Positions 1-64,000 of a stretch of 64,000 nt of DNA are shown piece by piece. Both the position numbers and the translations under genes were made by a program. Below the pieces are notes generated by a model. It made no database searches. It saw only the letters and a list, made by a program, of their open reading frames with translations, and had not been told where the DNA came from. This stretch comes from an uncultured Planctomycetaceae bacterium (GTDB taxonomy: Bacteria; Planctomycetota; Planctomycetia; Planctomycetales; Planctomycetaceae). The stretch's first letter is position 1. The number at the start of each line of letters is the position of its first letter. Location: the NCBI GenBank assembly GCA_963815195.1, contig CAWFGE010000006.1:32001-96000 (forward strand), in the 5' to 3' direction.

Positions 1-485
1 GCCGCTGGCGCTATTGAATGCGAACGGAAAATTGTTCGGCCCCATGACGACCACCGGCCCCAACGGGCCGAGCATGGAATGGATGTTCGCTTTGGTGTCG
101 AGCGTCGGGCGGGTCCAGGAACCCGTTCGCGCGGCGCCTGCCGCCTGCCGAAGCTGGTTCGTCGTCCGCGGCAGTTCGCCGTCTTTGAGCCGCGGCGAGA
201 TGGCAAGCGCGGTTTCCCGATGCACAGGTCGACGAGCGCGTCGGTCCGTTTTTCAATGGCCGAGGCAAACGCTTCCAGAAACGCCGCAAACCGTTCGCCC
301 GGCCAGTCCTTGACCTCGTGAAATGCCCGATGCGCCGCTTCGATGGCTGTTTCGATTTCGGGCCACGGGCTCACGGGATACGCTTCCGCAAAAGTCTCCT
401 CCGTGGCGGGATTCACGGGCTGAAACGTTTCCGTCCCCGCGGAATCTCTCCACTCGCCGTCGATCAAAACCGGTTGCTTGCTCAT
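1..485 (-). CDS. Aldehyde dehydrogenase (NADP+/ketoglutarate-semialdehyde dehydrogenase-like), N-terminal part; runs off the window; apparent frameshift near 222
   Basis: Not in the ORF track. Manual translation from ATG 485 gives MSKQPVLIDGEWRDSAGTETFQPVNPAT..., and after a 1-nt shift ...ETALAISPRLKDGELPRTTNQLRQAA...GPLGPVVVMGPNNFPFAFNS, a typical ALDH N-terminal half. Confidence 0.85.
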   Translation of the reverse strand, partial: MSKQPVLIDGEWRDSAGTETFQPVNPATEETFAEAYPVSPWPEIETAIEAAHRAFHEVKDWPGERFAAFLEAFASAIEKRTDALVDLCIGKPRLPSRRGSKTANCRGRRTSFGRRQAPRERVPGPARRSTPKRTSIPCSARWGRWSSWGRTIFRSHSIAPA

Positions 486-624
486 GGGGTTGTCTCCTCA
501 TATTCCCGCGCACGTTTGCGGTTGATGGTTTGATGTGTGGGTCATTCTAACGGCGCAGCCGCAGCATGCCAAACCTGGCCAATTGCGACAGAGACAAAGG
601 GTGTGTCGCCATTTAAGCCGACTC

Positions 625-669
625 AAAACGAAAAACCGGAAGCCGCCCCAGACTGAAGGCGGCTCCCGG
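625..669 (-). terminator. Rho-independent terminator-like hairpin
   Basis: Minus strand reads CCGGGAGCCGCC-loop-GGCGGCTTCCGG followed by TTTTTCGTTTTG, just downstream of the 699..2495 gene. Confidence 0.65.
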
Positions 670-698
670 CTCGGAGGATTATCCAACGACCGGCCGGA

Positions 699-2495
699 TC
701 ACCGGTAGACGTTGAACTGCACGTTGAGTTCGCCGTCAAACGTGCGGTTAAAGCCGCTCCGCAGCGGAGCGACATAACCCACGGCCAAGGTCCCGGCATT
801 CGCAACCTGAACCACTCCGCCCAGGGTGAGGTTCAAAATGTCGACGCGGTTGGCGAGGTTGCCGATGCGAGTTGGAGCTTCCTTTGTCGTGGCGTCGCCC
901 GTAAGAAACAGGCTGGGCTGCGGTTGGAAGGTTACAATATCCGCGTTTTCCAAAGTGCTGGTGTAGTGGAGTTCCATCAGGGACGCTAGGCCGGTCACTC
1001 TTCGGGCCGCGGGATTGCGATACAGCCAATAGCCCCCGCCGATGTCCATTTGCAGAAGGCTTTGCCCGTTGATCTTCGCCTTCTGGCGAAACGTCCCTTC
1101 AGAACCATTCGGTCCAAAGACCATGCCGTTCGAATTGGTCGCAGTCGCATTGGGAAAAATGTCACGGGCGACAATGTCCGTGCGGGTTTCGCGATAATAG
1201 ACATCCGCGGAGTTAAGCGGGACATCCACTTGCATAAATCCGTTGACGAACGTCCGGTTCGTGGGTGTGGCGACCATTGCCAGGAAGGGAGCGACATCCC
1301 AAATCTGGTTTTTGACGGTAATGTCCCTGCGGCGCATGTTGGTCGCAATCCCATTCGGATCGAAGTCAACGAGGTCGAAAACCGATCCCGGCGGTTCAAA
1401 TAGTTGAGGATCGTCGTAGCTATCCACGATGGAGACTTTGACATCGGGCGCCGTTGGGGCCGTGACTCCCATGCCGCCGGACATCAAAAACCGGCGATCT
1501 TGCGAGATATACAGCACCCGCTTGAGGATGAAGCTCAAATCTTGGATTTGAGTGGCTGTAGCCCCTAACACATCGGTCCCCGGCGTGACCAATGGCGCCG
1601 CTCCGACGGGAACATTCACGGGAATGCCGGCGAAGCTTGTCAAGCCAGGACCGGCCCCGGTGCCGGGGACGGGCTGGCTCGCGATGAAATTCTGCCGGGC
1701 ACTTAAAGTTGTGGCAAACGGGATGCGCAGTTCCAGGGACGCCATCTGATCCCAGAAGGTTTTTTCAAACCCGAACGTATAAAAGTGGGCATTATAGCTT
1801 TTGGTGGCTGGGATCACTTGTTGAACCGGAATCCGCGCATTCGGATTCGTGGCCTCAAAATCCGGAAAATTTCCGACAGTTCTGCCATTGGGATCCGGGG
1901 CCGTTTTGTAACCCTGGACGGCGGTGGCGTTGTTAAAGAAGTTGTAGCGGAACGTGAAGCGGTCCCGCGGGATCGCCGAGTTGTTCTCGGCGACTTTCGA
2001 GTTTCGCAAGGTGGTGGAACCCGCGGTTAAAATCGGAGCGAAATCGCCGCCGCCGTTGTATTGAAAATTCACCGAGCGGAAGCCGCGCAGGAGGTCGCCC
2101 ATCATGTTCGGGACGCGGCCGAACGCGGTGTCCGGCGTCCCGAGCCCCGCCTGGGGCGTGCTCAACGACGCCAACTCCGGCGTCTCGGGCATCTCGGGCG
2201 TGGTGACGGGCGGGACCTGGTCGGGAGTCGTCGTGCTTGGAGTTTCCGGTTTTTCCGGTTTGACCGGTTTTTCGGGTGTTGACGGTTCCACCCACGGCGG
2301 AGGCTGCGGGCAGGGAGTCGTGGGAACTTGGCCCACGTGAGCGTGACCCGTGCCGCAAGGCATCGCGGCACACGAAGGATTCGATGCACAAGCGGTTCCC
2401 GGCGAGGGTTGTTGAGCAAAACTTGAACTTGGGCCGGCAGCGATTTGCGCTGCCAAAGCAGCCGCCAGCCCGACCCGTTTCCAAAACGACGGCAT
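699..2495 (-). CDS. Secreted planctomycete-type protein, probable outer-membrane beta-barrel with a Pro-rich N-terminal linker
   Basis: GGAGG RBS before ATG 2495; signal peptide; KVAENNSAIPRDR motif; alternating beta-strand C-terminus (FDGELNVQFNVYR). Confidence 0.7.
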   Translation of the reverse strand: MPSFWKRVGLAAALAAQIAAGPSSSFAQQPSPGTACASNPSCAAMPCGTGHAHVGQVPTTPCPQPPPWVEPSTPEKPVKPEKPETPSTTTPDQVPPVTTPEMPETPELASLSTPQAGLGTPDTAFGRVPNMMGDLLRGFRSVNFQYNGGGDFAPILTAGSTTLRNSKVAENNSAIPRDRFTFRYNFFNNATAVQGYKTAPDPNGRTVGNFPDFEATNPNARIPVQQVIPATKSYNAHFYTFGFEKTFWDQMASLELRIPFATTLSARQNFIASQPVPGTGAGPGLTSFAGIPVNVPVGAAPLVTPGTDVLGATATQIQDLSFILKRVLYISQDRRFLMSGGMGVTAPTAPDVKVSIVDSYDDPQLFEPPGSVFDLVDFDPNGIATNMRRRDITVKNQIWDVAPFLAMVATPTNRTFVNGFMQVDVPLNSADVYYRETRTDIVARDIFPNATATNSNGMVFGPNGSEGTFRQKAKINGQSLLQMDIGGGYWLYRNPAARRVTGLASLMELHYTSTLENADIVTFQPQPSLFLTGDATTKEAPTRIGNLANRVDILNLTLGGVVQVANAGTLAVGYVAPLRSGFNRTFDGELNVQFNVYR

Positions 2496-2792
2496 TGGAT
2501 TCCTCCATGAATGTGCGATGCGTGTATTCAATTACCCCGCAGGAGAAATGCGTGCAGCGGGGAGATTCGGCTTAGCGGAAGTGATCGGCATAATCCGGCT
2601 ATCTCCGTCGATCGGAATGACAGCTACGGGGTATATCTGACGAACAACCGCTTTAGAGTTCCGCATCTTCCTGCCAGGCAATCCCTAACGATTGCACCGC
2701 CTGCGCATCGGAAGGGTGCTAGGAATAAAACCAACGCCAGAGGCGCGCGGTGCGGAGTAAGGCAAGAGAAGCGGGCCGAGCCTTCAAACGGC

Positions 2793-5075
2793 TCATTTCG
2801 GGTTGAGGCTGCCTTCCAAGATCCGATGCAGTTGCCGGACCCGCTCCAGATCCACATCGACCGGGCGTTTTTCCAGGAGCCATTTCGTGTCTTCGTAGGC
2901 CGCCGGGATGCGGTCCGTCTGGAAGCGGAGCACGGCCCGGAACCAGCGGTACTCCGTGTTCTCCGCATCGATCGCCGCCATCGTTTCCACGTACCGCAGC
3001 ATCGTTTCCGGATCGCCGGCATCGCGGGCGACATTCATCAGATTGCTCAGCATGCGAACCAAGATTTCCTTCGAAGTCTGGCTCCGCAAGACATCCGCAT
3101 CGAACGGCCGGCCGGTGTTTTGCTCCACCAACTGCACCGCTTCGTCGCGGGACATCTTCTCCCCGCGGTGAAACGGATCGATCAACTGCCCCGGCCCCTG
3201 TTTCGGTTCGTGCCGGACGATAAAATGCCCCGGCAGGCCCACGCCGACCACCTTCACGTCCAACCGCTTCGCGAGTTCCATGTAAAGCACCGACAGCAAA
3301 ATCGGCAAGCCTTCGCGGTCGTCCAGAACCTCGTTGAGATAGCTGTTGGACTTGCTGTAGTAGTTGGTCCGGCTGCCGTGAAAGCCCATTTGCTCGAACA
3401 GATACTTATCCAATGCGGCGAGCCTTTGTTCGTCGGTGGGTTCCTTCCGGCCGGCGAGGTTTTTGCGAATCTCCGCGATCATCTGCGCGGACTGTTGGAG
3501 ATACGCGGGCACGTCGACTTCTTCGTTGTCCAGCCAGGCGATGTAAAGGGCCGCCTTCAACAGGTCCACCTCTTCGCCGCCTTTTTGCATCAGTTGGACC
3601 AATTCCCGCCGCACGCGGGTTTCGTGAACCTGCCGGGCGAGTTGCCGAAGCCGCTTCGCCGTTTGCTCCAACCGCTGGGCTTCCTCTTCCAACACGGTCG
3701 TCGCCATCGCGGCATCGGGAAGCAGTTTTTCCGCCAGGTCGGCCGCAGGCGGCTGCTCGGGAGGAATGTTCGCAACGGCGTCCCGGATCCGCTTGACCGC
3801 CGCCTCCGACGGTCGGCTCGGCGGGATGGTTTCCGCCACCTGAAAGTTCTTGAACTCGGCCTCGGTTTCGCGGAACTTCGCCAGACCGACGAGTCCCGTC
3901 TCGTAGCGGTCGTCCTTGGATTCAATCGCCAGCTGATCGTTGATGAAGCATTGGATGCGGTCGGCTTCGACGCGGACTTTCAGCGTGTTCCATTCGCCGG
4001 GGCGGTAGTGCGGGCTCTTGACCTGCTCGAGCACCTGCCAGGAAAACACGTCCGGCCCGTCGAACCGGCTGAACCGCAGGCTGCCGTCGCTCGGATAAAA
4101 CCCGTAATGCCGATTTTTGCCGTCGGCGTGGATCACGAGACCCGCGGCCCCCTCTTCGGACTCCAAGCGAACCGCGACCGCCACCTCGAACGGCAGCTTG
4201 GGCGGCTTTTCCGTCTGGAGCGCCAACGAACGCCCGCCGAAGCCGTCGCCCCGGCCCTCGACGAGAATCCGCCCCGCCCGCTGCCTCCAGTTGGCTCCGA
4301 ACAGGGTTTGCCACTCGCCCGCGTTGAGCCGGCCGATGGTCAGCCAGCGGGAAATCGGGATCGGGTTGGGGCGTTCGACGAGCGGTTTGAGCGCGTTGCT
4401 TTCGACCGCGAAGCCCAGGTTCCGCGTGACGAGCGATTTCATCGTGAGGATCCCGTGCACGCGGCCGAAGCGGTCCAAAAGCGGCCCGCCGCTGTTGCCC
4501 TGCTCGATGGGGATCGCGAGTTGGATCATCGGTTTGCCGTCGATTTCCCGCCGGCCGGAGACCACGCCTTTGACCACGCTGAACTTGAGCCCCTGCGGAT
4601 TTCCGAAAGCGACGACATCCTCGCCTTGCTTGAGCGCCTGAGAATCGCCCAGGGGCAGCGGCGTCAAATCTTTCGAGGCGATTTTGAGAATGGCGAGATC
4701 CATCGCCTGATCGGTGGCGTGGATTTGCGTGACGGAATGCCGGGTGCCGTCGGCCGTCTGCACGAAGATCGGCCGGGCTTCGCCGATGACATGCAGGTTG
4801 GTGGCGATCAAGCCGTCGCGCGAAATCACAAACCCGCTGCCGAGGCCGAGGGTTTTATGATCCCGCCCGGTGAAGGAGACCACGACCACGGATTTCCGCA
4901 CGAGTTCGGTGAGGTTCTCCACGCTTAAGGGTTCGCCCGTTTCGCCGGTGGCTGCCGCGGACGGTTTTGCCCGCTCCGCCACCGCGGGCTCTGGGGCATC
5001 CGCGAAAACTCCGCCGGGCGAAATCGCACCCGCCGCGAGCAAACCCAGCCAACAATAAACCGCTTTTTGAAACAT
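2793..5075 (-). CDS. Trypsin-like serine protease + DUF1080-like lectin-fold domain + SirB1/transglutaminase-like + TPR-like C-terminus
   Basis: Signal peptide; triad motifs TNLHV, DLAIL, GNSGGP; SirB1-like NSYLNEVLDDREGLPI...GLPGHF...IDPF. The ORF-track extension to 5288 runs through a REP element. Confidence 0.8.
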   Translation of the reverse strand: MFQKAVYCWLGLLAAGAISPGGVFADAPEPAVAERAKPSAAATGETGEPLSVENLTELVRKSVVVVSFTGRDHKTLGLGSGFVISRDGLIATNLHVIGEARPIFVQTADGTRHSVTQIHATDQAMDLAILKIASKDLTPLPLGDSQALKQGEDVVAFGNPQGLKFSVVKGVVSGRREIDGKPMIQLAIPIEQGNSGGPLLDRFGRVHGILTMKSLVTRNLGFAVESNALKPLVERPNPIPISRWLTIGRLNAGEWQTLFGANWRQRAGRILVEGRGDGFGGRSLALQTEKPPKLPFEVAVAVRLESEEGAAGLVIHADGKNRHYGFYPSDGSLRFSRFDGPDVFSWQVLEQVKSPHYRPGEWNTLKVRVEADRIQCFINDQLAIESKDDRYETGLVGLAKFRETEAEFKNFQVAETIPPSRPSEAAVKRIRDAVANIPPEQPPAADLAEKLLPDAAMATTVLEEEAQRLEQTAKRLRQLARQVHETRVRRELVQLMQKGGEEVDLLKAALYIAWLDNEEVDVPAYLQQSAQMIAEIRKNLAGRKEPTDEQRLAALDKYLFEQMGFHGSRTNYYSKSNSYLNEVLDDREGLPILLSVLYMELAKRLDVKVVGVGLPGHFIVRHEPKQGPGQLIDPFHRGEKMSRDEAVQLVEQNTGRPFDADVLRSQTSKEILVRMLSNLMNVARDAGDPETMLRYVETMAAIDAENTEYRWFRAVLRFQTDRIPAAYEDTKWLLEKRPVDVDLERVRQLHRILEGSLNPK

Positions 5076-5187
5076 CAAGGCATCTCCCGAGGCGGAAGCG
5101 ATCACAACGAATGGCTTTTCTATCGTAACCGGAAGACCCGCGAAGAAAACAGAGCGAGGCTTCATCTGTCTTTTGGCGGCCCCGGCA

Positions 5188-5283
5188 TGTTTCACAGAAA
5201 CAGGTACGAATTTGGGTGGCACGCCCTGAGGAACGAAGGGCGTGGTCCGGGCGATCGCCGCGCCCTTCGCTGCGCTGTGCCAC
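5188..5283 (+). repeat. REP-like palindromic element, family A (copy 1)
   Basis: TGTTTCACAGAA...GGGTGGCACGCCCTGAGGAACGAAGGGCGTGG... recurs at 19968 and inverted at 45065. Confidence 0.85.
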
Positions 5284-5424
5284 TCCATCCGCGGGAGGAA
5301 AACAGAGCGCGGCTACGTCGGCCGGCCGCCGCGGCGGGATCGCCGTTGACCTCGGCAGTTGGCGGGGCGATAATTTGGGCGGAGAGGAATGATCTTGCGA
5401 TCCCCGTCACGGAGCTTTCTGTTT

Positions 5425-5802
5425 ATGTCGCGCCGGCTGTCAGCTTCCCGTTCCTCACGGCCACCCGCCGCGACGACGGACCAGACGTTTGAAGTCGTTT
5501 GCTCCTGCGGCGAAACGCTGGGCGGCCCGCGCCGGCCGGAGCCTCAAACACTTTCCTGCCCGCGGTGCAAAGCTCCGCTGTTTGTGCTGCCTCGGGATTG
5601 TTACGCCGGAACCGCTCCCGAGCGATCGCTTCGCAAACGAAATCCGGACGCTCGCTCCAAGGGAGGACTGATCGAAAAACTCAATCGGCTCGCGTTTTGG
5701 ACCCGCCTCCGCGAAGGCCGCCTGACCCTCGGGGGCCAACTGGCCAGGTCGGTCCAGCGTTTGGGAGAATGGGTGAAACGGCGATTTTCCGCGGGACAGT
5801 GA
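5425..5802 (+). CDS. Hypothetical protein with an N-terminal zinc ribbon
   Basis: CSCG...CPRC motif pair. Confidence 0.5.
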   Translation: MSRRLSASRSSRPPAATTDQTFEVVCSCGETLGGPRRPEPQTLSCPRCKAPLFVLPRDCYAGTAPERSLRKRNPDARSKGGLIEKLNRLAFWTRLREGRLTLGGQLARSVQRLGEWVKRRFSAGQ

Positions 5803-5953
5803 ATTTCTCGGGCGGAAGATTTCGATCTCGTTTTGGAACGAATTCTCGTCTATGATTTCCCGATGAGATTTTGGCGAACCGCGCAGTTTTCCGAAGAGAG
5901 AAAACCGCCGGAAAGCCTTCATTCATTCTATTGTCCGCACGAAAGGTGAGTGC

Positions 5954-7623
5954 GTGTCGCCTAACGATCATTCCGCCTACGCCAAAACGGTCGAGATGCC
6001 CTCGAACGTCGAGACGCCGGACAATCTCGATTCGGCGGCCCGCCGGCGGCACCCGCTGGTCGCCTTGGTCGAAGGCAGCCTGCCCCATTACAGCGGGGAA
6101 ATCAACGACCTGCTCCGCGACCGCCTGCGGACGGCTTCGCTGCTGCTGTTCGCGGGCTATTTGAGTTTCTTCATCAAGAACCTGTTTTCGCTGGAGCGGT
6201 TTCAAACGGGGCTGGACCGGGTGCTGTTCTGGGAGCACTTCGGCATCACGGTCGTGACGGGCATCGTCGGACTCCGGCTGTGCATGCGCTGCCGGCACAT
6301 GCTCGCCCATTTGCGGATCGTGGAAAGCATCGTCTTCGGCGGCTCGGCGGCGTTCTTCGCCTGCTTGAGTTACGCCATGCTCGAGAACTCCGCCCGCGAA
6401 GGTTATCTGCTCTCCATCGCCCCGATCTGGATGATTTTAATTTTCACTTACGCGATCTACATCCCCAACACGTGGCGGCGGGCGAGCCTCGTGATCGGCG
6501 GGATGGGACTGACGGCGATTCTCGTCCAGTTGGGGGCGTGGATCTTTTCCGGCGACGTCCGGAAACTGGTTCAGAAAAACGAAGATTTCCAGCGGATGAT
6601 GCTGGAGGACCCGATGGTGCTGGTGTTGTCCGGCGTCATTGCGGTCTGGGGCGTGCGGACGATCGGCCGCCTCCGCCGGCAAGCCTTCGAGGCTAAGCAA
6701 CTCGGACAATACCGCTTGAAGCAAAGGCTCGGCGCGGGCGGGATGGGGGAAGTGCATCTCGCCGAGCATGTGCTCCTCAAACGCCCCTGCGCCTCAAGCT
6801 GATCCATCCCGACAAAGCCGGCAACCCGAACACGCTCGCCCGGTTCGAGCGCGAGGTGCAGGCCACCGCCAAGCTCTCGCATTGGAACACGGTCGAGATT
6901 TTCGATTACGGCCGCACCGGCGACGGCACGTTTTACTACGTGATGGAATACCTGCCGGGGCTGAACCTCCAGCAGTTGGTGGAGATGTTCGGGCCGCTGC
7001 CGGCGGAGCGGGCGATCCATCTGTTGATGCAGACCTGCGACGCCTTGAGCGAAGCCCACGCGAAAGGACTGGTCCATCGGGACATCAAGCCAGGCAATAT
7101 ATTCGCGGCCAACCGGGGCGGCGTGTTCGACGTGGCGAAGCTTCTGGATTTCGGTTTGGTCAAGCCGATCGCAGATGTCAACGATTCCGCCGTCACCCAG
7201 GAAGGCATGATCGCCGGTTCGCCGCTGTTTCTCTCGCCCGAGCAAGCCACCGCCGATGCCGTGGACGCCCGGAGCGACATTTATTCGCTGGGGGCGACGG
7301 CGTATTATCTGCTCACCGGCCACGCGCCGTTCGAGGATGTGAAGCCCATCAAGATCCTCATGGCCCACGCCAGCCAAAAACCCGCCCCGCCTTCCTCGCT
7401 TCGGCCGGATGTTCCCGTGGATCTGGAGCGGGTCGTCATGCGCTGCCTCGCCAAGCTGCCGAGCGAGCGCTACGACTCGGCCAAAGCCCTGCGGACCGCT
7501 CTCTCCGAATGTGCGGCCGCCGGTTTGTGGACCCGCGAAAACGCCTCCAACTGGTGGCTGGACTTCGGCTGCCCCCAGAAAAAGCAACTCGACGCCGAGG
7601 TCCTGGCGGCCTGCGGCGTGTGA
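5954..7623 (+). CDS. Membrane-anchored Hanks-type Ser/Thr protein kinase (apparent frameshift near 6795)
   Basis: Multiple N-terminal TM segments, LGAGGMGEV, then after a 1-nt shift LKLIHP...HRDIKPGN, DFG, SPEQ, SDIYSLG. Confidence 0.92.
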
Positions 7624-7749
7624 AATTCCGGAATCGAATTGTCAAAAGCTGGCCCGTCCGCGGTACAATCGAAGCGTTGATTGCAGAGCGAGCTCTCTTG
7701 CGAAACTGAAACACACGCCGCAACGGTTCCAGCAGCAACGGGTCAAAAC

Positions 7750-8622
7750 GTGAACTTTTTTCTTTCATACCGCCGGGACGACAGTGCGGCCATCACGGGG
7801 CGAATTTACGACCGGCTGACGGCGAAGTTTGGAAGAGACGCCGTGTTCATGGATGTCGATGCGATTCCCCTGGGCATCGATTTTCGCGACCACATCCGCG
7901 AGGCGGTCTCCCAATGCGATGCCTTCCTGGCCGTGATCGACAACTTGTGGAATGGATCACCGGACACAAACGAACGGCGTTTGGACAATCCCAGCGACTT
8001 CGTTCGCGTGGAATTGGAAACCGCGATGGCCTTGGACATTCCGATCATTCCCATCCTGATCGGGCAAACTTCCATGCCTCGACCCAGCGAGTTGCCCGCC
8101 TCACTGGAAGCATTCGCCTATCGCAACGCGGGGCGAGTGGATGTTGGACGAGATTTTCACGCGCACATGGATCGGATCATTGACCACTTGGACAAAGGGA
8201 TCCGCATGAAACCCTCGGTCGAATCAACGTCACCTGCTCCGGACGTTCATGCATACACAACCCAGTTCACGGGCGCTCCTCCCGCTTTAATTCTCTTGGA
8301 AATGGAATCTTCGTCCTCTGAAGGAGGCCGATATTCGTTCGACGCCTCAAAGGATCGACGGATCATTATTGGCCGGCATCCAGAATGCGATTTGCCTCTG
8401 GACGAAAAGGGCGCGTCGAGAAAGCACGCAATGATTCTCTATGATCTGACGTACGGATGGATCCTCCAAGACTTGGCTTCCAGAGGCGGGGTTTACCTGA
8501 ACGGGAATCGGACGGAGAAAGCCGGACTGAATGTCGGCGACCGCATTCGCATCGGGGAGACGGAAATCAAGGTCGTTAACATCTGGGGAACTTTAGGCGC
8601 CGCTTGGAATCACGATCGATGA
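7750..8622 (+). CDS. TIR domain + C-terminal FHA domain protein
   Basis: FFLSYRRDDS...VFMDVDAIPLGIDF...DFVRVELETA (TIR_2-like with the conserved Glu); IIGRHPECD...ASRKHA...DLASRGGVYLNG...GDRIRIG (FHA). Confidence 0.88.
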   Translation: MNFFLSYRRDDSAAITGRIYDRLTAKFGRDAVFMDVDAIPLGIDFRDHIREAVSQCDAFLAVIDNLWNGSPDTNERRLDNPSDFVRVELETAMALDIPIIPILIGQTSMPRPSELPASLEAFAYRNAGRVDVGRDFHAHMDRIIDHLDKGIRMKPSVESTSPAPDVHAYTTQFTGAPPALILLEMESSSSEGGRYSFDASKDRRIIIGRHPECDLPLDEKGASRKHAMILYDLTYGWILQDLASRGGVYLNGNRTEKAGLNVGDRIRIGETEIKVVNIWGTLGAAWNHDR

Positions 8623-8755
8623 GTTGGATTACGGTGTCCGGCGCCTCCAAAGTCGCCCCGGCCGTTGAAGAGGTGTTGATGACCGGCCTCCGCAAACGGC
8701 TCAACGCAGCGCTGGAAGCCAGTCGCTGACGCGCGCCATCCGCCGCGGTCTTGGA

Positions 8756-10308
8756 TCAGTCGTTGACGATTTCGAGGAGTTTCTTAAATTGCTCGGCGGC
8801 TTCTTTCTCCATCTGCTTCTTGTTCTTCTGAGTTTGCTCGATCATCCAGCGGAGGTCCTCGGCCAGCCGGCGGTCGTATTCCAATATCCGGAGCTTTTCC
8901 ATCTCCGCCTTCAGTGCGAGCAGTTTTTTTGCGCGGGCGATTTGGGTTCCGCGTTCTTGATCAAGCATTCGATAAAAATCAAATTCACGTCCGGGGGCCG
9001 CTTCGTATCGATCCGCTCGAAGATCTGCTTTTGAAACTCTTGCGACGCGGCCTCCTTTTTGAGTGCCGAGGCGACCAGCTCCAGGATCAGCGGATCTTCA
9101 TCCGACATGAGCAACTCTTTTAGCCAAGGCTGCGAAACGTTCGGTTGGCGAAGCACATCTTGGAGGGCATGGCCCGCTTCGATGCAGAGCACAGGATCGT
9201 AATCGTGCAGCGATGTCCGCAGAACGTCCATGAGTTCCTCCGGGACGTTGCCGCGGCGGCCCAGACCGGCTATCACGGCCAATCGCAGCGTGGCATATTC
9301 GCGCTGGCGGAACAATTTTAGAAGCTCGGCGGAATATGGCCCGGGATAGCTCAGCCCGGCAACGCGGTCGGCCAACTGCTTGATGGAGAAATCTTTCGGA
9401 GCGGCCGACGCCAACGCCGCAACCTTCCGGGCGTCGGAGCCGGAATATTCCAAGCCTTCAATGGCGTTTTGCCGCTCCCGATCGCGGCTGCCGAAGGCCA
9501 CCGGGACGAACGCCTGCGCGATCGGTTTGGGAGGGAACTGTTCGCCGTAACGCTGAAACAGTTCCCGGGCATCATAGTCCCCCAATTCCATCAGGTGAAC
9601 GATCTTGTCAAATTGCCGGTGCTCGATCAGCGGATGCGCGAGATCCTTTCGCGGAGGCGGCGGCGGAACGAACGGGGGCGGATACGGTCTTGGAAAAACA
9701 AACCGTGCGCTCCCGTCCTCTCCGTCGCCAATTCGATCGATTCGCGCGTAGATCGGGGCTTCCGTTTGGCGGATGTGTTTTTTGAGTTCCTCTGCCGTCA
9801 ACACGTCGTTCTCGCCGGGCGGTCTGACGTTGAGCGACTTCCGCAAGAGCCAATCGTCCGGGTTCGCGAGGAGCACATCCACCGCCGACCCCTCCTCGGG
9901 CAAAATGGACGACAGCGTCACCGCGTGAATCCATTTCAGATCGGGATCGGTTTCGGCGGCGACGCCGTTTCGCAAATTGTGCGCTGCGACCACTCGCGTG
10001 ACGTAAGGCAGCCGGGCGAGTTGCTCGGACGCCTGCCGACGGACCGCCGGATTGGGATTCATCAACTCCCGATCCAACGCGATCGCGATCTCCACCTGCC
10101 GAGGCAAGATGCCGAGGTCTTGGATGTCTCTCCACGCCTTTGCGGCGACGGTTTTCTGCGGGGCCTTTTTGATGCGGTTCATCAGTTGCCGAATTTCCCG
10201 CTGCCGAGCGATCGCCTGCTGGGCCGGAGGTTCGTCCGCTTGGGCTGCGGACCGCGCCGCGCCCGGCAATGTGATCGTCAGCAAAATCAGAAAGGGAATG
10301 CGAAACAT
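8756..10308 (-). CDS. Secreted HEAT-repeat-like helical protein (apparent frameshift near 8930)
   Basis: Signal peptide; HEAT-like motifs (NPNPAVRRQASEQLARL; LHDYDPVLCIEAGHAL); ORF 8756..8968 appears to supply the C-terminus. Confidence 0.6.
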
Positions 10309-10549
10309 AGGAGCCTCCCTGTCGAATCGACGGCCGGGATCGGGCGCACGCAGAAATGCACGAGACGCCGGCGTTTGGGAATGGGTTCAGCATACGCCGG
10401 ATCGCGCCGATCCGCCAGAGGAATCGCGAATCGCATCCACAGGGAAATCGCACATAACCCGCAAAGCCTTTTGGCTTTCCCGGCGCGGTGCGGTATAATC
10501 TCATAGGAGGCGGGCGGTTCTGTTTGCGAAGTCTGTTGAGGTTGGCGAT

Positions 10550-10879
10550 ATGCAAAACGATTTGGGGGCGCTGCTCGTCTATGACGTGGGGGAGCAAATT
10601 CTGGTCGGGTTCAAGGATGTCGAAGTGGTCGACGACCACCAACTCGACACCTTCCGCGATGCGCTCGAGCAGCTGATTCACGAACACCACTGCAAAACGC
10701 TGGTCTTGGATCTCACCGGCGTGAAAATCATCTCCAGCGGCACCTTGGGGTTTTTGTTCTCGCTCGACCGACAGGGAATCAAGATCCGGATTTACAATCC
10801 CTCCGAAGGCGTGCGCGAAGTTCTGGAAATCACCAAGCTCGGGCAGATGTTCCAGGAAGTGGACACCCCGCACGGCTAA
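10550..10879 (+). CDS. STAS-domain anti-sigma factor antagonist
   Basis: LVLDLTGVKIISSGTLGFL...VREVLEITKL motif. Confidence 0.88.
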   Translation: MQNDLGALLVYDVGEQILVGFKDVEVVDDHQLDTFRDALEQLIHEHHCKTLVLDLTGVKIISSGTLGFLFSLDRQGIKIRIYNPSEGVREVLEITKLGQMFQEVDTPHG

Positions 10880-11519
10880 TCAGCGTGCCGCAATTTTGTG
10901 CGTTTTCTGGTGAAAATCCGAAGCTCGAAATCCGAAACAAAGCCAAACGGTCACGGGGATTTGTTTCGGATTTTCGGTTCGCCCCAAATCGTGCGCAACG
11001 TTTAGGGCGCGTTGCAAGCCGACCCAGTGAGTTTCCTGTCTCAATCGCACCCTGGATGCGCCTCGAAACGGCCCGCTGAACGCGATCTGGCAAACGTCCA
11101 GTCCCAACGACCGTGGATGCGTTCGCCAAGACCGGGCCTTGAACACCGTGCCCATCCCAGCATCCAGACTGACGGTGGTGGACGACGATGGCGGCCAGGC
11201 GGCTCCGCGGTTCATGCTTGTCGTGCAGAACATCGCTCCCAGCATAAGCGCGGGCGATGTGATTTTGAAGGATGCCGCCGGGAACACCGTCGCCACTTGG
11301 GGTTGGGACTTTTTACGCAGCATTGCTGAATTCTGGCGGTTCGCAATAATGAAGGCGCCGCTAAGAACGTGTTTGAGAATCTGGGCGGTAGGCGCTAGGC
11401 TCCGGTTTCGATGAAAGGATACTCACAAAATCAAGGCCGGCGGCTACGCACCAGCCGCTCACTCCTGCGGAAACACCCGAGAAACAACATGAACATAAGA
11501 CTCCAAGGAGACGTCGCCG

Positions 11520-12767
11520 ATGAGAAACGTGCTCGCGCTCGTGCTGGCCGGGGGAAAGGGAAGCCGATTGGAACCGCTCACACGGGACCGCGCCAAACCG
11601 GCCGTGCCGTTTGGCGGGGTGTACCGCATCATTGACTTCACGCTGTCGAACTGCATCAACAGCGGCCTCCGGCGTGTGCTCGTGCTGACCCAATACAAAG
11701 CGGCGAGCCTCGATCGGCACATCAACCTCGGCTGGCGGTTTTTGTGCCGGGAGTTGGACGAGTTCATCGATGTGCTCCCGCCGCAGCAGCGGTTGGACGA
11801 GCAGTGGTATCAAGGCACGGCCGATGCCGTCTATCAGAACATCTACACGATCGAGAAAGCCCGCGCCGAGTACATTCTGATCCTCTCGGGCGATCACATC
11901 TACAAGATGGATTATTCCGAGCTGATTGGCGACCACATCCAATCCGGAGCCGACGCGACCGTGGCCTGCATTCCGGTGACGCTCAAGGAGGGCAGCGATT
12001 TTGGGATCATGAACATCGACGGCGACCAGCGGGTCATCTCGTTCGATGAAAAGCCCGACCGCCCGGCAAACATTCCCGGCGACCCGAAACACTGCCTGGC
12101 TTCGATGGGCGTGTACGTCTTCAAGACGAATTTTCTGTTCGACCAGCTTTGCCGGGACGCGACGGTGACGGGCAGCCGGCACGATTTTGGGCACAACATC
12201 ATCCCGTCCATCATCGATAGCTGCCACGTGCGGGCTTATCCGTTCCGCGACAAGAACACGGGCGACAAATGCTACTGGCGGGACGTGGGCACGCTCGACG
12301 CGTATTTCGAGGCCAACATGGATCTGGTTTCGATTCACCCGCTTTTAAACCTGTACGATCGCAGTTGGGAACTGAGGACCTATCATCCCAATTTCCCGCC
12401 GCCCAAGTTCGTGTTCAACGACCAGACTTCGGAAGAGCCGCGGGTGGGCACGGCACTCGACAGCATCGTGGGGCCGGGGACGATCATCTCCGGCGGGTTG
12501 GTGGAAGGCTCGGTGCTTGCGTCCGACGTGCGGGTCAACAGTTGGGCCAAAGTGGAGGATTCGATCCTGTTCGAGGGGGTGAACGTCGGCCGCCACGCGA
12601 AGATCCGCCGGGCGATCATCGACAAGAACGTGCACATCCCGGAAGGCATGGAGGTGGGCTACGATCTCGAACTGGACCGGGAGCGAGGCTTCACGATCAG
12701 CGACAACGGCATCGTCGTCATCCCGACCACGAGCGCGCTTGCCGAGTACGAGGTGCCGGTTCGCTGA
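11520..12767 (+). CDS. glgC: Glucose-1-phosphate adenylyltransferase
   Basis: [52 protein letters not shown]. Confidence 0.97.
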
Positions 12768-12949
12768 CACGGCGGGCGAGCGGACCCACCTGCGGTCGGT
12801 GCCACGCGTCAGGCCCGTGGTCGCAGACGAGTCCTCTCGGGAGCCAATATTTTGAAGGATTGTCATTCGAAGCGGATTCTGGAAATCATCGTAACGGGAG
12901 GGCTGACGGCCTCCGCTCGTTTGGACTTCGACTTGCAAACGGAATTGGC

Positions 12950-13945
12950 ATGACTGAAACACATCCGAAAACCTATTGGATCGGCTACGACCTGGGCGGG
13001 ACGAAGATGTTGTGTTCCGTGTACGATGAGGGGTTTGAGCTCATCGCCCAGAAACGCCGGAAGACCAAAGGGCAGGAAGGCATGGCCGCGGGGCTGGACC
13101 GCATCGTCGAGACGACCCTGGCGACCTTGGAAAAAGCGGAACTCAAGCCGGAACAGATTTCCGGTCTGGGCATCGGTTGTCCGGGACCTCTGGATCTCGA
13201 AAAAGGCATCATGCTCGAAGCCCCGAACCTCGGCTGGAAAAACGCCAAGGTGCGGGAGGCTTTGGAGAAGAAGTTTCCGTTTCCCGCCGTCGTGATTAAC
13301 GATGTGGATGCCGGGGTGTTCGGCGAGTACCGCTTCGGGGCGGGGAAGTCGGCCCACTGCTTGTTCGGGCTGTTTCCAGGGACGGGCATCGGCGGCGGCT
13401 GCGTTTACGAGGGTCGAATCTTGCAGGGCCGGCGGCTGTCGTGCATGGAGGTGGGGCACGTGCAGGTCATGCCGGACGGCCCGCTCTCGGGCGGCGGGCA
13501 TCGCGGAACGTTGGAAGCCGTGGGCAGCCGATTGTCCATCGCCGGGGCCGCCGCCCAAGCCGCCTTGCGCGGGCAGGCTCCGAACTTGTTAAAAGAAGTC
13601 GGAGCCGACCTGGCCCAAATCCGCAGCAGCGCCCTGGCGAACTCGGTGAAAGCCGGCGACAAAGTCGTGGAGACGATCATTCGCCTCGCGGCCGAGCACA
13701 TCGGCACCGCGGTGGGCGGCATCGTGCACATCCTGGCCCCGGACATGATCGTCCTCGGCGGCGGCCTGGTGGAGGCCATGCCCAAGCTGTTTCAAGAGAC
13801 CGTCGAGAAAGCCGCCCGCGATTTCGTTTTGCCCTGCTACCGGGATTCGTTCAAAGTCGTCACCGCGGAATTGGGCGACGACGCCGCCGCCCTCGGTGCC
13901 GCCGCCTGGGCCAAAGACACGATCTTGAAGCGGCATGAGGTTTGA
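12950..13945 (+). CDS. ROK-family sugar kinase (glucokinase-like)
   Basis: GYDLGGTK, NDVDAG, GTGIGGG, EVGH motifs. Confidence 0.92.
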   Translation: MTETHPKTYWIGYDLGGTKMLCSVYDEGFELIAQKRRKTKGQEGMAAGLDRIVETTLATLEKAELKPEQISGLGIGCPGPLDLEKGIMLEAPNLGWKNAKVREALEKKFPFPAVVINDVDAGVFGEYRFGAGKSAHCLFGLFPGTGIGGGCVYEGRILQGRRLSCMEVGHVQVMPDGPLSGGGHRGTLEAVGSRLSIAGAAAQAALRGQAPNLLKEVGADLAQIRSSALANSVKAGDKVVETIIRLAAEHIGTAVGGIVHILAPDMIVLGGGLVEAMPKLFQETVEKAARDFVLPCYRDSFKVVTAELGDDAAALGAAAWAKDTILKRHEV

Positions 13946-14025
13946 TTGCGGATGCGCTGGCGATTCCGCACAATGGGTTTGTTTCCCTTGCCATTTGCTT
14001 TTCCGATTTCAGACAGGCGGGATGG

Positions 14026-15507
14026 ATGATGTATGCTCCATGGGCTTTTCGCGTGTTGGTTTTTTGGGCCGGGTTTTTGTGTTTGGCGTCCCAAGGGTTG
14101 GCGAAGGACGGGCCGCGGCCCAATGCGGTGTTGTTTATTGCGGATGATGTGTCGGATGAAGATGTCGGCTGTTACGGGCATCCCACGATCAAGACGCCGA
14201 ACATCGACCGGCTCGCGGCGAAGGGGCTCAGGTTTACCAACGCGTTTTTGACGATCAGCAGTTGCAGTCCGAGCCGGTGCAGCATCATCACCGGCCGGTA
14301 TCCGCACAACACCGGCGCTCCGGAGCTGCACACGAGACTCCCCGATGCGCAGATTCGCTTTCCCGAACTGCTCCGCAAAGCCGGGTATTACACCGCGCTT
14401 TCGGGAAAGAACCACATGTTCGGGAACAAGGACCGGGCGTTTGATGTGATCTCCCCCGGCAAGGGGCCGGGCAAAGAGGAGGACTGGGTGGAGATCGTCC
14501 ACAAACGCCCCAAGGACAAGCCGTTCTTCTTCTGGTTCGCCTCGACCGACGCCCACCGCGGCTGGCAGTTGAACGACGCCGCCCCGAAGTACGAGGCGGC
14601 CGACGCGGTGGTCCCGCCGTATCTGGTGGAGACCGAACCGACCAAGAACGACCTGGCGAAATACTATCATGAAATCAGCCGGTTCGATCGCTACGTCGGC
14701 GATGTGGTGCGGGAACTCGAATCGCAGGGCCAACTCGAAAACACGCTGATCATCGTCATGGCCGACAACGGCCGGCCGTTTCCTCGCTGCAAGACCCGGC
14801 TGTATGACGATGGCATCCGCACGCCGTTCGTCCTCTCTTATCCCGCCGGGATCAAACAGCCCGCGGTGACGGACAGCCTCGCGAGCAGCATCGACATCGC
14901 CGCGACGATTTTGGACCTGACGGAAACGCCCCGCTCCGAGAGCATTCAAGGCGTGAGTTTGCTGCCGATCTTTCGCAATCCGAAAGCCAGCGTGCGGGAC
15001 GTGGCGTTCGCGGAGCACAATTGGCACGTTCACAAAAACCACGAACGCATGGTCCGCACCAAGGATTTTCTGTATATCAAAAACAACTTCCCGGGCCGAC
15101 AGGTGCTGTGCAGCGAAGCTTACAAGTTCGATGCGGGGGAAGAACTCTGGAAAGCCCAAGCCGCGGGCCAAACCACGCCCGCGCAGCAACTGCTGTTTGC
15201 AAAATCGCCTGTGGAGGAACTTTATCGAGTCTCCGCGGATACGGATCAACTGCAGAATCTGGCGGGGGAGGAAAAATTCGCCCCCGTGCTGACGAAGATG
15301 CGAAGCGCGCTTGCCGACTGGACCCGGCAGACCGGCGACACCGTGCCTTCCGATCCCACGCCGGACCGGGACGCTGCCCCGCGGATCGAAAACGGCCGGC
15401 TGATTCCCTCCAAAGGCAAGCTCAAAAACTGGTCGCACCGCGAATTTCCCGGAGCGAGCGCGGGGGCCGAGAAAATCAATAACCCCGGCCCCGTGCGGAT
15501 CGAGTAA
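14026..15507 (+). CDS. Sulfatase (formylglycine-dependent)
   Basis: FIADD, CSPSR signature, GKNH, ADNG; signal peptide. Confidence 0.93.
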   Translation: MMYAPWAFRVLVFWAGFLCLASQGLAKDGPRPNAVLFIADDVSDEDVGCYGHPTIKTPNIDRLAAKGLRFTNAFLTISSCSPSRCSIITGRYPHNTGAPELHTRLPDAQIRFPELLRKAGYYTALSGKNHMFGNKDRAFDVISPGKGPGKEEDWVEIVHKRPKDKPFFFWFASTDAHRGWQLNDAAPKYEAADAVVPPYLVETEPTKNDLAKYYHEISRFDRYVGDVVRELESQGQLENTLIIVMADNGRPFPRCKTRLYDDGIRTPFVLSYPAGIKQPAVTDSLASSIDIAATILDLTETPRSESIQGVSLLPIFRNPKASVRDVAFAEHNWHVHKNHERMVRTKDFLYIKNNFPGRQVLCSEAYKFDAGEELWKAQAAGQTTPAQQLLFAKSPVEELYRVSADTDQLQNLAGEEKFAPVLTKMRSALADWTRQTGDTVPSDPTPDRDAAPRIENGRLIPSKGKLKNWSHREFPGASAGAEKINNPGPVRIE

Positions 15508-15808
15508 TTGTGATCGTAGCGGCGGCTTTTGGCCGCCGAAGATTCCGAGCTTCGTACGCGAATCGGGGGCTGAAGTCGCCGCGACGGGAACGTCACCCCC
15601 TTGAGCGAACGGCGATGTTCACACCGCGAGGATTTGGAAGGCTAGGTAAGCCACGGCGGGTTTGCGAGTTCTCCCAAAAAGGCAATCTCTGGTATTCTCC
15701 CGTTTGCGGAATGCCGATATATTAGACATTTCGTAGCATCGTGGGAGTTTTACCGCGCACAGCAACCTGGGGAATTCTTTTCGGTTGCGGCAAAAGTCGC
15801 TGTGGAAA

Positions 15809-18346
15809 ATGGCAAGGGAGTGCCAAACCTTGGATGGTTCAAACGTTCAATCCGCCACGCCGTCGGTGGGGTCAACGCCTGTTCCAAATGCCGATCAACG
15901 GGGCCTGGGAAATCGATTGTCGCTGGTGATCCCGGCGTACAACGAAGAAGACACAATTCGCCAGGCGATTCACGAAGCGCGGGCGGCGCTGGAAACGATC
16001 GTTTCCGAGTATGAAATCCTCATCGTGGATGACGGCTCGACCGACCGGACCGCGGAAATCGTCCGCGCGGAAGCCGCGTTCGATCCCTGCGTGCGGTTGC
16101 TGCAACAACCCCGGAACATGGGCTACGGGGCAGCACTCCGCAGAGGGTTTGAGGCCGCCACGTTAGATCTGGTCGCCTTCACCGATGCCGACTGCCAGTT
16201 TGAGCTGAGCGACCTGGGCTACATGCTGCCTTTGGCCGAGAAATTCGACATTGTGTCGGGCTATCGCATCGACCGCAAAGATCCGGTCAAACGGCGGTTT
16301 TTCTCGTGGGGATATAATACGCTCGTGCAACTTTTGATGGGCAGCCGGATTCGCGACATCGACTGCGCACTGAAAATCTATCACCGCGACACGCTCCAGC
16401 AGATCCTGCCCGAGGCGGAGAATTTTTTCGCCAACACCGAAATGCTCACCAAAGCCCGCAGCCAGGATTTGTCGGTCGTGGATGTGGGAGTTCGGCATCG
16501 TCCGCGGGCCGCGGGAGAAAGCAAAGTCTCGCTGTGGGACATCCCCGAAACCCTCAAGTCGCTTCTGCCGTTCTGGTGGACGCGGGTGTTGTTTTCTGAA
16601 GAAAGTTCCGCACCAAAAGCTAAGCGGGAATCTCCAGTTGAGGCACAGGCCCAGCCCGCGCGTGTGCCGTTCTGGGCGGCGTTGATCTTGCTGATGGTGG
16701 TGGCGGGAACGCTGCTCTTTCGAAATCTGTCCTATCCGCTCATCGAACCCGATGAAGGCCGGTATGCGGAGATTCCCCGCGAAATGATCGCCAGCGGGGA
16801 CTGGATCGTGCCCACGTTCCACTTCAAGCCTTATCTCGACAAGCCTCCGCTGTTTTATTGGATGTGCGCGGCGAGCTATCAAATCTTCGGCTCCGCGGAT
16901 TGGGCGGCCCGTCTGGTTCCGGCCGGCTCCGCGTTTCTGACGGTGCTGCTCACGTTTTTGTTTGGTTCGCGAATCCTGGGCACGCGGTCCGCGTTTCTCG
17001 GCGCACTCATTATGTGTTTGTCGCTGGGGTTCGTGTATTGCGGACGGTATTTGATCCTCGACAGTGTGCTCACGCTGTTCGTCACGCTCTCGCTGTTTCT
17101 GGCTTACGAAGCAATCGGCCGCGGGAGGTTTCGGTGGTCGTGGTGGATCGCCTCGGCCTCCGCATGCGGATTGGGGTTCCTGACGAAAGGCCCGGTCGCG
17201 ATCCTGCTGTTTGCGCCGCCCATTGTCGCGTATTGCTGGCTAAGCCGGTTGAAAACCGCACCGAGGTTCGGCGCTTGGGCGGTTTATGGTTTGGTCTCGG
17301 TCGCGGTGGCGGCTCCGTGGTACCTCGCCGTGAGCCTGCGGGAGCCGGGCTTCGCGCATCACTTCTTTTGGGTGCACAACTTCGGGCGGTTTCTGTATTC
17401 GGTGAGCCATCCCGAGCCGTTCTGGTACTATGGCCCGGTCCTGCTGCTGGCCTGGATGCCTTGGGGATTGCTCTTGCCGCCGCTCGCGGTGTTCTTGGTG
17501 AAGCGATCGAAGGACATCCGTGCGGCCCGTCCGCTGTCCGTGGGATACTTCGCGCTCTGGGCCGGCTGGTGCGTGGCGTTTTTCTCGCTTTCCAAAGGAA
17601 AACTGCCGCCATATATCATGCCGGCCTGGCCGGGAATCGCGCTTTTGCTCGGACATTTTTTGGGTTCGATGGGCGCTTTGTCTCCCCGGCCGCTGCCCCG
17701 CTGGAATCCGCTGCATGCGCAGTTTCAGAACGGGCTTTTCGCCTTGTGCGCGGCGGGAATCGTCGGCTGCCTGGGGGCCTATCTTCTGCGTTTGGAGGAA
17801 CCCGTCGAAGCCGGCTTGGAACTGGGGTTATGGACCGCCGGGCTCGCGGCCGCCGGGCTGTTTCACAAACGCTGGTCTCCGCAATTGCTCTGCGGCGTCT
17901 TCAGTCTGGCCGCATTCGCGATCACCTTCGAAACCGCCCAGGATTTGTTTCCCACGTGGGGCCACAATCATGCCGCCGTGCCGATCCAGTCCGAATTGCG
18001 GGACGAGATGATGCACAGTTCGGCCAAAGTCATCAGTTGCGGCCAGGAGTGGGGTTCGGTCCCGTTTTACCTGCAACGAAACGATGTCACCTATTTGCAC
18101 AAACGCAACATGAAGCAGTTGGTCCACTGCGTGGATCGGCGGCAGGGCACGTATTTAATCATGAAGCACGACGTCGAGGTCGATCAACTCCATCGGCTGT
18201 TCCCGGCGAAGTCCGCGATCCACATTCTCTGGAAGACCCGCGAATCAACCATCGTCTATTTGCCGCCCGAACCCCTGGAGTTCACGGCCGCCAATAATTC
18301 CCGCCCGCAATCCGCCGCGGCCGGCCGGCCCGCGAAACGCCTCTGA
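15809..18346 (+). CDS. Fusion of a GT2 polyprenol-phosphate glycosyltransferase and an ArnT/PMT-like GT-C membrane glycosyltransferase
   Basis: VIPAYNEE, VDDGSTD, FTDADCQF in the N-terminal domain; EPDEGRYAEIPREM, DKPPL, LTKGP and many TM helices after it. Confidence 0.88.
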   Translation: MARECQTLDGSNVQSATPSVGSTPVPNADQRGLGNRLSLVIPAYNEEDTIRQAIHEARAALETIVSEYEILIVDDGSTDRTAEIVRAEAAFDPCVRLLQQPRNMGYGAALRRGFEAATLDLVAFTDADCQFELSDLGYMLPLAEKFDIVSGYRIDRKDPVKRRFFSWGYNTLVQLLMGSRIRDIDCALKIYHRDTLQQILPEAENFFANTEMLTKARSQDLSVVDVGVRHRPRAAGESKVSLWDIPETLKSLLPFWWTRVLFSEESSAPKAKRESPVEAQAQPARVPFWAALILLMVVAGTLLFRNLSYPLIEPDEGRYAEIPREMIASGDWIVPTFHFKPYLDKPPLFYWMCAASYQIFGSADWAARLVPAGSAFLTVLLTFLFGSRILGTRSAFLGALIMCLSLGFVYCGRYLILDSVLTLFVTLSLFLAYEAIGRGRFRWSWWIASASACGLGFLTKGPVAILLFAPPIVAYCWLSRLKTAPRFGAWAVYGLVSVAVAAPWYLAVSLREPGFAHHFFWVHNFGRFLYSVSHPEPFWYYGPVLLLAWMPWGLLLPPLAVFLVKRSKDIRAARPLSVGYFALWAGWCVAFFSLSKGKLPPYIMPAWPGIALLLGHFLGSMGALSPRPLPRWNPLHAQFQNGLFALCAAGIVGCLGAYLLRLEEPVEAGLELGLWTAGLAAAGLFHKRWSPQLLCGVFSLAAFAITFETAQDLFPTWGHNHAAVPIQSELRDEMMHSSAKVISCGQEWGSVPFYLQRNDVTYLHKRNMKQLVHCVDRRQGTYLIMKHDVEVDQLHRLFPAKSAIHILWKTRESTIVYLPPEPLEFTAANNSRPQSAAAGRPAKRL

Positions 18347-18365
18347 GAATTCCCAAGCATCTCGC

Positions 18366-18767
18366 TTAGTGCTCTGCAATCTGAGGCAGGATTTTGACGG
18401 CGTAGTCGCGGACGCGCGGGTCGGAATCTTGTGTGAGCTCTTTAAGTTTTGGAATGGCGGCCGCGGCTTGGGGGCCGCTTTTGCCGAGAGCCAAAACCGC
18501 TTCGGCCCGCACCCCGGCCTCCTTGTCGTCCAAGGCCCCGATCAATGCGGGAATCGCCTGGGAATCCGCATCGCCCACATTCCCCAGCGCCCGCACGGAT
18601 TGGATGCGGTCTTTCGCGGATGTCTTCGGCTGCTTGAGGAGGTCCGCCCAATAACCGACCGACTTCCCGGAGACGGTGAAGTTCTCCGGCTTGTCCGGCC
18701 GGCCCCCGCAGCCCAGCAACACGGCCGCGACGATTGTCATAATGAAAATCGGTGCTTGCTGCTTCAT
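18366..18767 (-). CDS. HEAT-repeat lipoprotein
   Basis: Lipobox LLGC; AIPALIGALDDKEAGVRAEAVLALG repeats. Confidence 0.8.
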   Translation of the reverse strand: MKQQAPIFIMTIVAAVLLGCGGRPDKPENFTVSGKSVGYWADLLKQPKTSAKDRIQSVRALGNVGDADSQAIPALIGALDDKEAGVRAEAVLALGKSGPQAAAAIPKLKELTQDSDPRVRDYAVKILPQIAEH

Positions 18768-19711
18768 TATTCCAGCCCCTGGACGATTTCGTTTCCGTGA
18801 ACCGTGCCCATCGCCCAGAACGCTTTCCGCAACGCGCCGTCCTGGGTGATGCTGGCGATGAAGCGGACCGAACCGTCGCCAAACAAGAGTTGCACGCCGC
18901 CCACGTGCAGGCTGGAGAAATCGTCGAGGCCGCCGTCGCTGTCGGTGAGAATGTTGATCCAGTTGTTATGCACGAGGGAGACAGCTTCGGCAGGAGCCGT
19001 GGTCAGGTTCCAGGGATTGAGCGAGCCGGCTTGGACGACGGCCCCGCTCGGAGCGCCGATCCAACTGCCTTGCGTCATGCCCCAGGCCCGGTCGCCGACG
19101 AGCGTCGTCTGCGTGGAGCCGTCGGTGAAGTCCCGCATCCGCACCGAGCTGTTGCGGAAGAACGCTCCGTTGCACTTCACGTCGGTGACTTCGCTGCTGT
19201 CGTCGCCCACGGTCGCGGCATAACTGCTCGGGGCGACCTGGCCGAGCACGGTTCCCGTGGCATCGGTCATGTTGAAGGGGTTCGGATTGACAATGTCGGT
19301 CGGACACAGAAACACCGGCAGCGGCGTGCGGATCGCCGCGGCGTTGGCGGAATCAAAAATCGGCCGGTTGAAGTTGATGTTTTTGTAGAGGGGCGCTTGA
19401 TCCAAAAAAGGCAGCAAATGCGCGGACCAGCCCCAACCGTTCCCGGTCGCAGGCGCCGCCGCTCCCGCCACAAATCCCGGCGGGAAACACCGGTGGGTGT
19501 TGTGGTAATTGTGCAGCGCCACGCCGATCTGTTTGAGGTTGTTTTTGCAGGTCGAGCGGCGGGCGGCCTCGCGGGCCTGCTGCACCGCGGGCAGCAACAG
19601 AGAAACCAGGATCGCAATGATCGCAATCACCACGAGAAGTTCGATCAGTGTAAATCCGCGGCGGGCCGTCGTCCGATGACGCCGGTCGGCAGAACAAGAG
19701 CAAATTGGCAT
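18767..19711 (-). CDS. DUF1559 prepilin-type protein
   Basis: [59 protein letters not shown] (H-X9-DG). Confidence 0.95.
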
Positions 19712-19747
19712 GCAGAAAACTTTCATCCGGTGGGCAGGGATTATTAA

Positions 19748-21524
<1,777 letters not shown>

Positions 21525-21561
21525 TCTGCGTCGGTTGGACAACTGCGTCGGCATGTCCGGG

Positions 21562-21849
21562 CTACGGAAGCAGGATGTAACCGAATGCGCCCGCGAAAAC
21601 GCGGAAGGCGATCACACCGACAACGAATGGTGTGAGGCAGAAGATTCCAACGATCACCGTACCAAGAGGGTGACCGGCTTGCCATGATCGAACGGTGAGC
21701 GAAAGTCCGAGGACGGCAGTACAGAATGCTGTCGCAATGATATATAGCGGAATATCCATTGGACGAGTGGCACTTCCGGGCGGCTCCCGAAATATGACGG
21801 CCGCACTCAAAACGGCCAGCAGATTCCCCGCCACGGCAATAAGGATCAT
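21562..21849 (-). CDS. Small hypothetical membrane protein
   Basis: Three hydrophobic segments. The ORF track fuses it to a GT4 fragment only because of a frameshift. Confidence 0.45.
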   Translation of the reverse strand: MILIAVAGNLLAVLSAAVIFREPPGSATRPMDIPLYIIATAFCTAVLGLSLTVRSWQAGHPLGTVIVGIFCLTPFVVGVIAFRVFAGAFGYILLP

Positions 21850-21866
21850 CTTTTTCAGCGGGCTGG

Positions 21867-22999
21867 TCACGCCTTGGCTCCGCTTCGGATCTTGGCACTT
21901 TGAGGGAGTTGGGTTTTCGCTTCTTCCACGATTTCGCGATAGAGGTCGGCGGTTTCTTTGACCATGCGTTCCACGCTGAAATCCCGCCTGACCAGATCGC
22001 CGCCCATTGCTGCCCAGGGTGCGGGCTCGGAGCGGATCGGAAAGCAGTTCCAGGATGCGTTCCGCGAGACGGGCGCTGTTGGAAGGCGGGACGACGAGGC
22101 CGGTTTCGTTGTCGCTAACCACGCTGAACACGCCGCCCACGCCGGAGGCAATCACCGGAATCCCCCGCCCCATCGCTTCCAGCATGATGGTGCCCAGTCC
22201 CTGCCGCAGCGAAGGAAGGCAGAAGATGTCGATCGCTTCGAGGGCCGTGGAGAAATCGTAAAGCTTGGGGACGAAGGTGACGGCTTCCACGATCTTCAGT
22301 TCGCGCGCGAGCCGGCGGAGGTTTTGCTCCTCCGGGCCGGCCCCTGCGATCAGAAACTGCACCTGCGGATTCTCCGCCAACACCCGCTGAGCCGCCCCCA
22401 GGAAGAACGGCAAACCTTTGAGCGCTTCCAAAGGCCCGGCCGTCCCCACCACCGGAACCCGCCCGGGAGAGAGCACCGGCGTCAAGTCGGCATCGCTGGG
22501 AATCTCCACGCCCGCATGGATCACCGTCACCAGGCTCGGCGGTAAGATGCACTTGCTCCAAGAGCTCGGACTTGACGGACTGGCTCACCGTCAGCACCCG
22601 CCGGCCGTAGTCGCGGTCCATCCGCAGTCGCTCGCGCGGAGCGAGATAATCGTGAATCGTCAACACATAGGGCACGCGGAGGGCGCGGGCCAGCCAAGCC
22701 CCGGCGTTTTGCATCCGCCGCGATTGCACGTGAATCAAATCCGGGCGGCGTTGTTCCAACTCCTGCCGGATCATCCCCAACACCACCCGCCCCCACACGG
22801 GCACGCGCAGGTGCGGATAAACGCGGATGGGCAACGTCTCCCGCAGCGGGGCCGCGATGTTGTCGGCGTTGGGCGTGATGATCCGGGGCAGGACGCCGAA
22901 CTCTTCGAGATGCTGCACCAACCGCAGCGTGTAAGCACAGGAACCGCGGACCTCAAACCGATCCGAGAGCAACACAACGTTTAGCGGTTTCGCGGCCAT
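21867..22999 (-). CDS. GT4-family glycosyltransferase (apparent frameshifts near 22535 and 22005)
   Basis: VLTIHD, TVSQSV, then LKGLPFFL, CLPSLRQGLGTIMLEAM, VIASGVGG, ETGLVVPP, FSVERMVKET spread over three frames. Confidence 0.85.
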
Positions 23000-23070
23000 T
23001 TTAGAAACCTTAATCTCCTCGAACCGGGGCTAGCGCCCTGCGGCTAATGATTTGTCAGGCGGAACCATCA

Positions 23071-24069
23071 TCATTCGGAAACTTTCTTGTAAGCGTCGAG
23101 CACGGCCTCGTGCAGAAAAGCGTTCGTGACGATCACGCCTTGGTTCATCGAAAGCTGCTCGCCTTGAGTGAAGTCCAACTCCCGGCCCTTCACATCGGTG
23201 ACCTTGCCGCCGGCTTCTTCCACCAACAGCACTCCGCCCGCGTGGTCCCAGATTTTTTCCTGATAACCCTTTTGGCTCGGCAGCCTCAAATAAATCTCCG
23301 CCTCGCCCCGCGCAACCGTGGCATACTTCGCCTGGCTGTCGAGACGCAGCGGCGGTTCCGTGATGCCCAGAATCGCCGCGATCTGCTGGGATCGGCTTTG
23401 GCTCGTGTGTCCCGATTCCACCGATTCGCATACCCGCGATTGGGAAGGCTCGCGGACATCCCGCACGCGAATTGGTTGCGGGTTATTCAAGTCGTCCGGC
23501 GAAACGACCCAAGCCCCGCCGCCTCGCTCGGCGTAAAACAAGGCTCCGCTCGAAGCCTTTTTCCGTGAAACCTGCCCGCCCGCGGGCGAGAGATTCGGAC
23601 AGCCCAACACGCCGACTTGGATTTTTCCTTCGATCAACAGCGCCAGCGAAATCGCGTATTGCTCGCCCCTTAAAAATCCCTTCGTGCCGTCGATGGGATC
23701 GAGTGTCCAAAACCGATGATGCGTCCCCTCGGCGCACCCGCGGTCGATCCAACCGCAAATGTCCTCCGTGCCGGCCAGAAGCCCCACGCCCGCGAGTTCT
23801 TCGCGAATCCGCTCCAAGAACACTTTCTGTTCCGGCCTCTGCAGGCCCTTCGAGTCCTCTTCGCCGATGATCGGATCGTCCGGAAACGCCCGGTCCAACT
23901 CCCGGCAGATCATCGCCTGGCTCGCGAAGTCGGCGACGGTCACCGGGCTTTTGTCGTCTTTTTCCAAGACCTCATCCGTGATGGCGAACTGCACGCCCCG
24001 GCAGACTTCCATCGCCCGCCGCACCGCCTCCACCGCGATCTTCCGCGCTCGTTCAAATTCCTGAGCCAT
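23071..24069 (-). CDS. 3'(2'),5'-bisphosphate nucleotidase (HAL2-like inositol monophosphatase family)
   Basis: SPVTVADF, GEED, LDPIDGTKGF, KIWDHAGG. Confidence 0.92.
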   Translation of the reverse strand: MAQEFERARKIAVEAVRRAMEVCRGVQFAITDEVLEKDDKSPVTVADFASQAMICRELDRAFPDDPIIGEEDSKGLQRPEQKVFLERIREELAGVGLLAGTEDICGWIDRGCAEGTHHRFWTLDPIDGTKGFLRGEQYAISLALLIEGKIQVGVLGCPNLSPAGGQVSRKKASSGALFYAERGGGAWVVSPDDLNNPQPIRVRDVREPSQSRVCESVESGHTSQSRSQQIAAILGITEPPLRLDSQAKYATVARGEAEIYLRLPSQKGYQEKIWDHAGGVLLVEEAGGKVTDVKGRELDFTQGEQLSMNQGVIVTNAFLHEAVLDAYKKVSE

Positions 24070-24244
24070 TGTGTGGACATGCCTTTGTGAGTGCCGCCGC
24101 TCTCGCGGTTCGGGTTTTGCTCGTTGAATGGGAATTTCCGCAAATTATCGTAAACTGAACCTCAGTTTTAGTGCATCGCGAGCCAACTTGCGACTGCAAT
24201 TTCAAAAATCGCCACGTTTCCATTTTTCTTGACCGGGGACTTCC

Positions 24245-25180
24245 ATGCACTCCGCCCAAAATGATGACCGATCCACCAACCGTCGGCAATTCCTCGCCGC
24301 CACGTCTTCCGCCGCCCTCGCCGCGGCCGCGATGTCTTTGCCCACTCAAGCAGTAGAGAAACCGCAAACGCCCCGGCTGAAAAAGGCCGTCAAGCTGGGC
24401 ATGGTCCGCGGGAACCTGTCGCTTCTCGAAAAGTTCAAACTGCTCAAAGAACTGGGCTTCGACGGCGTGGAAGGCGACAGCCCCAACAACCTCGATCCCA
24501 AGGAGGTTCTGAACGCCCGCGACAAAGCCGACCTGCCGATCCACGGCGTCGTGGATTCCGTGCATTGGCGGCAAACGCTTTCGCATCCCGATCCCGAGGT
24601 TCGAGCCAAAGGTTTGGAGGGCCTCAAAACCGCGCTCCGCGATGCCAAGACCTACGGGGCGACCTCGGTGCTGTTGGTGCCCGCCGTGGTCAATAAAGAG
24701 GTCTCCTACAAACAGGCCTACGAGCGTTCGCAGGCGGAGATCAAAAAAGCCCTGCCGTTGGCCGAGGAACTGAACATTCGGATCTTGTTCGAGAACGTCT
24801 GGAACAATTTTCTCTTAAGCCCGCTGGAGATGGCCCGCTACATCGATGAGTTCGACAGCCCGCTCGTCGGGTCCTATTTCGACGTGGGCAACGTCGTCAG
24901 GTTCGGCTGGCCGGAGCATTGGATCGAAGCCCTCGGCCACCGCATCGGCAAGCTGGACATCAAGGAATACAGCCGCAAGCTGCAAAACACCAAAGGCCCC
25001 GGAGCGGGTTTCGGCGTCAAGATCGGCGAAGGCGATTGCGACTGGCCCGCCGTGATGCGCGCCTTGGAAAACATCAAATACCGAGGCTGGGCCACCGCCG
25101 AGGTCCCAGGCGGCGGCCGCGACCGCCTGAAAGAAATCGCCGAGCGGATGGACAAAGCCTTCGGCGGATACGGCAAGTAA
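24245..25180 (+). CDS. Tat-exported sugar-phosphate isomerase/epimerase (xylose isomerase-like TIM barrel)
   Basis: NRRQFL Tat motif; ENVWN, YFDVGN, DIKE, TAEV. Confidence 0.88.
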   Translation: MHSAQNDDRSTNRRQFLAATSSAALAAAAMSLPTQAVEKPQTPRLKKAVKLGMVRGNLSLLEKFKLLKELGFDGVEGDSPNNLDPKEVLNARDKADLPIHGVVDSVHWRQTLSHPDPEVRAKGLEGLKTALRDAKTYGATSVLLVPAVVNKEVSYKQAYERSQAEIKKALPLAEELNIRILFENVWNNFLLSPLEMARYIDEFDSPLVGSYFDVGNVVRFGWPEHWIEALGHRIGKLDIKEYSRKLQNTKGPGAGFGVKIGEGDCDWPAVMRALENIKYRGWATAEVPGGGRDRLKEIAERMDKAFGGYGK

Positions 25181-25302
25181 GTAAGACCTGTTTTTCCGAC
25201 CGAATGCGGTCAGATGAGGCTTCGATGGCCGGCAAAGCCAGTCCCACTTGAACTGAATTCTGCCTATCTTTGGTGGAAAGAATGGGTTGGAGCAATCCTG
25301 CG

Positions 25303-25956
25303 ATGCCAAAGAAATTGACGATTAGGGCACTCCAGCAGGAGGCAGGCGCATTCGCGGCGGTTGAGTCGTCACATCCTGAACCTTCATTATATGGAGTTAC
25401 GGACGGAAAAGCGGTCGGCACGTATTTTGAGCAAAAATTCCAAGCCTATCTAAAGCAGAAGTACAAATATGAGCAAGGAAGTTCCGCACGAGGCATCGAC
25501 TTTCCGGGTTTGGAAGTTGACGTGAAAGTCACGAGCATCACCCAGCCGCAATCGTCTTGCCTGTTCAAATCCGCTCGGCAGAAGATTTTCGGGTTGGGTT
25601 ACCATTTGCTGGTCTTTGTGTACGAGAAAACCGACGACCCGGCCACCACCACCGGAAGATTGGACATCAAGCACACGATCTTCGTCGAGAAGCAACGCAC
25701 CGCTGATTATCAAACCACGCGCGGTATTCGGGAGATTTTGGACCGTGATGGAAATGCCGACGATTTGATCGCATTTTTCCACGATCACAATTTGCCGGTC
25801 GATGACATTCAGGCGCGCGAGATTGCGGAAGAACTGCTCCAGTCGCCGCCGGAATTGGGGTTTCTTACAATTTCCAATGCCTTGCAATGGCGATTGCAAT
25901 ACGGACGTGTTATTACAGAAGCCGGCAAGGTGGATGGCATTCTTCCCATACCGTGA
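25303..25956 (+). CDS. Type II restriction endonuclease (recalled as NspV-like; specificity unverified)
   Basis: GVTDGKAVGTY, GIDFP...VDVKVTS (PD-(D/E)xK-like); directly upstream of a DNA methyltransferase. Confidence 0.75.
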   Translation: MPKKLTIRALQQEAGAFAAVESSHPEPSLYGVTDGKAVGTYFEQKFQAYLKQKYKYEQGSSARGIDFPGLEVDVKVTSITQPQSSCLFKSARQKIFGLGYHLLVFVYEKTDDPATTTGRLDIKHTIFVEKQRTADYQTTRGIREILDRDGNADDLIAFFHDHNLPVDDIQAREIAEELLQSPPELGFLTISNALQWRLQYGRVITEAGKVDGILPIP

Positions 25957-25961
25957 TCTTT

Positions 25962-27443
25962 ATGACCCGCACGAAAACAAAACTCATCGCCGAGTTTGGC
26001 GATTTCCAGACGCCGCCCCCACTCGCGGAAGCGGTCTGTTCGCTCCTGGGCAAAAAGCAGGTCCGCCCCTTGACGGTGATCGAACCGACATGCGGCCGGG
26101 GAAATTTTCTAATTGCGGCCCAGAAAGAATTTCCAACCGCCCGGTTGATTGGTTTTGACATCAACGCGGATTATGTTCAAATCGCCCAACAACGATTGTC
26201 GGAGAGTTCCGTTTCGGTCGGAAATTTTTTTGATCTGGATTGGCGAAAACTATTGGACGACCTTTCCGAAGCATTCCTTCTCATTGGCAATCCCCCTTGG
26301 GTCACCAATTCGGAACTCGGCACTCTGGGAAGCAAGAATCTTCCGACTAAAAACAATTTTCAAAACTACCGCGGGCTGGATGCCCTCACCGGAAAAAGCA
26401 ATTTCGATATCTCGGAATGGATGTTATTGAAACTCATCGAATGGCTCTCCGGGCGAGAGGCCACTTTGGCGATGCTTTGCAAAACAGCCGTGGCTCGTAA
26501 GGTGCTCCTTCAAACGTGGAAGAGAAACATTCCCATCGGTTTGGCCGAGATCCATGCCATCGATGCGAACAAGCATTTCGCCGCCGCCGTCGATGCTTGC
26601 CTTTTGCTCTGCCGGTTTTCACCGAACGAGCACGAGAAACTTTGCCGGGTTTATCAATCGCTCGGCTCAATGCCCAAGGGAACGTTAGGCTATCACGAAG
26701 GCCGGCTGTTGGCGGACATCCGGGCTTATGATGGGCTAAAACATCTCGAAGGCGAGAGCCTTTACCGCTGGCGCTCCGGGGTGAAGCACGATTGCCGAAA
26801 CGTGATGGAGTTTCAAAAGAAGGATGGCCGGCTCATCAATGGTTTTGGCGAGGCGGTCGATCTAGAAGAACGTTATCTGTTTCCGATGCTCAAAAGTTCG
26901 GAACTGGCCAATGGAAAAACGGACAGCCCGCAGCGGTGGATGCTGGTCACGCAGAGGTTGGTGGGCGAAGAGACAAAAGGCATCGAACACGAAGCTCCGA
27001 AAACGTGGAAGTATCTCAATTCTCATGCCGAATTGCTCGATGGGCGAAAAAGCACCATCTATCGAAGCCGGCCGCGTTTCTCCGTGTTCGGCGTCGGCAA
27101 ATACACCTTCGCTTCTTGGAAAGTCGCCATCTCCGGGTTTTACAAACGTCTGGCGTTCACGAAAGTCGGCTCGTTTCAAGACAAACCGATCCTTCTGGAC
27201 GATACGGCTTACTTTGTGGATTGTCACTCGGAATTCGAAGCAGACCTGGTTTGCTCTCTGCTCAATTCAGACCTCGCAAGGCGCTTTTATTCAGCTTTTA
27301 TTTTTTGGGATGCCAAACGCCCCATTACGGTTTCGACGCTCAATCTGCTGGACATTCGAAAGCTGGCCGAGACTCAAGACCGGTTCGAAGAACTCAAAGC
27401 CTGCCGCGCGGATTTGTTCCAAGGCCAGTTGAGCTTGTTTTAA
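25962..27443 (+). CDS. N6-adenine DNA methyltransferase (gamma order), cognate to the upstream endonuclease
   Basis: FGDFQTP, IEPTCGRGNF (motif I), IGNPPW (motif IV), followed by a C-terminal recognition region. Confidence 0.9.
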   Translation: MTRTKTKLIAEFGDFQTPPPLAEAVCSLLGKKQVRPLTVIEPTCGRGNFLIAAQKEFPTARLIGFDINADYVQIAQQRLSESSVSVGNFFDLDWRKLLDDLSEAFLLIGNPPWVTNSELGTLGSKNLPTKNNFQNYRGLDALTGKSNFDISEWMLLKLIEWLSGREATLAMLCKTAVARKVLLQTWKRNIPIGLAEIHAIDANKHFAAAVDACLLLCRFSPNEHEKLCRVYQSLGSMPKGTLGYHEGRLLADIRAYDGLKHLEGESLYRWRSGVKHDCRNVMEFQKKDGRLINGFGEAVDLEERYLFPMLKSSELANGKTDSPQRWMLVTQRLVGEETKGIEHEAPKTWKYLNSHAELLDGRKSTIYRSRPRFSVFGVGKYTFASWKVAISGFYKRLAFTKVGSFQDKPILLDDTAYFVDCHSEFEADLVCSLLNSDLARRFYSAFIFWDAKRPITVSTLNLLDIRKLAETQDRFEELKACRADLFQGQLSLF

Positions 27444-27458
27444 CTCTCGTGGGGTGCG

Positions 27459-28121
27459 TTAAACGCCGCCCCAGCGCACCTTCTCGACGCCTTCCTCCAG
27501 CCAGGACATATACCAACCCGAGAACGTCTGCTGACCTCCCAACTCATCAACGACCGGCAGAATGCCTCGGCCATCTGCTCGATAATCGTTCCATACAAAT
27601 CCCTTTTGTTCGCCGTTGACGATGAGCCACTGCCGAAGGGCGCAACCCATGTGGCAGATCGGAATGGCTCCGTTCATGATCGCCGGGTTCCAGTATTGCT
27701 CCTGCTCCACATTGTCCCACGCATCCCAGAGTCGCTGTTCCTCGTCAGCGGGAAGACCCGGAGGGATGTCAGGCTCCTGTTCCCAGAACGACTTCGGCAG
27801 ATTCCACGCCGCGACATGCGAAAACGGCTGGGAAACGTCTCCAATCAGACCACTTTCTTCCCACAGCCCGTCATCGTCATGTCCGAATGGGAAAAGGCCG
27901 TAGTACGGCCCTGCGCCGCCATTGCCGATCTCCGTCACGAAACAGCGATAGTCGTCGGGAATCGTGATTCCATATCGAGCCTCAAATTCGTCGATGACGG
28001 AAGAGGGAAGTGGAGAATTCAGGTCGTAACGGTGCGCCGCAGAGCCGAAGACGCGGTGTTTGCGGTCCTTTCGCTTCAAGTCCGACAGAAGACGAACGAC
28101 GGTCGCATTCTCGAGATTCAT
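27459..28121 (-). CDS. SMI1/KNR4 (SUKH) family immunity-like protein
   Basis: IDEFEARYGITIPDDYRCFVTEIGNGGAGPYYG; ICHMGC...LIVNGEQKGFVW. Confidence 0.85.
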   Translation of the reverse strand: MNLENATVVRLLSDLKRKDRKHRVFGSAAHRYDLNSPLPSSVIDEFEARYGITIPDDYRCFVTEIGNGGAGPYYGLFPFGHDDDGLWEESGLIGDVSQPFSHVAAWNLPKSFWEQEPDIPPGLPADEEQRLWDAWDNVEQEQYWNPAIMNGAIPICHMGCALRQWLIVNGEQKGFVWNDYRADGRGILPVVDELGGQQTFSGWYMSWLEEGVEKVRWGGV

Positions 28122-28321
28122 GTTAATAGGTTCCGTCGGCTGGACAAAGAAACTTGAAGGAAAAATTCAATCCCGAAGCCACCATTCAATGACTGAGTTA
28201 ACAACCAAGGAGCGAAAGCGCTCGACCAACAGGTTCTAAGCAATCAAGATGAGAAGCAGCGAGATCACACTTCCCGCAAGCAACACAAAGAGGTTGCAGA
28301 TTTCGCACAGCAGTCGGGAGT

Positions 28322-28642
28322 TTATTCGCTTTCAGCGAAATGTTTGCGAATGATGCTGGCCAGTTCGACGAAACTCACGTTATGAAACGAACCTGCGTCT
28401 TGATAGATCTGGTCTTCTTCACCGGGTAGCGGAGGAAGTTCCAACTCGACATCATAAATACATTCAGGTTGATTGGAGACGCTGATATATACCAAGACTC
28501 CATGATTGGAAGGTTTTCCAATTCCAATTGCATCGAGGTCCGCGTCCCAATGATCGACAATATCAAAGGCATCATGCCCCAGATATTTTTGGAGACGATC
28601 GATAACTTCATATATCAACGGATTTTTTTCTGAAGACAGCAT
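28322..28642 (-). CDS. Small low-GC hypothetical protein (possible orphan immunity protein)
   Basis: ATG 28642 gives MLSSEKNPLIYEVIDRL...IVDHWDADLDAIG; visibly more AT-rich than the neighbouring sigma factor gene. Confidence 0.6.
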   Translation of the reverse strand: MLSSEKNPLIYEVIDRLQKYLGHDAFDIVDHWDADLDAIGIGKPSNHGVLVYISVSNQPECIYDVELELPPLPGEEDQIYQDAGSFHNVSFVELASIIRKHFAESE

Positions 28643-28658
28643 GTCAATACGACTTCCG

Positions 28659-29299
28659 TTAGCTTTCCGACGCCTCTCCCAAGATTGCGCCAGCTTTTTC
28701 AAAGCCCGCAGGTGCCGCATGCCGGCGGCGGCGGGGGTGATGTTTAATGCGGTGGCGACTTCGCTGTTGCCCAGGTGTTCGTAGTGCCGCATGAGGAGGA
28801 TGTCGCGGTCGTCTTCGTCGAGCTCGGCGAGGGCGGCGAGGAACCGCTGTTCGAGTTCTTTGCGGATATTGAGGGCGGCGGGGGTCAGCTCGCCGTCGGG
28901 CAGTTGGCCGGCCCAATCGAAGCCCGAGGCGTCGGGACCGGGCGGGGCCTGCAAAGGATTCTCCCGGTCCACGCTGCGGCGCTGGGCGGCGCGATGCCTG
29001 CGGTGCATGTCGATCATGCGGTCTTTGGCGAGCTGGCGGAGCCAGAGATGGAACGGCAGCGACGGTTGTTTGATGTAATCCTCGAGCCGCCGGCTGGCTT
29101 CCCAGAGCACGTCCTGCACCACGTCGCTCGCATCCACGCGGCCGGCGATCGCCCGGTCCATCCGCATGTTGACCATCTGCCTAAGCGATTCGCGGTGCCG
29201 GTCCATCAAGTTGTTGATGGCCGCGGCATCGCCTTCCTCGGCCCGGCGGAGCAGTTCCTGCGTTTCTTGAGAATCCGGCCACATGGCATGGGCTGACAT
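28659..29299 (-). CDS. ECF sigma-70 factor, planctomycete type (apparent frameshift near 28690)
   Basis: RVDASDVVQD, HRAAQRRSVDRE, LDEDDRDILLMRHYEHLGNSEVA...MRHLRALKKL; the natural end ...AILGEASES* lies in the shifted frame. Confidence 0.9.
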
Positions 29300-29328
29300 C
29301 AATAGAGGAAAGCGATTTCAAAAACGGC

Positions 29329-29401
29329 TGAGCCGCGCACGAAGTCAGCGGTGTTGCGATCTTTGAATCGTTAAAGAACCGCTGACTTCGTGCGCGGCTC
29401 A
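29329..29401. repeat. REP-like inverted pair, family B
   Basis: GAGCCGCGCACGAAGTCAGCGG ... CCGCTGACTTCGTGCGCGGCTC; the same unit occurs three times at 41529..41641. Confidence 0.85.
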
Positions 29402-29494
29402 AGAAAACCGGTTCGATTATACGGTCGCGAAACGCTCCGTGCAGCGCAAATCTTTGACGGGCGTATGGAACCGCCGCTATCAGCGATCGGCGCT

Positions 29495-29982
29495 TCACAA
29501 TTCCTTCGGCCGCCAGAGGTGGAGGAGTTGGCCATTTGTGTTGAGGCGGAGGTCGTGCCAGTGTTCGATCGGCAGTTCCACTTCGGCGAGGGCCGCGGTG
29601 GAGAGGTGCTGGACTTCGCCGGTGAGTTTTGCGAGCAGATCCTCAAGGCCGGGGTTGTGGCCGACAGCCAGTACGCGGTTTGCGGCATCGGGGACTTGCT
29701 TGAGGGCGTGGAGGTAATTCTCGGGATCCCCCAGGTACAGTTCCGGCGGAAACTCGATGTCGCCGCGAAAGCCGGCTTCTTCCATCGCGGCTTCCGCGGT
29801 CGTTCGCGGCGGAGGGCCGGAGACGAGAGCACGGCATCGGGCTGCAGATCTTGCTCCGAGATCAACCGGCCCATCCGCGGAGCGTCCTGTTGGCCGCGCT
29901 TGTTGAGCGGCCGGTCGTAGTCGGCGAGCGTCTCGTCTTTCCAACTCGATTTGGCGTGCCTCAACAGGAGCAGCGTTTTCAT
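29495..29982 (-). CDS. sixA: Phosphohistidine phosphatase, SixA-like (apparent frameshift near 29812)
   Basis: LLLLRHAKS, DYDRPLNKRG, LSSPA, then VLAVGHNPGL in the shifted frame. Confidence 0.85.
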
Positions 29983-30174
29983 GGAACGAGTCCGGCGATT
30001 GGAGTTTGCGGGTTGTGCGGATTTTGGGGACGCTTTCTTTTCGGGAGGCTTTGGGGCGTCGGCGGTGACGATATTTCCGATAACACCGCCATCAACCGGT
30101 TTGATGGATCCGCACATTCGAGCGGGGGGCCACGGAGGTTCCCCTCGGGCAACTTCTACAGGGATGAATCGGTT

Positions 30175-30699
30175 ATGTCCAGTCGTTTGACAGGATTGTA
30201 TTTGAGCGTTTGGGTTGCGGGCTTTTGTGCGCTGGCCAATCCCGCGAAGGCGGGGGACCTCTGGTGCAGACTTCGCAACTCCTGCGAATCGTGCAAGTGC
30301 GAAACACCTCATAAGATTTTCGGGAACAAAGCCGAGATCGATCCCCGCGAAACTTGCCCGCTCACGCTCGAAGAGCGATTCCAGCGGGCGGGGAATCCCT
30401 TGTGCCTTTCGCCGCTGGCCGACTGGTCGAACACCGTGCAGGATTGGGGCTATTCTGTGGGCGGCGGCAATCCGTTCACGTGCTGCGGCCGATGCCTGGC
30501 GGGCGAACGGCGGTTCACGAGTTGCGAAGGGACCTGGGGTTGGGATTACGTGCCCTGCTGGTCTCGCGTCAGGCTTCGCTGGTGGCATGGCCGCAGGTAT
30601 CAGGACGGCGAAGGCCAATACGAAGCCAATGGGGTGGTGGAACCCTTCAGCCCGACCCACGGCCCCAAGGGAATCATCATGAACGGGCTGATTCATTAA
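30175..30699 (+). CDS. Secreted Cys/Trp-rich hypothetical protein
   Basis: Signal peptide; RAGNP, GYSVGGG, GTWGWDY, GRRYQDGEGQYE motifs seen in planctomycete hypotheticals. Confidence 0.65.
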   Translation: MSSRLTGLYLSVWVAGFCALANPAKAGDLWCRLRNSCESCKCETPHKIFGNKAEIDPRETCPLTLEERFQRAGNPLCLSPLADWSNTVQDWGYSVGGGNPFTCCGRCLAGERRFTSCEGTWGWDYVPCWSRVRLRWWHGRRYQDGEGQYEANGVVEPFSPTHGPKGIIMNGLIH

Positions 30700-30984
30700 A
30701 AACGCCCGGCAAACGGTGGCGCGCACAAAGGCGGCCCAGAGATTCCTGTCTGTGCGCTATATCTGTGCCCATTCACCGAGGGCGATTATTGCGGCGTTCG
30801 AGGCGGAGCCAATCGCTCCGCAGCGTCGATGAGGCATTCGGCTCGGGGATTGAATCTTTTTCAAACGCCGGCGGGCTAGGTTTCGGTCGAGACGCAGGCC
30901 GTGCGCAGGCGGCCCGGCCGCGGTCGATCAGCCAAGCCCCGCCCGCAATCACGATCACGATCAGCAGAAGATCAAACACCCAGG

Positions 30985-31635
30985 TTATTCCATCGATTCT
31001 TTGCGCTGCTCTTCGTCAAACTCGTAGGCTTCGTAGGCTTCTGCCAACGGCGTCTCGGCCTGGAGCATCTTGCGGCATTTGAGCATGTTGCCCGACATCG
31101 CTTTGTACGCGGCCTGCGTGCCCTGCGACGTTTTGGCCATCTGCAGAGCAAAGCCCGCACTCATCCCCAAACCGCCGGCTTCGGCGAACGCGTCCACGTC
31201 GGCCCCCAGGTACAAAAACTTCCAGCCGCGCGTGGTTTCGTATTCGCGGATCATCTGTTGAATCTGCTCGCGGCGATACTCCCGACTCGCGTTCTCCTGG
31301 CCGTCGGTGATAATCATCACCACCACCTGATCGGGCCGGCCGTCTTTTAATCGCTCGGCAACGTGCGCGATGGAAAGCCCGACGGCATCGAGCAGAGGCG
31401 TCCCGCCGCGGGGGATCAGTTTGAGGTCCTTCGCCTCGGCAATCGCCACGCCGTCGTACAGGATTTCGCAAGGCTGGACCGTGTCGAATTGGATCAGCGT
31501 AAACCGCACGTCGCCGGGGAGTTGCTGCTGGTCTTCGACAAAACTCTTGAGGCCGCCTTCGTGGTCGTCCTTGCCGTGCTGCATCGAGCCGCTGCGGTCC
31601 AAGAGCACCACAATTTCCGTGTAATCGTGTTTCAT
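30985..31635 (-). CDS. Stand-alone vWA domain protein
   Basis: MIDAS motifs LLDRSGSM, GGTPLLDAVG, IITDGQENAS. Confidence 0.9.
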   Translation of the reverse strand: MKHDYTEIVVLLDRSGSMQHGKDDHEGGLKSFVEDQQQLPGDVRFTLIQFDTVQPCEILYDGVAIAEAKDLKLIPRGGTPLLDAVGLSIAHVAERLKDGRPDQVVVMIITDGQENASREYRREQIQQMIREYETTRGWKFLYLGADVDAFAEAGGLGMSAGFALQMAKTSQGTQAAYKAMSGNMLKCRKMLQAETPLAEAYEAYEFDEEQRKESME

Positions 31636-31787
31636 GCGAATCTCCCTTCGTTCGATGTCTCGCGGTTGAGGTGGGGCGTTTTATCTATTTACGGTGGCAG
31701 ATACCGTTTTTTTCAGCCATCGCACAAAAACATCGCCAAACTGCCCGATCAGGCGACACGCGATCGAAAACCAAAAACGGAACCCAT

Positions 31788-32678
31788 CTACGTTTCTTCT
31801 TGTTTGGCATCGTCCCGCAAACGGCGGTGGGAGCCTTGGGCCTTTGTCAGAGATTCCAGCACGTCTAACGAAAGCTCTTCCTGCCGGGTCCCCACGCGGA
31901 GGGCTTCGATGACGCGTTCGTATTGGCGATTCAGATTCTTCTGGTAGTCTTCATCGTCTTTCGAAACCTTGGCATCGACCGCGTAGCGGATGAACTGGTT
32001 GACGGCGGCGTTGATTCGATTGCTCAACAGAATCGACCGCCGGCCGTTCAAATGGTTCAAGGCGTCCAGCGACATCTGGCATTTTTCGAAATTGCCTTCG
32101 CGGGCCGCGGTGAGAAAATCATCTATCCTCAGGGCGATCTCGATGCACAACTCCAATCGCTTCGGCCACAGCGAGGCGGCATAAGGGTTGAACATCCCCA
32201 ACCGAAACAGCAGCCAACCGACGAACAAGAACCCCGCAACAAGAATCACTGCCGCCGTGATCAAATCCAGACTGCTCGCTTCCGATTGAATCACGAGGGG
32301 CGTGTCGTTCCCGGACGGCGGTGCGGAGAATCCGGGGGATGATTTGCGGCGAGGCGGCGTCACGGACGGGCCGCGCGCTTGTGGGCCGCCTTGTCCATTG
32401 GGGCCGGGTTCCTGAGGCAGAATCCGTCCGGGACGTTCGGTGCTCCCCGATTCGGACGGGAAGGGATCGAACGGCAGCGGACCATTGGGGCCCGTCCGTT
32501 CCCCGCTGCCCGATTCCGCGTGCGGAAGCCGAAAAGGAATTGGCAGGCTAAAGGGCCGCGGCCGCTCGGCGCTGCCCGATTCTTGAGCGGCGGCGGTTCG
32601 CGGGCCTTCGCTGACCGGGGATTCCAAGAAAACACCTGCGAATCCCAAGCCGATCATCAACCAAAGAGCGCGGTTCAC
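31788..32678 (-). CDS. Hypothetical membrane protein with a Pro-rich extracytoplasmic region
   Basis: Signal-like N-terminus, ESGS-repeat Pro-rich linker, one TM helix, helical C-terminus. Confidence 0.55.
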   Translation of the reverse strand: MNRALWLMIGLGFAGVFLESPVSEGPRTAAAQESGSAERPRPFSLPIPFRLPHAESGSGERTGPNGPLPFDPFPSESGSTERPGRILPQEPGPNGQGGPQARGPSVTPPRRKSSPGFSAPPSGNDTPLVIQSEASSLDLITAAVILVAGFLFVGWLLFRLGMFNPYAASLWPKRLELCIEIALRIDDFLTAAREGNFEKCQMSLDALNHLNGRRSILLSNRINAAVNQFIRYAVDAKVSKDDEDYQKNLNRQYERVIEALRVGTRQEELSLDVLESLTKAQGSHRRLRDDAKQEET

Positions 32679-32855
32679 GGTCTTTTTGCCTTTCGTCTCG
32701 CGCCGAAGAGACTGGTTCCCATCATCCAATGTAGCGGATTTCGGAAGCCGGGACCAAATTGTTTTTGCCGAGTTTTGACCGGCGGCGATTTTGAACCGGC
32801 CGAAAATCCGCGGCCCAAACATCCGAAAGGTCGCATGACGCCGCTATTATTTGCG

Positions 32856-33989
32856 CTAGGCCCGCGACGAAAACCGAAACGGTTCGGTCGTGATTTCATA
32901 ACCGGGGCGGAGGCCGATGTTGAGGAGCAGGCCCAACGCGAGACAGGTGGCGAGGAGGCTCGAACCGCCGTAGCTCATCAAAGGCAGCGTCAAACCGGTG
33001 ATGGGCATCAGTCCCACGGTCATGCCGGTGTTGATGATGGTTTGAGCCGCCAGGAGCGCGATGATCCCGACCGCGAGCAACCGGCCGAAGGGTTCGCGCG
33101 TGGCAGAGGCGATTAAGAGGCCTCGGACGAAGAGCGCGGCATACAGCCCGATCGCCAACAGCGTCCCGCCCAGGCCCCAGCGTTCGCCGATGAGGCAGAA
33201 GATAAAATCCGTCCGCCCGGCGGGAAGGTGGTAGGCAAACGGGTCGTTCATCGTCATCCCGGCCCATTCACTGCCCCACACGCCGCCGAAGGCCAGCACC
33301 TGTTTCGATTGATGCAGATGATAGCCGTCGCCTCGCGGCGCGGGGCCGCCGTCTTCTTGGGTGAAGAGCGTGACGACCCGCGATTTCTGCTCGGCACTCA
33401 TCCCCCACCAAAGCGCCGGCAAACACAGGGCGCCCAACAAACACACCGCCGCCAAATGCCGAGGCCGGGCCCCCGCGGCGAACAGCATCGCGAACAAGAT
33501 CGGAAAGAACACCAGCGACGTGCCCAGATCCGGCTCGCGGAGAATCAAACCCACCGGGACCAGCGTCAACAAAAACGGCACCAACAGGCCGAACCAGCGG
33601 CGGTAATTGCGGCGGTACATCAGATAATCCGCCAGCGTCAATATGTACGCGAGCTTCGCGAGTTCCGAAGGCTGCAAATTCACCGGCCCCAAATAAATCC
33701 AGCGGTGCGAACCGTTCCGGGCCGGCAGGAAATACACCAACAGCAACAGCAGCAAGCTCAGGCCGAACATCGGCCAGGCAAAATATCTGAGCAACCGATA
33801 CGAAACCGCCGAACTCGCCAAAAGCACAGGCACCGCCAACAGCACCCACACCACCTGGCGATTAAAAAACCGCCCGCGTTCGGTCAGTTCATCGCCGCGG
33901 GCAATCCCCGAAAGGCCCAGGAGCATCAGTCCCAAGGCACAAACGAGAATCGTCCACGGAACGCGGCGCGTCCAATCCCGAATCCTCAA
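32856..33989 (-). CDS. rodA: SEDS-family peptidoglycan glycosyltransferase (RodA/FtsW)
   Basis: [41 protein letters not shown]. The choice of rodA over ftsW is tentative. Confidence 0.85.
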
Positions 33990-34034
33990 AAAGGATCCTC
34001 CTTCAATGAGGGCCTGTCCATAAGCCGCCTTTAG

Positions 34035-34099
34035 TGAGCGGCTGGGCGCTCGCCGCCGGCCTTTACACGAGGAATCGGCGGCGAGCGCCCAACCGCTCA
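34035..34099. repeat. Long GC-rich hairpin (REP-like)
   Basis: TGAGCGGCTGGGCGCTCGCCGCCG ... CGGCGGCGAGCGCCCAACCGCTCA. Confidence 0.7.
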
Positions 34100-34227
34100 G
34101 ATCTCTTTCACTCCGGCACCGTTATGTAATGGATTTCCCTATTTGAGGGAACACAGGTTTCGGCTTGGCGGGCAAAGTCCGCGACGGCGAGTTATGCTGC
34201 GGTCGTACCAAACCCGTTTTAACCGCG

Positions 34228-34387
34228 GGGGGGTGGCTGGGGCGCAAGAAATGTTCCAAGGAAAAAGGGGATTTGAGGCCTGGGGCGGTGTGAGATTTTT
34301 CTCGCCCGACCACAGCCCCAGCTTTCGCAATTCAAGCCCTCTTCAAAGGAGGATTGGTGCCCCAGCTACCCAACCGCTTACAGTTTG
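34228..34387 (+). repeat. ~155-bp MITE/REPIN-like element (copy 1)
   Basis: Terminal inverted repeats GGGTGGCTGGGGCGCA...TGCCCCAGCTACCC; a diverged reverse-complement copy lies at 55565..55722. Confidence 0.75.
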
Positions 34388-34459
34388 GGGCACCATGGAC
34401 CGAATCATGGGCGAAAGCCTCCTCTTAATTCTCCACTGTCAGTTTGAGTCGAAAGGAAT

Positions 34460-35489
34460 TTGAGCGTGGTGCGGTTTTTAGGTTTGGACATTGGCGGGGC
34501 GAATCTGAAATTGTCAGACGGCGAAGACATTGCGAAGTCGGCCGCGTTTCCGTTATGGAAAATGCCCGAGCGGTTGGCGGAGGCGCTTGGGGAGTTGACC
34601 GAAAACATCCCGGCGGAGGGGTTCGCGGTGACCATGACGGGCGAGCTTGCGGACTGCTTCGAGACCAAGGCCCGGGGCGTCAATTCTATTCTCGCCGCCG
34701 TGGAAGATGTCGCGGGCAAGCGGCCGGTGTTCGTGTGGCAGACGGGGGCGGAATTCGTCTCCCCCGAAGTTGCGCGGGAGATTCCGTTGTTGACCGCCGC
34801 CGCGAATTGGCACGCCCTGGCGACATGGGTGGGGCGGATGGCACCGGTGGGGCTGAGTTTGATGTTGGACATGGGCAGCACCACGACCGACATTGTTCCC
34901 ATCTGCAACGGCGTGCCGATCCCCGCGGGCTTCACCGACCGCGAACGGCTAAAGACCGGCGAACTGGTTTACACCGGCGTCCGGCGCACGCCGCTGTGTG
35001 CCGTGGCCCAGTCCGTCCCTTTTCGTGGAGAACTCTGCCCCGTCGCGGCGGAGTTCTTCGCGAGCACGCTCGATGTTTATCTGCTCCTGGAGCAGATTGC
35101 GGAAGACGAAACCGACTCCGCGACGGCCAACGGAAAACCCGCCACACGCGCAGCCGCTCACGACCGCTTGGCCCGGATGATCTGTTGCGATCGCAGCGAA
35201 GTGCTTCAACAAGATGCCCTCGGCATGGCGGCTCACTTCGCGGCCGCGCAGCGCCGGCAGGTCGCAGGTGCGATAAAACGCGTTCTGTCGCAGCACGAGG
35301 AGCCGGTTTCGCAGGTGATTCTCTCCGGCAGCGGCGATTTTCTGCTTTCTAGAGTCTGCGATGAACGGGCCTCCTTCCAAGCCGCCGAGCGGATTTTGCT
35401 AAGTGAGGTGTTTCGCGAGGACATCGCCGAAGCCGCGCTGCGCATTTGCGGTTGCAAGACTCGCCGCCGAGCGAGTGCTGCTCGATTAG
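34460..35489 (+). CDS. Hydantoinase-A-like protein of the H4MPT/methanofuran C1 pathway (Orf9/MfnF-like); apparent frameshift near 35438
   Basis: GLDIGGANLK, VTMTGELADCF, AAANWHA, DMGSTTTDI, GELVYTGVRRTP; removing one base restores the end ...AACAFAVARLA...*. Confidence 0.85.
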
Positions 35490-35677
35490 CCACCCGCGCG
35501 GACTGCTTTTTCATCCATCAGGCGGGCGGTTTTCCGCGCGTTGTCTCCGGAAAAGTCTGAGATTTGACCGCGAACCGGTCGAGTTTTCCACGGTGCCGCT
35601 CCGTGGCATACAAATTGCGTTTGAGGGGTCTTGATCCACAACGTCGGGCACTCAGGCGATATCAAAGGGAATCTGAC

Positions 35678-36040
35678 ATGGCAAATTCGACATTTCCGCA
35701 AGCCGAGGAACCGCCCCGGACCATCGAGTTCCGTAAGGCGTTGGTGCATTTGAAGGGACGGTCGGCGGGCGAGATCGAGGTTCCGATTTTCGTCGGCTAT
35801 TCCCGCGATCTCGACTGCGACTTGGGGGAACTCTTCCTCCGCGTGGAAGGTGAGCCGCGGTTGCTACGGCCGATGGCCCGCGAGTATTTGGACGGAAAGG
35901 TGCGGTTGAGGTATTTCTCAAAGCACGTCCAGGAAACGGGAAAGTTGCCGGGCGAACTCCAACTCCACTGGGGTGGAACCCTTGACGACGACGCCGGAGG
36001 AATGATCCTGCTGTTTCGGGAGGCGCGAGGAAATGGTTAA
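35678..36040 (+). CDS. Hypothetical protein
   Basis: AGGGA RBS and an open frame with plausible composition; no recognised motif. Confidence 0.5.
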   Translation: MANSTFPQAEEPPRTIEFRKALVHLKGRSAGEIEVPIFVGYSRDLDCDLGELFLRVEGEPRLLRPMAREYLDGKVRLRYFSKHVQETGKLPGELQLHWGGTLDDDAGGMILLFREARGNG

Positions 36041-36065
36041 GGGTCGCTCTTATTGCCGCATTATC

Positions 36066-36165
36066 AGCCGCAGGGATTAGCCGCAGGGATTAGCCGCAGG
36101 GATTAGCCGCAGGGCGGTAGCCCTGGTTCCTCAAGACAACCGGAGGCTACTGCATTCCGGCTGAC
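36066..36165. repeat. 13-bp tandem repeat (AGCCGCAGGGATT x~4) attached to a REP-like palindrome
   Basis: Direct reading; a similar slippage-amplified REP end occurs at 58358..58457. Confidence 0.75.
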
Positions 36166-36186
36166 AACCACCCCGGCCGGCGATCG

Positions 36187-37405
36187 CTATTCCGATTTCG
36201 CAAGCCGGGGGGCTAAGACCTCTTTGGACAGGCGGATGATTTCGAGATGCTCCACGTCGCGGATCGCGGCGCCCAGATCGCTGGGGAGTTCGGCCGCCGG
36301 TTCCGCTCCTTTGGCTTTCAACCGAAAGTCCACGACAAACGCTCCCGCCTGGAGGCCGGGCGAGACGAACTCGGGCGGCCACAGGGCGCGGACGACCTTG
36401 CGGAAGTGCTGGGCCAAGAGAAACGTTCCCACCATCGAAAACCCGCCCATCACGACTTCCGCCACGCCCTCCGCCGGGCGGTAGCTGTAAAAAATCAACG
36501 CCGGCTCGCGATCACTGTTGGAAGGGATCATCTCCCAAGTGCCGGGTTCGCGTTCAAAGTAGATTCCCGGCTCCTCGGATGAGATGTGTTGGCCGCTGAG
36601 ATCCGCCGCCAGCACGCGGCCGCCGTGGCAGGAGGGCACGTTGACGTCGGTGTCGCGGTATCGATAAAAGAACGGGCACGCGCGGTCGCCGGGCTTCGAG
36701 ACGCGGTCCTGCGTGCCCCAAGGCGTTGCGGAAAACGCCCGCGCAATCGCCAACTCGCAAAGTCCGTTGCTTTTGACGGACCCCAAACACACGAGGGCCC
36801 GGCTGCCGGGGATGCCGTCGAACCGTTCATAAGCCGACGTCGCCTCCTCCTTCATTTGCTGGAACTCCGCATCGCGCTCGGCGGGTTTGGCTTCCTGTGA
36901 CCTCATGGAGCAGCTTCCGCACCATGTACTGGTCGAACCGCGGCGCGAGGTCGGCGGGAATCGGCTGCGGAACGAGCGGCGCATCTTGAAGCGGTTCGTC
37001 CGGGGCGAGCGAGCCCTGCTCGGTGCCGTAGAGTTCGTGCAAAAGCATGCCCTGCAAATACGAATCGGAGGCCGGGATCCACAGCAGCCCGGTGTCGTGC
37101 ATTTCGTGCCGAACCCCAAACGACATCACGAGCACCTGGCGTTCTGCGAGGAATGCCCAAAAATTTTCCGGTTCAAGCGAAAAGAGCCGGCCCGGTAAAT
37201 CGTAAGAAGAGAGGTGATGGGTATTGATCAAGTAGTCGCAAATCGCCCCCAGGCTGTTGAGCGAGAGATATTGCACTTCGTTTTTCAAAAGCGCCGAGAC
37301 CTGATGCCGCTCGAGTCCGGTTTCTTCCGAAATTTTTTTAATGGTGCCTCGTCCGGTGTCCCGGAGTTCGTTGAGGAGTTCCGCGAGTCGAAATCTAACT
37401 TGCAT
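36187..37405 (-). CDS. Cro/C1-type HTH transcriptional regulator with a large uncharacterised C-terminal domain (apparent frameshift near 36915)
   Basis: MQVRFRLAELL...TIKKISEETGLERHQVSALLKNEVQYLSLNSLGAICDYL (HTH_26-like); the C-terminal part (LVCLGSVKSN...MGGFSMVGT) is in the shifted frame; divergent from the Ubl operon. Confidence 0.75.
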
Positions 37406-37755
37406 AGGAAGCCTCTTATGGCGGTTTATTCTCCACAGAAACCTATGGCGGTTTGTTTTCCCAAAAGACACGGCTTTGGGCAGGAAGGACGCCGAAAGGA
37501 CGCACGAGTTGTCACTGTGTTCACTTTAGGATCCTTCATGGTTCATAAAAAAACAACAACGCAAGTATTTACTGAATAATATGTTAAGGCGTTAGACCCG
37601 AAGGTCTCCTGAAAGGCGCGATCCATGAGCCTTTCGTTTGTGTCAAAGTTTGCCGATTGATCCAAACAAGTCAACATTTCCGAATTGTAGATTTTTTTTC
37701 CGAAACCGTCGGAATTTTCTTGATTCCCGATTTGGGCAAGTTACCATGATTCTCA
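37406..37755. promoter_or_regulatory. AT-rich divergent promoter region between the HTH regulator and the Ubl operon
   Basis: Markedly AT-rich spacer (e.g. ATAAAAAAACAAC...TATTTACTGAATAATATGTTAA) between head-to-head genes; exact promoter elements not resolved. Confidence 0.55.
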
Positions 37756-38196
37756 ATGTCATACCAACGGTCGCTCGCCGTTAAGGAGGTCAAGCTCATG
37801 ACATCGAATCCCCCTCCCGTTGAACAGTGGGACCCTTTCTTTCGCGACGTGCAGCTCAAACTGGTCGACCGGCTGGGCCTTCAAAACGTCGTTATCTCGG
37901 TGGGGCGTCACAGAGGCTCCAACGGGAAAGTGGAGGTGAGCCTCTTCAACCAAGTTTCCTCCTCGGACGCGTCGGAGCGGGACCCCACGATCCAATGCCC
38001 CGCGGATCCAAAAATCGCCGCCAATGAACTCCCGAAGGAAATTCAAGCAATCTTAGACACGTTGCTGGCGGGTTGTTCGGTCAATTTCGGAGACATCTAC
38101 TTTTTTGTGAACCGAGGTTGGCTGCGGAAAACCATGTTTACCGTCTCCGCCCGGCCGGACGAATCCTCGTATCCTTTCTTCATTGTCAACATTTGA
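37756..38196 (+). CDS. Hypothetical protein, first ORF of the cluster
   Basis: 146-aa ORF; the C-terminal FGDIYFFVNRG...TVSARP hairpin loosely resembles DUF2292-like motifs (weak). Confidence 0.55.
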   Translation: MSYQRSLAVKEVKLMTSNPPPVEQWDPFFRDVQLKLVDRLGLQNVVISVGRHRGSNGKVEVSLFNQVSSSDASERDPTIQCPADPKIAANELPKEIQAILDTLLAGCSVNFGDIYFFVNRGWLRKTMFTVSARPDESSYPFFIVNI

Positions 38197-38432
38197 TTGG
38201 GAGATTGTTCCGGTCACTCGTCGTTTGGGCAGCTGCTCGCTGCAAACCGAGGTGACCGCCCGCTCTTTCTGATTCTGATCTTCCCCGGAAAGAGTTGCAA
38301 CAACTTTATCCTTGGATGACCCGCGTTTGCAAAACGAGGTCGGCCAATTGTTTCGCCCCATCCCCCGCGGAGGGTGGCGAAAGACTGGCCGGCCTCGTTT
38401 TTTTTGGCCTCTCGCCTAAAGGAATTTTTGAC

Positions 38433-39029
38433 ATGACTCTGCTCTCCCCGCATTCCAAGGCCTGGAGCCTGCGAAAAGAAAAAATCCTCCAGGTCCTCGG
38501 GGACTTCTCCCAGAAAAGTCCGGCGATGTCCTTGTTGAGTTTCGAAGACACCGGCGACGAGGTGCGGGGGATTGTCCAGTTCGAGACCGAGACCCTGGTG
38601 AAACTGCCGGGGCAAGACGTGCAACTGGCCGGTCCCGTGGTCGCCGGGATTCGCTATCACCACCTGTTCCAATCGCAGGCCCCCGTGCCCTGGGAACTCG
38701 TCACGATCCTGTTCCCGATGGCGGTGTATCACCCGAACGTGAATGCGGGCGGGGGGTTATGTCTCGGACATCCCGCGGCCAACGTGCCGATGGACTTGAT
38801 TCTCCACATGACCTGGGCGGCGCTGGTGCTCAACACCCGCCTGGTCACGACCACGGATTGGAACGTGTTCAACCGCGAGGCCGCCGCGTTCGTTCGCCAG
38901 CACAAGGGCCGGTTTCCGCTGACCGAACGGGGCCTGTTGGAAGCCGTTCCGCTTCCCGCCGCCGTCTCCCAAACCGCCGTTCAAAACCCGACCGCCCCGA
39001 CCCCGCCAAAGGAGGAAGCTCAATCATGA
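38433..39029 (+). CDS. UBC-type ubiquitin-conjugating enzyme (E2)
   Basis: VYHPNVNAGGGLCLG matches the canonical HPN...G-x-x-C-L active site (Cys codon at 38760); downstream NREAA helix motif. Confidence 0.85.
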   Translation: MTLLSPHSKAWSLRKEKILQVLGDFSQKSPAMSLLSFEDTGDEVRGIVQFETETLVKLPGQDVQLAGPVVAGIRYHHLFQSQAPVPWELVTILFPMAVYHPNVNAGGGLCLGHPAANVPMDLILHMTWAALVLNTRLVTTTDWNVFNREAAAFVRQHKGRFPLTERGLLEAVPLPAAVSQTAVQNPTAPTPPKEEAQS

Positions 39030-39907
39030 TTGCCGCCCAAAAGTCCGCCGTGCGCACCATACCCGATTGCCTGCTCAAATGCGGCTGGTCTCCGCGGGGC
39101 CGATTGCAGAATTCGTTCTGCCTGCAGACGCCCCAAGGCGAAGCCGTGCTCGAACGCCAGCCCGCGAATGCTCAAAGCGGGTGGACGGAATGGATTTTAG
39201 ATAGCCCGCATCTTCCAAAGCCGGAGCCGCAAGGCGTGTTCTCGGCCAATCGCCAGATCGAGGGGCCTTGGAAATTCGTGGTCACACCCGCGGGCGAGGT
39301 TATTTGCCGGGGCGATTTCCCACGGGAGGCGAACGTGACCGACGATGCGTTCGACCTGGCCGCGGGGCGAACCTGGTCGCCTTTGGAATTCTGGGCGGAG
39401 TCGGCGACGCACATCGCCCAAACCGGTTCGTCCTCTCTGGTCGATGCGCCCAAACCGCCGGCTCCGGCCTTGGTGCATTGGCTTAAGGAGCATGGCTTTG
39501 TGGCGTCGGCCGACGGCGAAGCGGTGAAGGTGACGGTTCCGCTCTCCGGCACGTTCCGCGAGGTCGCGGTCGATTGGGGCCAGGATGGAAACGTTCGGCT
39601 CCAAGCCGAGATCGGCCGGCTCGCGGGCTGGCCGGAATCTTCACGCGCCGCCGCGGAGGATTTTCTGGAGGAAGCCAATCGCCGGCTGCGGCTCGTCCGC
39701 GTGGCTCAGCCGGGCGAAGAGAAGGTGTATTGCCTGGAGGCGTGTTTTTGTGCGCCCGGTCCCGGTGTCTGGTTGCAGTCGGCCTTGGATGCCCTCTGCA
39801 CCGGCATGGCGCTCTTAGTTCAGCCGTTGGCCGCGCTCCGGGATCCCGGCGTGGCCGACATGCTCTTGGCCGGCAGTTCGGCCAAACGAAAAGGAGGTGT
39901 CGAATGA
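39026..39907 (+). CDS. Uncharacterised protein, probable tandem YbjN/CesT (T3SS chaperone)-like fold
   Basis: ATGA-coupled to both the E2 and Ubl-1; two segments with a helix-N-x-x-hydrophobic-strand pattern (FSANRQIEGPWKF; LEEANRRLRLVRV). Confidence 0.5.
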   Translation: MIAAQKSAVRTIPDCLLKCGWSPRGRLQNSFCLQTPQGEAVLERQPANAQSGWTEWILDSPHLPKPEPQGVFSANRQIEGPWKFVVTPAGEVICRGDFPREANVTDDAFDLAAGRTWSPLEFWAESATHIAQTGSSSLVDAPKPPAPALVHWLKEHGFVASADGEAVKVTVPLSGTFREVAVDWGQDGNVRLQAEIGRLAGWPESSRAAAEDFLEEANRRLRLVRVAQPGEEKVYCLEACFCAPGPGVWLQSALDALCTGMALLVQPLAALRDPGVADMLLAGSSAKRKGGVE

Positions 39908-40209
39908 CCGCAGTCTTGGACGCCCCCGTGATCCCGGATGAACTCACCATCGAAGTGAGCGATCCCACGGGGTTCCAGCACGTCACATTGGAAGGGGTCC
40001 GGGCCTCGGCCACCACCAGCGACATTGTCGCGATGGCAAAGGGTGCGCTGCGTTTGCCCCCGAACGTCCTGTGGGACCTTCGGGAAGAACGCAGCAGCCG
40101 CTTGCTGCCGCCCGATTCTCGTATCGGTGATGTGGCCGGGGAAGCAGCCCCGCACGTCAAGGTGACGATGCAGCCGGATGCCGGCCTCGCCGGCCATCGG
40201 GTTTGCTAA
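39904..40209 (+). CDS. Ubiquitin-like (beta-grasp, YukD/EsaB-like) protein Ubl-1
   Basis: 101 aa; LTIEVSDPTG...TTSDIVAMAKGALRLP...LLPPDSRIGD...VTMQPDAGLAG followed by HRVC; AAGGAGG RBS. Confidence 0.7.
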   Translation: MTAVLDAPVIPDELTIEVSDPTGFQHVTLEGVRASATTSDIVAMAKGALRLPPNVLWDLREERSSRLLPPDSRIGDVAGEAAPHVKVTMQPDAGLAGHRVC

Positions 40210-40268
40210 GGCCCGATCCGCACCCGCCGGCGATGGCGGGCGGGTGCGGGTTTTGATTTCTGCATTTT

Positions 40269-40351
40269 GTCGGGTCCGCTGTGCGGGCCACGGAATGACA
40301 ACAAAACACCCGAACCATCACAACGAATCTGGTCCGCACAGCGGACCCTAC
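40269..40351. repeat. REP-like inverted pair, family E
   Basis: GGGTCCGCTGTGCGGGCCA ... TGGTCCGCACAGCGGACCCTAC. Confidence 0.75.
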
Positions 40352-40388
40352 AAGACTGAATCACCCAAACGACAAGGAGCCGACGCCC

Positions 40389-41501
40389 ATGAAAACATCA
40401 ACTTCTCCGCTGGCCTTTGCCGATCCCGCAGCCGGTGCGAATGACGCAAAACGGTTTGGCTACCGCCTGGTGTTCCAGCGGGCGTCCGACGGCAAACGCC
40501 TGGATACAGGCTTCGCCGATCCGTTCTGGCTGGAGAGTCTCAAAGAGCAAGCGATTTTCCAGGCCCAGCGCCGGGGCCTTGTCGCTGCCGATCCCGCGCA
40601 GGCCGTCGTCTCGGAGCATCCGCTATTCGCGGAAAATACCGACGGCCGGCTCAAGGGATTCGCGATGGCCGCGGGCGAAGGGGAATCCTCGCATTGGACG
40701 CATTTTGAATTGGCGTCCGCCTTCTCCGCCCCGGCGGAAACGGCCCTCCAAAAACTTCTGGAAAGCAAACAACTCGGCACCGACGACAAAGTCACGTTCC
40801 AAATCTTCGCCGAGCCGGCGTCCGAAACCCAGGAAGATGCACCGCAAAACCCCGGCGTGCGGGCGACGGTCCAGCGCAATCCGCTGCCGCTCCTCGCAGG
40901 CCGGCTCTCCGATTTTCTCCCCGATGCCAAACCCAGCGGCGAGATGCAGGAGAAGGACCATCACCTGTTTCTGCCGCGAAAGCTGTTCGAGCAGGCGCGG
41001 GACTATTGCTTCAAAACCGGCAAACAGGAAGGCGGGGCGATGATCGTGGCCCGGATGTATCGCCAGACCGAACCGGAGCCGGACCTCTTCGTCGTGGCAC
41101 ACGCGGTCGTGGAGCTTCGCCATGCCAAGCAGTCGCAGTTCGGGTTCGAGCCGACGTCGGAAACCTTCGCGGACCTGGGAACCCAGCTCAATCTCCGGCG
41201 GACGCGGCTGGGTTTTCCAGAAGAGGTGCCCGCGGTTTTGGTGCATAACCATCCGTTCGAGCCGTCGGTCCGCGACGACGGCGAAGCCAACTGCCCGGCC
41301 TGCCCGCTGCAGCAGGAGTGCCAACTGACCTCGAGCTTTTATAGCGCCAGCGATGTGAATTTCCACCTCAGCATGTACGGCAGCCAGCCGTTCGTGGCGG
41401 GGATTGTGATCGGTCTCACGCCCCGCCGGGAAGACGACGTCCGCATGTTCATTTTGGACGGCACCAAAACCCGCGAACGCGGCTTTCATTGGATCGAATA
41501 G
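40389..41501 (+). CDS. JAB/JAMM metallopeptidase JAB-1 with an N-terminal extra domain and a Cys-rich insert
   Basis: QEGGAMIV (catalytic Glu), LVHNHPF (HxH), FYSASD (S-x-x-D); CPACPLQQEC lies between HxH and SxxD. Confidence 0.82.
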   Translation: MKTSTSPLAFADPAAGANDAKRFGYRLVFQRASDGKRLDTGFADPFWLESLKEQAIFQAQRRGLVAADPAQAVVSEHPLFAENTDGRLKGFAMAAGEGESSHWTHFELASAFSAPAETALQKLLESKQLGTDDKVTFQIFAEPASETQEDAPQNPGVRATVQRNPLPLLAGRLSDFLPDAKPSGEMQEKDHHLFLPRKLFEQARDYCFKTGKQEGGAMIVARMYRQTEPEPDLFVVAHAVVELRHAKQSQFGFEPTSETFADLGTQLNLRRTRLGFPEEVPAVLVHNHPFEPSVRDDGEANCPACPLQQECQLTSSFYSASDVNFHLSMYGSQPFVAGIVIGLTPRREDDVRMFILDGTKTRERGFHWIE

Positions 41502-41528
41502 CCCCGTCACAAAAACCTCTCGTCTTCT

Positions 41529-41641
41529 TAAGCCGCGCACGAAGTCAGCGGTTTTCACTTTGGTTTTTCTTGAGCCGCGCACGAAGTCAGCGGTTTTCAA
41601 GTTATCAGAAACTTAGATCCGCTTACTTCGTGCGCGGCTCA
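41529..41641. repeat. REP-like cluster, family B (two direct and one inverted unit)
   Basis: AGCCGCGCACGAAGTCAGCGGTTTTCA x2, then CCGCTTACTTCGTGCGCGGCTCA. Confidence 0.85.
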
Positions 41642-41690
41642 GTGGTTTTTTGGAAATTGAATCTTCATCCCCAATTGGAAGGAACGATTT

Positions 41691-43400
41691 ATGTCGCTCA
41701 AACCTCCCCAGAATCCCGTTGACTTCCACAAAGCCATCGAAATCTGCCGGCAGTTGAATCTGCCCCCCAAGGCCCGGGCGGAGACGCTCATCTATTTAGT
41801 GATGGAGCAGGGGCTGGATTTGGCGCCGGCCCTTGCGGAGATTCTCAATGAGGCCGACGAAGGCCGGGTCAAAAAGGCCGAGGAAGACGAGGAACACACC
41901 CCTCTGTTGCCGGTGCGGTTCATCGCGCATGTGAAAGTGGGCGGCAAAGCGTACGCGGTCGTGACCGGTCCGCAGGGCACGACTTATCTGCCTTGCTCCG
42001 ATCAGGAGATCAAGGGGCTCGAGTTCGGGGATTCGGTGCTCGTCGATTCCAAGAAAGGCCGCGTGGTCGGCCGCGACGGCGCGGTCCCCCCGGCCGGGGA
42101 AGTCGTGCCGGTGGACAGCTTGTCCGCCGACGATGCCGGGCAGGTCGTGGTCAAAGTCCAGGAGCAGGAAGTCATGGCCCGCGTGCCGCTCAAACTCCGC
42201 CGGGAATCGCCGATCCAGCCGGGACAGCGGGTGATCTTCGACGCGGCGACGCGGTTCATCGACCAGGTCGTCCACAGCGGTTCCGACGGCGAGGAGTTGT
42301 TGACCGATCTGGATTCGCTGGATTCGGTCTCCCGCGCCGATTTGGGCGCGCCGCATCCGGTGCTGGACGACATGCTGTTCCGCATCCGCCAGGACGTTTT
42401 GTATCCCGAATGGGCCCGGCAAATGGGGGCCCGGCTTTCGGCGAGCTACCTGCTCTCCGGCCCGACCGGCACCGGCAAAACGATGCACCTCAAAGTCCTG
42501 GCCCGCGAAGTGGCCGACTTCCTCGAAGACCTCACCGGCGAACGCACCAGTCCGCTGATCACCGTCGATGCCAATTCCTTCTATTCGCCCTGGTTCGGCT
42601 CGACGGAAAGCAAGATTCATTCCTTCTTCGAGCGGCTCCACAAATTGGGGGCCAAACAGATGACGACCAAGGACGGCGTCATCGCGACGCGGCCGCTGAT
42701 CGTTACGCTCGAAGAATGCGAAGCCCTCCTGCGGTCGCGCGGCGAAATGGGAGGCAGCGGGCATTTGTTCGATCGGCCTCTGTCGCTGATCCTGCAGAAA
42801 ATCAGTTCGCTGGGGAACGATCTCCACATGCCGGTGTATTTCGTCGCCACCACCAATCGGCCCGACTTGTTGGATGCGGCGGCCCGGCGGCGGATCGGGA
42901 TTCGGCACGTCGTGTTGGGCACATTGACTGCCGCCCAAGCCGCGAGCGTCCTGGAAACCAAACTCGGGCCTTCGATGAAGTACCGCGGGGCGGAGGCTGC
43001 GGATCAATCCCGGCAGCAACTCGTCCAGCAGGTGCTGAATTTCCTGTTCGCGGGGGATGATGCGGCGCAGGGGATTGCGGAGGTGCGGTTCCTCGACAAC
43101 AACCGCCGCACGCTCTGCCGCCGGCATCTCGTGACCGGGGCGATGCTGGAAGAAGCCGTGAGCGCCGCCACGGACGACTGCCTCAAAGAAAGTGCCGAGG
43201 CGGGCGAACTCGTGGGCATCGATGCCCAGGGGGTGATTCGCTCGCTGGAGTCGCAATTCCGCAGCCTGGCGGGAACGCTGCGAGCCCACAACCTGCCCGA
43301 ATATTGCCCGCAATGGTTCGCGGACGAGCCGTTGCGCGTGGAGCACGTCCGCCCGCTCGCCGGCCGCACCCGCCGCCCGGCCTCGTGGGCGGTCAATTAA
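41691..43400 (+). CDS. AAA+ ATPase related to the proteasomal ATPase Mpa/ARC
   Basis: Two OB-fold-like N-terminal segments, Walker A GPTGTGKT, pore loop SPWFGSTE, Walker B VTLEECE, TTNRPDLLDAAARRR; C-terminal AEVRFLDNNRRTLCRRHLVTGAMLEEAV parallels the ARC 'EVTYANG...SGAMI' region. Confidence 0.8.
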   Translation: MSLKPPQNPVDFHKAIEICRQLNLPPKARAETLIYLVMEQGLDLAPALAEILNEADEGRVKKAEEDEEHTPLLPVRFIAHVKVGGKAYAVVTGPQGTTYLPCSDQEIKGLEFGDSVLVDSKKGRVVGRDGAVPPAGEVVPVDSLSADDAGQVVVKVQEQEVMARVPLKLRRESPIQPGQRVIFDAATRFIDQVVHSGSDGEELLTDLDSLDSVSRADLGAPHPVLDDMLFRIRQDVLYPEWARQMGARLSASYLLSGPTGTGKTMHLKVLAREVADFLEDLTGERTSPLITVDANSFYSPWFGSTESKIHSFFERLHKLGAKQMTTKDGVIATRPLIVTLEECEALLRSRGEMGGSGHLFDRPLSLILQKISSLGNDLHMPVYFVATTNRPDLLDAAARRRIGIRHVVLGTLTAAQAASVLETKLGPSMKYRGAEAADQSRQQLVQQVLNFLFAGDDAAQGIAEVRFLDNNRRTLCRRHLVTGAMLEEAVSAATDDCLKESAEAGELVGIDAQGVIRSLESQFRSLAGTLRAHNLPEYCPQWFADEPLRVEHVRPLAGRTRRPASWAVN

Positions 43401-43403
43401 CCC

Positions 43404-43552
43404 GGCGAGCGGGGGGCGTCAGCCCCCTGGTTACGTCGAGAGTTGAAACCGCGAAGAACCCAAAGAGACACAAACAGAACCAAAACCGAAAAGCGACAAT
43501 GTGAACCAACCGGTAGCCAATACAACCAGGGGGCTGACGCCCCCCGCTCGCC
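43404..43552. repeat. REP-like inverted pair, family C
   Basis: GGCGAGCGGGGGGCGTCAGCCCCCTGG ... CCAGGGGGCTGACGCCCCCCGCTCGCC; a single unit also at 52218. Confidence 0.88.
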
Positions 43553-43583
43553 TGAAACATTTTTTTCAACAAGGAGAACTCTC

Positions 43584-43898
43584 ATGAACTTTCGATTGCT
43601 CAAGAAGAAACTCGATTCCGAAATCCAACCGCAACAGCCCCTCGGCGGCGGAGGCGATCCTTCCGGCGGCGATGGCTGTCCGCAGGGCAGCGTGTTCTGC
43701 CGGCATGGGATTCATTCCGGCTGGTTTCCCATCGCGGGGATGCGGCTGGGCGACGCCCGGCCGATTCTCAATCAGTTGCTCAACATCGACCCCGAAGCCG
43801 TCGCCGTGATCAACGGCCAGATTGTCAACGACGATTTCATCATCGGCGAGGATGTCGAGCTTTTGAACTTCGTCAAGAAATCTTCAATCAAAGGCTGA
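43584..43898 (+). CDS. Ubiquitin-like (ThiS/MoaD/Prok-Ub-like) protein Ubl-2, ending ...SSIKG
   Basis: AAGGAG RBS; AVAVINGQIVNDDFIIGEDVELLNFVKK beta-grasp pattern; terminal Gly at the stop. Confidence 0.8.
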   Translation: MNFRLLKKKLDSEIQPQQPLGGGGDPSGGDGCPQGSVFCRHGIHSGWFPIAGMRLGDARPILNQLLNIDPEAVAVINGQIVNDDFIIGEDVELLNFVKKSSIKG

Positions 43899-43901
43899 CC
43901 G

Positions 43902-44201
43902 ATGACGCGTCCTTCAAACCAACATCCCAAACCCGCAAAAGCCGTCCTCGAAAACGAGGCCGCTCGCGAAGGCCCCGAAGAATCGCCCCAGGGCATCTTT
44001 TGCCGTCACGGGATTTTTTCGGGCCGGTTTCCCATTGCGGGCCTGCGGCTCGGCGAGGTTCGGCCGGTGCTCAGCCGGTTGCTTAACATCGATCCCGAAG
44101 CCGCGGCGGTGGTGGATGGGCGGTTGGTGGGAGACGACTTTCTCATCGGTGACGACGTGGAACTTTTGAATTTCATCAAACCTTCTGGAATCATGGGGTG
44201 A
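43902..44201 (+). CDS. Ubiquitin-like protein Ubl-3, tandem paralog of Ubl-2, ending ...SGIMG
   Basis: 47 of the last 67 residues identical to Ubl-2 by manual alignment; terminal Gly. Confidence 0.8.
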   Translation: MTRPSNQHPKPAKAVLENEAAREGPEESPQGIFCRHGIFSGRFPIAGLRLGEVRPVLSRLLNIDPEAAAVVDGRLVGDDFLIGDDVELLNFIKPSGIMG

Positions 44202-45025
44202 CGTTTATGACTGCATCGACGCTCGAGGAGATCCTCCTCAACGACAAAGAATACGAAGTTCGCGGCGGGGACGGCGAACCGTTCCGGGGCCAACTCGGCG
44301 ACCTCATCGACGCGGTGCGGAAAAACGCCATCGTCGGATTCGAGGAAAACCCGCTACCCAAGAACAACCTGGCGTGGAAAATCGAAGCGGGGCCGCTCAC
44401 GGTGTGCATTGTGGAATTGGAGCCGGCCTTTCGCGTGCTCCAGTGGATTCACCCGGAAAGCGCGATGCCTTACGGTCCCGAGGCGATTTACACGCCCCGC
44501 AGCCTGGCCACGCCTTACGTGGTGCTCAAGGTGTCTTTCGTGGCGGGACACATCACCTCGCGGGCGGAACTGTTTTACCGCAACCGCCGGCTGGCGAATT
44601 TGAATGATGAACTCTACTGGCCGAACCTGCTCAACGTCAGCCCCCACGCCTACGGCTGCCGGGCCTGGATCTGCACGCAGTATCTGCGGACCGAGCATTT
44701 TCAGCCGGGCGTCACCCAGGGGCTCGATGCGCTGCTCCATCATCTGTGGGGCGGCGGATTCAACCGCTCCAGCGAACGTCACGAAGGCAACTCGGCCTTC
44801 AGCAAGGCGGCCAAGGACAAGATCGATTCCCGCGTGACCGACGTGGGCCGCTGGGAGCAGGAATCGATCAAGAACCCCCGCTTCGTGTTGGATGTGAAAT
44901 GGAAACCGGTGGGCGTCACCGTGCGGCAGTTGATTCAGGATGAGCTGGATCACCACAAACCCGTCCGCGACCTGAGCCGCACGGGGGAACTCGTCAACCT
45001 GCTCTCCATGACCCGCCGGTCGTGA
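44198..45025 (+). CDS. Prokaryotic E2 family-D-like protein (PRTRC protein B-like)
   Basis: GTGA-coupled to Ubl-3; LATPYVV, ELYWPNLLNV...WICT (candidate catalytic Cys), LWGGGFN. Confidence 0.7.
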   Translation: MTFMTASTLEEILLNDKEYEVRGGDGEPFRGQLGDLIDAVRKNAIVGFEENPLPKNNLAWKIEAGPLTVCIVELEPAFRVLQWIHPESAMPYGPEAIYTPRSLATPYVVLKVSFVAGHITSRAELFYRNRRLANLNDELYWPNLLNVSPHAYGCRAWICTQYLRTEHFQPGVTQGLDALLHHLWGGGFNRSSERHEGNSAFSKAAKDKIDSRVTDVGRWEQESIKNPRFVLDVKWKPVGVTVRQLIQDELDHHKPVRDLSRTGELVNLLSMTRRS

Positions 45026-45064
45026 ATGACCAAAGAATGATCGCAACTCTGTTTTCAAGCGGAC

Positions 45065-45180
45065 GGGGTCCCACGCCCCTGATCGCAGCGAAGGGCGTGG
45101 CGATCGCAAAGACCACGCCCTTCGTTCCTCAGGGCGTGCCACCCGTGTCACTCAAGTCTCTAGCCACTTTTGTGAAACAC
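45065..45180 (-). repeat. REP-like palindromic element, family A (copy 3, inverted)
   Basis: CCACGCCCTTCGTTCCTCAGGGCGTGCCACCC...TGTGAAACA is the reverse complement of the 5188 and 19968 copies. Confidence 0.85.
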
Positions 45181-45202
45181 AACTCGCAAAGGACCAACTG
45201 CC

Positions 45203-46078
45203 ATGAACTTTGAGATTCTCATCAAAACGCTCCACACCGAGCTGCCCGAACTCAAGCCGGGGCAGTTTCGGTATGTGCTCGGGCGGGACGGTTTGCACGT
45301 GGAACGGGCCACGCCGATGTATACGAGCAGCGTGAAAGTCGACGGCCCGGTTCCGTTTCTCGCGGAGCATCCCCAGCAATGCCGGCTCAATTGCGGGCCG
45401 ATTCCCTCGAACATGCTCCGGCAGATGGTGGGCTTTTTCCAGGCGGCCTACCACATGCACGGCGGCGAAGCGGCCCTCGTTCTGTTGTACTTTCCCGCAA
45501 CCGGAAAGTTCGCCTGGCATTGCCCGAAGCAGACGATTCGGATGTATTCGTCGTGGGGCAAGTTCCGCGCGGACGATTCGGTGGAATACGACAACCCGCT
45601 GTCGCTGCCGGCGGGCGCGGTGCAATTCGGCGATGCCCATTCCCACATCGGCCCACCGATCCCTTCGATCATGGATCAAAACGATGAAGCCCATTTGGAT
45701 GGCCTGCATATCATCGTGGGAAACATCTCCAGCCGGTTTCCACGATGGCACATTGATTTTTGCATCGACGGCCACCGCTTCTCGGTGCCGACCGACATGA
45801 TTCTCGAAGCCGTCCCCGAAGCCCCATTTCCGGAACCGCCGGTCGGATGGACGCAGCAAATCCAGTTGGTTTATCCCTCGTGGAAAACCGAATCCTACTC
45901 GGCTTCCAAGCCGCGAACGTCCACGTGGAGCAGTTCAAGCCACTCCCGCTTCGGCTCCTCCAAGAACCAGAACGGTTCCGGCAGCCGGGACTCTGTGGAA
46001 GAGAACGACGAGTCGCCTCCGTCTGCATCCGAGAAACCCGCCGCCGAATCCCAACCCAGCGACGAGGATGAATCATGA
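45203..46078 (+). CDS. JAB peptidase JAB-2 (PRTRC protein A-like) with a Ser/acidic disordered tail
   Basis: YVLGRDGL...GPIP, GEAALVL (Glu), GDAHSH (HxH), PSIMDQNDE (S-x-x-D), GLHIIVGNI. Confidence 0.85.
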   Translation: MNFEILIKTLHTELPELKPGQFRYVLGRDGLHVERATPMYTSSVKVDGPVPFLAEHPQQCRLNCGPIPSNMLRQMVGFFQAAYHMHGGEAALVLLYFPATGKFAWHCPKQTIRMYSSWGKFRADDSVEYDNPLSLPAGAVQFGDAHSHIGPPIPSIMDQNDEAHLDGLHIIVGNISSRFPRWHIDFCIDGHRFSVPTDMILEAVPEAPFPEPPVGWTQQIQLVYPSWKTESYSASKPRTSTWSSSSHSRFGSSKNQNGSGSRDSVEENDESPPSASEKPAAESQPSDEDES

Positions 46079-46896
46079 TGAATCCCGACACCGAAAAACC
46101 AACGACCGCCGCGGAGAAAATCGCCCGGCAACTGGAAACCCGCTGGCTCGCCGAGGGCCGGATTGTGGTCATCGGCCTGGGCGGAATCGGGTCGATTCTC
46201 GCCCGGTATCTGGTGCTGTTTCTGGCGAGCCTGCCGGACGAGTTTCGCGTGCTGCTTGCCGACGGCGACAGTTTTGAACCGGACAACACCTACCGCATGG
46301 ATGTGCCCGGCTATCAGAACAAGGCCGTGGCGATGGACATGGAACTCAGCGAGCGGTTCGGCCGCGAGGGTTTGGTGATCCGCTCGAAAGCGAAATATCT
46401 CAGCCCCGGCAACACGGACGACCTGATCCGCGAGGGCGACTTCGTGCTGCTCTGCGTCGACAACCATGCCACCCGCAAACTCGCCAGCGACCGGTTAAGC
46501 GAACTCGATAACGGGGCGATCGTCTCCGCGGGCAACGACGGCGTCGGCGACGGCGAGCGGGGCACTTATGGGAACCTGCAGATCTACGCCCGGCAAAACG
46601 GGGAAACCATCGCCGGCGGGCCCTTCGATATGTTTCATCCCGAAATCGCCGAGCCGGAGGATGTCTTCCCCGACGAAATGGACTGCATGGAACTGGCCGC
46701 ACAAGGGGCGCCGCAACTTTTGCCGATGAACCTGGCGATGGCCTCGGCGATGCTCTCGGCGGTGCTCCGGTTTCTGATGCCTCCGCCAGACGAATCGATG
46801 TACGACGAGGTGTGCCTCGATATTTTGGAAGCCACGGCCGTTCCGCAATGGCTGACCCGGCCGCAAAAACGCCCGAAGCCTTCGACCCCCGTTTGA
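46075..46896 (+). CDS. ThiF/E1-like activating enzyme E1-a (PRTRC ThiF-like)
   Basis: ATGA-coupled to JAB-2; VIGLGGIGS, ADGD, NTYR, NKA, CVDNHATRK; candidate catalytic Cys in EMDCMELA. Confidence 0.9.
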   Translation: MMNPDTEKPTTAAEKIARQLETRWLAEGRIVVIGLGGIGSILARYLVLFLASLPDEFRVLLADGDSFEPDNTYRMDVPGYQNKAVAMDMELSERFGREGLVIRSKAKYLSPGNTDDLIREGDFVLLCVDNHATRKLASDRLSELDNGAIVSAGNDGVGDGERGTYGNLQIYARQNGETIAGGPFDMFHPEIAEPEDVFPDEMDCMELAAQGAPQLLPMNLAMASAMLSAVLRFLMPPPDESMYDEVCLDILEATAVPQWLTRPQKRPKPSTPV

Positions 46897-46921
46897 CCAA
46901 CCGAAGAGAGAGGAGCCTTTA

Positions 46922-47548
46922 ATGAAAACGTTCTGCCTGCATCCCATCCGCCGGGCGGTGCTCGATTCCGATCCGCCGCTGTTGTGCATTTCGTCCGCCG
47001 ATTGCCGGGAGGCCCCGCGGATGGTCTGGATCACCAAACGGGGCCGCTTGCGGAGTTCCCCTGCTCAACAAGTCCACGAAACCGCCCGGCGGATGGCGCG
47101 CCTCTTGTACCGCGATGCGGGCCACGGCAATTCGCAATGGCTCTTTGCGCCGCTGTGTGACGAAGTGCTGCACAATGGCATCCGGCCGCTGGCGATCGCG
47201 ATCATCGAACCGGGCGACGTGCTCGCCCTCGGCGAAGAATGCTGGTTCGCGTCGGAACTCTGGCGGCCGGCCCCGGTCCCGGCTCCGGAAAACATCGCCG
47301 AGAAGGAATGCTCCGTCTGCGGCGGCCCGCTCAAATTGGCCCCGGTCATCCAATGCCCCTGCGGGCGGTATTATCACCTCGAGCATCCCGAAACCCCGGA
47401 CGATCCGCAGGCGTTGAATTGCTACCTGACGGCCGGCATGTGCGGATTGTGCGAACGCAAGCCGAGCCTCGAACCGCAGTTTCTCCCAACGCCGCCGGAA
47501 GAATTGATCCCGGAAGACCACCTCGCCGCCGCGCTTGCCGCGGTGTGA
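46922..47548 (+). CDS. Degenerate FHA-like domain + RING-like (Prok-RING-type) zinc finger; candidate E3
   Basis: VLHNG...IEPGDVLALG (FHA C-terminal strands); CSVC-x11-CPC-x4-H...C-x6-CGLC at about 47309..47451. Confidence 0.65.
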   Translation: MKTFCLHPIRRAVLDSDPPLLCISSADCREAPRMVWITKRGRLRSSPAQQVHETARRMARLLYRDAGHGNSQWLFAPLCDEVLHNGIRPLAIAIIEPGDVLALGEECWFASELWRPAPVPAPENIAEKECSVCGGPLKLAPVIQCPCGRYYHLEHPETPDDPQALNCYLTAGMCGLCERKPSLEPQFLPTPPEELIPEDHLAAALAAV

Positions 47549-47711
47549 ATGCGTTTCGCGATTGGAAAGGATTGAACCACCGATAAACGAATAAGACGAA
47601 TAAAGACCCACATGGCTTTTATCCGCGCGCCTCCGCGTTCTCCGCGGTCCATATCTTTGGCTTTGTTTGATTCGTCGCTCAACGCGGCTTGATCTTGTGA
47701 GAGGTATTGTC

Positions 47712-48875
47712 ATGGCTCAAGAGGTTTTATCCGAACACGATTTGGCTTCGTGTTGGCCGGCGATTCCCAGTGTGGACTGGCGGCTCCTCGGACAAACGCG
47801 ATTTGTGTTCGTGGGCGCGGGGGCGGTGAATCGGCCGCTGGCATTCCAGTTGGCGTGGTTGGGGATGAAGGGGTGCATCGTCATCGATCCCAAACCGTAC
47901 AAATCCCAAAGCGTCATTTCGCAATGCAAACCTTGCGAAGTCGGGCGGTTTAAAGCCGAAGTTGTCGCGGAGGAGCTTCAGAAGCGGGGCGTCGCGGCGA
48001 CGCCCTTCGTGAAAGACGTGGACGTGGTGCCGCCCGGCTATTTGGAAGGGGACAGCCTCGTCATCGTGGCGGTGGACAATCGCCGGGCCGACATTTGTGC
48101 GAACCGCTTCGCCGCCCGCATGCGCCGGCCGCTGGTGAAAGTCAACGTGGATCCCAATTACCTCACCGCGTCCATTCGCTGTTACGACCTGCGAAACGGT
48201 CCCCTCGCTCTGTGCGCGGAATGCCAAATGACGGATCGGCATTACGAAGAGCAACGGCACCCCTTAAGCTGCGACGGCGGCGAAGTGGGAGAACAAGCCA
48301 CAGGCAGCCCGCGGCCGCTCAGCCAGTTCGCCGCGAATGCCGCGGCTTTGGCCGTCGCCCAAATCGCCGGTTCGCCCGACGAATGGGCCAAGACCTGGTG
48401 GGGAAAGCAATGGCAGCAAAACCTGTTGGGCGGCCGGGGCTTTTTTTCGGATCTCGAACCCAACCCCCATTGCCGCTGGGATCACGCCGCGGCTTGGGAT
48501 CCGCTGATCTTCCTGCCGCACGATCAGCCCATCAGCCTCTCGCATCTGGCCAAGGGAACATTCGGCTCAATGCCGACTTGGGAAGTCGAGTTTTCCGCGC
48601 GGGTCGCGACGCGGATGGTCTGTTCCCAATGCCGAGCCTCCGAGGAAGGCGTGTGGTGGGTCGCGGAACTCGACCGGCCGGTGACGCGTTGCGGTTGCGG
48701 CGGCGAGAGTTTTGCGCTGCCGTTCTTCACCCACAAAAAACTCCCGGCCGCGGAGCTCGAATCCGTTTGGAACCGGCCGCTCGCCGCGTGGGGCGTGACG
48801 CCGGGTTCTGTTCTCCGCTTCGCCTCGGCTTCCAAGAACCAAATGTACTGTTTGCGCGTTCCAAGATTGCCTTAG
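47712..48875 (+). CDS. Second ThiF/E1-like protein E1-b with a C-terminal zinc-ribbon extension
   Basis: FVGAGAVN, VIDP, GRFKAE, AVDNRRA, LCAEC, HPLSC (candidate catalytic Cys), NPHCRWDH, CSQC...CGCG. Confidence 0.82.
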   Translation: MAQEVLSEHDLASCWPAIPSVDWRLLGQTRFVFVGAGAVNRPLAFQLAWLGMKGCIVIDPKPYKSQSVISQCKPCEVGRFKAEVVAEELQKRGVAATPFVKDVDVVPPGYLEGDSLVIVAVDNRRADICANRFAARMRRPLVKVNVDPNYLTASIRCYDLRNGPLALCAECQMTDRHYEEQRHPLSCDGGEVGEQATGSPRPLSQFAANAAALAVAQIAGSPDEWAKTWWGKQWQQNLLGGRGFFSDLEPNPHCRWDHAAAWDPLIFLPHDQPISLSHLAKGTFGSMPTWEVEFSARVATRMVCSQCRASEEGVWWVAELDRPVTRCGCGGESFALPFFTHKKLPAAELESVWNRPLAAWGVTPGSVLRFASASKNQMYCLRVPRLP

Positions 48876-49034
48876 CCGCGTAGCGGCGGCGGCAATTCTT
48901 CACGAGTCGCATTGAACAAAAGCGATTTCACAGAAAACCATTGCTGTCGCCGCTTCGCGGCTTGCTATTTCTCATCGAGCAATTCTCTCTGCGGGCTGAC
49001 GCCCGCAGCTATCTGCTGTCGCCGCTTCGCGGCT
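48874..49034. repeat. REP-like cluster, family F, at a convergent gene junction
   Basis: AGCCGCGTAGCGGCGGCGGCA plus two copies of TGCTGTCGCCGCTTCGCGGCT. Confidence 0.75.
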
Positions 49035-49860
49035 GTGGAGCTTCCACGGGCGTTTGGGCTTTGGGCGGCGAGGCTTTGCGGAGGCCCATCATCGGCGGCT
49101 GGCGGTGCACGCGCACCGGAATATACAGCACGGGGAACTTCGCATCGTCGGTGTGGATCCGCACGAGCGTGTCGTAACTGCCCAGCGGCACGGGGGCGAC
49201 TTTGACGTCGATGCGGGTCTGCTGGACTCCATTTTCGTCGGTTGTCGTTTCGCCCAACTCCGCCTTGACGAAATCGGCTTTGCATTCCACGCCGGTGACG
49301 GTGAGCGGTTTCAGACGGTTGTCGCTGACCACGATTTCCTTGGTCGTCGATTCCTCGCCGAACTGATACACCAGCACCGCCCGCGGGCTGACGTAAACCT
49401 GGCGGGGCGGCAATTCGAAGCCGAACGACAGCACGACCGTTTGCGGCTCCGGGTCGAGATAGCGGACGGTGATCGTGTATTCCCGCGGCCCCGGTTGTTC
49501 GCCCGCGGTGGCCACGTGCACCCAAAACCGCCCCGTCTCGCCCGGGGCGTATTCGAGCTTGTCCAACTGCGGCTTCAAACATCCGCAGCTGGGCAGGAGG
49601 GTCGTAATCGTCACCTTCCGATGGCTGGTGTTCGTAAAACGAAACAGCCCCCGCGCGTGGCTGACCGGTTCGAGCGGACCCAAGTCCACGGCGTATTGGT
49701 CGAAAGCAAGCGCCGGCCGCTGTTCAGGCGGCGCCGCGGCATTGGGCCTTGGTCCGGCCACATGAAAACCCAAAGAGGCGAGGCAAGGAAACAGGCCCGC
49801 CAGGATCAATCCCCAGCGGGACAGCCTGGTGCATCGCGGAACGGGGGCAGTCGGTTCCAT
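49009..49860 (-). CDS. DUF1573 Ig-like domain protein
   Basis: FRFTNTSHRKVTITTLLPSCGCL...YAPGETG. Confidence 0.85.
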   Translation of the reverse strand: MEPTAPVPRCTRLSRWGLILAGLFPCLASLGFHVAGPRPNAAAPPEQRPALAFDQYAVDLGPLEPVSHARGLFRFTNTSHRKVTITTLLPSCGCLKPQLDKLEYAPGETGRFWVHVATAGEQPGPREYTITVRYLDPEPQTVVLSFGFELPPRQVYVSPRAVLVYQFGEESTTKEIVVSDNRLKPLTVTGVECKADFVKAELGETTTDENGVQQTRIDVKVAPVPLGSYDTLVRIHTDDAKFPVLYIPVRVHRQPPMMGLRKASPPKAQTPVEAPQPRSGDSR

Positions 49861-50110
49861 CCTTTTGATCCCATAAAAACCACAATCGGGCAGGTTGGCG
49901 CACTCGTGCGAGCGGGATTGCTAGCAAAACCGGGCGTTTTGAGCAAGATGGAAATGGCGATTCAATAGAATCACAGAATTATGATTTTGTGGTAAACGAG
50001 CCCGAAGGATTCGTCCCGGTTCGCCGATTTCCGTTGTCATCCGCCGGGGGTTCGCGTTACTTTTGAGGAGATTCGAAGCACGACTGATTTTAGAGAGGGC
50101 GTATTCATCC

Positions 50111-51034
50111 ATGCCGTTGCATCCGAAAGCGGAAAAACTGTTGGCGGGCCTGGCTCGGTCGGACCTCAAACCGATCTGGGACACCCCGCTCGCCGAGGCC
50201 CGCTCGCTCATGGTGGAGACCAGCCGGCTGTTGGGGCCGTTCGACGCGGTCGAAACCATCGAGGACCGGTCGATTCCCGGACCGGCGGGCGAGATTCCCA
50301 TTCGGATCTACCGCCCCGCCGGCGAAGCGTTGCCGATGGTGGTGTATTTTCACGGCGGCGGGTGGGTCATCGGCAGCATCGATTCGCACGACGGCTATGC
50401 TCGCGCACTGTCCAAGTCCGCGAATGCCGTGGTGGTTTCGGTCGGATACCGCCTGGCTCCCGAACATCGTTATCCCGCAGCCGCGGAAGATGCCTATGCC
50501 GCCACAGTGTGGGCAAGCGAAAACGCGGCCGTCCTCGGCGGACGAACCGGCCCCGTCGGAGTCGCGGGCGACAGCGCGGGCGGCAATCTCGCGGCGGCGG
50601 TCGCACTCATGGCCCGCGACCAAAGCGGACCGGAAATCGGCTGCCAGATCTTGATCTATCCCATTACCGATTGCGATTTTGAAACGGGTTCCTATCGCGA
50701 TTTCGCGGAGGATTATTTCCTCACCCGCGATGCGATGAAATGGTTTTGGGATCAATACTGCCCCGCCCGCGCCGACCGCTATGAGGCTTACATTTCCCCC
50801 GCGCGGGCCGAGACATTATGGGGCTTGCCGCCGGCCTTGGTTTTGACGGCCGAGTATGATCCGCTCCGCGACGAGGCCGAGCTTTACGCCGGGAAGCTTC
50901 GCGACGCGGGGAACGAGGCAAAACTCATTCGCTACGAAGGCATGATCCACGGTTTCACCCGCCGGTTCCATCTGTTCGACGAAGCCCACCACGCGATGAG
51001 CGAAACCGCGGCGATCATCGAGCGGACGCTGTGA
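50111..51034 (+). CDS. HSL-family alpha/beta hydrolase (esterase/lipase)
   Basis: HGGGW, YRLAPEH, GDSAGG, EYDPLRDE, HGF. Confidence 0.95.
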   Translation: MPLHPKAEKLLAGLARSDLKPIWDTPLAEARSLMVETSRLLGPFDAVETIEDRSIPGPAGEIPIRIYRPAGEALPMVVYFHGGGWVIGSIDSHDGYARALSKSANAVVVSVGYRLAPEHRYPAAAEDAYAATVWASENAAVLGGRTGPVGVAGDSAGGNLAAAVALMARDQSGPEIGCQILIYPITDCDFETGSYRDFAEDYFLTRDAMKWFWDQYCPARADRYEAYISPARAETLWGLPPALVLTAEYDPLRDEAELYAGKLRDAGNEAKLIRYEGMIHGFTRRFHLFDEAHHAMSETAAIIERTL

Positions 51035-51035
51035 A

Positions 51036-52049
51036 TCACGCGGAGGGGATATTGTCGGATGCGTTTTGAGCGGCGCTCAAAATCGCTTGCACATCGCGGC
51101 CGGTTTCCGGCAGGCAGAGCGGTTGAAAGGCTGCGCCCGTCGCCAAGCCCCAGAAGAAATGCGCGGCGGCGTTGATGAGGTGCGTGGGCAAGTCGGGGAC
51201 TTCGACTGCGGAGCCGTTCGGATCGTCATCGGTCGCGAGCAGCAATCGGCCGCCCAGGCGGGGTTCCACGACCAGTGTGCCCTTGGTGCCGTAGATCACG
51301 GTGAGGTAGCTGGTGAGCTTGCCGATCTGGGTCCAGGAGCCTTCCGCGATCGCGAGGGCTTTGGGGTAATGCATGAGGACGAGGGCGTTGTCTTCCACCT
51401 TGAGATGCGGTTTGCAGAGCGTGGCTTTGGTGCCGGTGACCGAAGCGGGAACGCCCAACAGCACCCGCGCGAGGTTCGCCCCGTAACAGCAGTAATCCAT
51501 GAGCGCCCCGCCGCCGTTCTTGACCGGATCGAGCAGCCATTCGCAGAAGTACGGCGAACAGCCGAACTCCTCCGGTCCCTGGTGAGCCGCCCGGTAGCGC
51601 ACCTGCCAGATGTCGCCGATGGCCCCCTGGCTCGCCAAAGCCAATGCGTGCTGAAGCTGCGGCCACCAGGCGAACGGCCAGTTGATCATCAGCCGCACGC
51701 CGTGTTTCGCCGCCGCGGCGAGCATGCGTTCGGCCCCGTCCAAGGTCGCGGCCATCGGTTTTTCGATCAGCACATGCAGGCCCCGCTCCATCGCCCGCAC
51801 CGCGAGTTCCGCTCCCTGGGCATTGCTCGAAAACACATAGACCGCATCGAGCGATTCGCGGCCCAGGAGTTCGTCCAGGTCCTCATAAGCCCGGCCGCCG
51901 AATTCGCGTTGGACCCGCTCGCGAAGCGGCGCATTTTCGTCCCAGGCGGCGACCAGTTCCGCCGTTTCGCAATCCCGGAGCGCGGGCAAGTTGTCCCACA
52001 CATGGTCGTGGATCATTCCGAGGACGGCGACTCGATAAGGCGAACTCAT
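51036..52049 (-). CDS. Gfo/Idh/MocA family oxidoreductase
   Basis: HVLIEKPMA, GGGALMDYCCY, VEDNA. Confidence 0.92.
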   Translation of the reverse strand: MSSPYRVAVLGMIHDHVWDNLPALRDCETAELVAAWDENAPLRERVQREFGGRAYEDLDELLGRESLDAVYVFSSNAQGAELAVRAMERGLHVLIEKPMAATLDGAERMLAAAAKHGVRLMINWPFAWWPQLQHALALASQGAIGDIWQVRYRAAHQGPEEFGCSPYFCEWLLDPVKNGGGALMDYCCYGANLARVLLGVPASVTGTKATLCKPHLKVEDNALVLMHYPKALAIAEGSWTQIGKLTSYLTVIYGTKGTLVVEPRLGGRLLLATDDDPNGSAVEVPDLPTHLINAAAHFFWGLATGAAFQPLCLPETGRDVQAILSAAQNASDNIPSA

Positions 52050-52217
52050 GCGGACGACTCCTGTTGCTCACGCACCGATTTCCCTGGGCAGGGAGGAGAT
52101 CGTTCCATGATGGCAATCCCGCGCCTTCGTTTCCAGCCCAAGTGTGCGGCACGGCGCTAGCCGCCGGTCTTGGGACCGCCAAGAAAACAACTTCAGTTTT
52201 TGAACCAGTTAACAAAA

Positions 52218-52244
52218 CCAGGGGGCTTACGCCCCCCGCTCGCC
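52218..52244. repeat. REP-like unit, family C
   Basis: CCAGGGGGCTTACGCCCCCCGCTCGCC. Confidence 0.8.
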
Positions 52245-52291
52245 TGTTGGTCCCAAATGATGAAGTTATATTCTTCGCGATCCTTAGCGAC

Positions 52292-53290
52292 TTACGAACG
52301 CGGAGCCATCGGCGAGAGGAATGGCTGGCGGGTTTTCTGGCTGGGGATGTTCGGCCGCGGGCTGTCGACGGGACCAAAGAAAACCAACAGGCGGCGGTCG
52401 TACTCGGCCGGATCGGTTTCGCGGGCTTTGTTGTGGTTGGCCCCGGGGACGAGCCAAAACTGATGCTTGGCGGACAGCCGGCCGGCGAGTTGATTTGCGG
52501 TTTCCCGCGGCACGTAATTGTCGGCGGAGCCGTGGATCATCAGCACGGGCTTTTTTCTAAGCCGGGGCAGTTCGCGTTCCAAATGCACATACCGGCAACG
52601 TCGGCGGCTTTGACTGATCCGGCGAACGAGCGCCAGCGTGCCCCGTACGTGCCACAGAGGGAACAAGTTCATCACCCGGCGGGAAATGTACAACTCCGCC
52701 CAGCGGAGCGTGTAGTATTCCAAAAGTCCCTCCGTCGTAAAGGCCCCCTCCACGGCCACGCGGCGAATGTCCTTCGAGCGGGCGGCGGCGGCGAGGGCGG
52801 CTCCGCCTCCCCGGCTGATTCCCACCACGCCCACGGGAAGTTCCGCCCAGTCTTCCAGGCTCTTCACATACCGCACCGCGGCGAGAACGTCCTCGACTTC
52901 GTATTCCGTCACCCAATGCAGCGGCTCGTAACCGGGAAGCGTTTCGCTTTGGCCCTGGCCGCGAAAATCGAACGCGAACAGATCAAAGCCGGCGTTCCAC
53001 AGGGCCTCGCAATAATACAAGGCCGAGGTGGAGTCGCCTTCCATCTCGGGGCAGAACACGATCACGCCGCGCGGCTCGCGAAACGGCTGCCGATATACCC
53101 GCCCCAACAGATCCAAGCCGTTCGTGGTGGGGAAGCGGACAACTTCGCCGGGTTCCTCCAGAACTTGGGGGGCCTTGCCGAAGGGCGGTTTTCGCTCGAA
53201 GACGGGCAAAATCAACCGCGCCGCCAAACAGCGCAGCGCGAGGTCGACCAGCAATCCGCCCAATAGAATGATCGACAGAGTCCACGCCAC
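52292..53290 (-). CDS. Membrane-anchored alpha/beta hydrolase
   Basis: N-terminal TM; FDFRGQGQS, GISRGG nucleophile elbow, IHGSAD, GANHN. Confidence 0.88.
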   Translation of the reverse strand: MAWTLSIILLGGLLVDLALRCLAARLILPVFERKPPFGKAPQVLEEPGEVVRFPTTNGLDLLGRVYRQPFREPRGVIVFCPEMEGDSTSALYYCEALWNAGFDLFAFDFRGQGQSETLPGYEPLHWVTEYEVEDVLAAVRYVKSLEDWAELPVGVVGISRGGGAALAAAARSKDIRRVAVEGAFTTEGLLEYYTLRWAELYISRRVMNLFPLWHVRGTLALVRRISQSRRRCRYVHLERELPRLRKKPVLMIHGSADNYVPRETANQLAGRLSAKHQFWLVPGANHNKARETDPAEYDRRLLVFFGPVDSPRPNIPSQKTRQPFLSPMAPRS

Positions 53291-54066
53291 CGATTTCCTC
53301 TCCCCAGGTGAATCTCTCGGAATATTCAGCACGCAGGGTGCCAGGTTATGTCTTGCCCCAAGCATAGCACGTTTTTTGGCACGCGGTCTGCTTGCGCGCG
53401 AAGGAATCGGACGCCGTGATCCAATGGCCCGCAGAAAGAGTGGACGGACTTTCCGCTTTCGGTTGACCGTGTGGTTTTCGCCTTGGGCTAGTTTTCGGCC
53501 AAACCCCGCGCCCAGTTTGGGGCATCTTGTCACGGGGCAAAGAAAACCGCGGCCCATTGGAGAAGACCAGCGGTCAGGCAAACTGCGAAAAAACGTCGGC
53601 CCATAGCGAACAGGGTTCGGCTTGTTCCCCGAGGGTTACGCAGGCACGGAATCTCGCAAGCTCGCATCCGAAAACAGAAAATCCAGATCCGCGGCGGCGG
53701 GCAAACGCGCCGCTCACCCGAGGGAACTTGGTCGAACCGCCGGGGATCGGAAATGGGCGGAATTTGGCCCGCGAAACATTGGAGTAGGTGCAGGATGAAT
53801 GGGAGAGAAAAAACATCAAGTCCGATTTATTTGTCCTTTAGGGATTTTCACGAAAAATCTTTCTCATTTCCCGGGCGGGAAATTCCCTTGACGATCCGCG
53901 GCACACGTCGCGCGGCGGTTGCGTGTTGAGAAGCGCGTTTTGCCCTCCGGTTTGACAACGTATCGACTTCCGTTTATAGTCAACCCTTACAGATCATCGG
54001 CGTACGCGTTAAGGCCTTTTTTTACCGCGGCTCCGTTCCCCACACTCGTCAATTTGGAGATTCCCG

Positions 54067-55531
54067 ATGTTAGTCATTCGTGGTGGCGTTGGACGGGACA
54101 CGTGCGATGGGATTTCCCGCCGGAATTTGCTGCGGGTGGGTGGCTCGGCGATTGCCGGGCTGAGCCTGGCGAATTTGATCGAAGCCGACCGCGCAGGCGG
54201 ACGAATCCGAAGGTCGTTACGGCGGTCCCGGCTTCGGCAAAGCCAAGAGCGTGATTCTGCTCTATCTCCAAGGGGGTCCAAGCCATTTGGACTTGTGGGA
54301 TCCCAAGGAAAACGTGCCGGATAACGTGAAGAGTGTTTTCAAGAACGTCTCCACCAAACTGCCGGGCGTGCAGTTCACCGAAAACCTGCCCAAGTTGGCC
54401 CAGGTCAACGACAAATGCACGATGATCCGCTCGATGAGCTACACGCCGATCGGGTTGTTCAATCACACGGCCGCGATTTATCAGATGCTCACGGGCTACA
54501 CCGCCGACAAGGTCAGCCCCTCCGGACAGTTGGAACCGCCCAGCCCGAAGGACTTTCCGAACTTCGGCTGCAATATCATCAAGCTCAAGCCGCCCACCGC
54601 TCCGATGCTGCCTTACGTGATGATGCCCCGGCCGCTCCAGGAAAGCAGTGTGATCGGCAAGGCGGGCACGGCCGGCTTTTTGGGCCGGGCTTACGATCCG
54701 TATTATCTCTACCCTCCGGGCGATGATATGGACATGAAGAAGATGGAGAAGATCAACGTGGACGACCTCACGCTGCGTCCCGAGATTTCGCTGTCGCGGC
54801 TCGAACGCCGGGCTCGATTGCGGGATCAGATCAACTCCAGCCTGCACGAGTTGGAGCAAGCCGTCTCTAAATACGACCTGAATGAATATTACGACAAAGC
54901 CTTGGGGCTGGTGCTGTCCGGCAAGGCCCGCGAAGCCTTCAACCTGGGGGCCGAGTCGAAAGAGCTTCGCGAGAAATACGGCAACAACACCTTCGGGCAA
55001 AGCTGCCTGTTGGCCCGGCGATTGATCGAAGCCGGGACCCGCGTGGTCGAAGTCAACTGGCCGAAGGTCGCCAACTCGGACAACCATTCCTGGGATGTGC
55101 ACTCCGGTTTGACGAAGCGGATGAAGGACCAGTCCGCCCCGATGCTCGATGCCGCTCTGTCGGCTCTGCTCGCGGACATGGATGAACGCGGGATGCTCGA
55201 AGACACGCTGGTGGTCGCGGTCGGCGAATTCGGCCGCAGCCCGAAGCGCGGCGTGAGCACCTCCGGCAACAGCAACAGCGACGATGGCCGCGATCACTGG
55301 CCTTACTGCTACACGTCCGTCGTCGCCGGCGCCGGCGTCAAACGCGGCTTCGTGCACGGCAAGTCCGACAAGACCGCCTCGGCTCCCATCGAGAACCCGG
55401 TGCATCCCAACGACCTGCTCGCGACGATCTACCACAGCGTCGGCCTCAACCCCCGCCGCACGATCTACAACCATCTCAACCAACCCCGCGAAATGGTCAA
55501 AGCCGACGCGATTACGGACATTCTCTCCTGA
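54067..55531 (+). CDS. DUF1501 family protein (apparent frameshift near 54180-54230)
   Basis: [13 protein letters not shown] leader; [30 protein letters not shown]. Confidence 0.92.
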
Positions 55532-55564
55532 CGCGGACCGGCTCCCAAAGCGTCGATTATCACT

Positions 55565-55722
55565 CAAACTGTAAGCGTGCGGGTGGCTGGGGCGCAAATC
55601 CCCTTTGAATAAGGCTTAAATTGCGAATGCTGGGGCTGTCACCGGGCGAGAAACACCTGACACGGCCCCAGATCTCCAATCTCCTTTTTCCTCGGAACAC
55701 TCCTTTGCGCCCAGCCACCCCC
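55565..55722 (-). repeat. ~155-bp MITE/REPIN-like element (copy 2)
   Basis: Reverse complement aligns by eye along the full length of 34228..34387, including the interior. Confidence 0.75.
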
Positions 55723-55957
55723 TCCACTTTCGACTTGCAGTTTGAGGATGATAACAAATCCCTTCTCCCTTCGGGCGCGCCGTTCCGGGTGGCCAAAGAC
55801 CGGATAGGGTGCGCTCCGCGCCCGGCCCATTATCCCATCCGTAACTCCATCCGCCCGCGTGCATGTTTCGGACGCGGCGGTTAGAATGAAGGTGTGATAA
55901 CTTCCCGCCTGAATCTTCACGCCTTCAACCTCGCGGTTTGCTCATCGGAATGACCTC

Positions 55958-58348
55958 ATGAGACGCGAATTCTGGTTTTGCCTTTCGATACTCGTTTTCG
56001 TCTCTCCGAGCTTCGCTCAAACTCCTGCGAAGGCCGAGAAGCATTCGCCGTCAAAACCGGCAACCCTGGCGATTGATTTCGATCGGCACATCCGCCCGAT
56101 TCTGTCCGATGCCTGCTACGCCTGCCACGGACCGGATAAGAACGCCCGCGAATCGAACCTTCGCCTGGACACGCGGGCCGGGGCTTTTGCCGATTTGGGG
56201 GGCTATCGCGCGATCGTGCCCGGCCGGCCGGAGAAAAGCGAACTCATCCGCCGGTTGGAAAGCGACGATGAAAACGAAAAAATGCCCCCGCCCGCGGCCC
56301 ATCAAAAAATCACTCCGGGGCAAATCGAACTGATCCGAAAATGGATCGCCGCCGGCGCCGACTGGCGGGAACACTGGTCGCTGATCCCGCCCCAGCGAAT
56401 GCCGCCGCCTGGCGTCAAACACAATGCCTGGCCGCGGAACGCGATCGACGCCTTCATCCTGGCCCGCTTGGAACGCGAAGGTTTATCGCCGTCGCCTCCT
56501 GCACGGAATGAAACTCTGCTCCGCCGGGTCACGCTCGATCTCACCGGCCTGCCGCCCACGCTTCGAGAGTTGGAAGCCTTTCTCGCGGATGATTCTCCGG
56601 ACGCTTATGAGAAGGTGGTCGATCGCCTGCTCGCTTCGCCGCGGTATGGGGAGCATTTCGCGCTCGAATGGCTGGACGCGGCCCGCTATTCCGACTCCAA
56701 CGGCTATCAGCAGGAACGCACTCGCACGCTGTGGCCTTGGCGGGACTGGGTCGCCCGAGCCTTTAACAGCAACATGCCCTACGATCAATTTACGGTCGAG
56801 CAACTCGCCGGCGATTTGCTGCCCAACCCGACGACCGAGCAGCTCGTCGCGACGGGGTTTCATCGCAACCACATGCTCAACGGCGAAGGCGGGCGGATCG
56901 CGGAGGAATCCCGCGTGGAATACGTCGTGGACCGCGTGGAGACGACGGGAACCGTCTGGCTGGGGCTGACCGCCGGCTGCGCCCGCTGCCACGATCATAA
57001 ATTCGACCCCTTGACGCAAAAAGAGTTCTACGGGCTCTATGCGCTGTTTAACAGCATCGATGAAACCGGCAGCGTGGACCGCGGCGGCAACGCGAACCCC
57101 GTGCTGCCCCTCCCCACGCCCGACGAACAAGCTCGCCGCAAGAAACTCGAAACGGAACGCAAGGCTCTTGAGCAGGAGCTCAAAGGGGCGAATGAGGAGC
57201 AAAAGAAAGACATCCAAAAACAACTCGACCAAAACAAAAAATCCCTCGATGGCCTCAACAAGTCGGTCCTGGAAACCATGATTATGCGGGAGCGAAAAGA
57301 CCCCCGGCAGACCTACCGCTTAAAACGCGGCCAATGGGACCAGCCGGATAAGTCGGAAGAGATTCCGCCCGGAGTGCCGGCTTGCTTCCCGCCCTTGCCC
57401 AACGAGGCGCCGCGAAATCGGTTGGCGTTGGCGAAATGGCTCGTGGCTCCGAATCACCCTTTGACGGCGCGGGTGGCGGTCAATCGCGCCTGGCAGCATT
57501 TCTTCGGCACCGGACTCGTCAAGACCGCGGAGGATTTTGGAACACAAGGCGAGCGGCCGAGCCACCCGGAACTCATGGATTGGCTTGCCACAGAATTTGC
57601 CGGCCAGTGGGATCTCAAAGCTCTGCATCGCTTAATCGTCACCAGCGCCGCCTACAGGCAGTCTTCTCATGTCACGCCAAAACTGCAGGAACGCGATCCC
57701 GAAAACCGCCTGTTAGCCCGCGGGCCTCGGTTTCGCTTGTCTTCGTTGGCGCTCAGGGACCAGGCCTTGTTTCTGTCCGGGCTATTCGTCGAGAAACAAG
57801 GCGGTCCGCCGGTGAAGCCTTATCAACCCACCGGCGTCTGGCTCGATCTGACGTTGGGAAAAATCAAATACGAGCAAGACCACGGCGACAAGCTGTACCG
57901 GCGGAGCCTGTATACCTTTTGGCGGCGGTCGGTGGGGCCGACGATGTTCTTCGACACCCCGGCTCGGCAGGTTTGCACCGTCCGCCAGGCCCGCACGAAT
58001 ACGCCGCTGCATGCGCTGACCCTCATGGACGACATCACATATTTGGAGGCGGCCCGGTTGTTTGCCGAAAGACTATTTAACGAAGCCGGCGACACCCCGG
58101 AAGACCGCCTCAGTTGGGCCTTCCGGCTGGCGACCTCCCGTTATCCCACAGATAAAGAACTCAAAACATTGCTCTCCATTCTGGAGACGGTGAGAGGCAA
58201 GTATCAAAAAGATCCCACCGCCGCGAAACAGCTCTTGGAAGTCGGCGAGGCCCCGCGAGATTCAAGCCTTAATGAAACCGAACTCGCAGCGTACACGGCC
58301 GTGGTGAATGTGATCCTCAACCTCGATGAAGTCCTCACGAAAGAATAG
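55958..58348 (+). CDS. Planctomycete cytochrome c + DUF1549 + DUF1553 (PSCyt/PSD1) protein
   Basis: CYACH and CARCH heme motifs; [40 protein letters not shown]. Confidence 0.95.
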
Positions 58349-58357
58349 GTTCCTTAT

Positions 58358-58457
58358 CAGCCGGCACGCGCGAGCGTCCGGTTCAGCGATACGAGAAAAC
58401 CGGGGCGGACCACCCTGCGGGCGGTGCCCCCCTGCGGGCGGTGCCCCCCTGCGGCTA
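58358..58457. repeat. REP-like palindrome with a tandemly duplicated end (CCTGCGGGCGGTGCCCC x2)
   Basis: Direct reading. Confidence 0.6.
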
Positions 58458-58487
58458 TTCTAGTTTTTTTCACTCACAGGCTTCGTA

Positions 58488-59961
58488 ATGTCCGTCCCGA
58501 ACGAGAATATCCAATCGGCTAAACAAGAACTGCTCAGGCGCGAGTTTCTTACATCGAGCGGCATGGGTCTCGGGGCTTTGGCTCTCGGGAGTTTGCTAAA
58601 CCGGGATGCGAGCCGCGGCCACGTCGAGCCAATCGAATCCTGGTCTCAAAGATTTGCCCCATCTTGCGCCGCGGGCGAAGCGGGTGATTTATCTGATGCA
58701 ATCGGGGGCGCCGTCGCATGTCGATCTGTTCGACTATAAGCCGATCCTCGAAAAACGCCGGGGCGAAGAGATTCCCGAATCGATTCATAAAGACCAAAAG
58801 CTGTCCACGATGACGGCGGGCAAAGGCAAACCGTGTTTGGGGGCGATTGCTCCGTTTAAGCAGCATGGGGAATGCGGGGCGTGGGTCAGCGATTTTCTGC
58901 CGCATCTCGGCCAGATCGTGGATGATGTGTGCTTCGTGAAATCCATGAAGACCGAAGCGGTCAATCACGCGCCCGCGATGACGTTTCTCTTGACCGGGGC
59001 CGAGCAACCGGGCCGGCCGAGCATGGGGGCCTGGCTGTCTTATGGGCTCGGCAGCGAGAACGACAACCTGCCCACGTACTGCGTGATGACGTCCCGCGAC
59101 CGCGAAGGGACCTGCGGGCAGTTGTTCTATGATTTTTACTGGGGCAGCGGGTTTCTGCCGACGAAATATCAAGGCGTCAAGTTCCGCGGCGGCGGGGACC
59201 TGGTGCTGTATCTCTCCAATCCGCCGGGAATGACGACGGAAATCCGCCGCGACCTATTGGACGGCCTCGCCAGGATGAATTCCCTAAAATACCAAGCCGT
59301 GGGCGATCCCGAAATCGCCACGCGGATCGCTCAATACGAGATGGCCTATCGCATGCAGACTTCGGTGCCTGCGCTGACGGATCTTTCGACGGAATCCAAA
59401 GCCACGCTCGATCTCTATGGCCCCGATGTGACCCGGCCGGGCTCGTTTGCCTACAACTGCTTGATCGCCCGCCGGCTGGCGGAGCGGGGCGTGCGGTTTG
59501 TGCAGTTGATGCATTCCGGTTGGGACCAGCATCAAAACCTGCCCACGCAACTCATCGAGCAATGCCGGGACACCGATCAGCCCTCGGCGGGTTTGGTTCA
59601 GGATCTTAAACAGCGCGGCTTGCTCGATGAGACGCTGATCATCTGGGGCGGCGAGTTCGGTCGAACCCCCTTCGGGCAAGGCGATATCAACAACAAGAAA
59701 AAGCACGGCCGCGATCATCATCCCTATTGCTACACCACCTGGATGGCCGGCGGCGGCGTGAAGCCCGGCCACAGCCACGGCGAAACTGATGAATACGGCT
59801 ACAACGTCGTCAAGGATCAAGTCCACATCCACGACCTGCAAGCCACGATTCTCTATCTATCAGGCATCGAGCACGAGCGGTTGACGTTCAAGTTCCAAGG
59901 CCGGCATTTCCGACTGACCGACGTGCACGGCCGCGTCGTGCAGGAGCTATTGAAGAGCTAA
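58488..59961 (+). CDS. DUF1501 family protein with a Tat-like leader (apparent frameshift near 58605-58620)
   Basis: LRREFL leader; GAPSHVDLFDYKP, WDQH, GEFGRTP, GRDHH. Confidence 0.92.
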
Positions 59962-60076
59962 TACGATGCCTGGCTGCGAAATTGGGCCTGCGCGGAGAAA
60001 GTATTGAAATCTCCGCTCGCGGGCGACATAGTGGAAAGGAGGGCCGTTTCTTTCTGATGGGAAGGATCGATTGTTG

Positions 60077-61518
60077 ATGGCGGATGAATCGGAACCGAAA
60101 CCTCGCGGTTTGTGGGACGTGATGCGGCAACAGGGAGGCTCCGCATCGTCCGAGGGGCGCGCGGCCGAGCGGGCGTCGTCCGTCGCCGCCGACGAAGACA
60201 CCGAACAGCCGCAGTCCGGGGGCAAAGGTTTGTGGGAGTTGATGGGCGTTGCCTCGCCGCCGGTTCCCGAGGTTCCCCAGGCAGAGCCCGGCTTGGAGGA
60301 CCAAGAAGCCGCGCCGCCGCCCGCCTGGTTTCGCCGCAAGAGCGAAAACGATCTCCTCGCGGAAAGCGAATCCTCCACGCCGGCTGCCTCGGACGAGGTG
60401 GAAGAAGAGGACTGGACCGAAGAGGCCGCTCCCGAACCGGAGGAGGAAGTCGAGCTGGAAGCTGACGACCCGGAGGAGCCATACGCCGAACCGCCGATGC
60501 CGGCATTGGCGGAGCCGGTCCCGTTTTTTGTCACGGATTCCGAATCACCCGTGGCGGCGAAGTTGGCAAACATTGAGGTCAAAACCGGCCGCTCGCGGGG
60601 GGCGATGCTCAGCCTGTTGGTGGGATTGTTCGCCGTGCCATTGACGCTCTTGGCCGCGATGCCGGACGTCTGGACGCGAATCCCGCCGGCGCTGTTGGGT
60701 TTTGGGGCGCCGTAATAGGGCTGATTTCCTTTAATGAAATCCAACATTCGCGCGGCCGGCAAACCGGCGCGGGCTTCGCCATCGCCGGGATGATTTTGGG
60801 CACGCTGGCGATGTTCCTGGGGCCCTTGGTCATCGCCCCCTGGAGCGCCAAACAGCGGAAAGCCAGCGGGCGGGAGGTGACGCAATCGCATCTGAAAGAC
60901 ATCGGCCGCGGTCTCAATGAATATCACCAGCAGTTTCACGAATATCCCGCCGGCAGCACGTATCTCGTCGAAGAATCCGGCAACGAAATCGCCCTGCACA
61001 GTTGGATGACCGAACTCTTGCCATACATCGGACAGCAAGCGGCCTATCGTCAAATCGACCGGAGCAAACCGTGGGACGGCGGGTCGAACAAAGCCCCGCT
61101 CACCAAAGAGGTCCCCGCCTACCTGGCGGGCGGCGTGCAGGAGAAATATAACACCCGAGGCTACGCCCTCGCGCATTTCTCCGGCGTTGGCGGGCAGATG
61201 ACAATCGACGGCGGCAGCGTCGCCAATGTCGGGATTTTCGACCGCAGTTCCCAAGTCCGCCAGAGCGATATTCTCGACGGCCTGTCGCAAACCCTGGTCG
61301 CGGGGGAAATCGCCCAAAACTATCGCCCCTGGGGCGAACCGGGCAACTGGCGGACCGTGGGCGAAGGCCTGAACCGCGACAGCACCAGCTTCGGCAACGC
61401 CCAGCGCACGGGGGCTTTGTTCCTGCATGCCGACGGCTCGGTGAAGTTCTACTCCAACACCGTCTCCGCCGACGTCTTAAAACGCCTGAGCACCCGCGAC
61501 GGGGAAGACAACCGCTGA
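60077..61518 (+). CDS. Acidic disordered N-terminus + DUF4190-like TM hairpin + DUF1559-like domain (apparent frameshift near 60710)
   Basis: SRGAMLSLLVGL and TGAGFAIAGMILG (DUF4190-like); HLKDIGRGLNEYH, HSWMTELLPYI, FLHADGSVKF. Confidence 0.78.
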
Positions 61519-61519
61519 T

Positions 61520-62536
61520 TCACGCCAGGCCGCGGCGTTTGAGCTCGGCGACGACGTTTTGAACGATGGCGCTGACGTCCGCCGGCTCGAGCGTTTCGTC
61601 TTGCGGCACCGGGCAGCCGCCGACGGGTTGATCCGTAAAGCCATGCTCGGAGAGCAAACACTGCAACGTCCGGCTGAGCGCGGCGAGGTCGGTCTGCTGC
61701 TCGGCCGAGAGTGGTTGCCGGCCGCGGCCCATGCGGAAGCCGCGCAGCTCCACCGCCGCCCGGAAGCCTTCGGGAAACTCGGCGGAGTAGATCATCGTGT
61801 CGAACAGGTTCACGAGGTCGTATTGGATTTTGCGGGCCTCGTCGAGCCGGATCGATTTGGTGCAGTCGTAAAGTTTTCGCGTGAGTTCGGGAACGACTCC
61901 GGAGCTGGCGTTTGTGCCCCCGTCGCAGCCGATGAGCATCATCGGCATCAGGGCCGCGTCCCAGCCGGTGAGGAACGAGAAGTCCGGCCGGTGCGGGCGG
62001 ACGGCCCGGATCATGCGGATCATGTGCGGCAAATCGCCGGAGGAATCCTTGATGGCCACGATCCGCGGGCATTCCTCGGCGAGCCTTTGCACCGTGGGCA
62101 CATCGATGGGGCTCGCGAACATGGGGATGTTGTAGAGCGTGACGTCCACGGGCGTGTGGTCGCCGATCTCCTTGAAGTAGGCGTACACCGAAGCCGGGCT
62201 GAGTTTGTAATAAAACGGAGCCACGATCGCGACGGCCCGCACGCCGATCTCGGCGTAATACTCGCAGGCCGCGAGAGTCTCCTTGACGTTCGCTTCCGCG
62301 GCCCCGGCGAGGATCGGGACTCGGCCGGCGGTCTGGTCGGCGATGATCGCCACGATCCGCCGGCGTTCTTCCGGCGTGAACCGCGTGAACTCGCCGGTGG
62401 ACCCGTTGGGATAAAGCCCGTGCACGCCGCGCTCGATCAACCAATCCACATACCGCCTCAGTTCGGATTCGTGGATGTTGCCTTGGTTGTCGTAGGGAAC
62501 AAGGTTGGGCGTGAAAATGCCTTCAAGTCGGTTCAT
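61520..62536 (-). CDS. DHDPS/N-acetylneuraminate lyase-family aldolase with a C-terminal amphipathic extension
   Basis: NGSTGEF, LYNIP, IKDSSGD (Schiff-base Lys). Confidence 0.9.
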
Positions 62537-62822
62537 AGCGGTTCTGGGGATCGTGAGGGGTGGTCTGATTTCGTCCGCGGCTCTTGGAAGCGCTACCATC
62601 GCGGTGCGATGGGCGACTTTCCCGTGTGTTTTCAGCATACCATCCCCGCGGGATTTCGCACCTCACCCGGCTTCGCAAATCGGCAATCTTTGCGAGATGG
62701 AAACGAATACTCCCACCGAAACACGACACCAGTCCTGGGATCCCGATGATCGGCACAGCCGTTCTGATTGCTTTCCAACGCAACTTCCCCCGGAAGCGAT
62801 TCAGAACTCAAAGCGAATCGAT

Positions 62823-63074
62823 TCAGAACGGGTCGTTCTTTCCTGACAGCAATTCGATTTGGACGCGGCCGGCTTCGGACTTGCGGAGGGAAATCCGATA
62901 GCCGCGGACCGAGTATTCGATGGGATCACCCAACGGGGCAAAGCCCAGGAGTTCGATTTCCTCGCCATCGGTCAGCCCCATCTCCATCAGGCGGATGGCG
63001 ATGCCGTCGTCGCCGAGGACGTCCAAAATCCGCGCGCGTTGTCCCACAGCGGTCAGCGAATCGAGCGTGGCCAT
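62823..63074 (-). CDS. feoA: Ferrous iron transport protein A
   Basis: RLMEMGLTDGEEI...APLGDPIEYSVRGYRISLRKSEA. Confidence 0.92.
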   Translation of the reverse strand: MATLDSLTAVGQRARILDVLGDDGIAIRLMEMGLTDGEEIELLGFAPLGDPIEYSVRGYRISLRKSEAGRVQIELLSGKNDPF

Positions 63075-63088
63075 GTTTCCGTTCTTCC

Positions 63089-63370
63089 TTAAGGCGTGTG
63101 AGTGTCCGCAACCTCCACCAGCACCGAAGCAGAGCCTTCGATGCGCAGCGACATGCGGTGGTTGTTGACCGCGACGAGGCACGGCGTTCCGGGACGGATC
63201 ATGCGGATCGCGGCCCCTTCGCGAATCCCCATCTCGGCCAGGCGATGCGTGAGGCTCTCGCTGCCTTCCACGGAATGGATCGCACCCTCTTCGCCTGCCT
63301 GCAAAAGCTCCAACGGAATCACCTGGGACAACGCCTCGCTCCTTGGGGAAATCGTCGCCGATGTCTGCAA
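63089..63370 (-). CDS. feoA: FeoA-family protein (second copy)
   Basis: IPLELLQAGEEG...HRLAEMGIREGA...PGTPCLVAV. Confidence 0.8.
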   Translation of the reverse strand: MQTSATISPRSEALSQVIPLELLQAGEEGAIHSVEGSESLTHRLAEMGIREGAAIRMIRPGTPCLVAVNNHRMSLRIEGSASVLVEVADTHTP

Positions 63371-63483
63371 ACGGCTGACTTTTTTGCAAGCCCCGGGTTT
63401 CTGGTCATCCTCTTCACCCGAAGGGCTTCCCGCCGATGTGTGAGAACCGGCCGGCTGACATCGGCCGCTCCTCGCCTTGTTTC

Positions 63484-64000
63484 CTACTTCGCGGCGGTTT
63501 TGTCTTGGGTTAAGGGGACCGGGGTGAAGGTTTTGACGAGTTTTCCCGACTCGGCATCGTACAACCGCACTTGGCCGTCGAAGCCGCCGACGGCGACCTG
63601 TTTGCCGTCGGGCCGATAGGCGACGGCGAAGATCGGGCCTTCGATTTCGGGAAGTTCGTGCAGGAGCTTGCCCGTGTCGGTCTCGTAAATCCGGGCCGAC
63701 CCGCCGGTGGCGGTGCTGGCTCCAACGACGAAGCGGCTGCCGTCTTTGTTGAATTCGAGATCGAAGATCCGGCCGGGCAGTCTTTCGTAGCTGCGGATGC
63801 GGTTGAAGTCGTCGCCGATCTTGCGGGCCTGCGTGCGGAAGATTTTATAGAGCTTGGGTTCCCCGTCCGCGCCGCCGGTGAGGACTTCTTCCTTCGCGGG
63901 ATGCCGCTCGACATCGACCAGCCCGCCCTTGAGCTCCCCCGGCGTGATGCTCGTGATGTTGTCCACGAACTGGGCGTTCTCCACGATGACGAGCTTCATC
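63484..64000 (-). CDS. WD40-repeat protein, C-terminal part (starts beyond the window)
   Basis: LTGGADGEPKLY, IFAVAYRPDGKQVAVGGFDGQVRLYD. Confidence 0.85.
   Translation of the reverse strand, partial: MKLVIVENAQFVDNITSITPGELKGGLVDVERHPAKEEVLTGGADGEPKLYKIFRTQARKIGDDFNRIRSYERLPGRIFDLEFNKDGSRFVVGASTATGGSARIYETDTGKLLHELPEIEGPIFAVAYRPDGKQVAVGGFDGQVRLYDAESGKLVKTFTPVPLTQDKTAAK

What the first reader, a model, noticed from the sequence alone, without database searches (positions are those of the whole stretch)
41691..43400. Mpa/ARC-like unfoldase embedded among true Ubl genes, lacking an HbYX tail
Seen: OB-like N-terminal region, Walker A GPTGTGKT, aromatic pore loop (PWFG), non-canonical Walker B (VTLEE rather than hhhhDE), Arg-finger region and an ARC-like C-terminal subdomain. 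The protein ends ...PASWAVN. Established: Mpa/ARC recognises the disordered tag Pup and docks on the 20S core through a GQYL (HbYX) tail. No pup, pafA, dop or prcAB genes are in this window. Inference: a proteasomal ATPase repurposed to read beta-grasp tags, acting either as a p97-like segregase without a 20S core or with a different protease. That would link ubiquitin-style tagging to an ARC-type motor in a bacterium.
Basis: partly seen in the sequence, partly recalled or inferred. Interest (0 to 1): 0.82.

Follow-up and report, generated by a model that had tools for sequence, protein, structure and literature searches.

The report
Proteasome-type unfoldase in bacterial ubiquitin-like cassette
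The gene encodes a ring-ATPase built like the mycobacterial proteasome ATPase Mpa that sits in a conserved planctomycete gene cassette for two ubiquitin-like tags, in genomes with no proteasome core, so it probably unfolds or extracts tagged proteins rather than feeding a proteasome.

Summary
Window 41691-43400 (+) is a real 569-aa gene. It has Walker A GPTGTGKT, pore loop WFG, Walker B LIVTLEE (EE is invariant in the family) and SRH arginines. It has two OB-like domains and no HbYX tail.

By sequence, fold and tree its nearest known relative is Mpa/ARC, but it fails the Mpa equivalog score (93.7 vs 504.75 bits).

It sits in a 12-gene, one-strand cassette:
- HPN-Cys E2
- YbjN-like protein
- ubiquitin-fold Ubl1
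- JAB1
- this AAA
- Ubl2 (two copies)
- an unknown protein with an E2_D-like lead
- JAB2
- E1
- RING-like protein
- a second E1

Cassette genes flank the ATPase in 8 of 8 related loci. They also flank it around all 9 other Mpa-like ATPases found in 401 Planctomycetota genomes.

In five sister loci the Ubl2 module is replaced by PafA/Dop x2 plus a Pup-like GGQ/GGE ORF. That pairing has a one-sentence mention in print (PMC7159879).

None of 11 cassette genomes tested has a 20S alpha/beta pair.

The reading that the motor reads beta-grasp tags stays an inference. No binding or activity was shown. This scan noted the same cassette earlier in other genomes.

The parts
38433..39029 (+). E2 (UBC-like) with an HPN...GGLCLG active-site motif
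   Evidence: Alignment A4 has invariant H100, N102 and C110. A profile search against PDB gives a UBC protein as top hit (E 0.009), and nearly all other listed hits are E2 enzymes matching at the HPN-Cys stretch. Conserved in 6 of 8 core loci plus L039, L036, L037, L038, L040 and L043. The start at 38433 was chosen from homology.
39026..39907 (+). 293-aa protein, YbjN / TY-chaperone-like (weak lead)
   Evidence: Pfam YbjN, E 1.9e-4, 22.1 bits against a cut-off of 22. Atlas feature hits to YbjN/TY-Chap1 clusters score 0.87, which is a lead only. Its ATG overlaps the E2 stop codon (ATGA). Conserved in core loci.
39904..40209 (+). Ubl1: ubiquitin-fold tag ending ...QPDAGLAG+HRVC (relatives end ...AGLG)
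   Evidence: Alignments A3 and A9 show a C-terminal Gly, with or without a short tail, across the core, tier A and tier B loci. AF2 model pLDDT 88.4, with beta-beta-alpha-beta-beta-alpha-beta order. Foldseek top hits are a bacterial Ubl (8tyx_A, E 2.2e-5), ubiquitin (1yj1_C, TM 0.81, rmsd 2.3 over 79 columns) and Caldiarchaeum ubiquitin.
40389..41501 (+). JAB1: JAMM peptidase with a ~200-aa N-terminal extension and a Cys-rich insert
   Evidence: A6 has invariant E214, H286-x-H288, S319-x-x-D322 and C302/C305/C311. Tier B homologues hit Pfam Prok-JAB/JAB. It lies directly upstream of the ATPase in 8 of 8 core loci and is missing in L039.
41691..43400 (+). The finding: a divergent Mpa/ARC-type AAA+ ATPase (N-helices, two OB-like domains, one AAA module, short C-terminal subdomain, no HbYX)
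43584..43898 (+). Ubl2 copy a: ~105-aa tag ending ...VKKSSIKG, with a ~40-residue Gly-rich N-terminal extension
   Evidence: A2 has an invariant terminal Gly, and some relatives carry 2-4 extra residues. The weak top PDB profile hits are SAMP2 and PF1061, E 0.4-0.5, not significant. It follows the ATPase in all 6 core loci whose contig extends that far.
43902..44201 (+). Ubl2 copy b (tandem paralogue, ends ...IKPSGIMG)
   Evidence: 51% identical to copy a in A2. A second copy is seen only here and in L009.
44198..45025 (+). Highly conserved 275-aa protein of unknown family; possible second E2 (Prok-E2_D-like lead)
   Evidence: A5 has mean column identity 66%. No Pfam hit in 0 of 6 members and no PDB sequence hit. 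In the Atlas, 26 of 30 feature hits are to clusters where 13-30% of members carry PF14460 Prok-E2_D, score 0.96, but the recognition value of 1677 is below the 2300 mark, so this is a lead only.
45203..46078 (+). JAB2: canonical JAMM peptidase (PRTRC_A-like)
   Evidence: A7 has invariant E89, H146-x-H148 and S155-x-x-D158. NCBIfam PRTRC_A, E 5.3e-5, below its cut-off. The L035 homologue hits Prok-JAB.
46075..46896 (+). E1a: ThiF-family adenylating enzyme
   Evidence: Pfam ThiF, E 2.5e-12, 46.9 bits. PADLOC E1-E2 models match the E1 part only.
46922..47548 (+). Cys/His-rich protein, RING-like binuclear zinc finger (E3 candidate)
   Evidence: A8 has invariant C130-x2-C133, C145-x-C147, H152, C167 and C174-x2-C177. 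5 of 7 members match Pfam Prok-RING_1 weakly, best E 0.0013, below the cut-off. The syntenic genes in tier B loci hit Prok-RING_1 at 3.7e-6 and 2.7e-4.
47667..48875 (+). E1b: second ThiF-like E1 with C-terminal Cys pairs
   Evidence: Pfam ThiF, E 3.9e-6, 26.6 bits, just under the cut-off. Homologues in L037, L038 and L040 hit ThiF at about 1e-26. Conserved next to the E2 in core, tier A and tier B loci.
36187..37471 (-). Divergent upstream pair: Cro/C1-type HTH protein (36827-37471) and an unknown protein (conserved part about 36187-36915). Possible regulators; membership in the cassette is uncertain.
   Evidence: Pfam HTH_26, E 2.2e-7. Both are conserved in L009. The unknown protein has a 27%-identical homologue upstream of the tier A cassette in L035.

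Best explanation
The gene encodes a divergent member of the Mpa/ARC branch of proteasomal AAA+ ATPases. It has an N-terminal helical region, two OB-like domains, one classical AAA module and a small C-terminal subdomain.

It is a fixed component of a roughly 10.4-kb, one-strand cassette found sporadically in Planctomycetota. The cassette encodes two ubiquitin-like conjugation modules:
- Module 1: RING-like protein, E1b, HPN-Cys E2, YbjN-like protein, ubiquitin-fold Ubl1 and JAB1.
- Module 2: Ubl2, an unknown E2_D-like protein, JAB2 and E1a.

Inferred mechanism:
1. The cassette conjugates its Ubl(s), through the C-terminal glycine, to target proteins.
2. The hexameric ATPase recognises the tagged protein with its N-terminal helices and OB ring.
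3. It threads the protein through the WFG pore.
4. It works as a proteasome-free unfoldase or segregase, like p97 or an orphan ARC. JAB1, encoded directly upstream, would strip the tag during translocation in the way Rpn11 does on the Rpt ring.

Shown here: homology and fold, intact ATPase motifs, conserved linkage, and absence of 20S genes.

Inferred only: hexamer formation, ATPase activity with the EE Walker B, tag recognition, the JAB1 partnership, and the biological role. The role could be anti-phage or conflict-related, given the patchy distribution.
For: Homology and fold:
- NCBIfam best hit is pup_AAA TIGR03689, E 1.1e-26, covering residues 48-525. PAN, CDC48 and FtsH models score 32-41 bits on parts only.
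- Foldseek: Mpa 7px9_E at E 3.3e-29 over 510 columns. The next family, Rpt, first appears at rank 31 with E 2.7e-17.
- VIA-align: Mpa Z 28.4, 454 residues aligned, model 69-559 against Mpa 97-589. p97 D2 scores Z 22.0 over 277 residues.
- Tree of 91 rows: all Mpa-like rows form one clade (82 rows, SH-aLRT 99) apart from Cdc48 D1/D2 and FtsH. This family (31 rows, support 100) and a sister group (34 rows, 99) form a clade with support 100.

Catalytic motifs are invariant in 29 sequences: K263, E341, E342, N389, R400, R401, F302-G303.

Linkage:
- In 8 of 8 core loci from genome contigs the ATPase is flanked by cassette genes.
- All 9 other Planctomycetota genomes with an Mpa-like hit at E<=1e-30 (of 401 searched) carry it beside homologues of the E1, E2, Ubl1 or JAB genes, at only 24-37% ATPase identity.

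The neighbours are what they seem:
- Ubl1 has a ubiquitin fold.
- The E2 has HPN...C.
- Both JABs have JAMM motifs.
- The E1s are ThiF family.

No 20S core:
- The own genome (94.6% complete) has one PF00227 hit. It is HslV, next to HslU.
- Ten further cassette genomes have 0 or 1 PF00227 hit each.
- C-termini in the family are variable or absent, with no penultimate Tyr.
Against: - No experiment or prediction shows binding of any Ubl to the ATPase.
- Walker B is hhhhEE instead of hhhhDE throughout this family and its sister group, so ATP hydrolysis is not certain.
- Sister loci carry a Pup-like tag and two PafA/Dop genes beside the ATPase. The ancestral ligand of the motor may therefore be Pup, not a beta-grasp tag.
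- One core locus (L039) lacks JAB1. This weakens the idea of an obligate JAB1 partnership.
- The single PF00227 hits in 7 other genomes were not checked to be HslV.
- 4 cassette genomes (G405, G068, G093, G099) were not tested for PF00227.
- PAN/Rpt sequences were not in the tree.
Confidence: 0.55

Rival explanations
1. The ATPase delivers tagged proteins to a protease encoded elsewhere (HslV, ClpP, Lon-type or an unknown chamber). The cassette would then be a true tag-and-degrade pathway.
For: Mpa, PAN and the Rpt proteins all feed a protease (established knowledge). Many family members keep a basic C-terminal tail, RRPxxxxxx, and the sister group has an HRYL-like motif 4-6 residues from the end. 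Kaur et al. 2020 read the Ubl-Pup coupling as support for target degradation (passage read).
Against: No protease other than the two JAB isopeptidases lies in the cassette in any locus. The tail is missing in several family members and carries no conserved aromatic residue. HslV has its own HslU next to it. Three cassette genomes have no PF00227 hit at all.
Confidence: 0.15
2. The ATPase acts on the conjugation machinery itself and not on tagged targets. It might unfold or recycle Ubl precursors or Ubl assemblies, or dissociate E1-E2-Ubl or JAB complexes.
For: It sits between JAB1 and Ubl2 in every core locus. Some Ubl copies carry C-terminal tails that need processing. Ubl2 has a long flexible N-terminal extension that a pore could grip.
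Against: Known Ubl systems need no unfoldase for maturation (established knowledge). The Mpa-like N-domain architecture is that of a substrate receptor.
Confidence: 0.15
3. The motor still reads a Pup-like disordered tag, for example the product of the GGE-ending ORF next to the membrane PafA/Dop-like gene elsewhere in this genome. In that case it is only a neighbour of the Ubl genes.
For: Five sister loci have a Pup-like ORF plus PafA/Dop x2 directly beside the ATPase. The own genome holds a PafA/Dop-like gene and an adjacent ORF ending in GGE on contig C1.
Against: No Pup-like ORF or Pup ligase lies in any of the core or tier A cassettes. The C1 ligase is split into two frames and is unlinked to the cassette. 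PF05639 finds nothing in the genome. In this family Ubl2-E2_D-like-JAB2-E1a occupies the place of the Pup module.
Confidence: 0.07
4. The protein is a catalytically dead scaffold, because the Walker B aspartate is replaced by glutamate.
For: Walker B is LEE, not hhhhDE.
Against: EE is invariant or nearly so across 65 tree rows, and Walker A Lys, sensor-1 Asn, the SRH arginines and the pore loop are strictly kept. That pattern is not expected for a dead enzyme. Two members have reverted to DE.
Confidence: 0.05

Closest known systems
Mpa / ARC, the actinobacterial proteasome-associated ATPase (NCBIfam TIGR03689; PDB 7px9, 5kwa, 5kzf)
   Same: Same domain order: N-terminal helix, two OB-like domains, one AAA module and a C-terminal subdomain. 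It is the best sequence-family hit, the best fold hit (Z 28.4 over 454 residues), and falls in the same clade in the tree.
   Different: Scores 93.7 bits against the 504.75-bit equivalog cut-off. About 19-20% identity to Mpa in the structural alignments. Walker B is EE, not DE. There is no GQYL/HbYX tail. No Pup, PafA, Dop or PrcAB lies in the locus, and the genome has no 20S. It is embedded in E1/E2/RING/JAB/Ubl genes instead.
[quoted passage not shown]
   Same: The sister loci found here (L037, L038, L040, L042, L043) are of this type: RING, E1, E2, Ubl1, JAB, Mpa-like ATPase, PafA/Dop, Pup-like GGQ/GGE ORF, PafA/Dop. The window shares module 1 and the ATPase with them.
   Different: In the window's family the Pup module is absent. 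A second beta-grasp module (Ubl2, unknown E2_D-like protein, JAB2, E1a) stands in its place. The ATPase is also more divergent (EE Walker B). The sentence in print does not mention the ATPase.
Caldiarchaeum-type / Prok-RING-associated eukaryote-like ubiquitin operons (Ub, E1, E2, RING, Rpn11-like JAB)
   Same: Module 1 has a ubiquitin-fold tag with a C-terminal Gly, a ThiF E1, an HPN-Cys E2, a RING-like zinc finger and a JAMM peptidase. Caldiarchaeum ubiquitin (6fnn_C) is among the top fold hits of Ubl1.
   Different: Those archaea have a 20S proteasome and PAN (recalled, not tested here). Here the motor is inside the operon and there is no 20S. The Burroughs et al. 2011 paper that defines the Prok-RING operons could not be read.
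Cdc48 / p97
   Same: A proteasome-independent unfoldase for ubiquitin-tagged proteins, which is the proposed working analogy. It is the best plain-sequence PDB hit over the AAA module (E 3e-16).
   Different: Cdc48 has two AAA modules and a double-psi-barrel N domain. This protein has one AAA module and OB domains, and falls outside the Cdc48 rows in the tree.
BilABCD and related bacterial E1-E2-JAB-Ubl defence operons (name recalled; PDB 8tyx and 8tyz titles seen)
   Same: Module 2 (Ubl, E2-like lead, JAB, E1) has the same four-part make-up. A bacterial Ubl from 8tyx is the top fold hit of Ubl1.
   Different: No PADLOC model other than generic E1 parts matches any cassette protein. No AAA ATPase appeared in the one paper from that literature that I searched (PMC11601596 passages).

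Membership tests
Mpa/ARC proteasomal ATPase (TIGR03689 pup_AAA equivalog) | Whole-protein score above the curated equivalog cut-off | tested here: not met
   93.7 bits against a cut-off of 504.75. It is still the best-scoring family and the only one that covers residues 48-525.
Mpa/ARC proteasomal ATPase (TIGR03689 pup_AAA equivalog) | Architecture: N-terminal coiled-coil helix, tandem OB domains, single AAA module, C-terminal subdomain | tested here: met
   AF2 model. VIA-align to Mpa gives Z 28.4, 454 residues aligned, model 69-559 against Mpa 97-589. Some homologues hit PF16450. Formation of a coiled coil was not itself tested.
Mpa/ARC proteasomal ATPase (TIGR03689 pup_AAA equivalog) | C-terminal GQYL / HbYX motif for docking on the 20S core | tested here: not met
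   The protein ends ...PASWAVN. Family C-termini are variable or truncated, with no penultimate Tyr.
Mpa/ARC proteasomal ATPase (TIGR03689 pup_AAA equivalog) | Genomic and functional link to Pup, PafA/Dop and PrcA/PrcB | tested here: not met
   None are in the window or the core loci. The genome has only HslV and no PF05639 hit. Pup and PafA/Dop, but not PrcAB, are linked in five sister loci.
Mpa/ARC proteasomal ATPase (TIGR03689 pup_AAA equivalog) | Groups with Mpa-like ATPases rather than other AAA clades | tested here: met
   The clade of 82 Mpa-like rows has SH-aLRT 99 against Cdc48 D1/D2 and FtsH rows. PAN/Rpt rows were not available, so separation from PAN rests on HMM scores and fold ranks.
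Classical AAA clade (Pfam PF00004) | Walker A GxxGxGK[ST], Walker B acidic pair, sensor-1 Asn, second region of homology with an Arg finger, pore loop aromatic-Gly | tested here: met
   PF00004 at E 4.3e-17. Motifs are aligned to Cdc48 D2 and invariant in 29 sequences. Walker B is EE rather than DE.
Cdc48/p97 family | Two tandem AAA modules preceded by a double-psi-barrel N domain | tested here: not met
   One AAA module and OB-like N-domains. TIGR01243 CDC48 scores 35.3 bits against a cut-off of 802.65.
Ubl-plus-Pup coupled cassette (Kaur et al. 2020 mention) | Pup-like tag and PafA/Dop ligases in the same operon as E1/E2/RING/JAB/Ubl | tested here: not met
   The window has no Pup ligase and no GG[QE]-ending ORF. 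The feature is met in L037, L038, L040, L042 and L043.
Eukaryote-like bacterial/archaeal ubiquitin operon (Ub, E1, E2, RING, JAB) | Ubiquitin-fold tag with a C-terminal glycine | tested here: met
   Ubl1. Ubl2: the terminal Gly is conserved, but the fold was not modelled and the PDB profile hits are not significant.
Eukaryote-like bacterial/archaeal ubiquitin operon (Ub, E1, E2, RING, JAB) | E2 with the HPN motif and a catalytic Cys; ThiF-type E1; JAMM peptidase | tested here: met
   E2; E1a above and E1b just below the Pfam cut-off; JAMM residues invariant.
Eukaryote-like bacterial/archaeal ubiquitin operon (Ub, E1, E2, RING, JAB) | RING-type E3 | tested here: inconclusive
   Eight conserved Cys/His ligands in a RING-like spacing. 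5 of 7 members match Prok-RING_1 only weakly, best E 0.0013, below the cut-off.

The most novel reading that the evidence does not exclude
The cassette is a self-contained, proteasome-free 'tag, grip and strip' machine with two interchangeable tag modules. Module 1 (RING, E1, E2, Ubl1) marks the target. The Mpa-like ring together with JAB1 forms an Rpt/Rpn11-like deubiquitinating unfoldase. The second module supplies the flexible handle that the motor's N-terminal helices and pore engage: Pup with PafA/Dop in sister loci, and Ubl2 with its ~40-residue disordered N-terminal extension here. If so, evolution swapped a disordered Pup tag for a beta-grasp tag on the same motor. That would be a bacterial snapshot of how ubiquitin-type tags became coupled to proteasomal ATPases.
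Probability: 0.2. Interest if true: 0.85.

Novelty: new variant of a known kind. Interest (0 to 1): 0.7.

Why it matters
Ubiquitin tagging and the proteasomal ATPases are usually treated as an archaeal and eukaryotic pairing. Bacteria are thought to use Pup with Mpa, and to use their ubiquitin-like systems without any motor.

Here a proteasome-type motor is hard-wired into a bacterial E1-E2-RING-Ubl-JAB cassette, in genomes with no proteasome core. Close relatives show the same motor beside a Pup module.

This gives a tractable system for three questions:
- What can a ubiquitin-type tag plus an unfoldase do without a protease?
- How does tag recognition by an OB/coiled-coil ring change when the tag changes?
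- Is such a cassette a conflict or defence system?

The last question is suggested by the patchy spread: 10 of 401 Planctomycetota genomes, and 0 of 20 in the window's own family.

Tried and rejected
- Complex prediction. ATPase residues 1-200 (two copies, alignment A1) were folded with Ubl1 (A3). The result was no verdict (scores 0.06 and 0.30 against a mark of 0.32) and the controls were not run. It says nothing for or against binding. Ubl2 and JAB1 could not be tried because the cap is one job.
- Expression. No RNA holder was listed for window 39000-48900. Two DNA holders were listed (0.52 and 0.05 of the words). No reads were laid.
- Known defence systems. PADLOC gave only generic AAA hits (TRIP13, IetA, AAA module only) and E1-part hits. 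PHROGs gave generic AAA hits.
- Promoter and terminator scan of 37300-49200: 0 promoter-like sites (2.2 expected) and 16 terminator-like sites (16.7 expected), so uninformative.
- Unknown 275-aa protein: no PDB hit and no Pfam hit.
- Ubl2 profile against PDB: only non-significant hits.
- Papers not held: Burroughs et al. 2011 (DOI and PMC5938088) and Burroughs et al. 2012 (PMC5881585). They may describe these operons.
- Cavalier-Smith 2020 (PMC7203096) holds the search terms only beyond the 300,000 characters kept.
- Literature searches for an AAA/Mpa-like ATPase in bacterial E1/E2/RING/JAB operons gave only the one sentence in PMC7159879.
- Reading considered and rejected: a Cdc48-like protein, because it has a single AAA module, OB domains and falls outside Cdc48 in the tree.
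- Reading considered and rejected: a canonical UBact/Pup-proteasome system, because there is no 20S and no Pup in the locus.
Full report
**1. The observation**

Window 41691-43400 (+) is an ATG-started ORF of 569 aa.
- Walker A is G257-PTGTG-K263-T.
- The pore loop is SP-W301-F302-G303. HMMER aligns it to the MWYG pore loop of Cdc48 D2.
- Walker B is LIVTL-E341-E342, aligned to VVFLDE of Cdc48.
- The TTN389RPD sensor-1 stretch and R400/R401 lie in the second region of homology.
- The protein ends RRPASWAVN.

Pfam finds one AAA domain, PF00004, E 4.3e-17, residues 253-405.

An AlphaFold2 model built on 29 homologues has mean pLDDT 83.9 and pTM 0.64. It shows helices 10-20 and 26-68, two beta-domains at 72-128 and 137-194, the AAA large and small subdomains, and a last strand at 550-555.

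The gene is real. A word-indexed search gave 54 homologous clusters at 34-88% identity. In a 29-sequence alignment 35 columns are invariant. They include K263, F302, G303, E341, E342, N389, R400, R401 and a family-specific S356-x-H-L-F-D-R362 stretch after Walker B.

**2. Which AAA clade**

- *Sequence families.* The best NCBIfam model is pup_AAA (TIGR03689), E 1.1e-26, 93.7 bits. It is the only model that covers residues 48-525. PAN, CDC48, CdvC and FtsH models score 32-41 bits on parts only. The score is far under the 504.75-bit equivalog cut-off.
- *PDB by sequence.* Plain phmmer ranks Cdc48 D2 first (E 3e-16) over the AAA module alone. Mpa (5kwa, E 1.4e-14) matches residues 110-527.
- *Fold.* Foldseek puts Mpa chains at ranks 1-30 (best 7px9_E, E 3.3e-29, 510 columns). 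Rpt subunits begin at rank 31 with E 2.7e-17. VIA-align gives Mpa Z 28.4, rmsd 6.6, 454 residues, model 69-559 against Mpa 97-589. The best single-module matches (p97 D2, NVL, spastin, Vps4) score Z about 22 over about 277 residues.
- *Profile search.* A search of 1.84 billion representatives gave 257 hits at E<=1e-30. There is a core family with E below 1e-74. Then comes a sister group, which I call tier A, at E 1e-72 to 1e-48. Tier A also scores only 72-121 bits on pup_AAA, and where its members carry names they are from Planctomycetota. Then come more orthodox Mpa-like proteins, tier B, at 218-322 bits on pup_AAA.
- *Tree.* The quick maximum-likelihood tree has 91 rows. They are 31 core proteins, 50 from the tiers, the first 540 residues of a fused true pup_AAA protein, Cdc48 D1 and D2 of three proteins, and the FtsH AAA regions of three own-genome loci. 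For the tiers I took every second protein of 98 that were 500-700 aa long, plus P0056. Fragments were dropped. All Mpa-like rows form one clade (82 rows, SH-aLRT 99). Core (support 100) plus tier A (99) form a clade with support 100. PAN and Rpt were not available to me, so the separation from PAN rests on the HMM and fold rankings.

Walker B is hhhhEE in nearly all core and tier A proteins and hhhhDE in tier B. No group has a penultimate tyrosine. Tier B has an HRYL-like motif 4-6 residues from the end. Core members have a variable RRPxxxxxx tail or none.

**3. The surroundings in the window**

The ATPase is gene 5 of 12 on one strand, spanning 38433-48875. Several start codons overlap the preceding stop. 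Taking the genes in order:
- **E2.** HPN...GGLCLG, with invariant H100, N102 and C110. Profile hits in PDB are E2 enzymes, best E 0.009.
- **293-aa protein.** A marginal YbjN hit.
- **Ubl1.** About 100 aa. Relatives end ...QPDAGLG, and the window copy carries a short tail. Its model (pLDDT 88.4) has the ubiquitin strand and helix order. The best fold hits are a bacterial Ubl (8tyx_A), ubiquitin itself (TM up to 0.81, rmsd 2.3, about 20% identity) and Caldiarchaeum ubiquitin.
- **JAB1.** E214, H286-x-H288 and S319-x-x-D322, with a three-cysteine insert and a ~200-aa N-terminal extension.
- **The ATPase.**
- **Ubl2, two tandem copies.** They end ...SSIKG and ...SGIMG. Each has a ~40-residue Gly-rich N-terminal extension.
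- **275-aa protein.** Very conserved, with no Pfam or PDB match. Language-model neighbours partly carry Prok-E2_D, which is a lead only.
- **JAB2.** A canonical E...HxHx6SxxD motif.
- **E1a.** ThiF family.
- **RING-like protein.** Eight conserved Cys/His ligands and weak Prok-RING_1 matches in 5 of 7 members.
- **E1b.** A second ThiF-like E1.

For Ubl2 it holds by the conserved terminal glycine and context only.

**4. Is the linkage conserved?**

A scan of one genome per species found 8 loci, all from Planctomycetota MAGs. In all 8 the ATPase is flanked by cassette genes as far as the contig reaches.
- JAB1 lies upstream in 8 of 8.
- Ubl2, the 275-aa protein, JAB2 and E1a lie downstream in all 6 loci that extend that way.
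- The RING-like gene and E1b lie upstream of the E2 in L012, L013, L015 and L016, and the RING-like gene lies downstream of E1a in L011. In the window and L009 both lie at the 3' end.

In a sample of 401 Planctomycetota genomes, 10 have a match at E<=1e-30. One is the window's genome, one is another core member (G395), and 8 are tier A or B. None of 20 genomes of the window's own family has one.

I fetched the context of all 9 other hits.
- G395 (L039) has the cassette without JAB1.
- Three tier A loci (L035, L036, L041) have homologues of E1b, E2, Ubl1, JAB1, Ubl2, the 275-aa protein, JAB2 and E1a, as far as their contigs reach. They also have an extra 417-aa gene after the ATPase.
- Five tier B loci (L037, L038, L040, L042, L043) read: Prok-RING_1, ThiF, E2, Ubl1-like, Prok-JAB, Mpa-like ATPase (with PF16450 and PF17758), Pup_ligase, a 60-70-aa ORF ending ...RQEGGQ or ...QAGGE, Pup_ligase.

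The trio Ubl1-JAB-ATPase, with E1b and the E2, is therefore kept down to 24-28% ATPase identity. What varies is the second module: a Pup system in tier B, and a second beta-grasp system in tier A and the core family.

**5. Proteasome core**

The window's genome is 94.6% complete.
- It has a single PF00227 hit. This is HslV (257 bits on the HslV equivalog), next to HslU.
- No other protein in the genome covers the pup_AAA model end to end.
- There is no PF05639 hit.

Five genomes with core loci have one PF00227 hit each, with similar scores. G106 and G395 have one each. G088, G058 and G138 have none.

So 0 of 11 cassette genomes show the two hits that a 20S alpha/beta pair would give. I verified HslV only in the own genome. 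I did not test G405, G068, G093 or G099.

**6. How it most likely works**

Shown here:
- an Mpa-type fold with intact nucleotide and pore motifs;
- obligate genomic company of a ubiquitin-type cascade;
- no 20S core and no docking motif.

Inferred:
- The ring binds tagged proteins through its N-terminal helices and OB ring, and threads them.
- Without a protease chamber the outcome is unfolding or extraction, as with p97.
- JAB1 acts like Rpn11 above the ring.

The alternatives are delivery to an unlinked protease, action on the conjugation machinery itself, continued reading of a Pup-like tag, or a dead scaffold. They are listed with odds in the Rival explanations section.

Which tag is read is open.
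- Ubl1 is the universally conserved neighbour.
- Ubl2 occupies the slot of the Pup module and has a long flexible N-terminal arm, which is what a pore needs for initiation.

The patchy distribution hints at a conflict or defence role. So do a TIR-domain gene (L040) and a ParB-like gene (L035) beside relatives. This was not tested.

**7. Comparison with print**

- Kaur et al. [quoted passage not shown] They take this as support for degradation. The passage does not mention the ATPase, and nothing there describes the two-Ubl form.
- Iyer et al. 2008 (PMC2588565, passages) describe planctomycete Pup and PafA without proteasome genes and with membrane-inserted ligases.
- Hecht et al. 2020 (PMC7947786, passages) use planctomycete PafA/Dop paralogues as an outgroup.
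- Aravind et al. 2012 (PMC3417536, passages) describe mobile E1/E2/E3/JAB operons without an ATPase.
- The Bub preprint (PMC11601596, passages) mentions no AAA partner.
- Burroughs et al. 2011 and 2012 were not held and may bear on this.

My nine literature searches found no description of an Mpa-like ATPase inside a two-Ubl cassette.

Earlier notes of this scan describe the same cassette, and the Ubl-plus-Pup form, in other genomes. I reached the same picture from my own calls. I took from one note the pointer to the sentence in print, which I then read.

**8. Verdict**

This is a new variant of a known kind: a divergent Mpa/ARC-branch motor that has lost every proteasome and Pup hallmark and is fixed inside a bacterial two-tag ubiquitin-like cassette. 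Function remains untested.

Noticed in passing
L007:10204-12017 (own genome, contig C1:54203-56016), minus strand: A PafA/Dop-like gene is split into two adjacent ORFs in different frames (286 aa matching Pup_ligase positions 1-168, and 302 aa matching 223-440). The first ORF has strongly hydrophobic, TM-like segments. Just upstream is an ORF ending ...VVPHGGE. This resembles the membrane-anchored planctomycete Pup ligase described by Iyer et al. 2008. It is not near any ATPase or proteasome gene.
   Followed up: partly
L037:~12870-13085(+), L038:7803-8006(-), L040:~13250-13456(+), and L042 and L043 between their two Pup_ligase genes: Five sister loci carry a Pup-like small ORF (conserved ...SGDSEAFLRANRQEGGQ, one ending GGE) between two PafA/Dop homologues. 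It lies directly after the Mpa-like ATPase, in the same operon as the RING, E1, E2, Ubl and JAB genes. Three of the five host genomes were searched for PF00227 and have no hit at all; the other two were not tested.
   Followed up: yes
window 43584-44201; L009:11744-12437: Ubl2 is tandemly duplicated only in the window and its closest relative L009. The two window copies are 51% identical, so the duplication is not recent.
   Followed up: partly
L039 (G395:C36), between 6242 and 6482: This core-family cassette has no JAB1 gene between Ubl1 and the ATPase, so JAB1 is not universal.
   Followed up: no
L035:11274-12527 and L041:8568-9845: Tier A cassettes have an extra conserved 417-aa gene (45% identity between the two loci) between the ATPase and Ubl2. 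It has no Pfam match.
   Followed up: no
L040:4003-4905; L035:3137-4375; L037:16127-17204: Genes typical of conflict or mobile contexts lie beside relatives of the cassette: a TIR_2-domain protein directly upstream of the E1, a ParB-like protein, and an HTH_3 plus DUF6088 pair.
   Followed up: no
L009:10001-11702 and 14274-15088; L013:12243-12983 and 13910-14718: In these MAG loci the ATPase (L009), the E1a gene (L009 and L013) or the gene for the 275-aa protein (L013) is interrupted: the match splits into two pieces, or a stop codon falls inside it. These may be assembly errors or decay.
   Followed up: no
window 36187-37471 (-) and 37756-38196 (+): Three genes lie just upstream of the cassette: a divergently oriented Cro/C1-type HTH gene, an adjacent unknown gene and a 146-aa gene. 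All three are conserved in L009, and the unknown gene also has a homologue upstream of the tier A cassette in L035. They may be regulators.
   Followed up: partly
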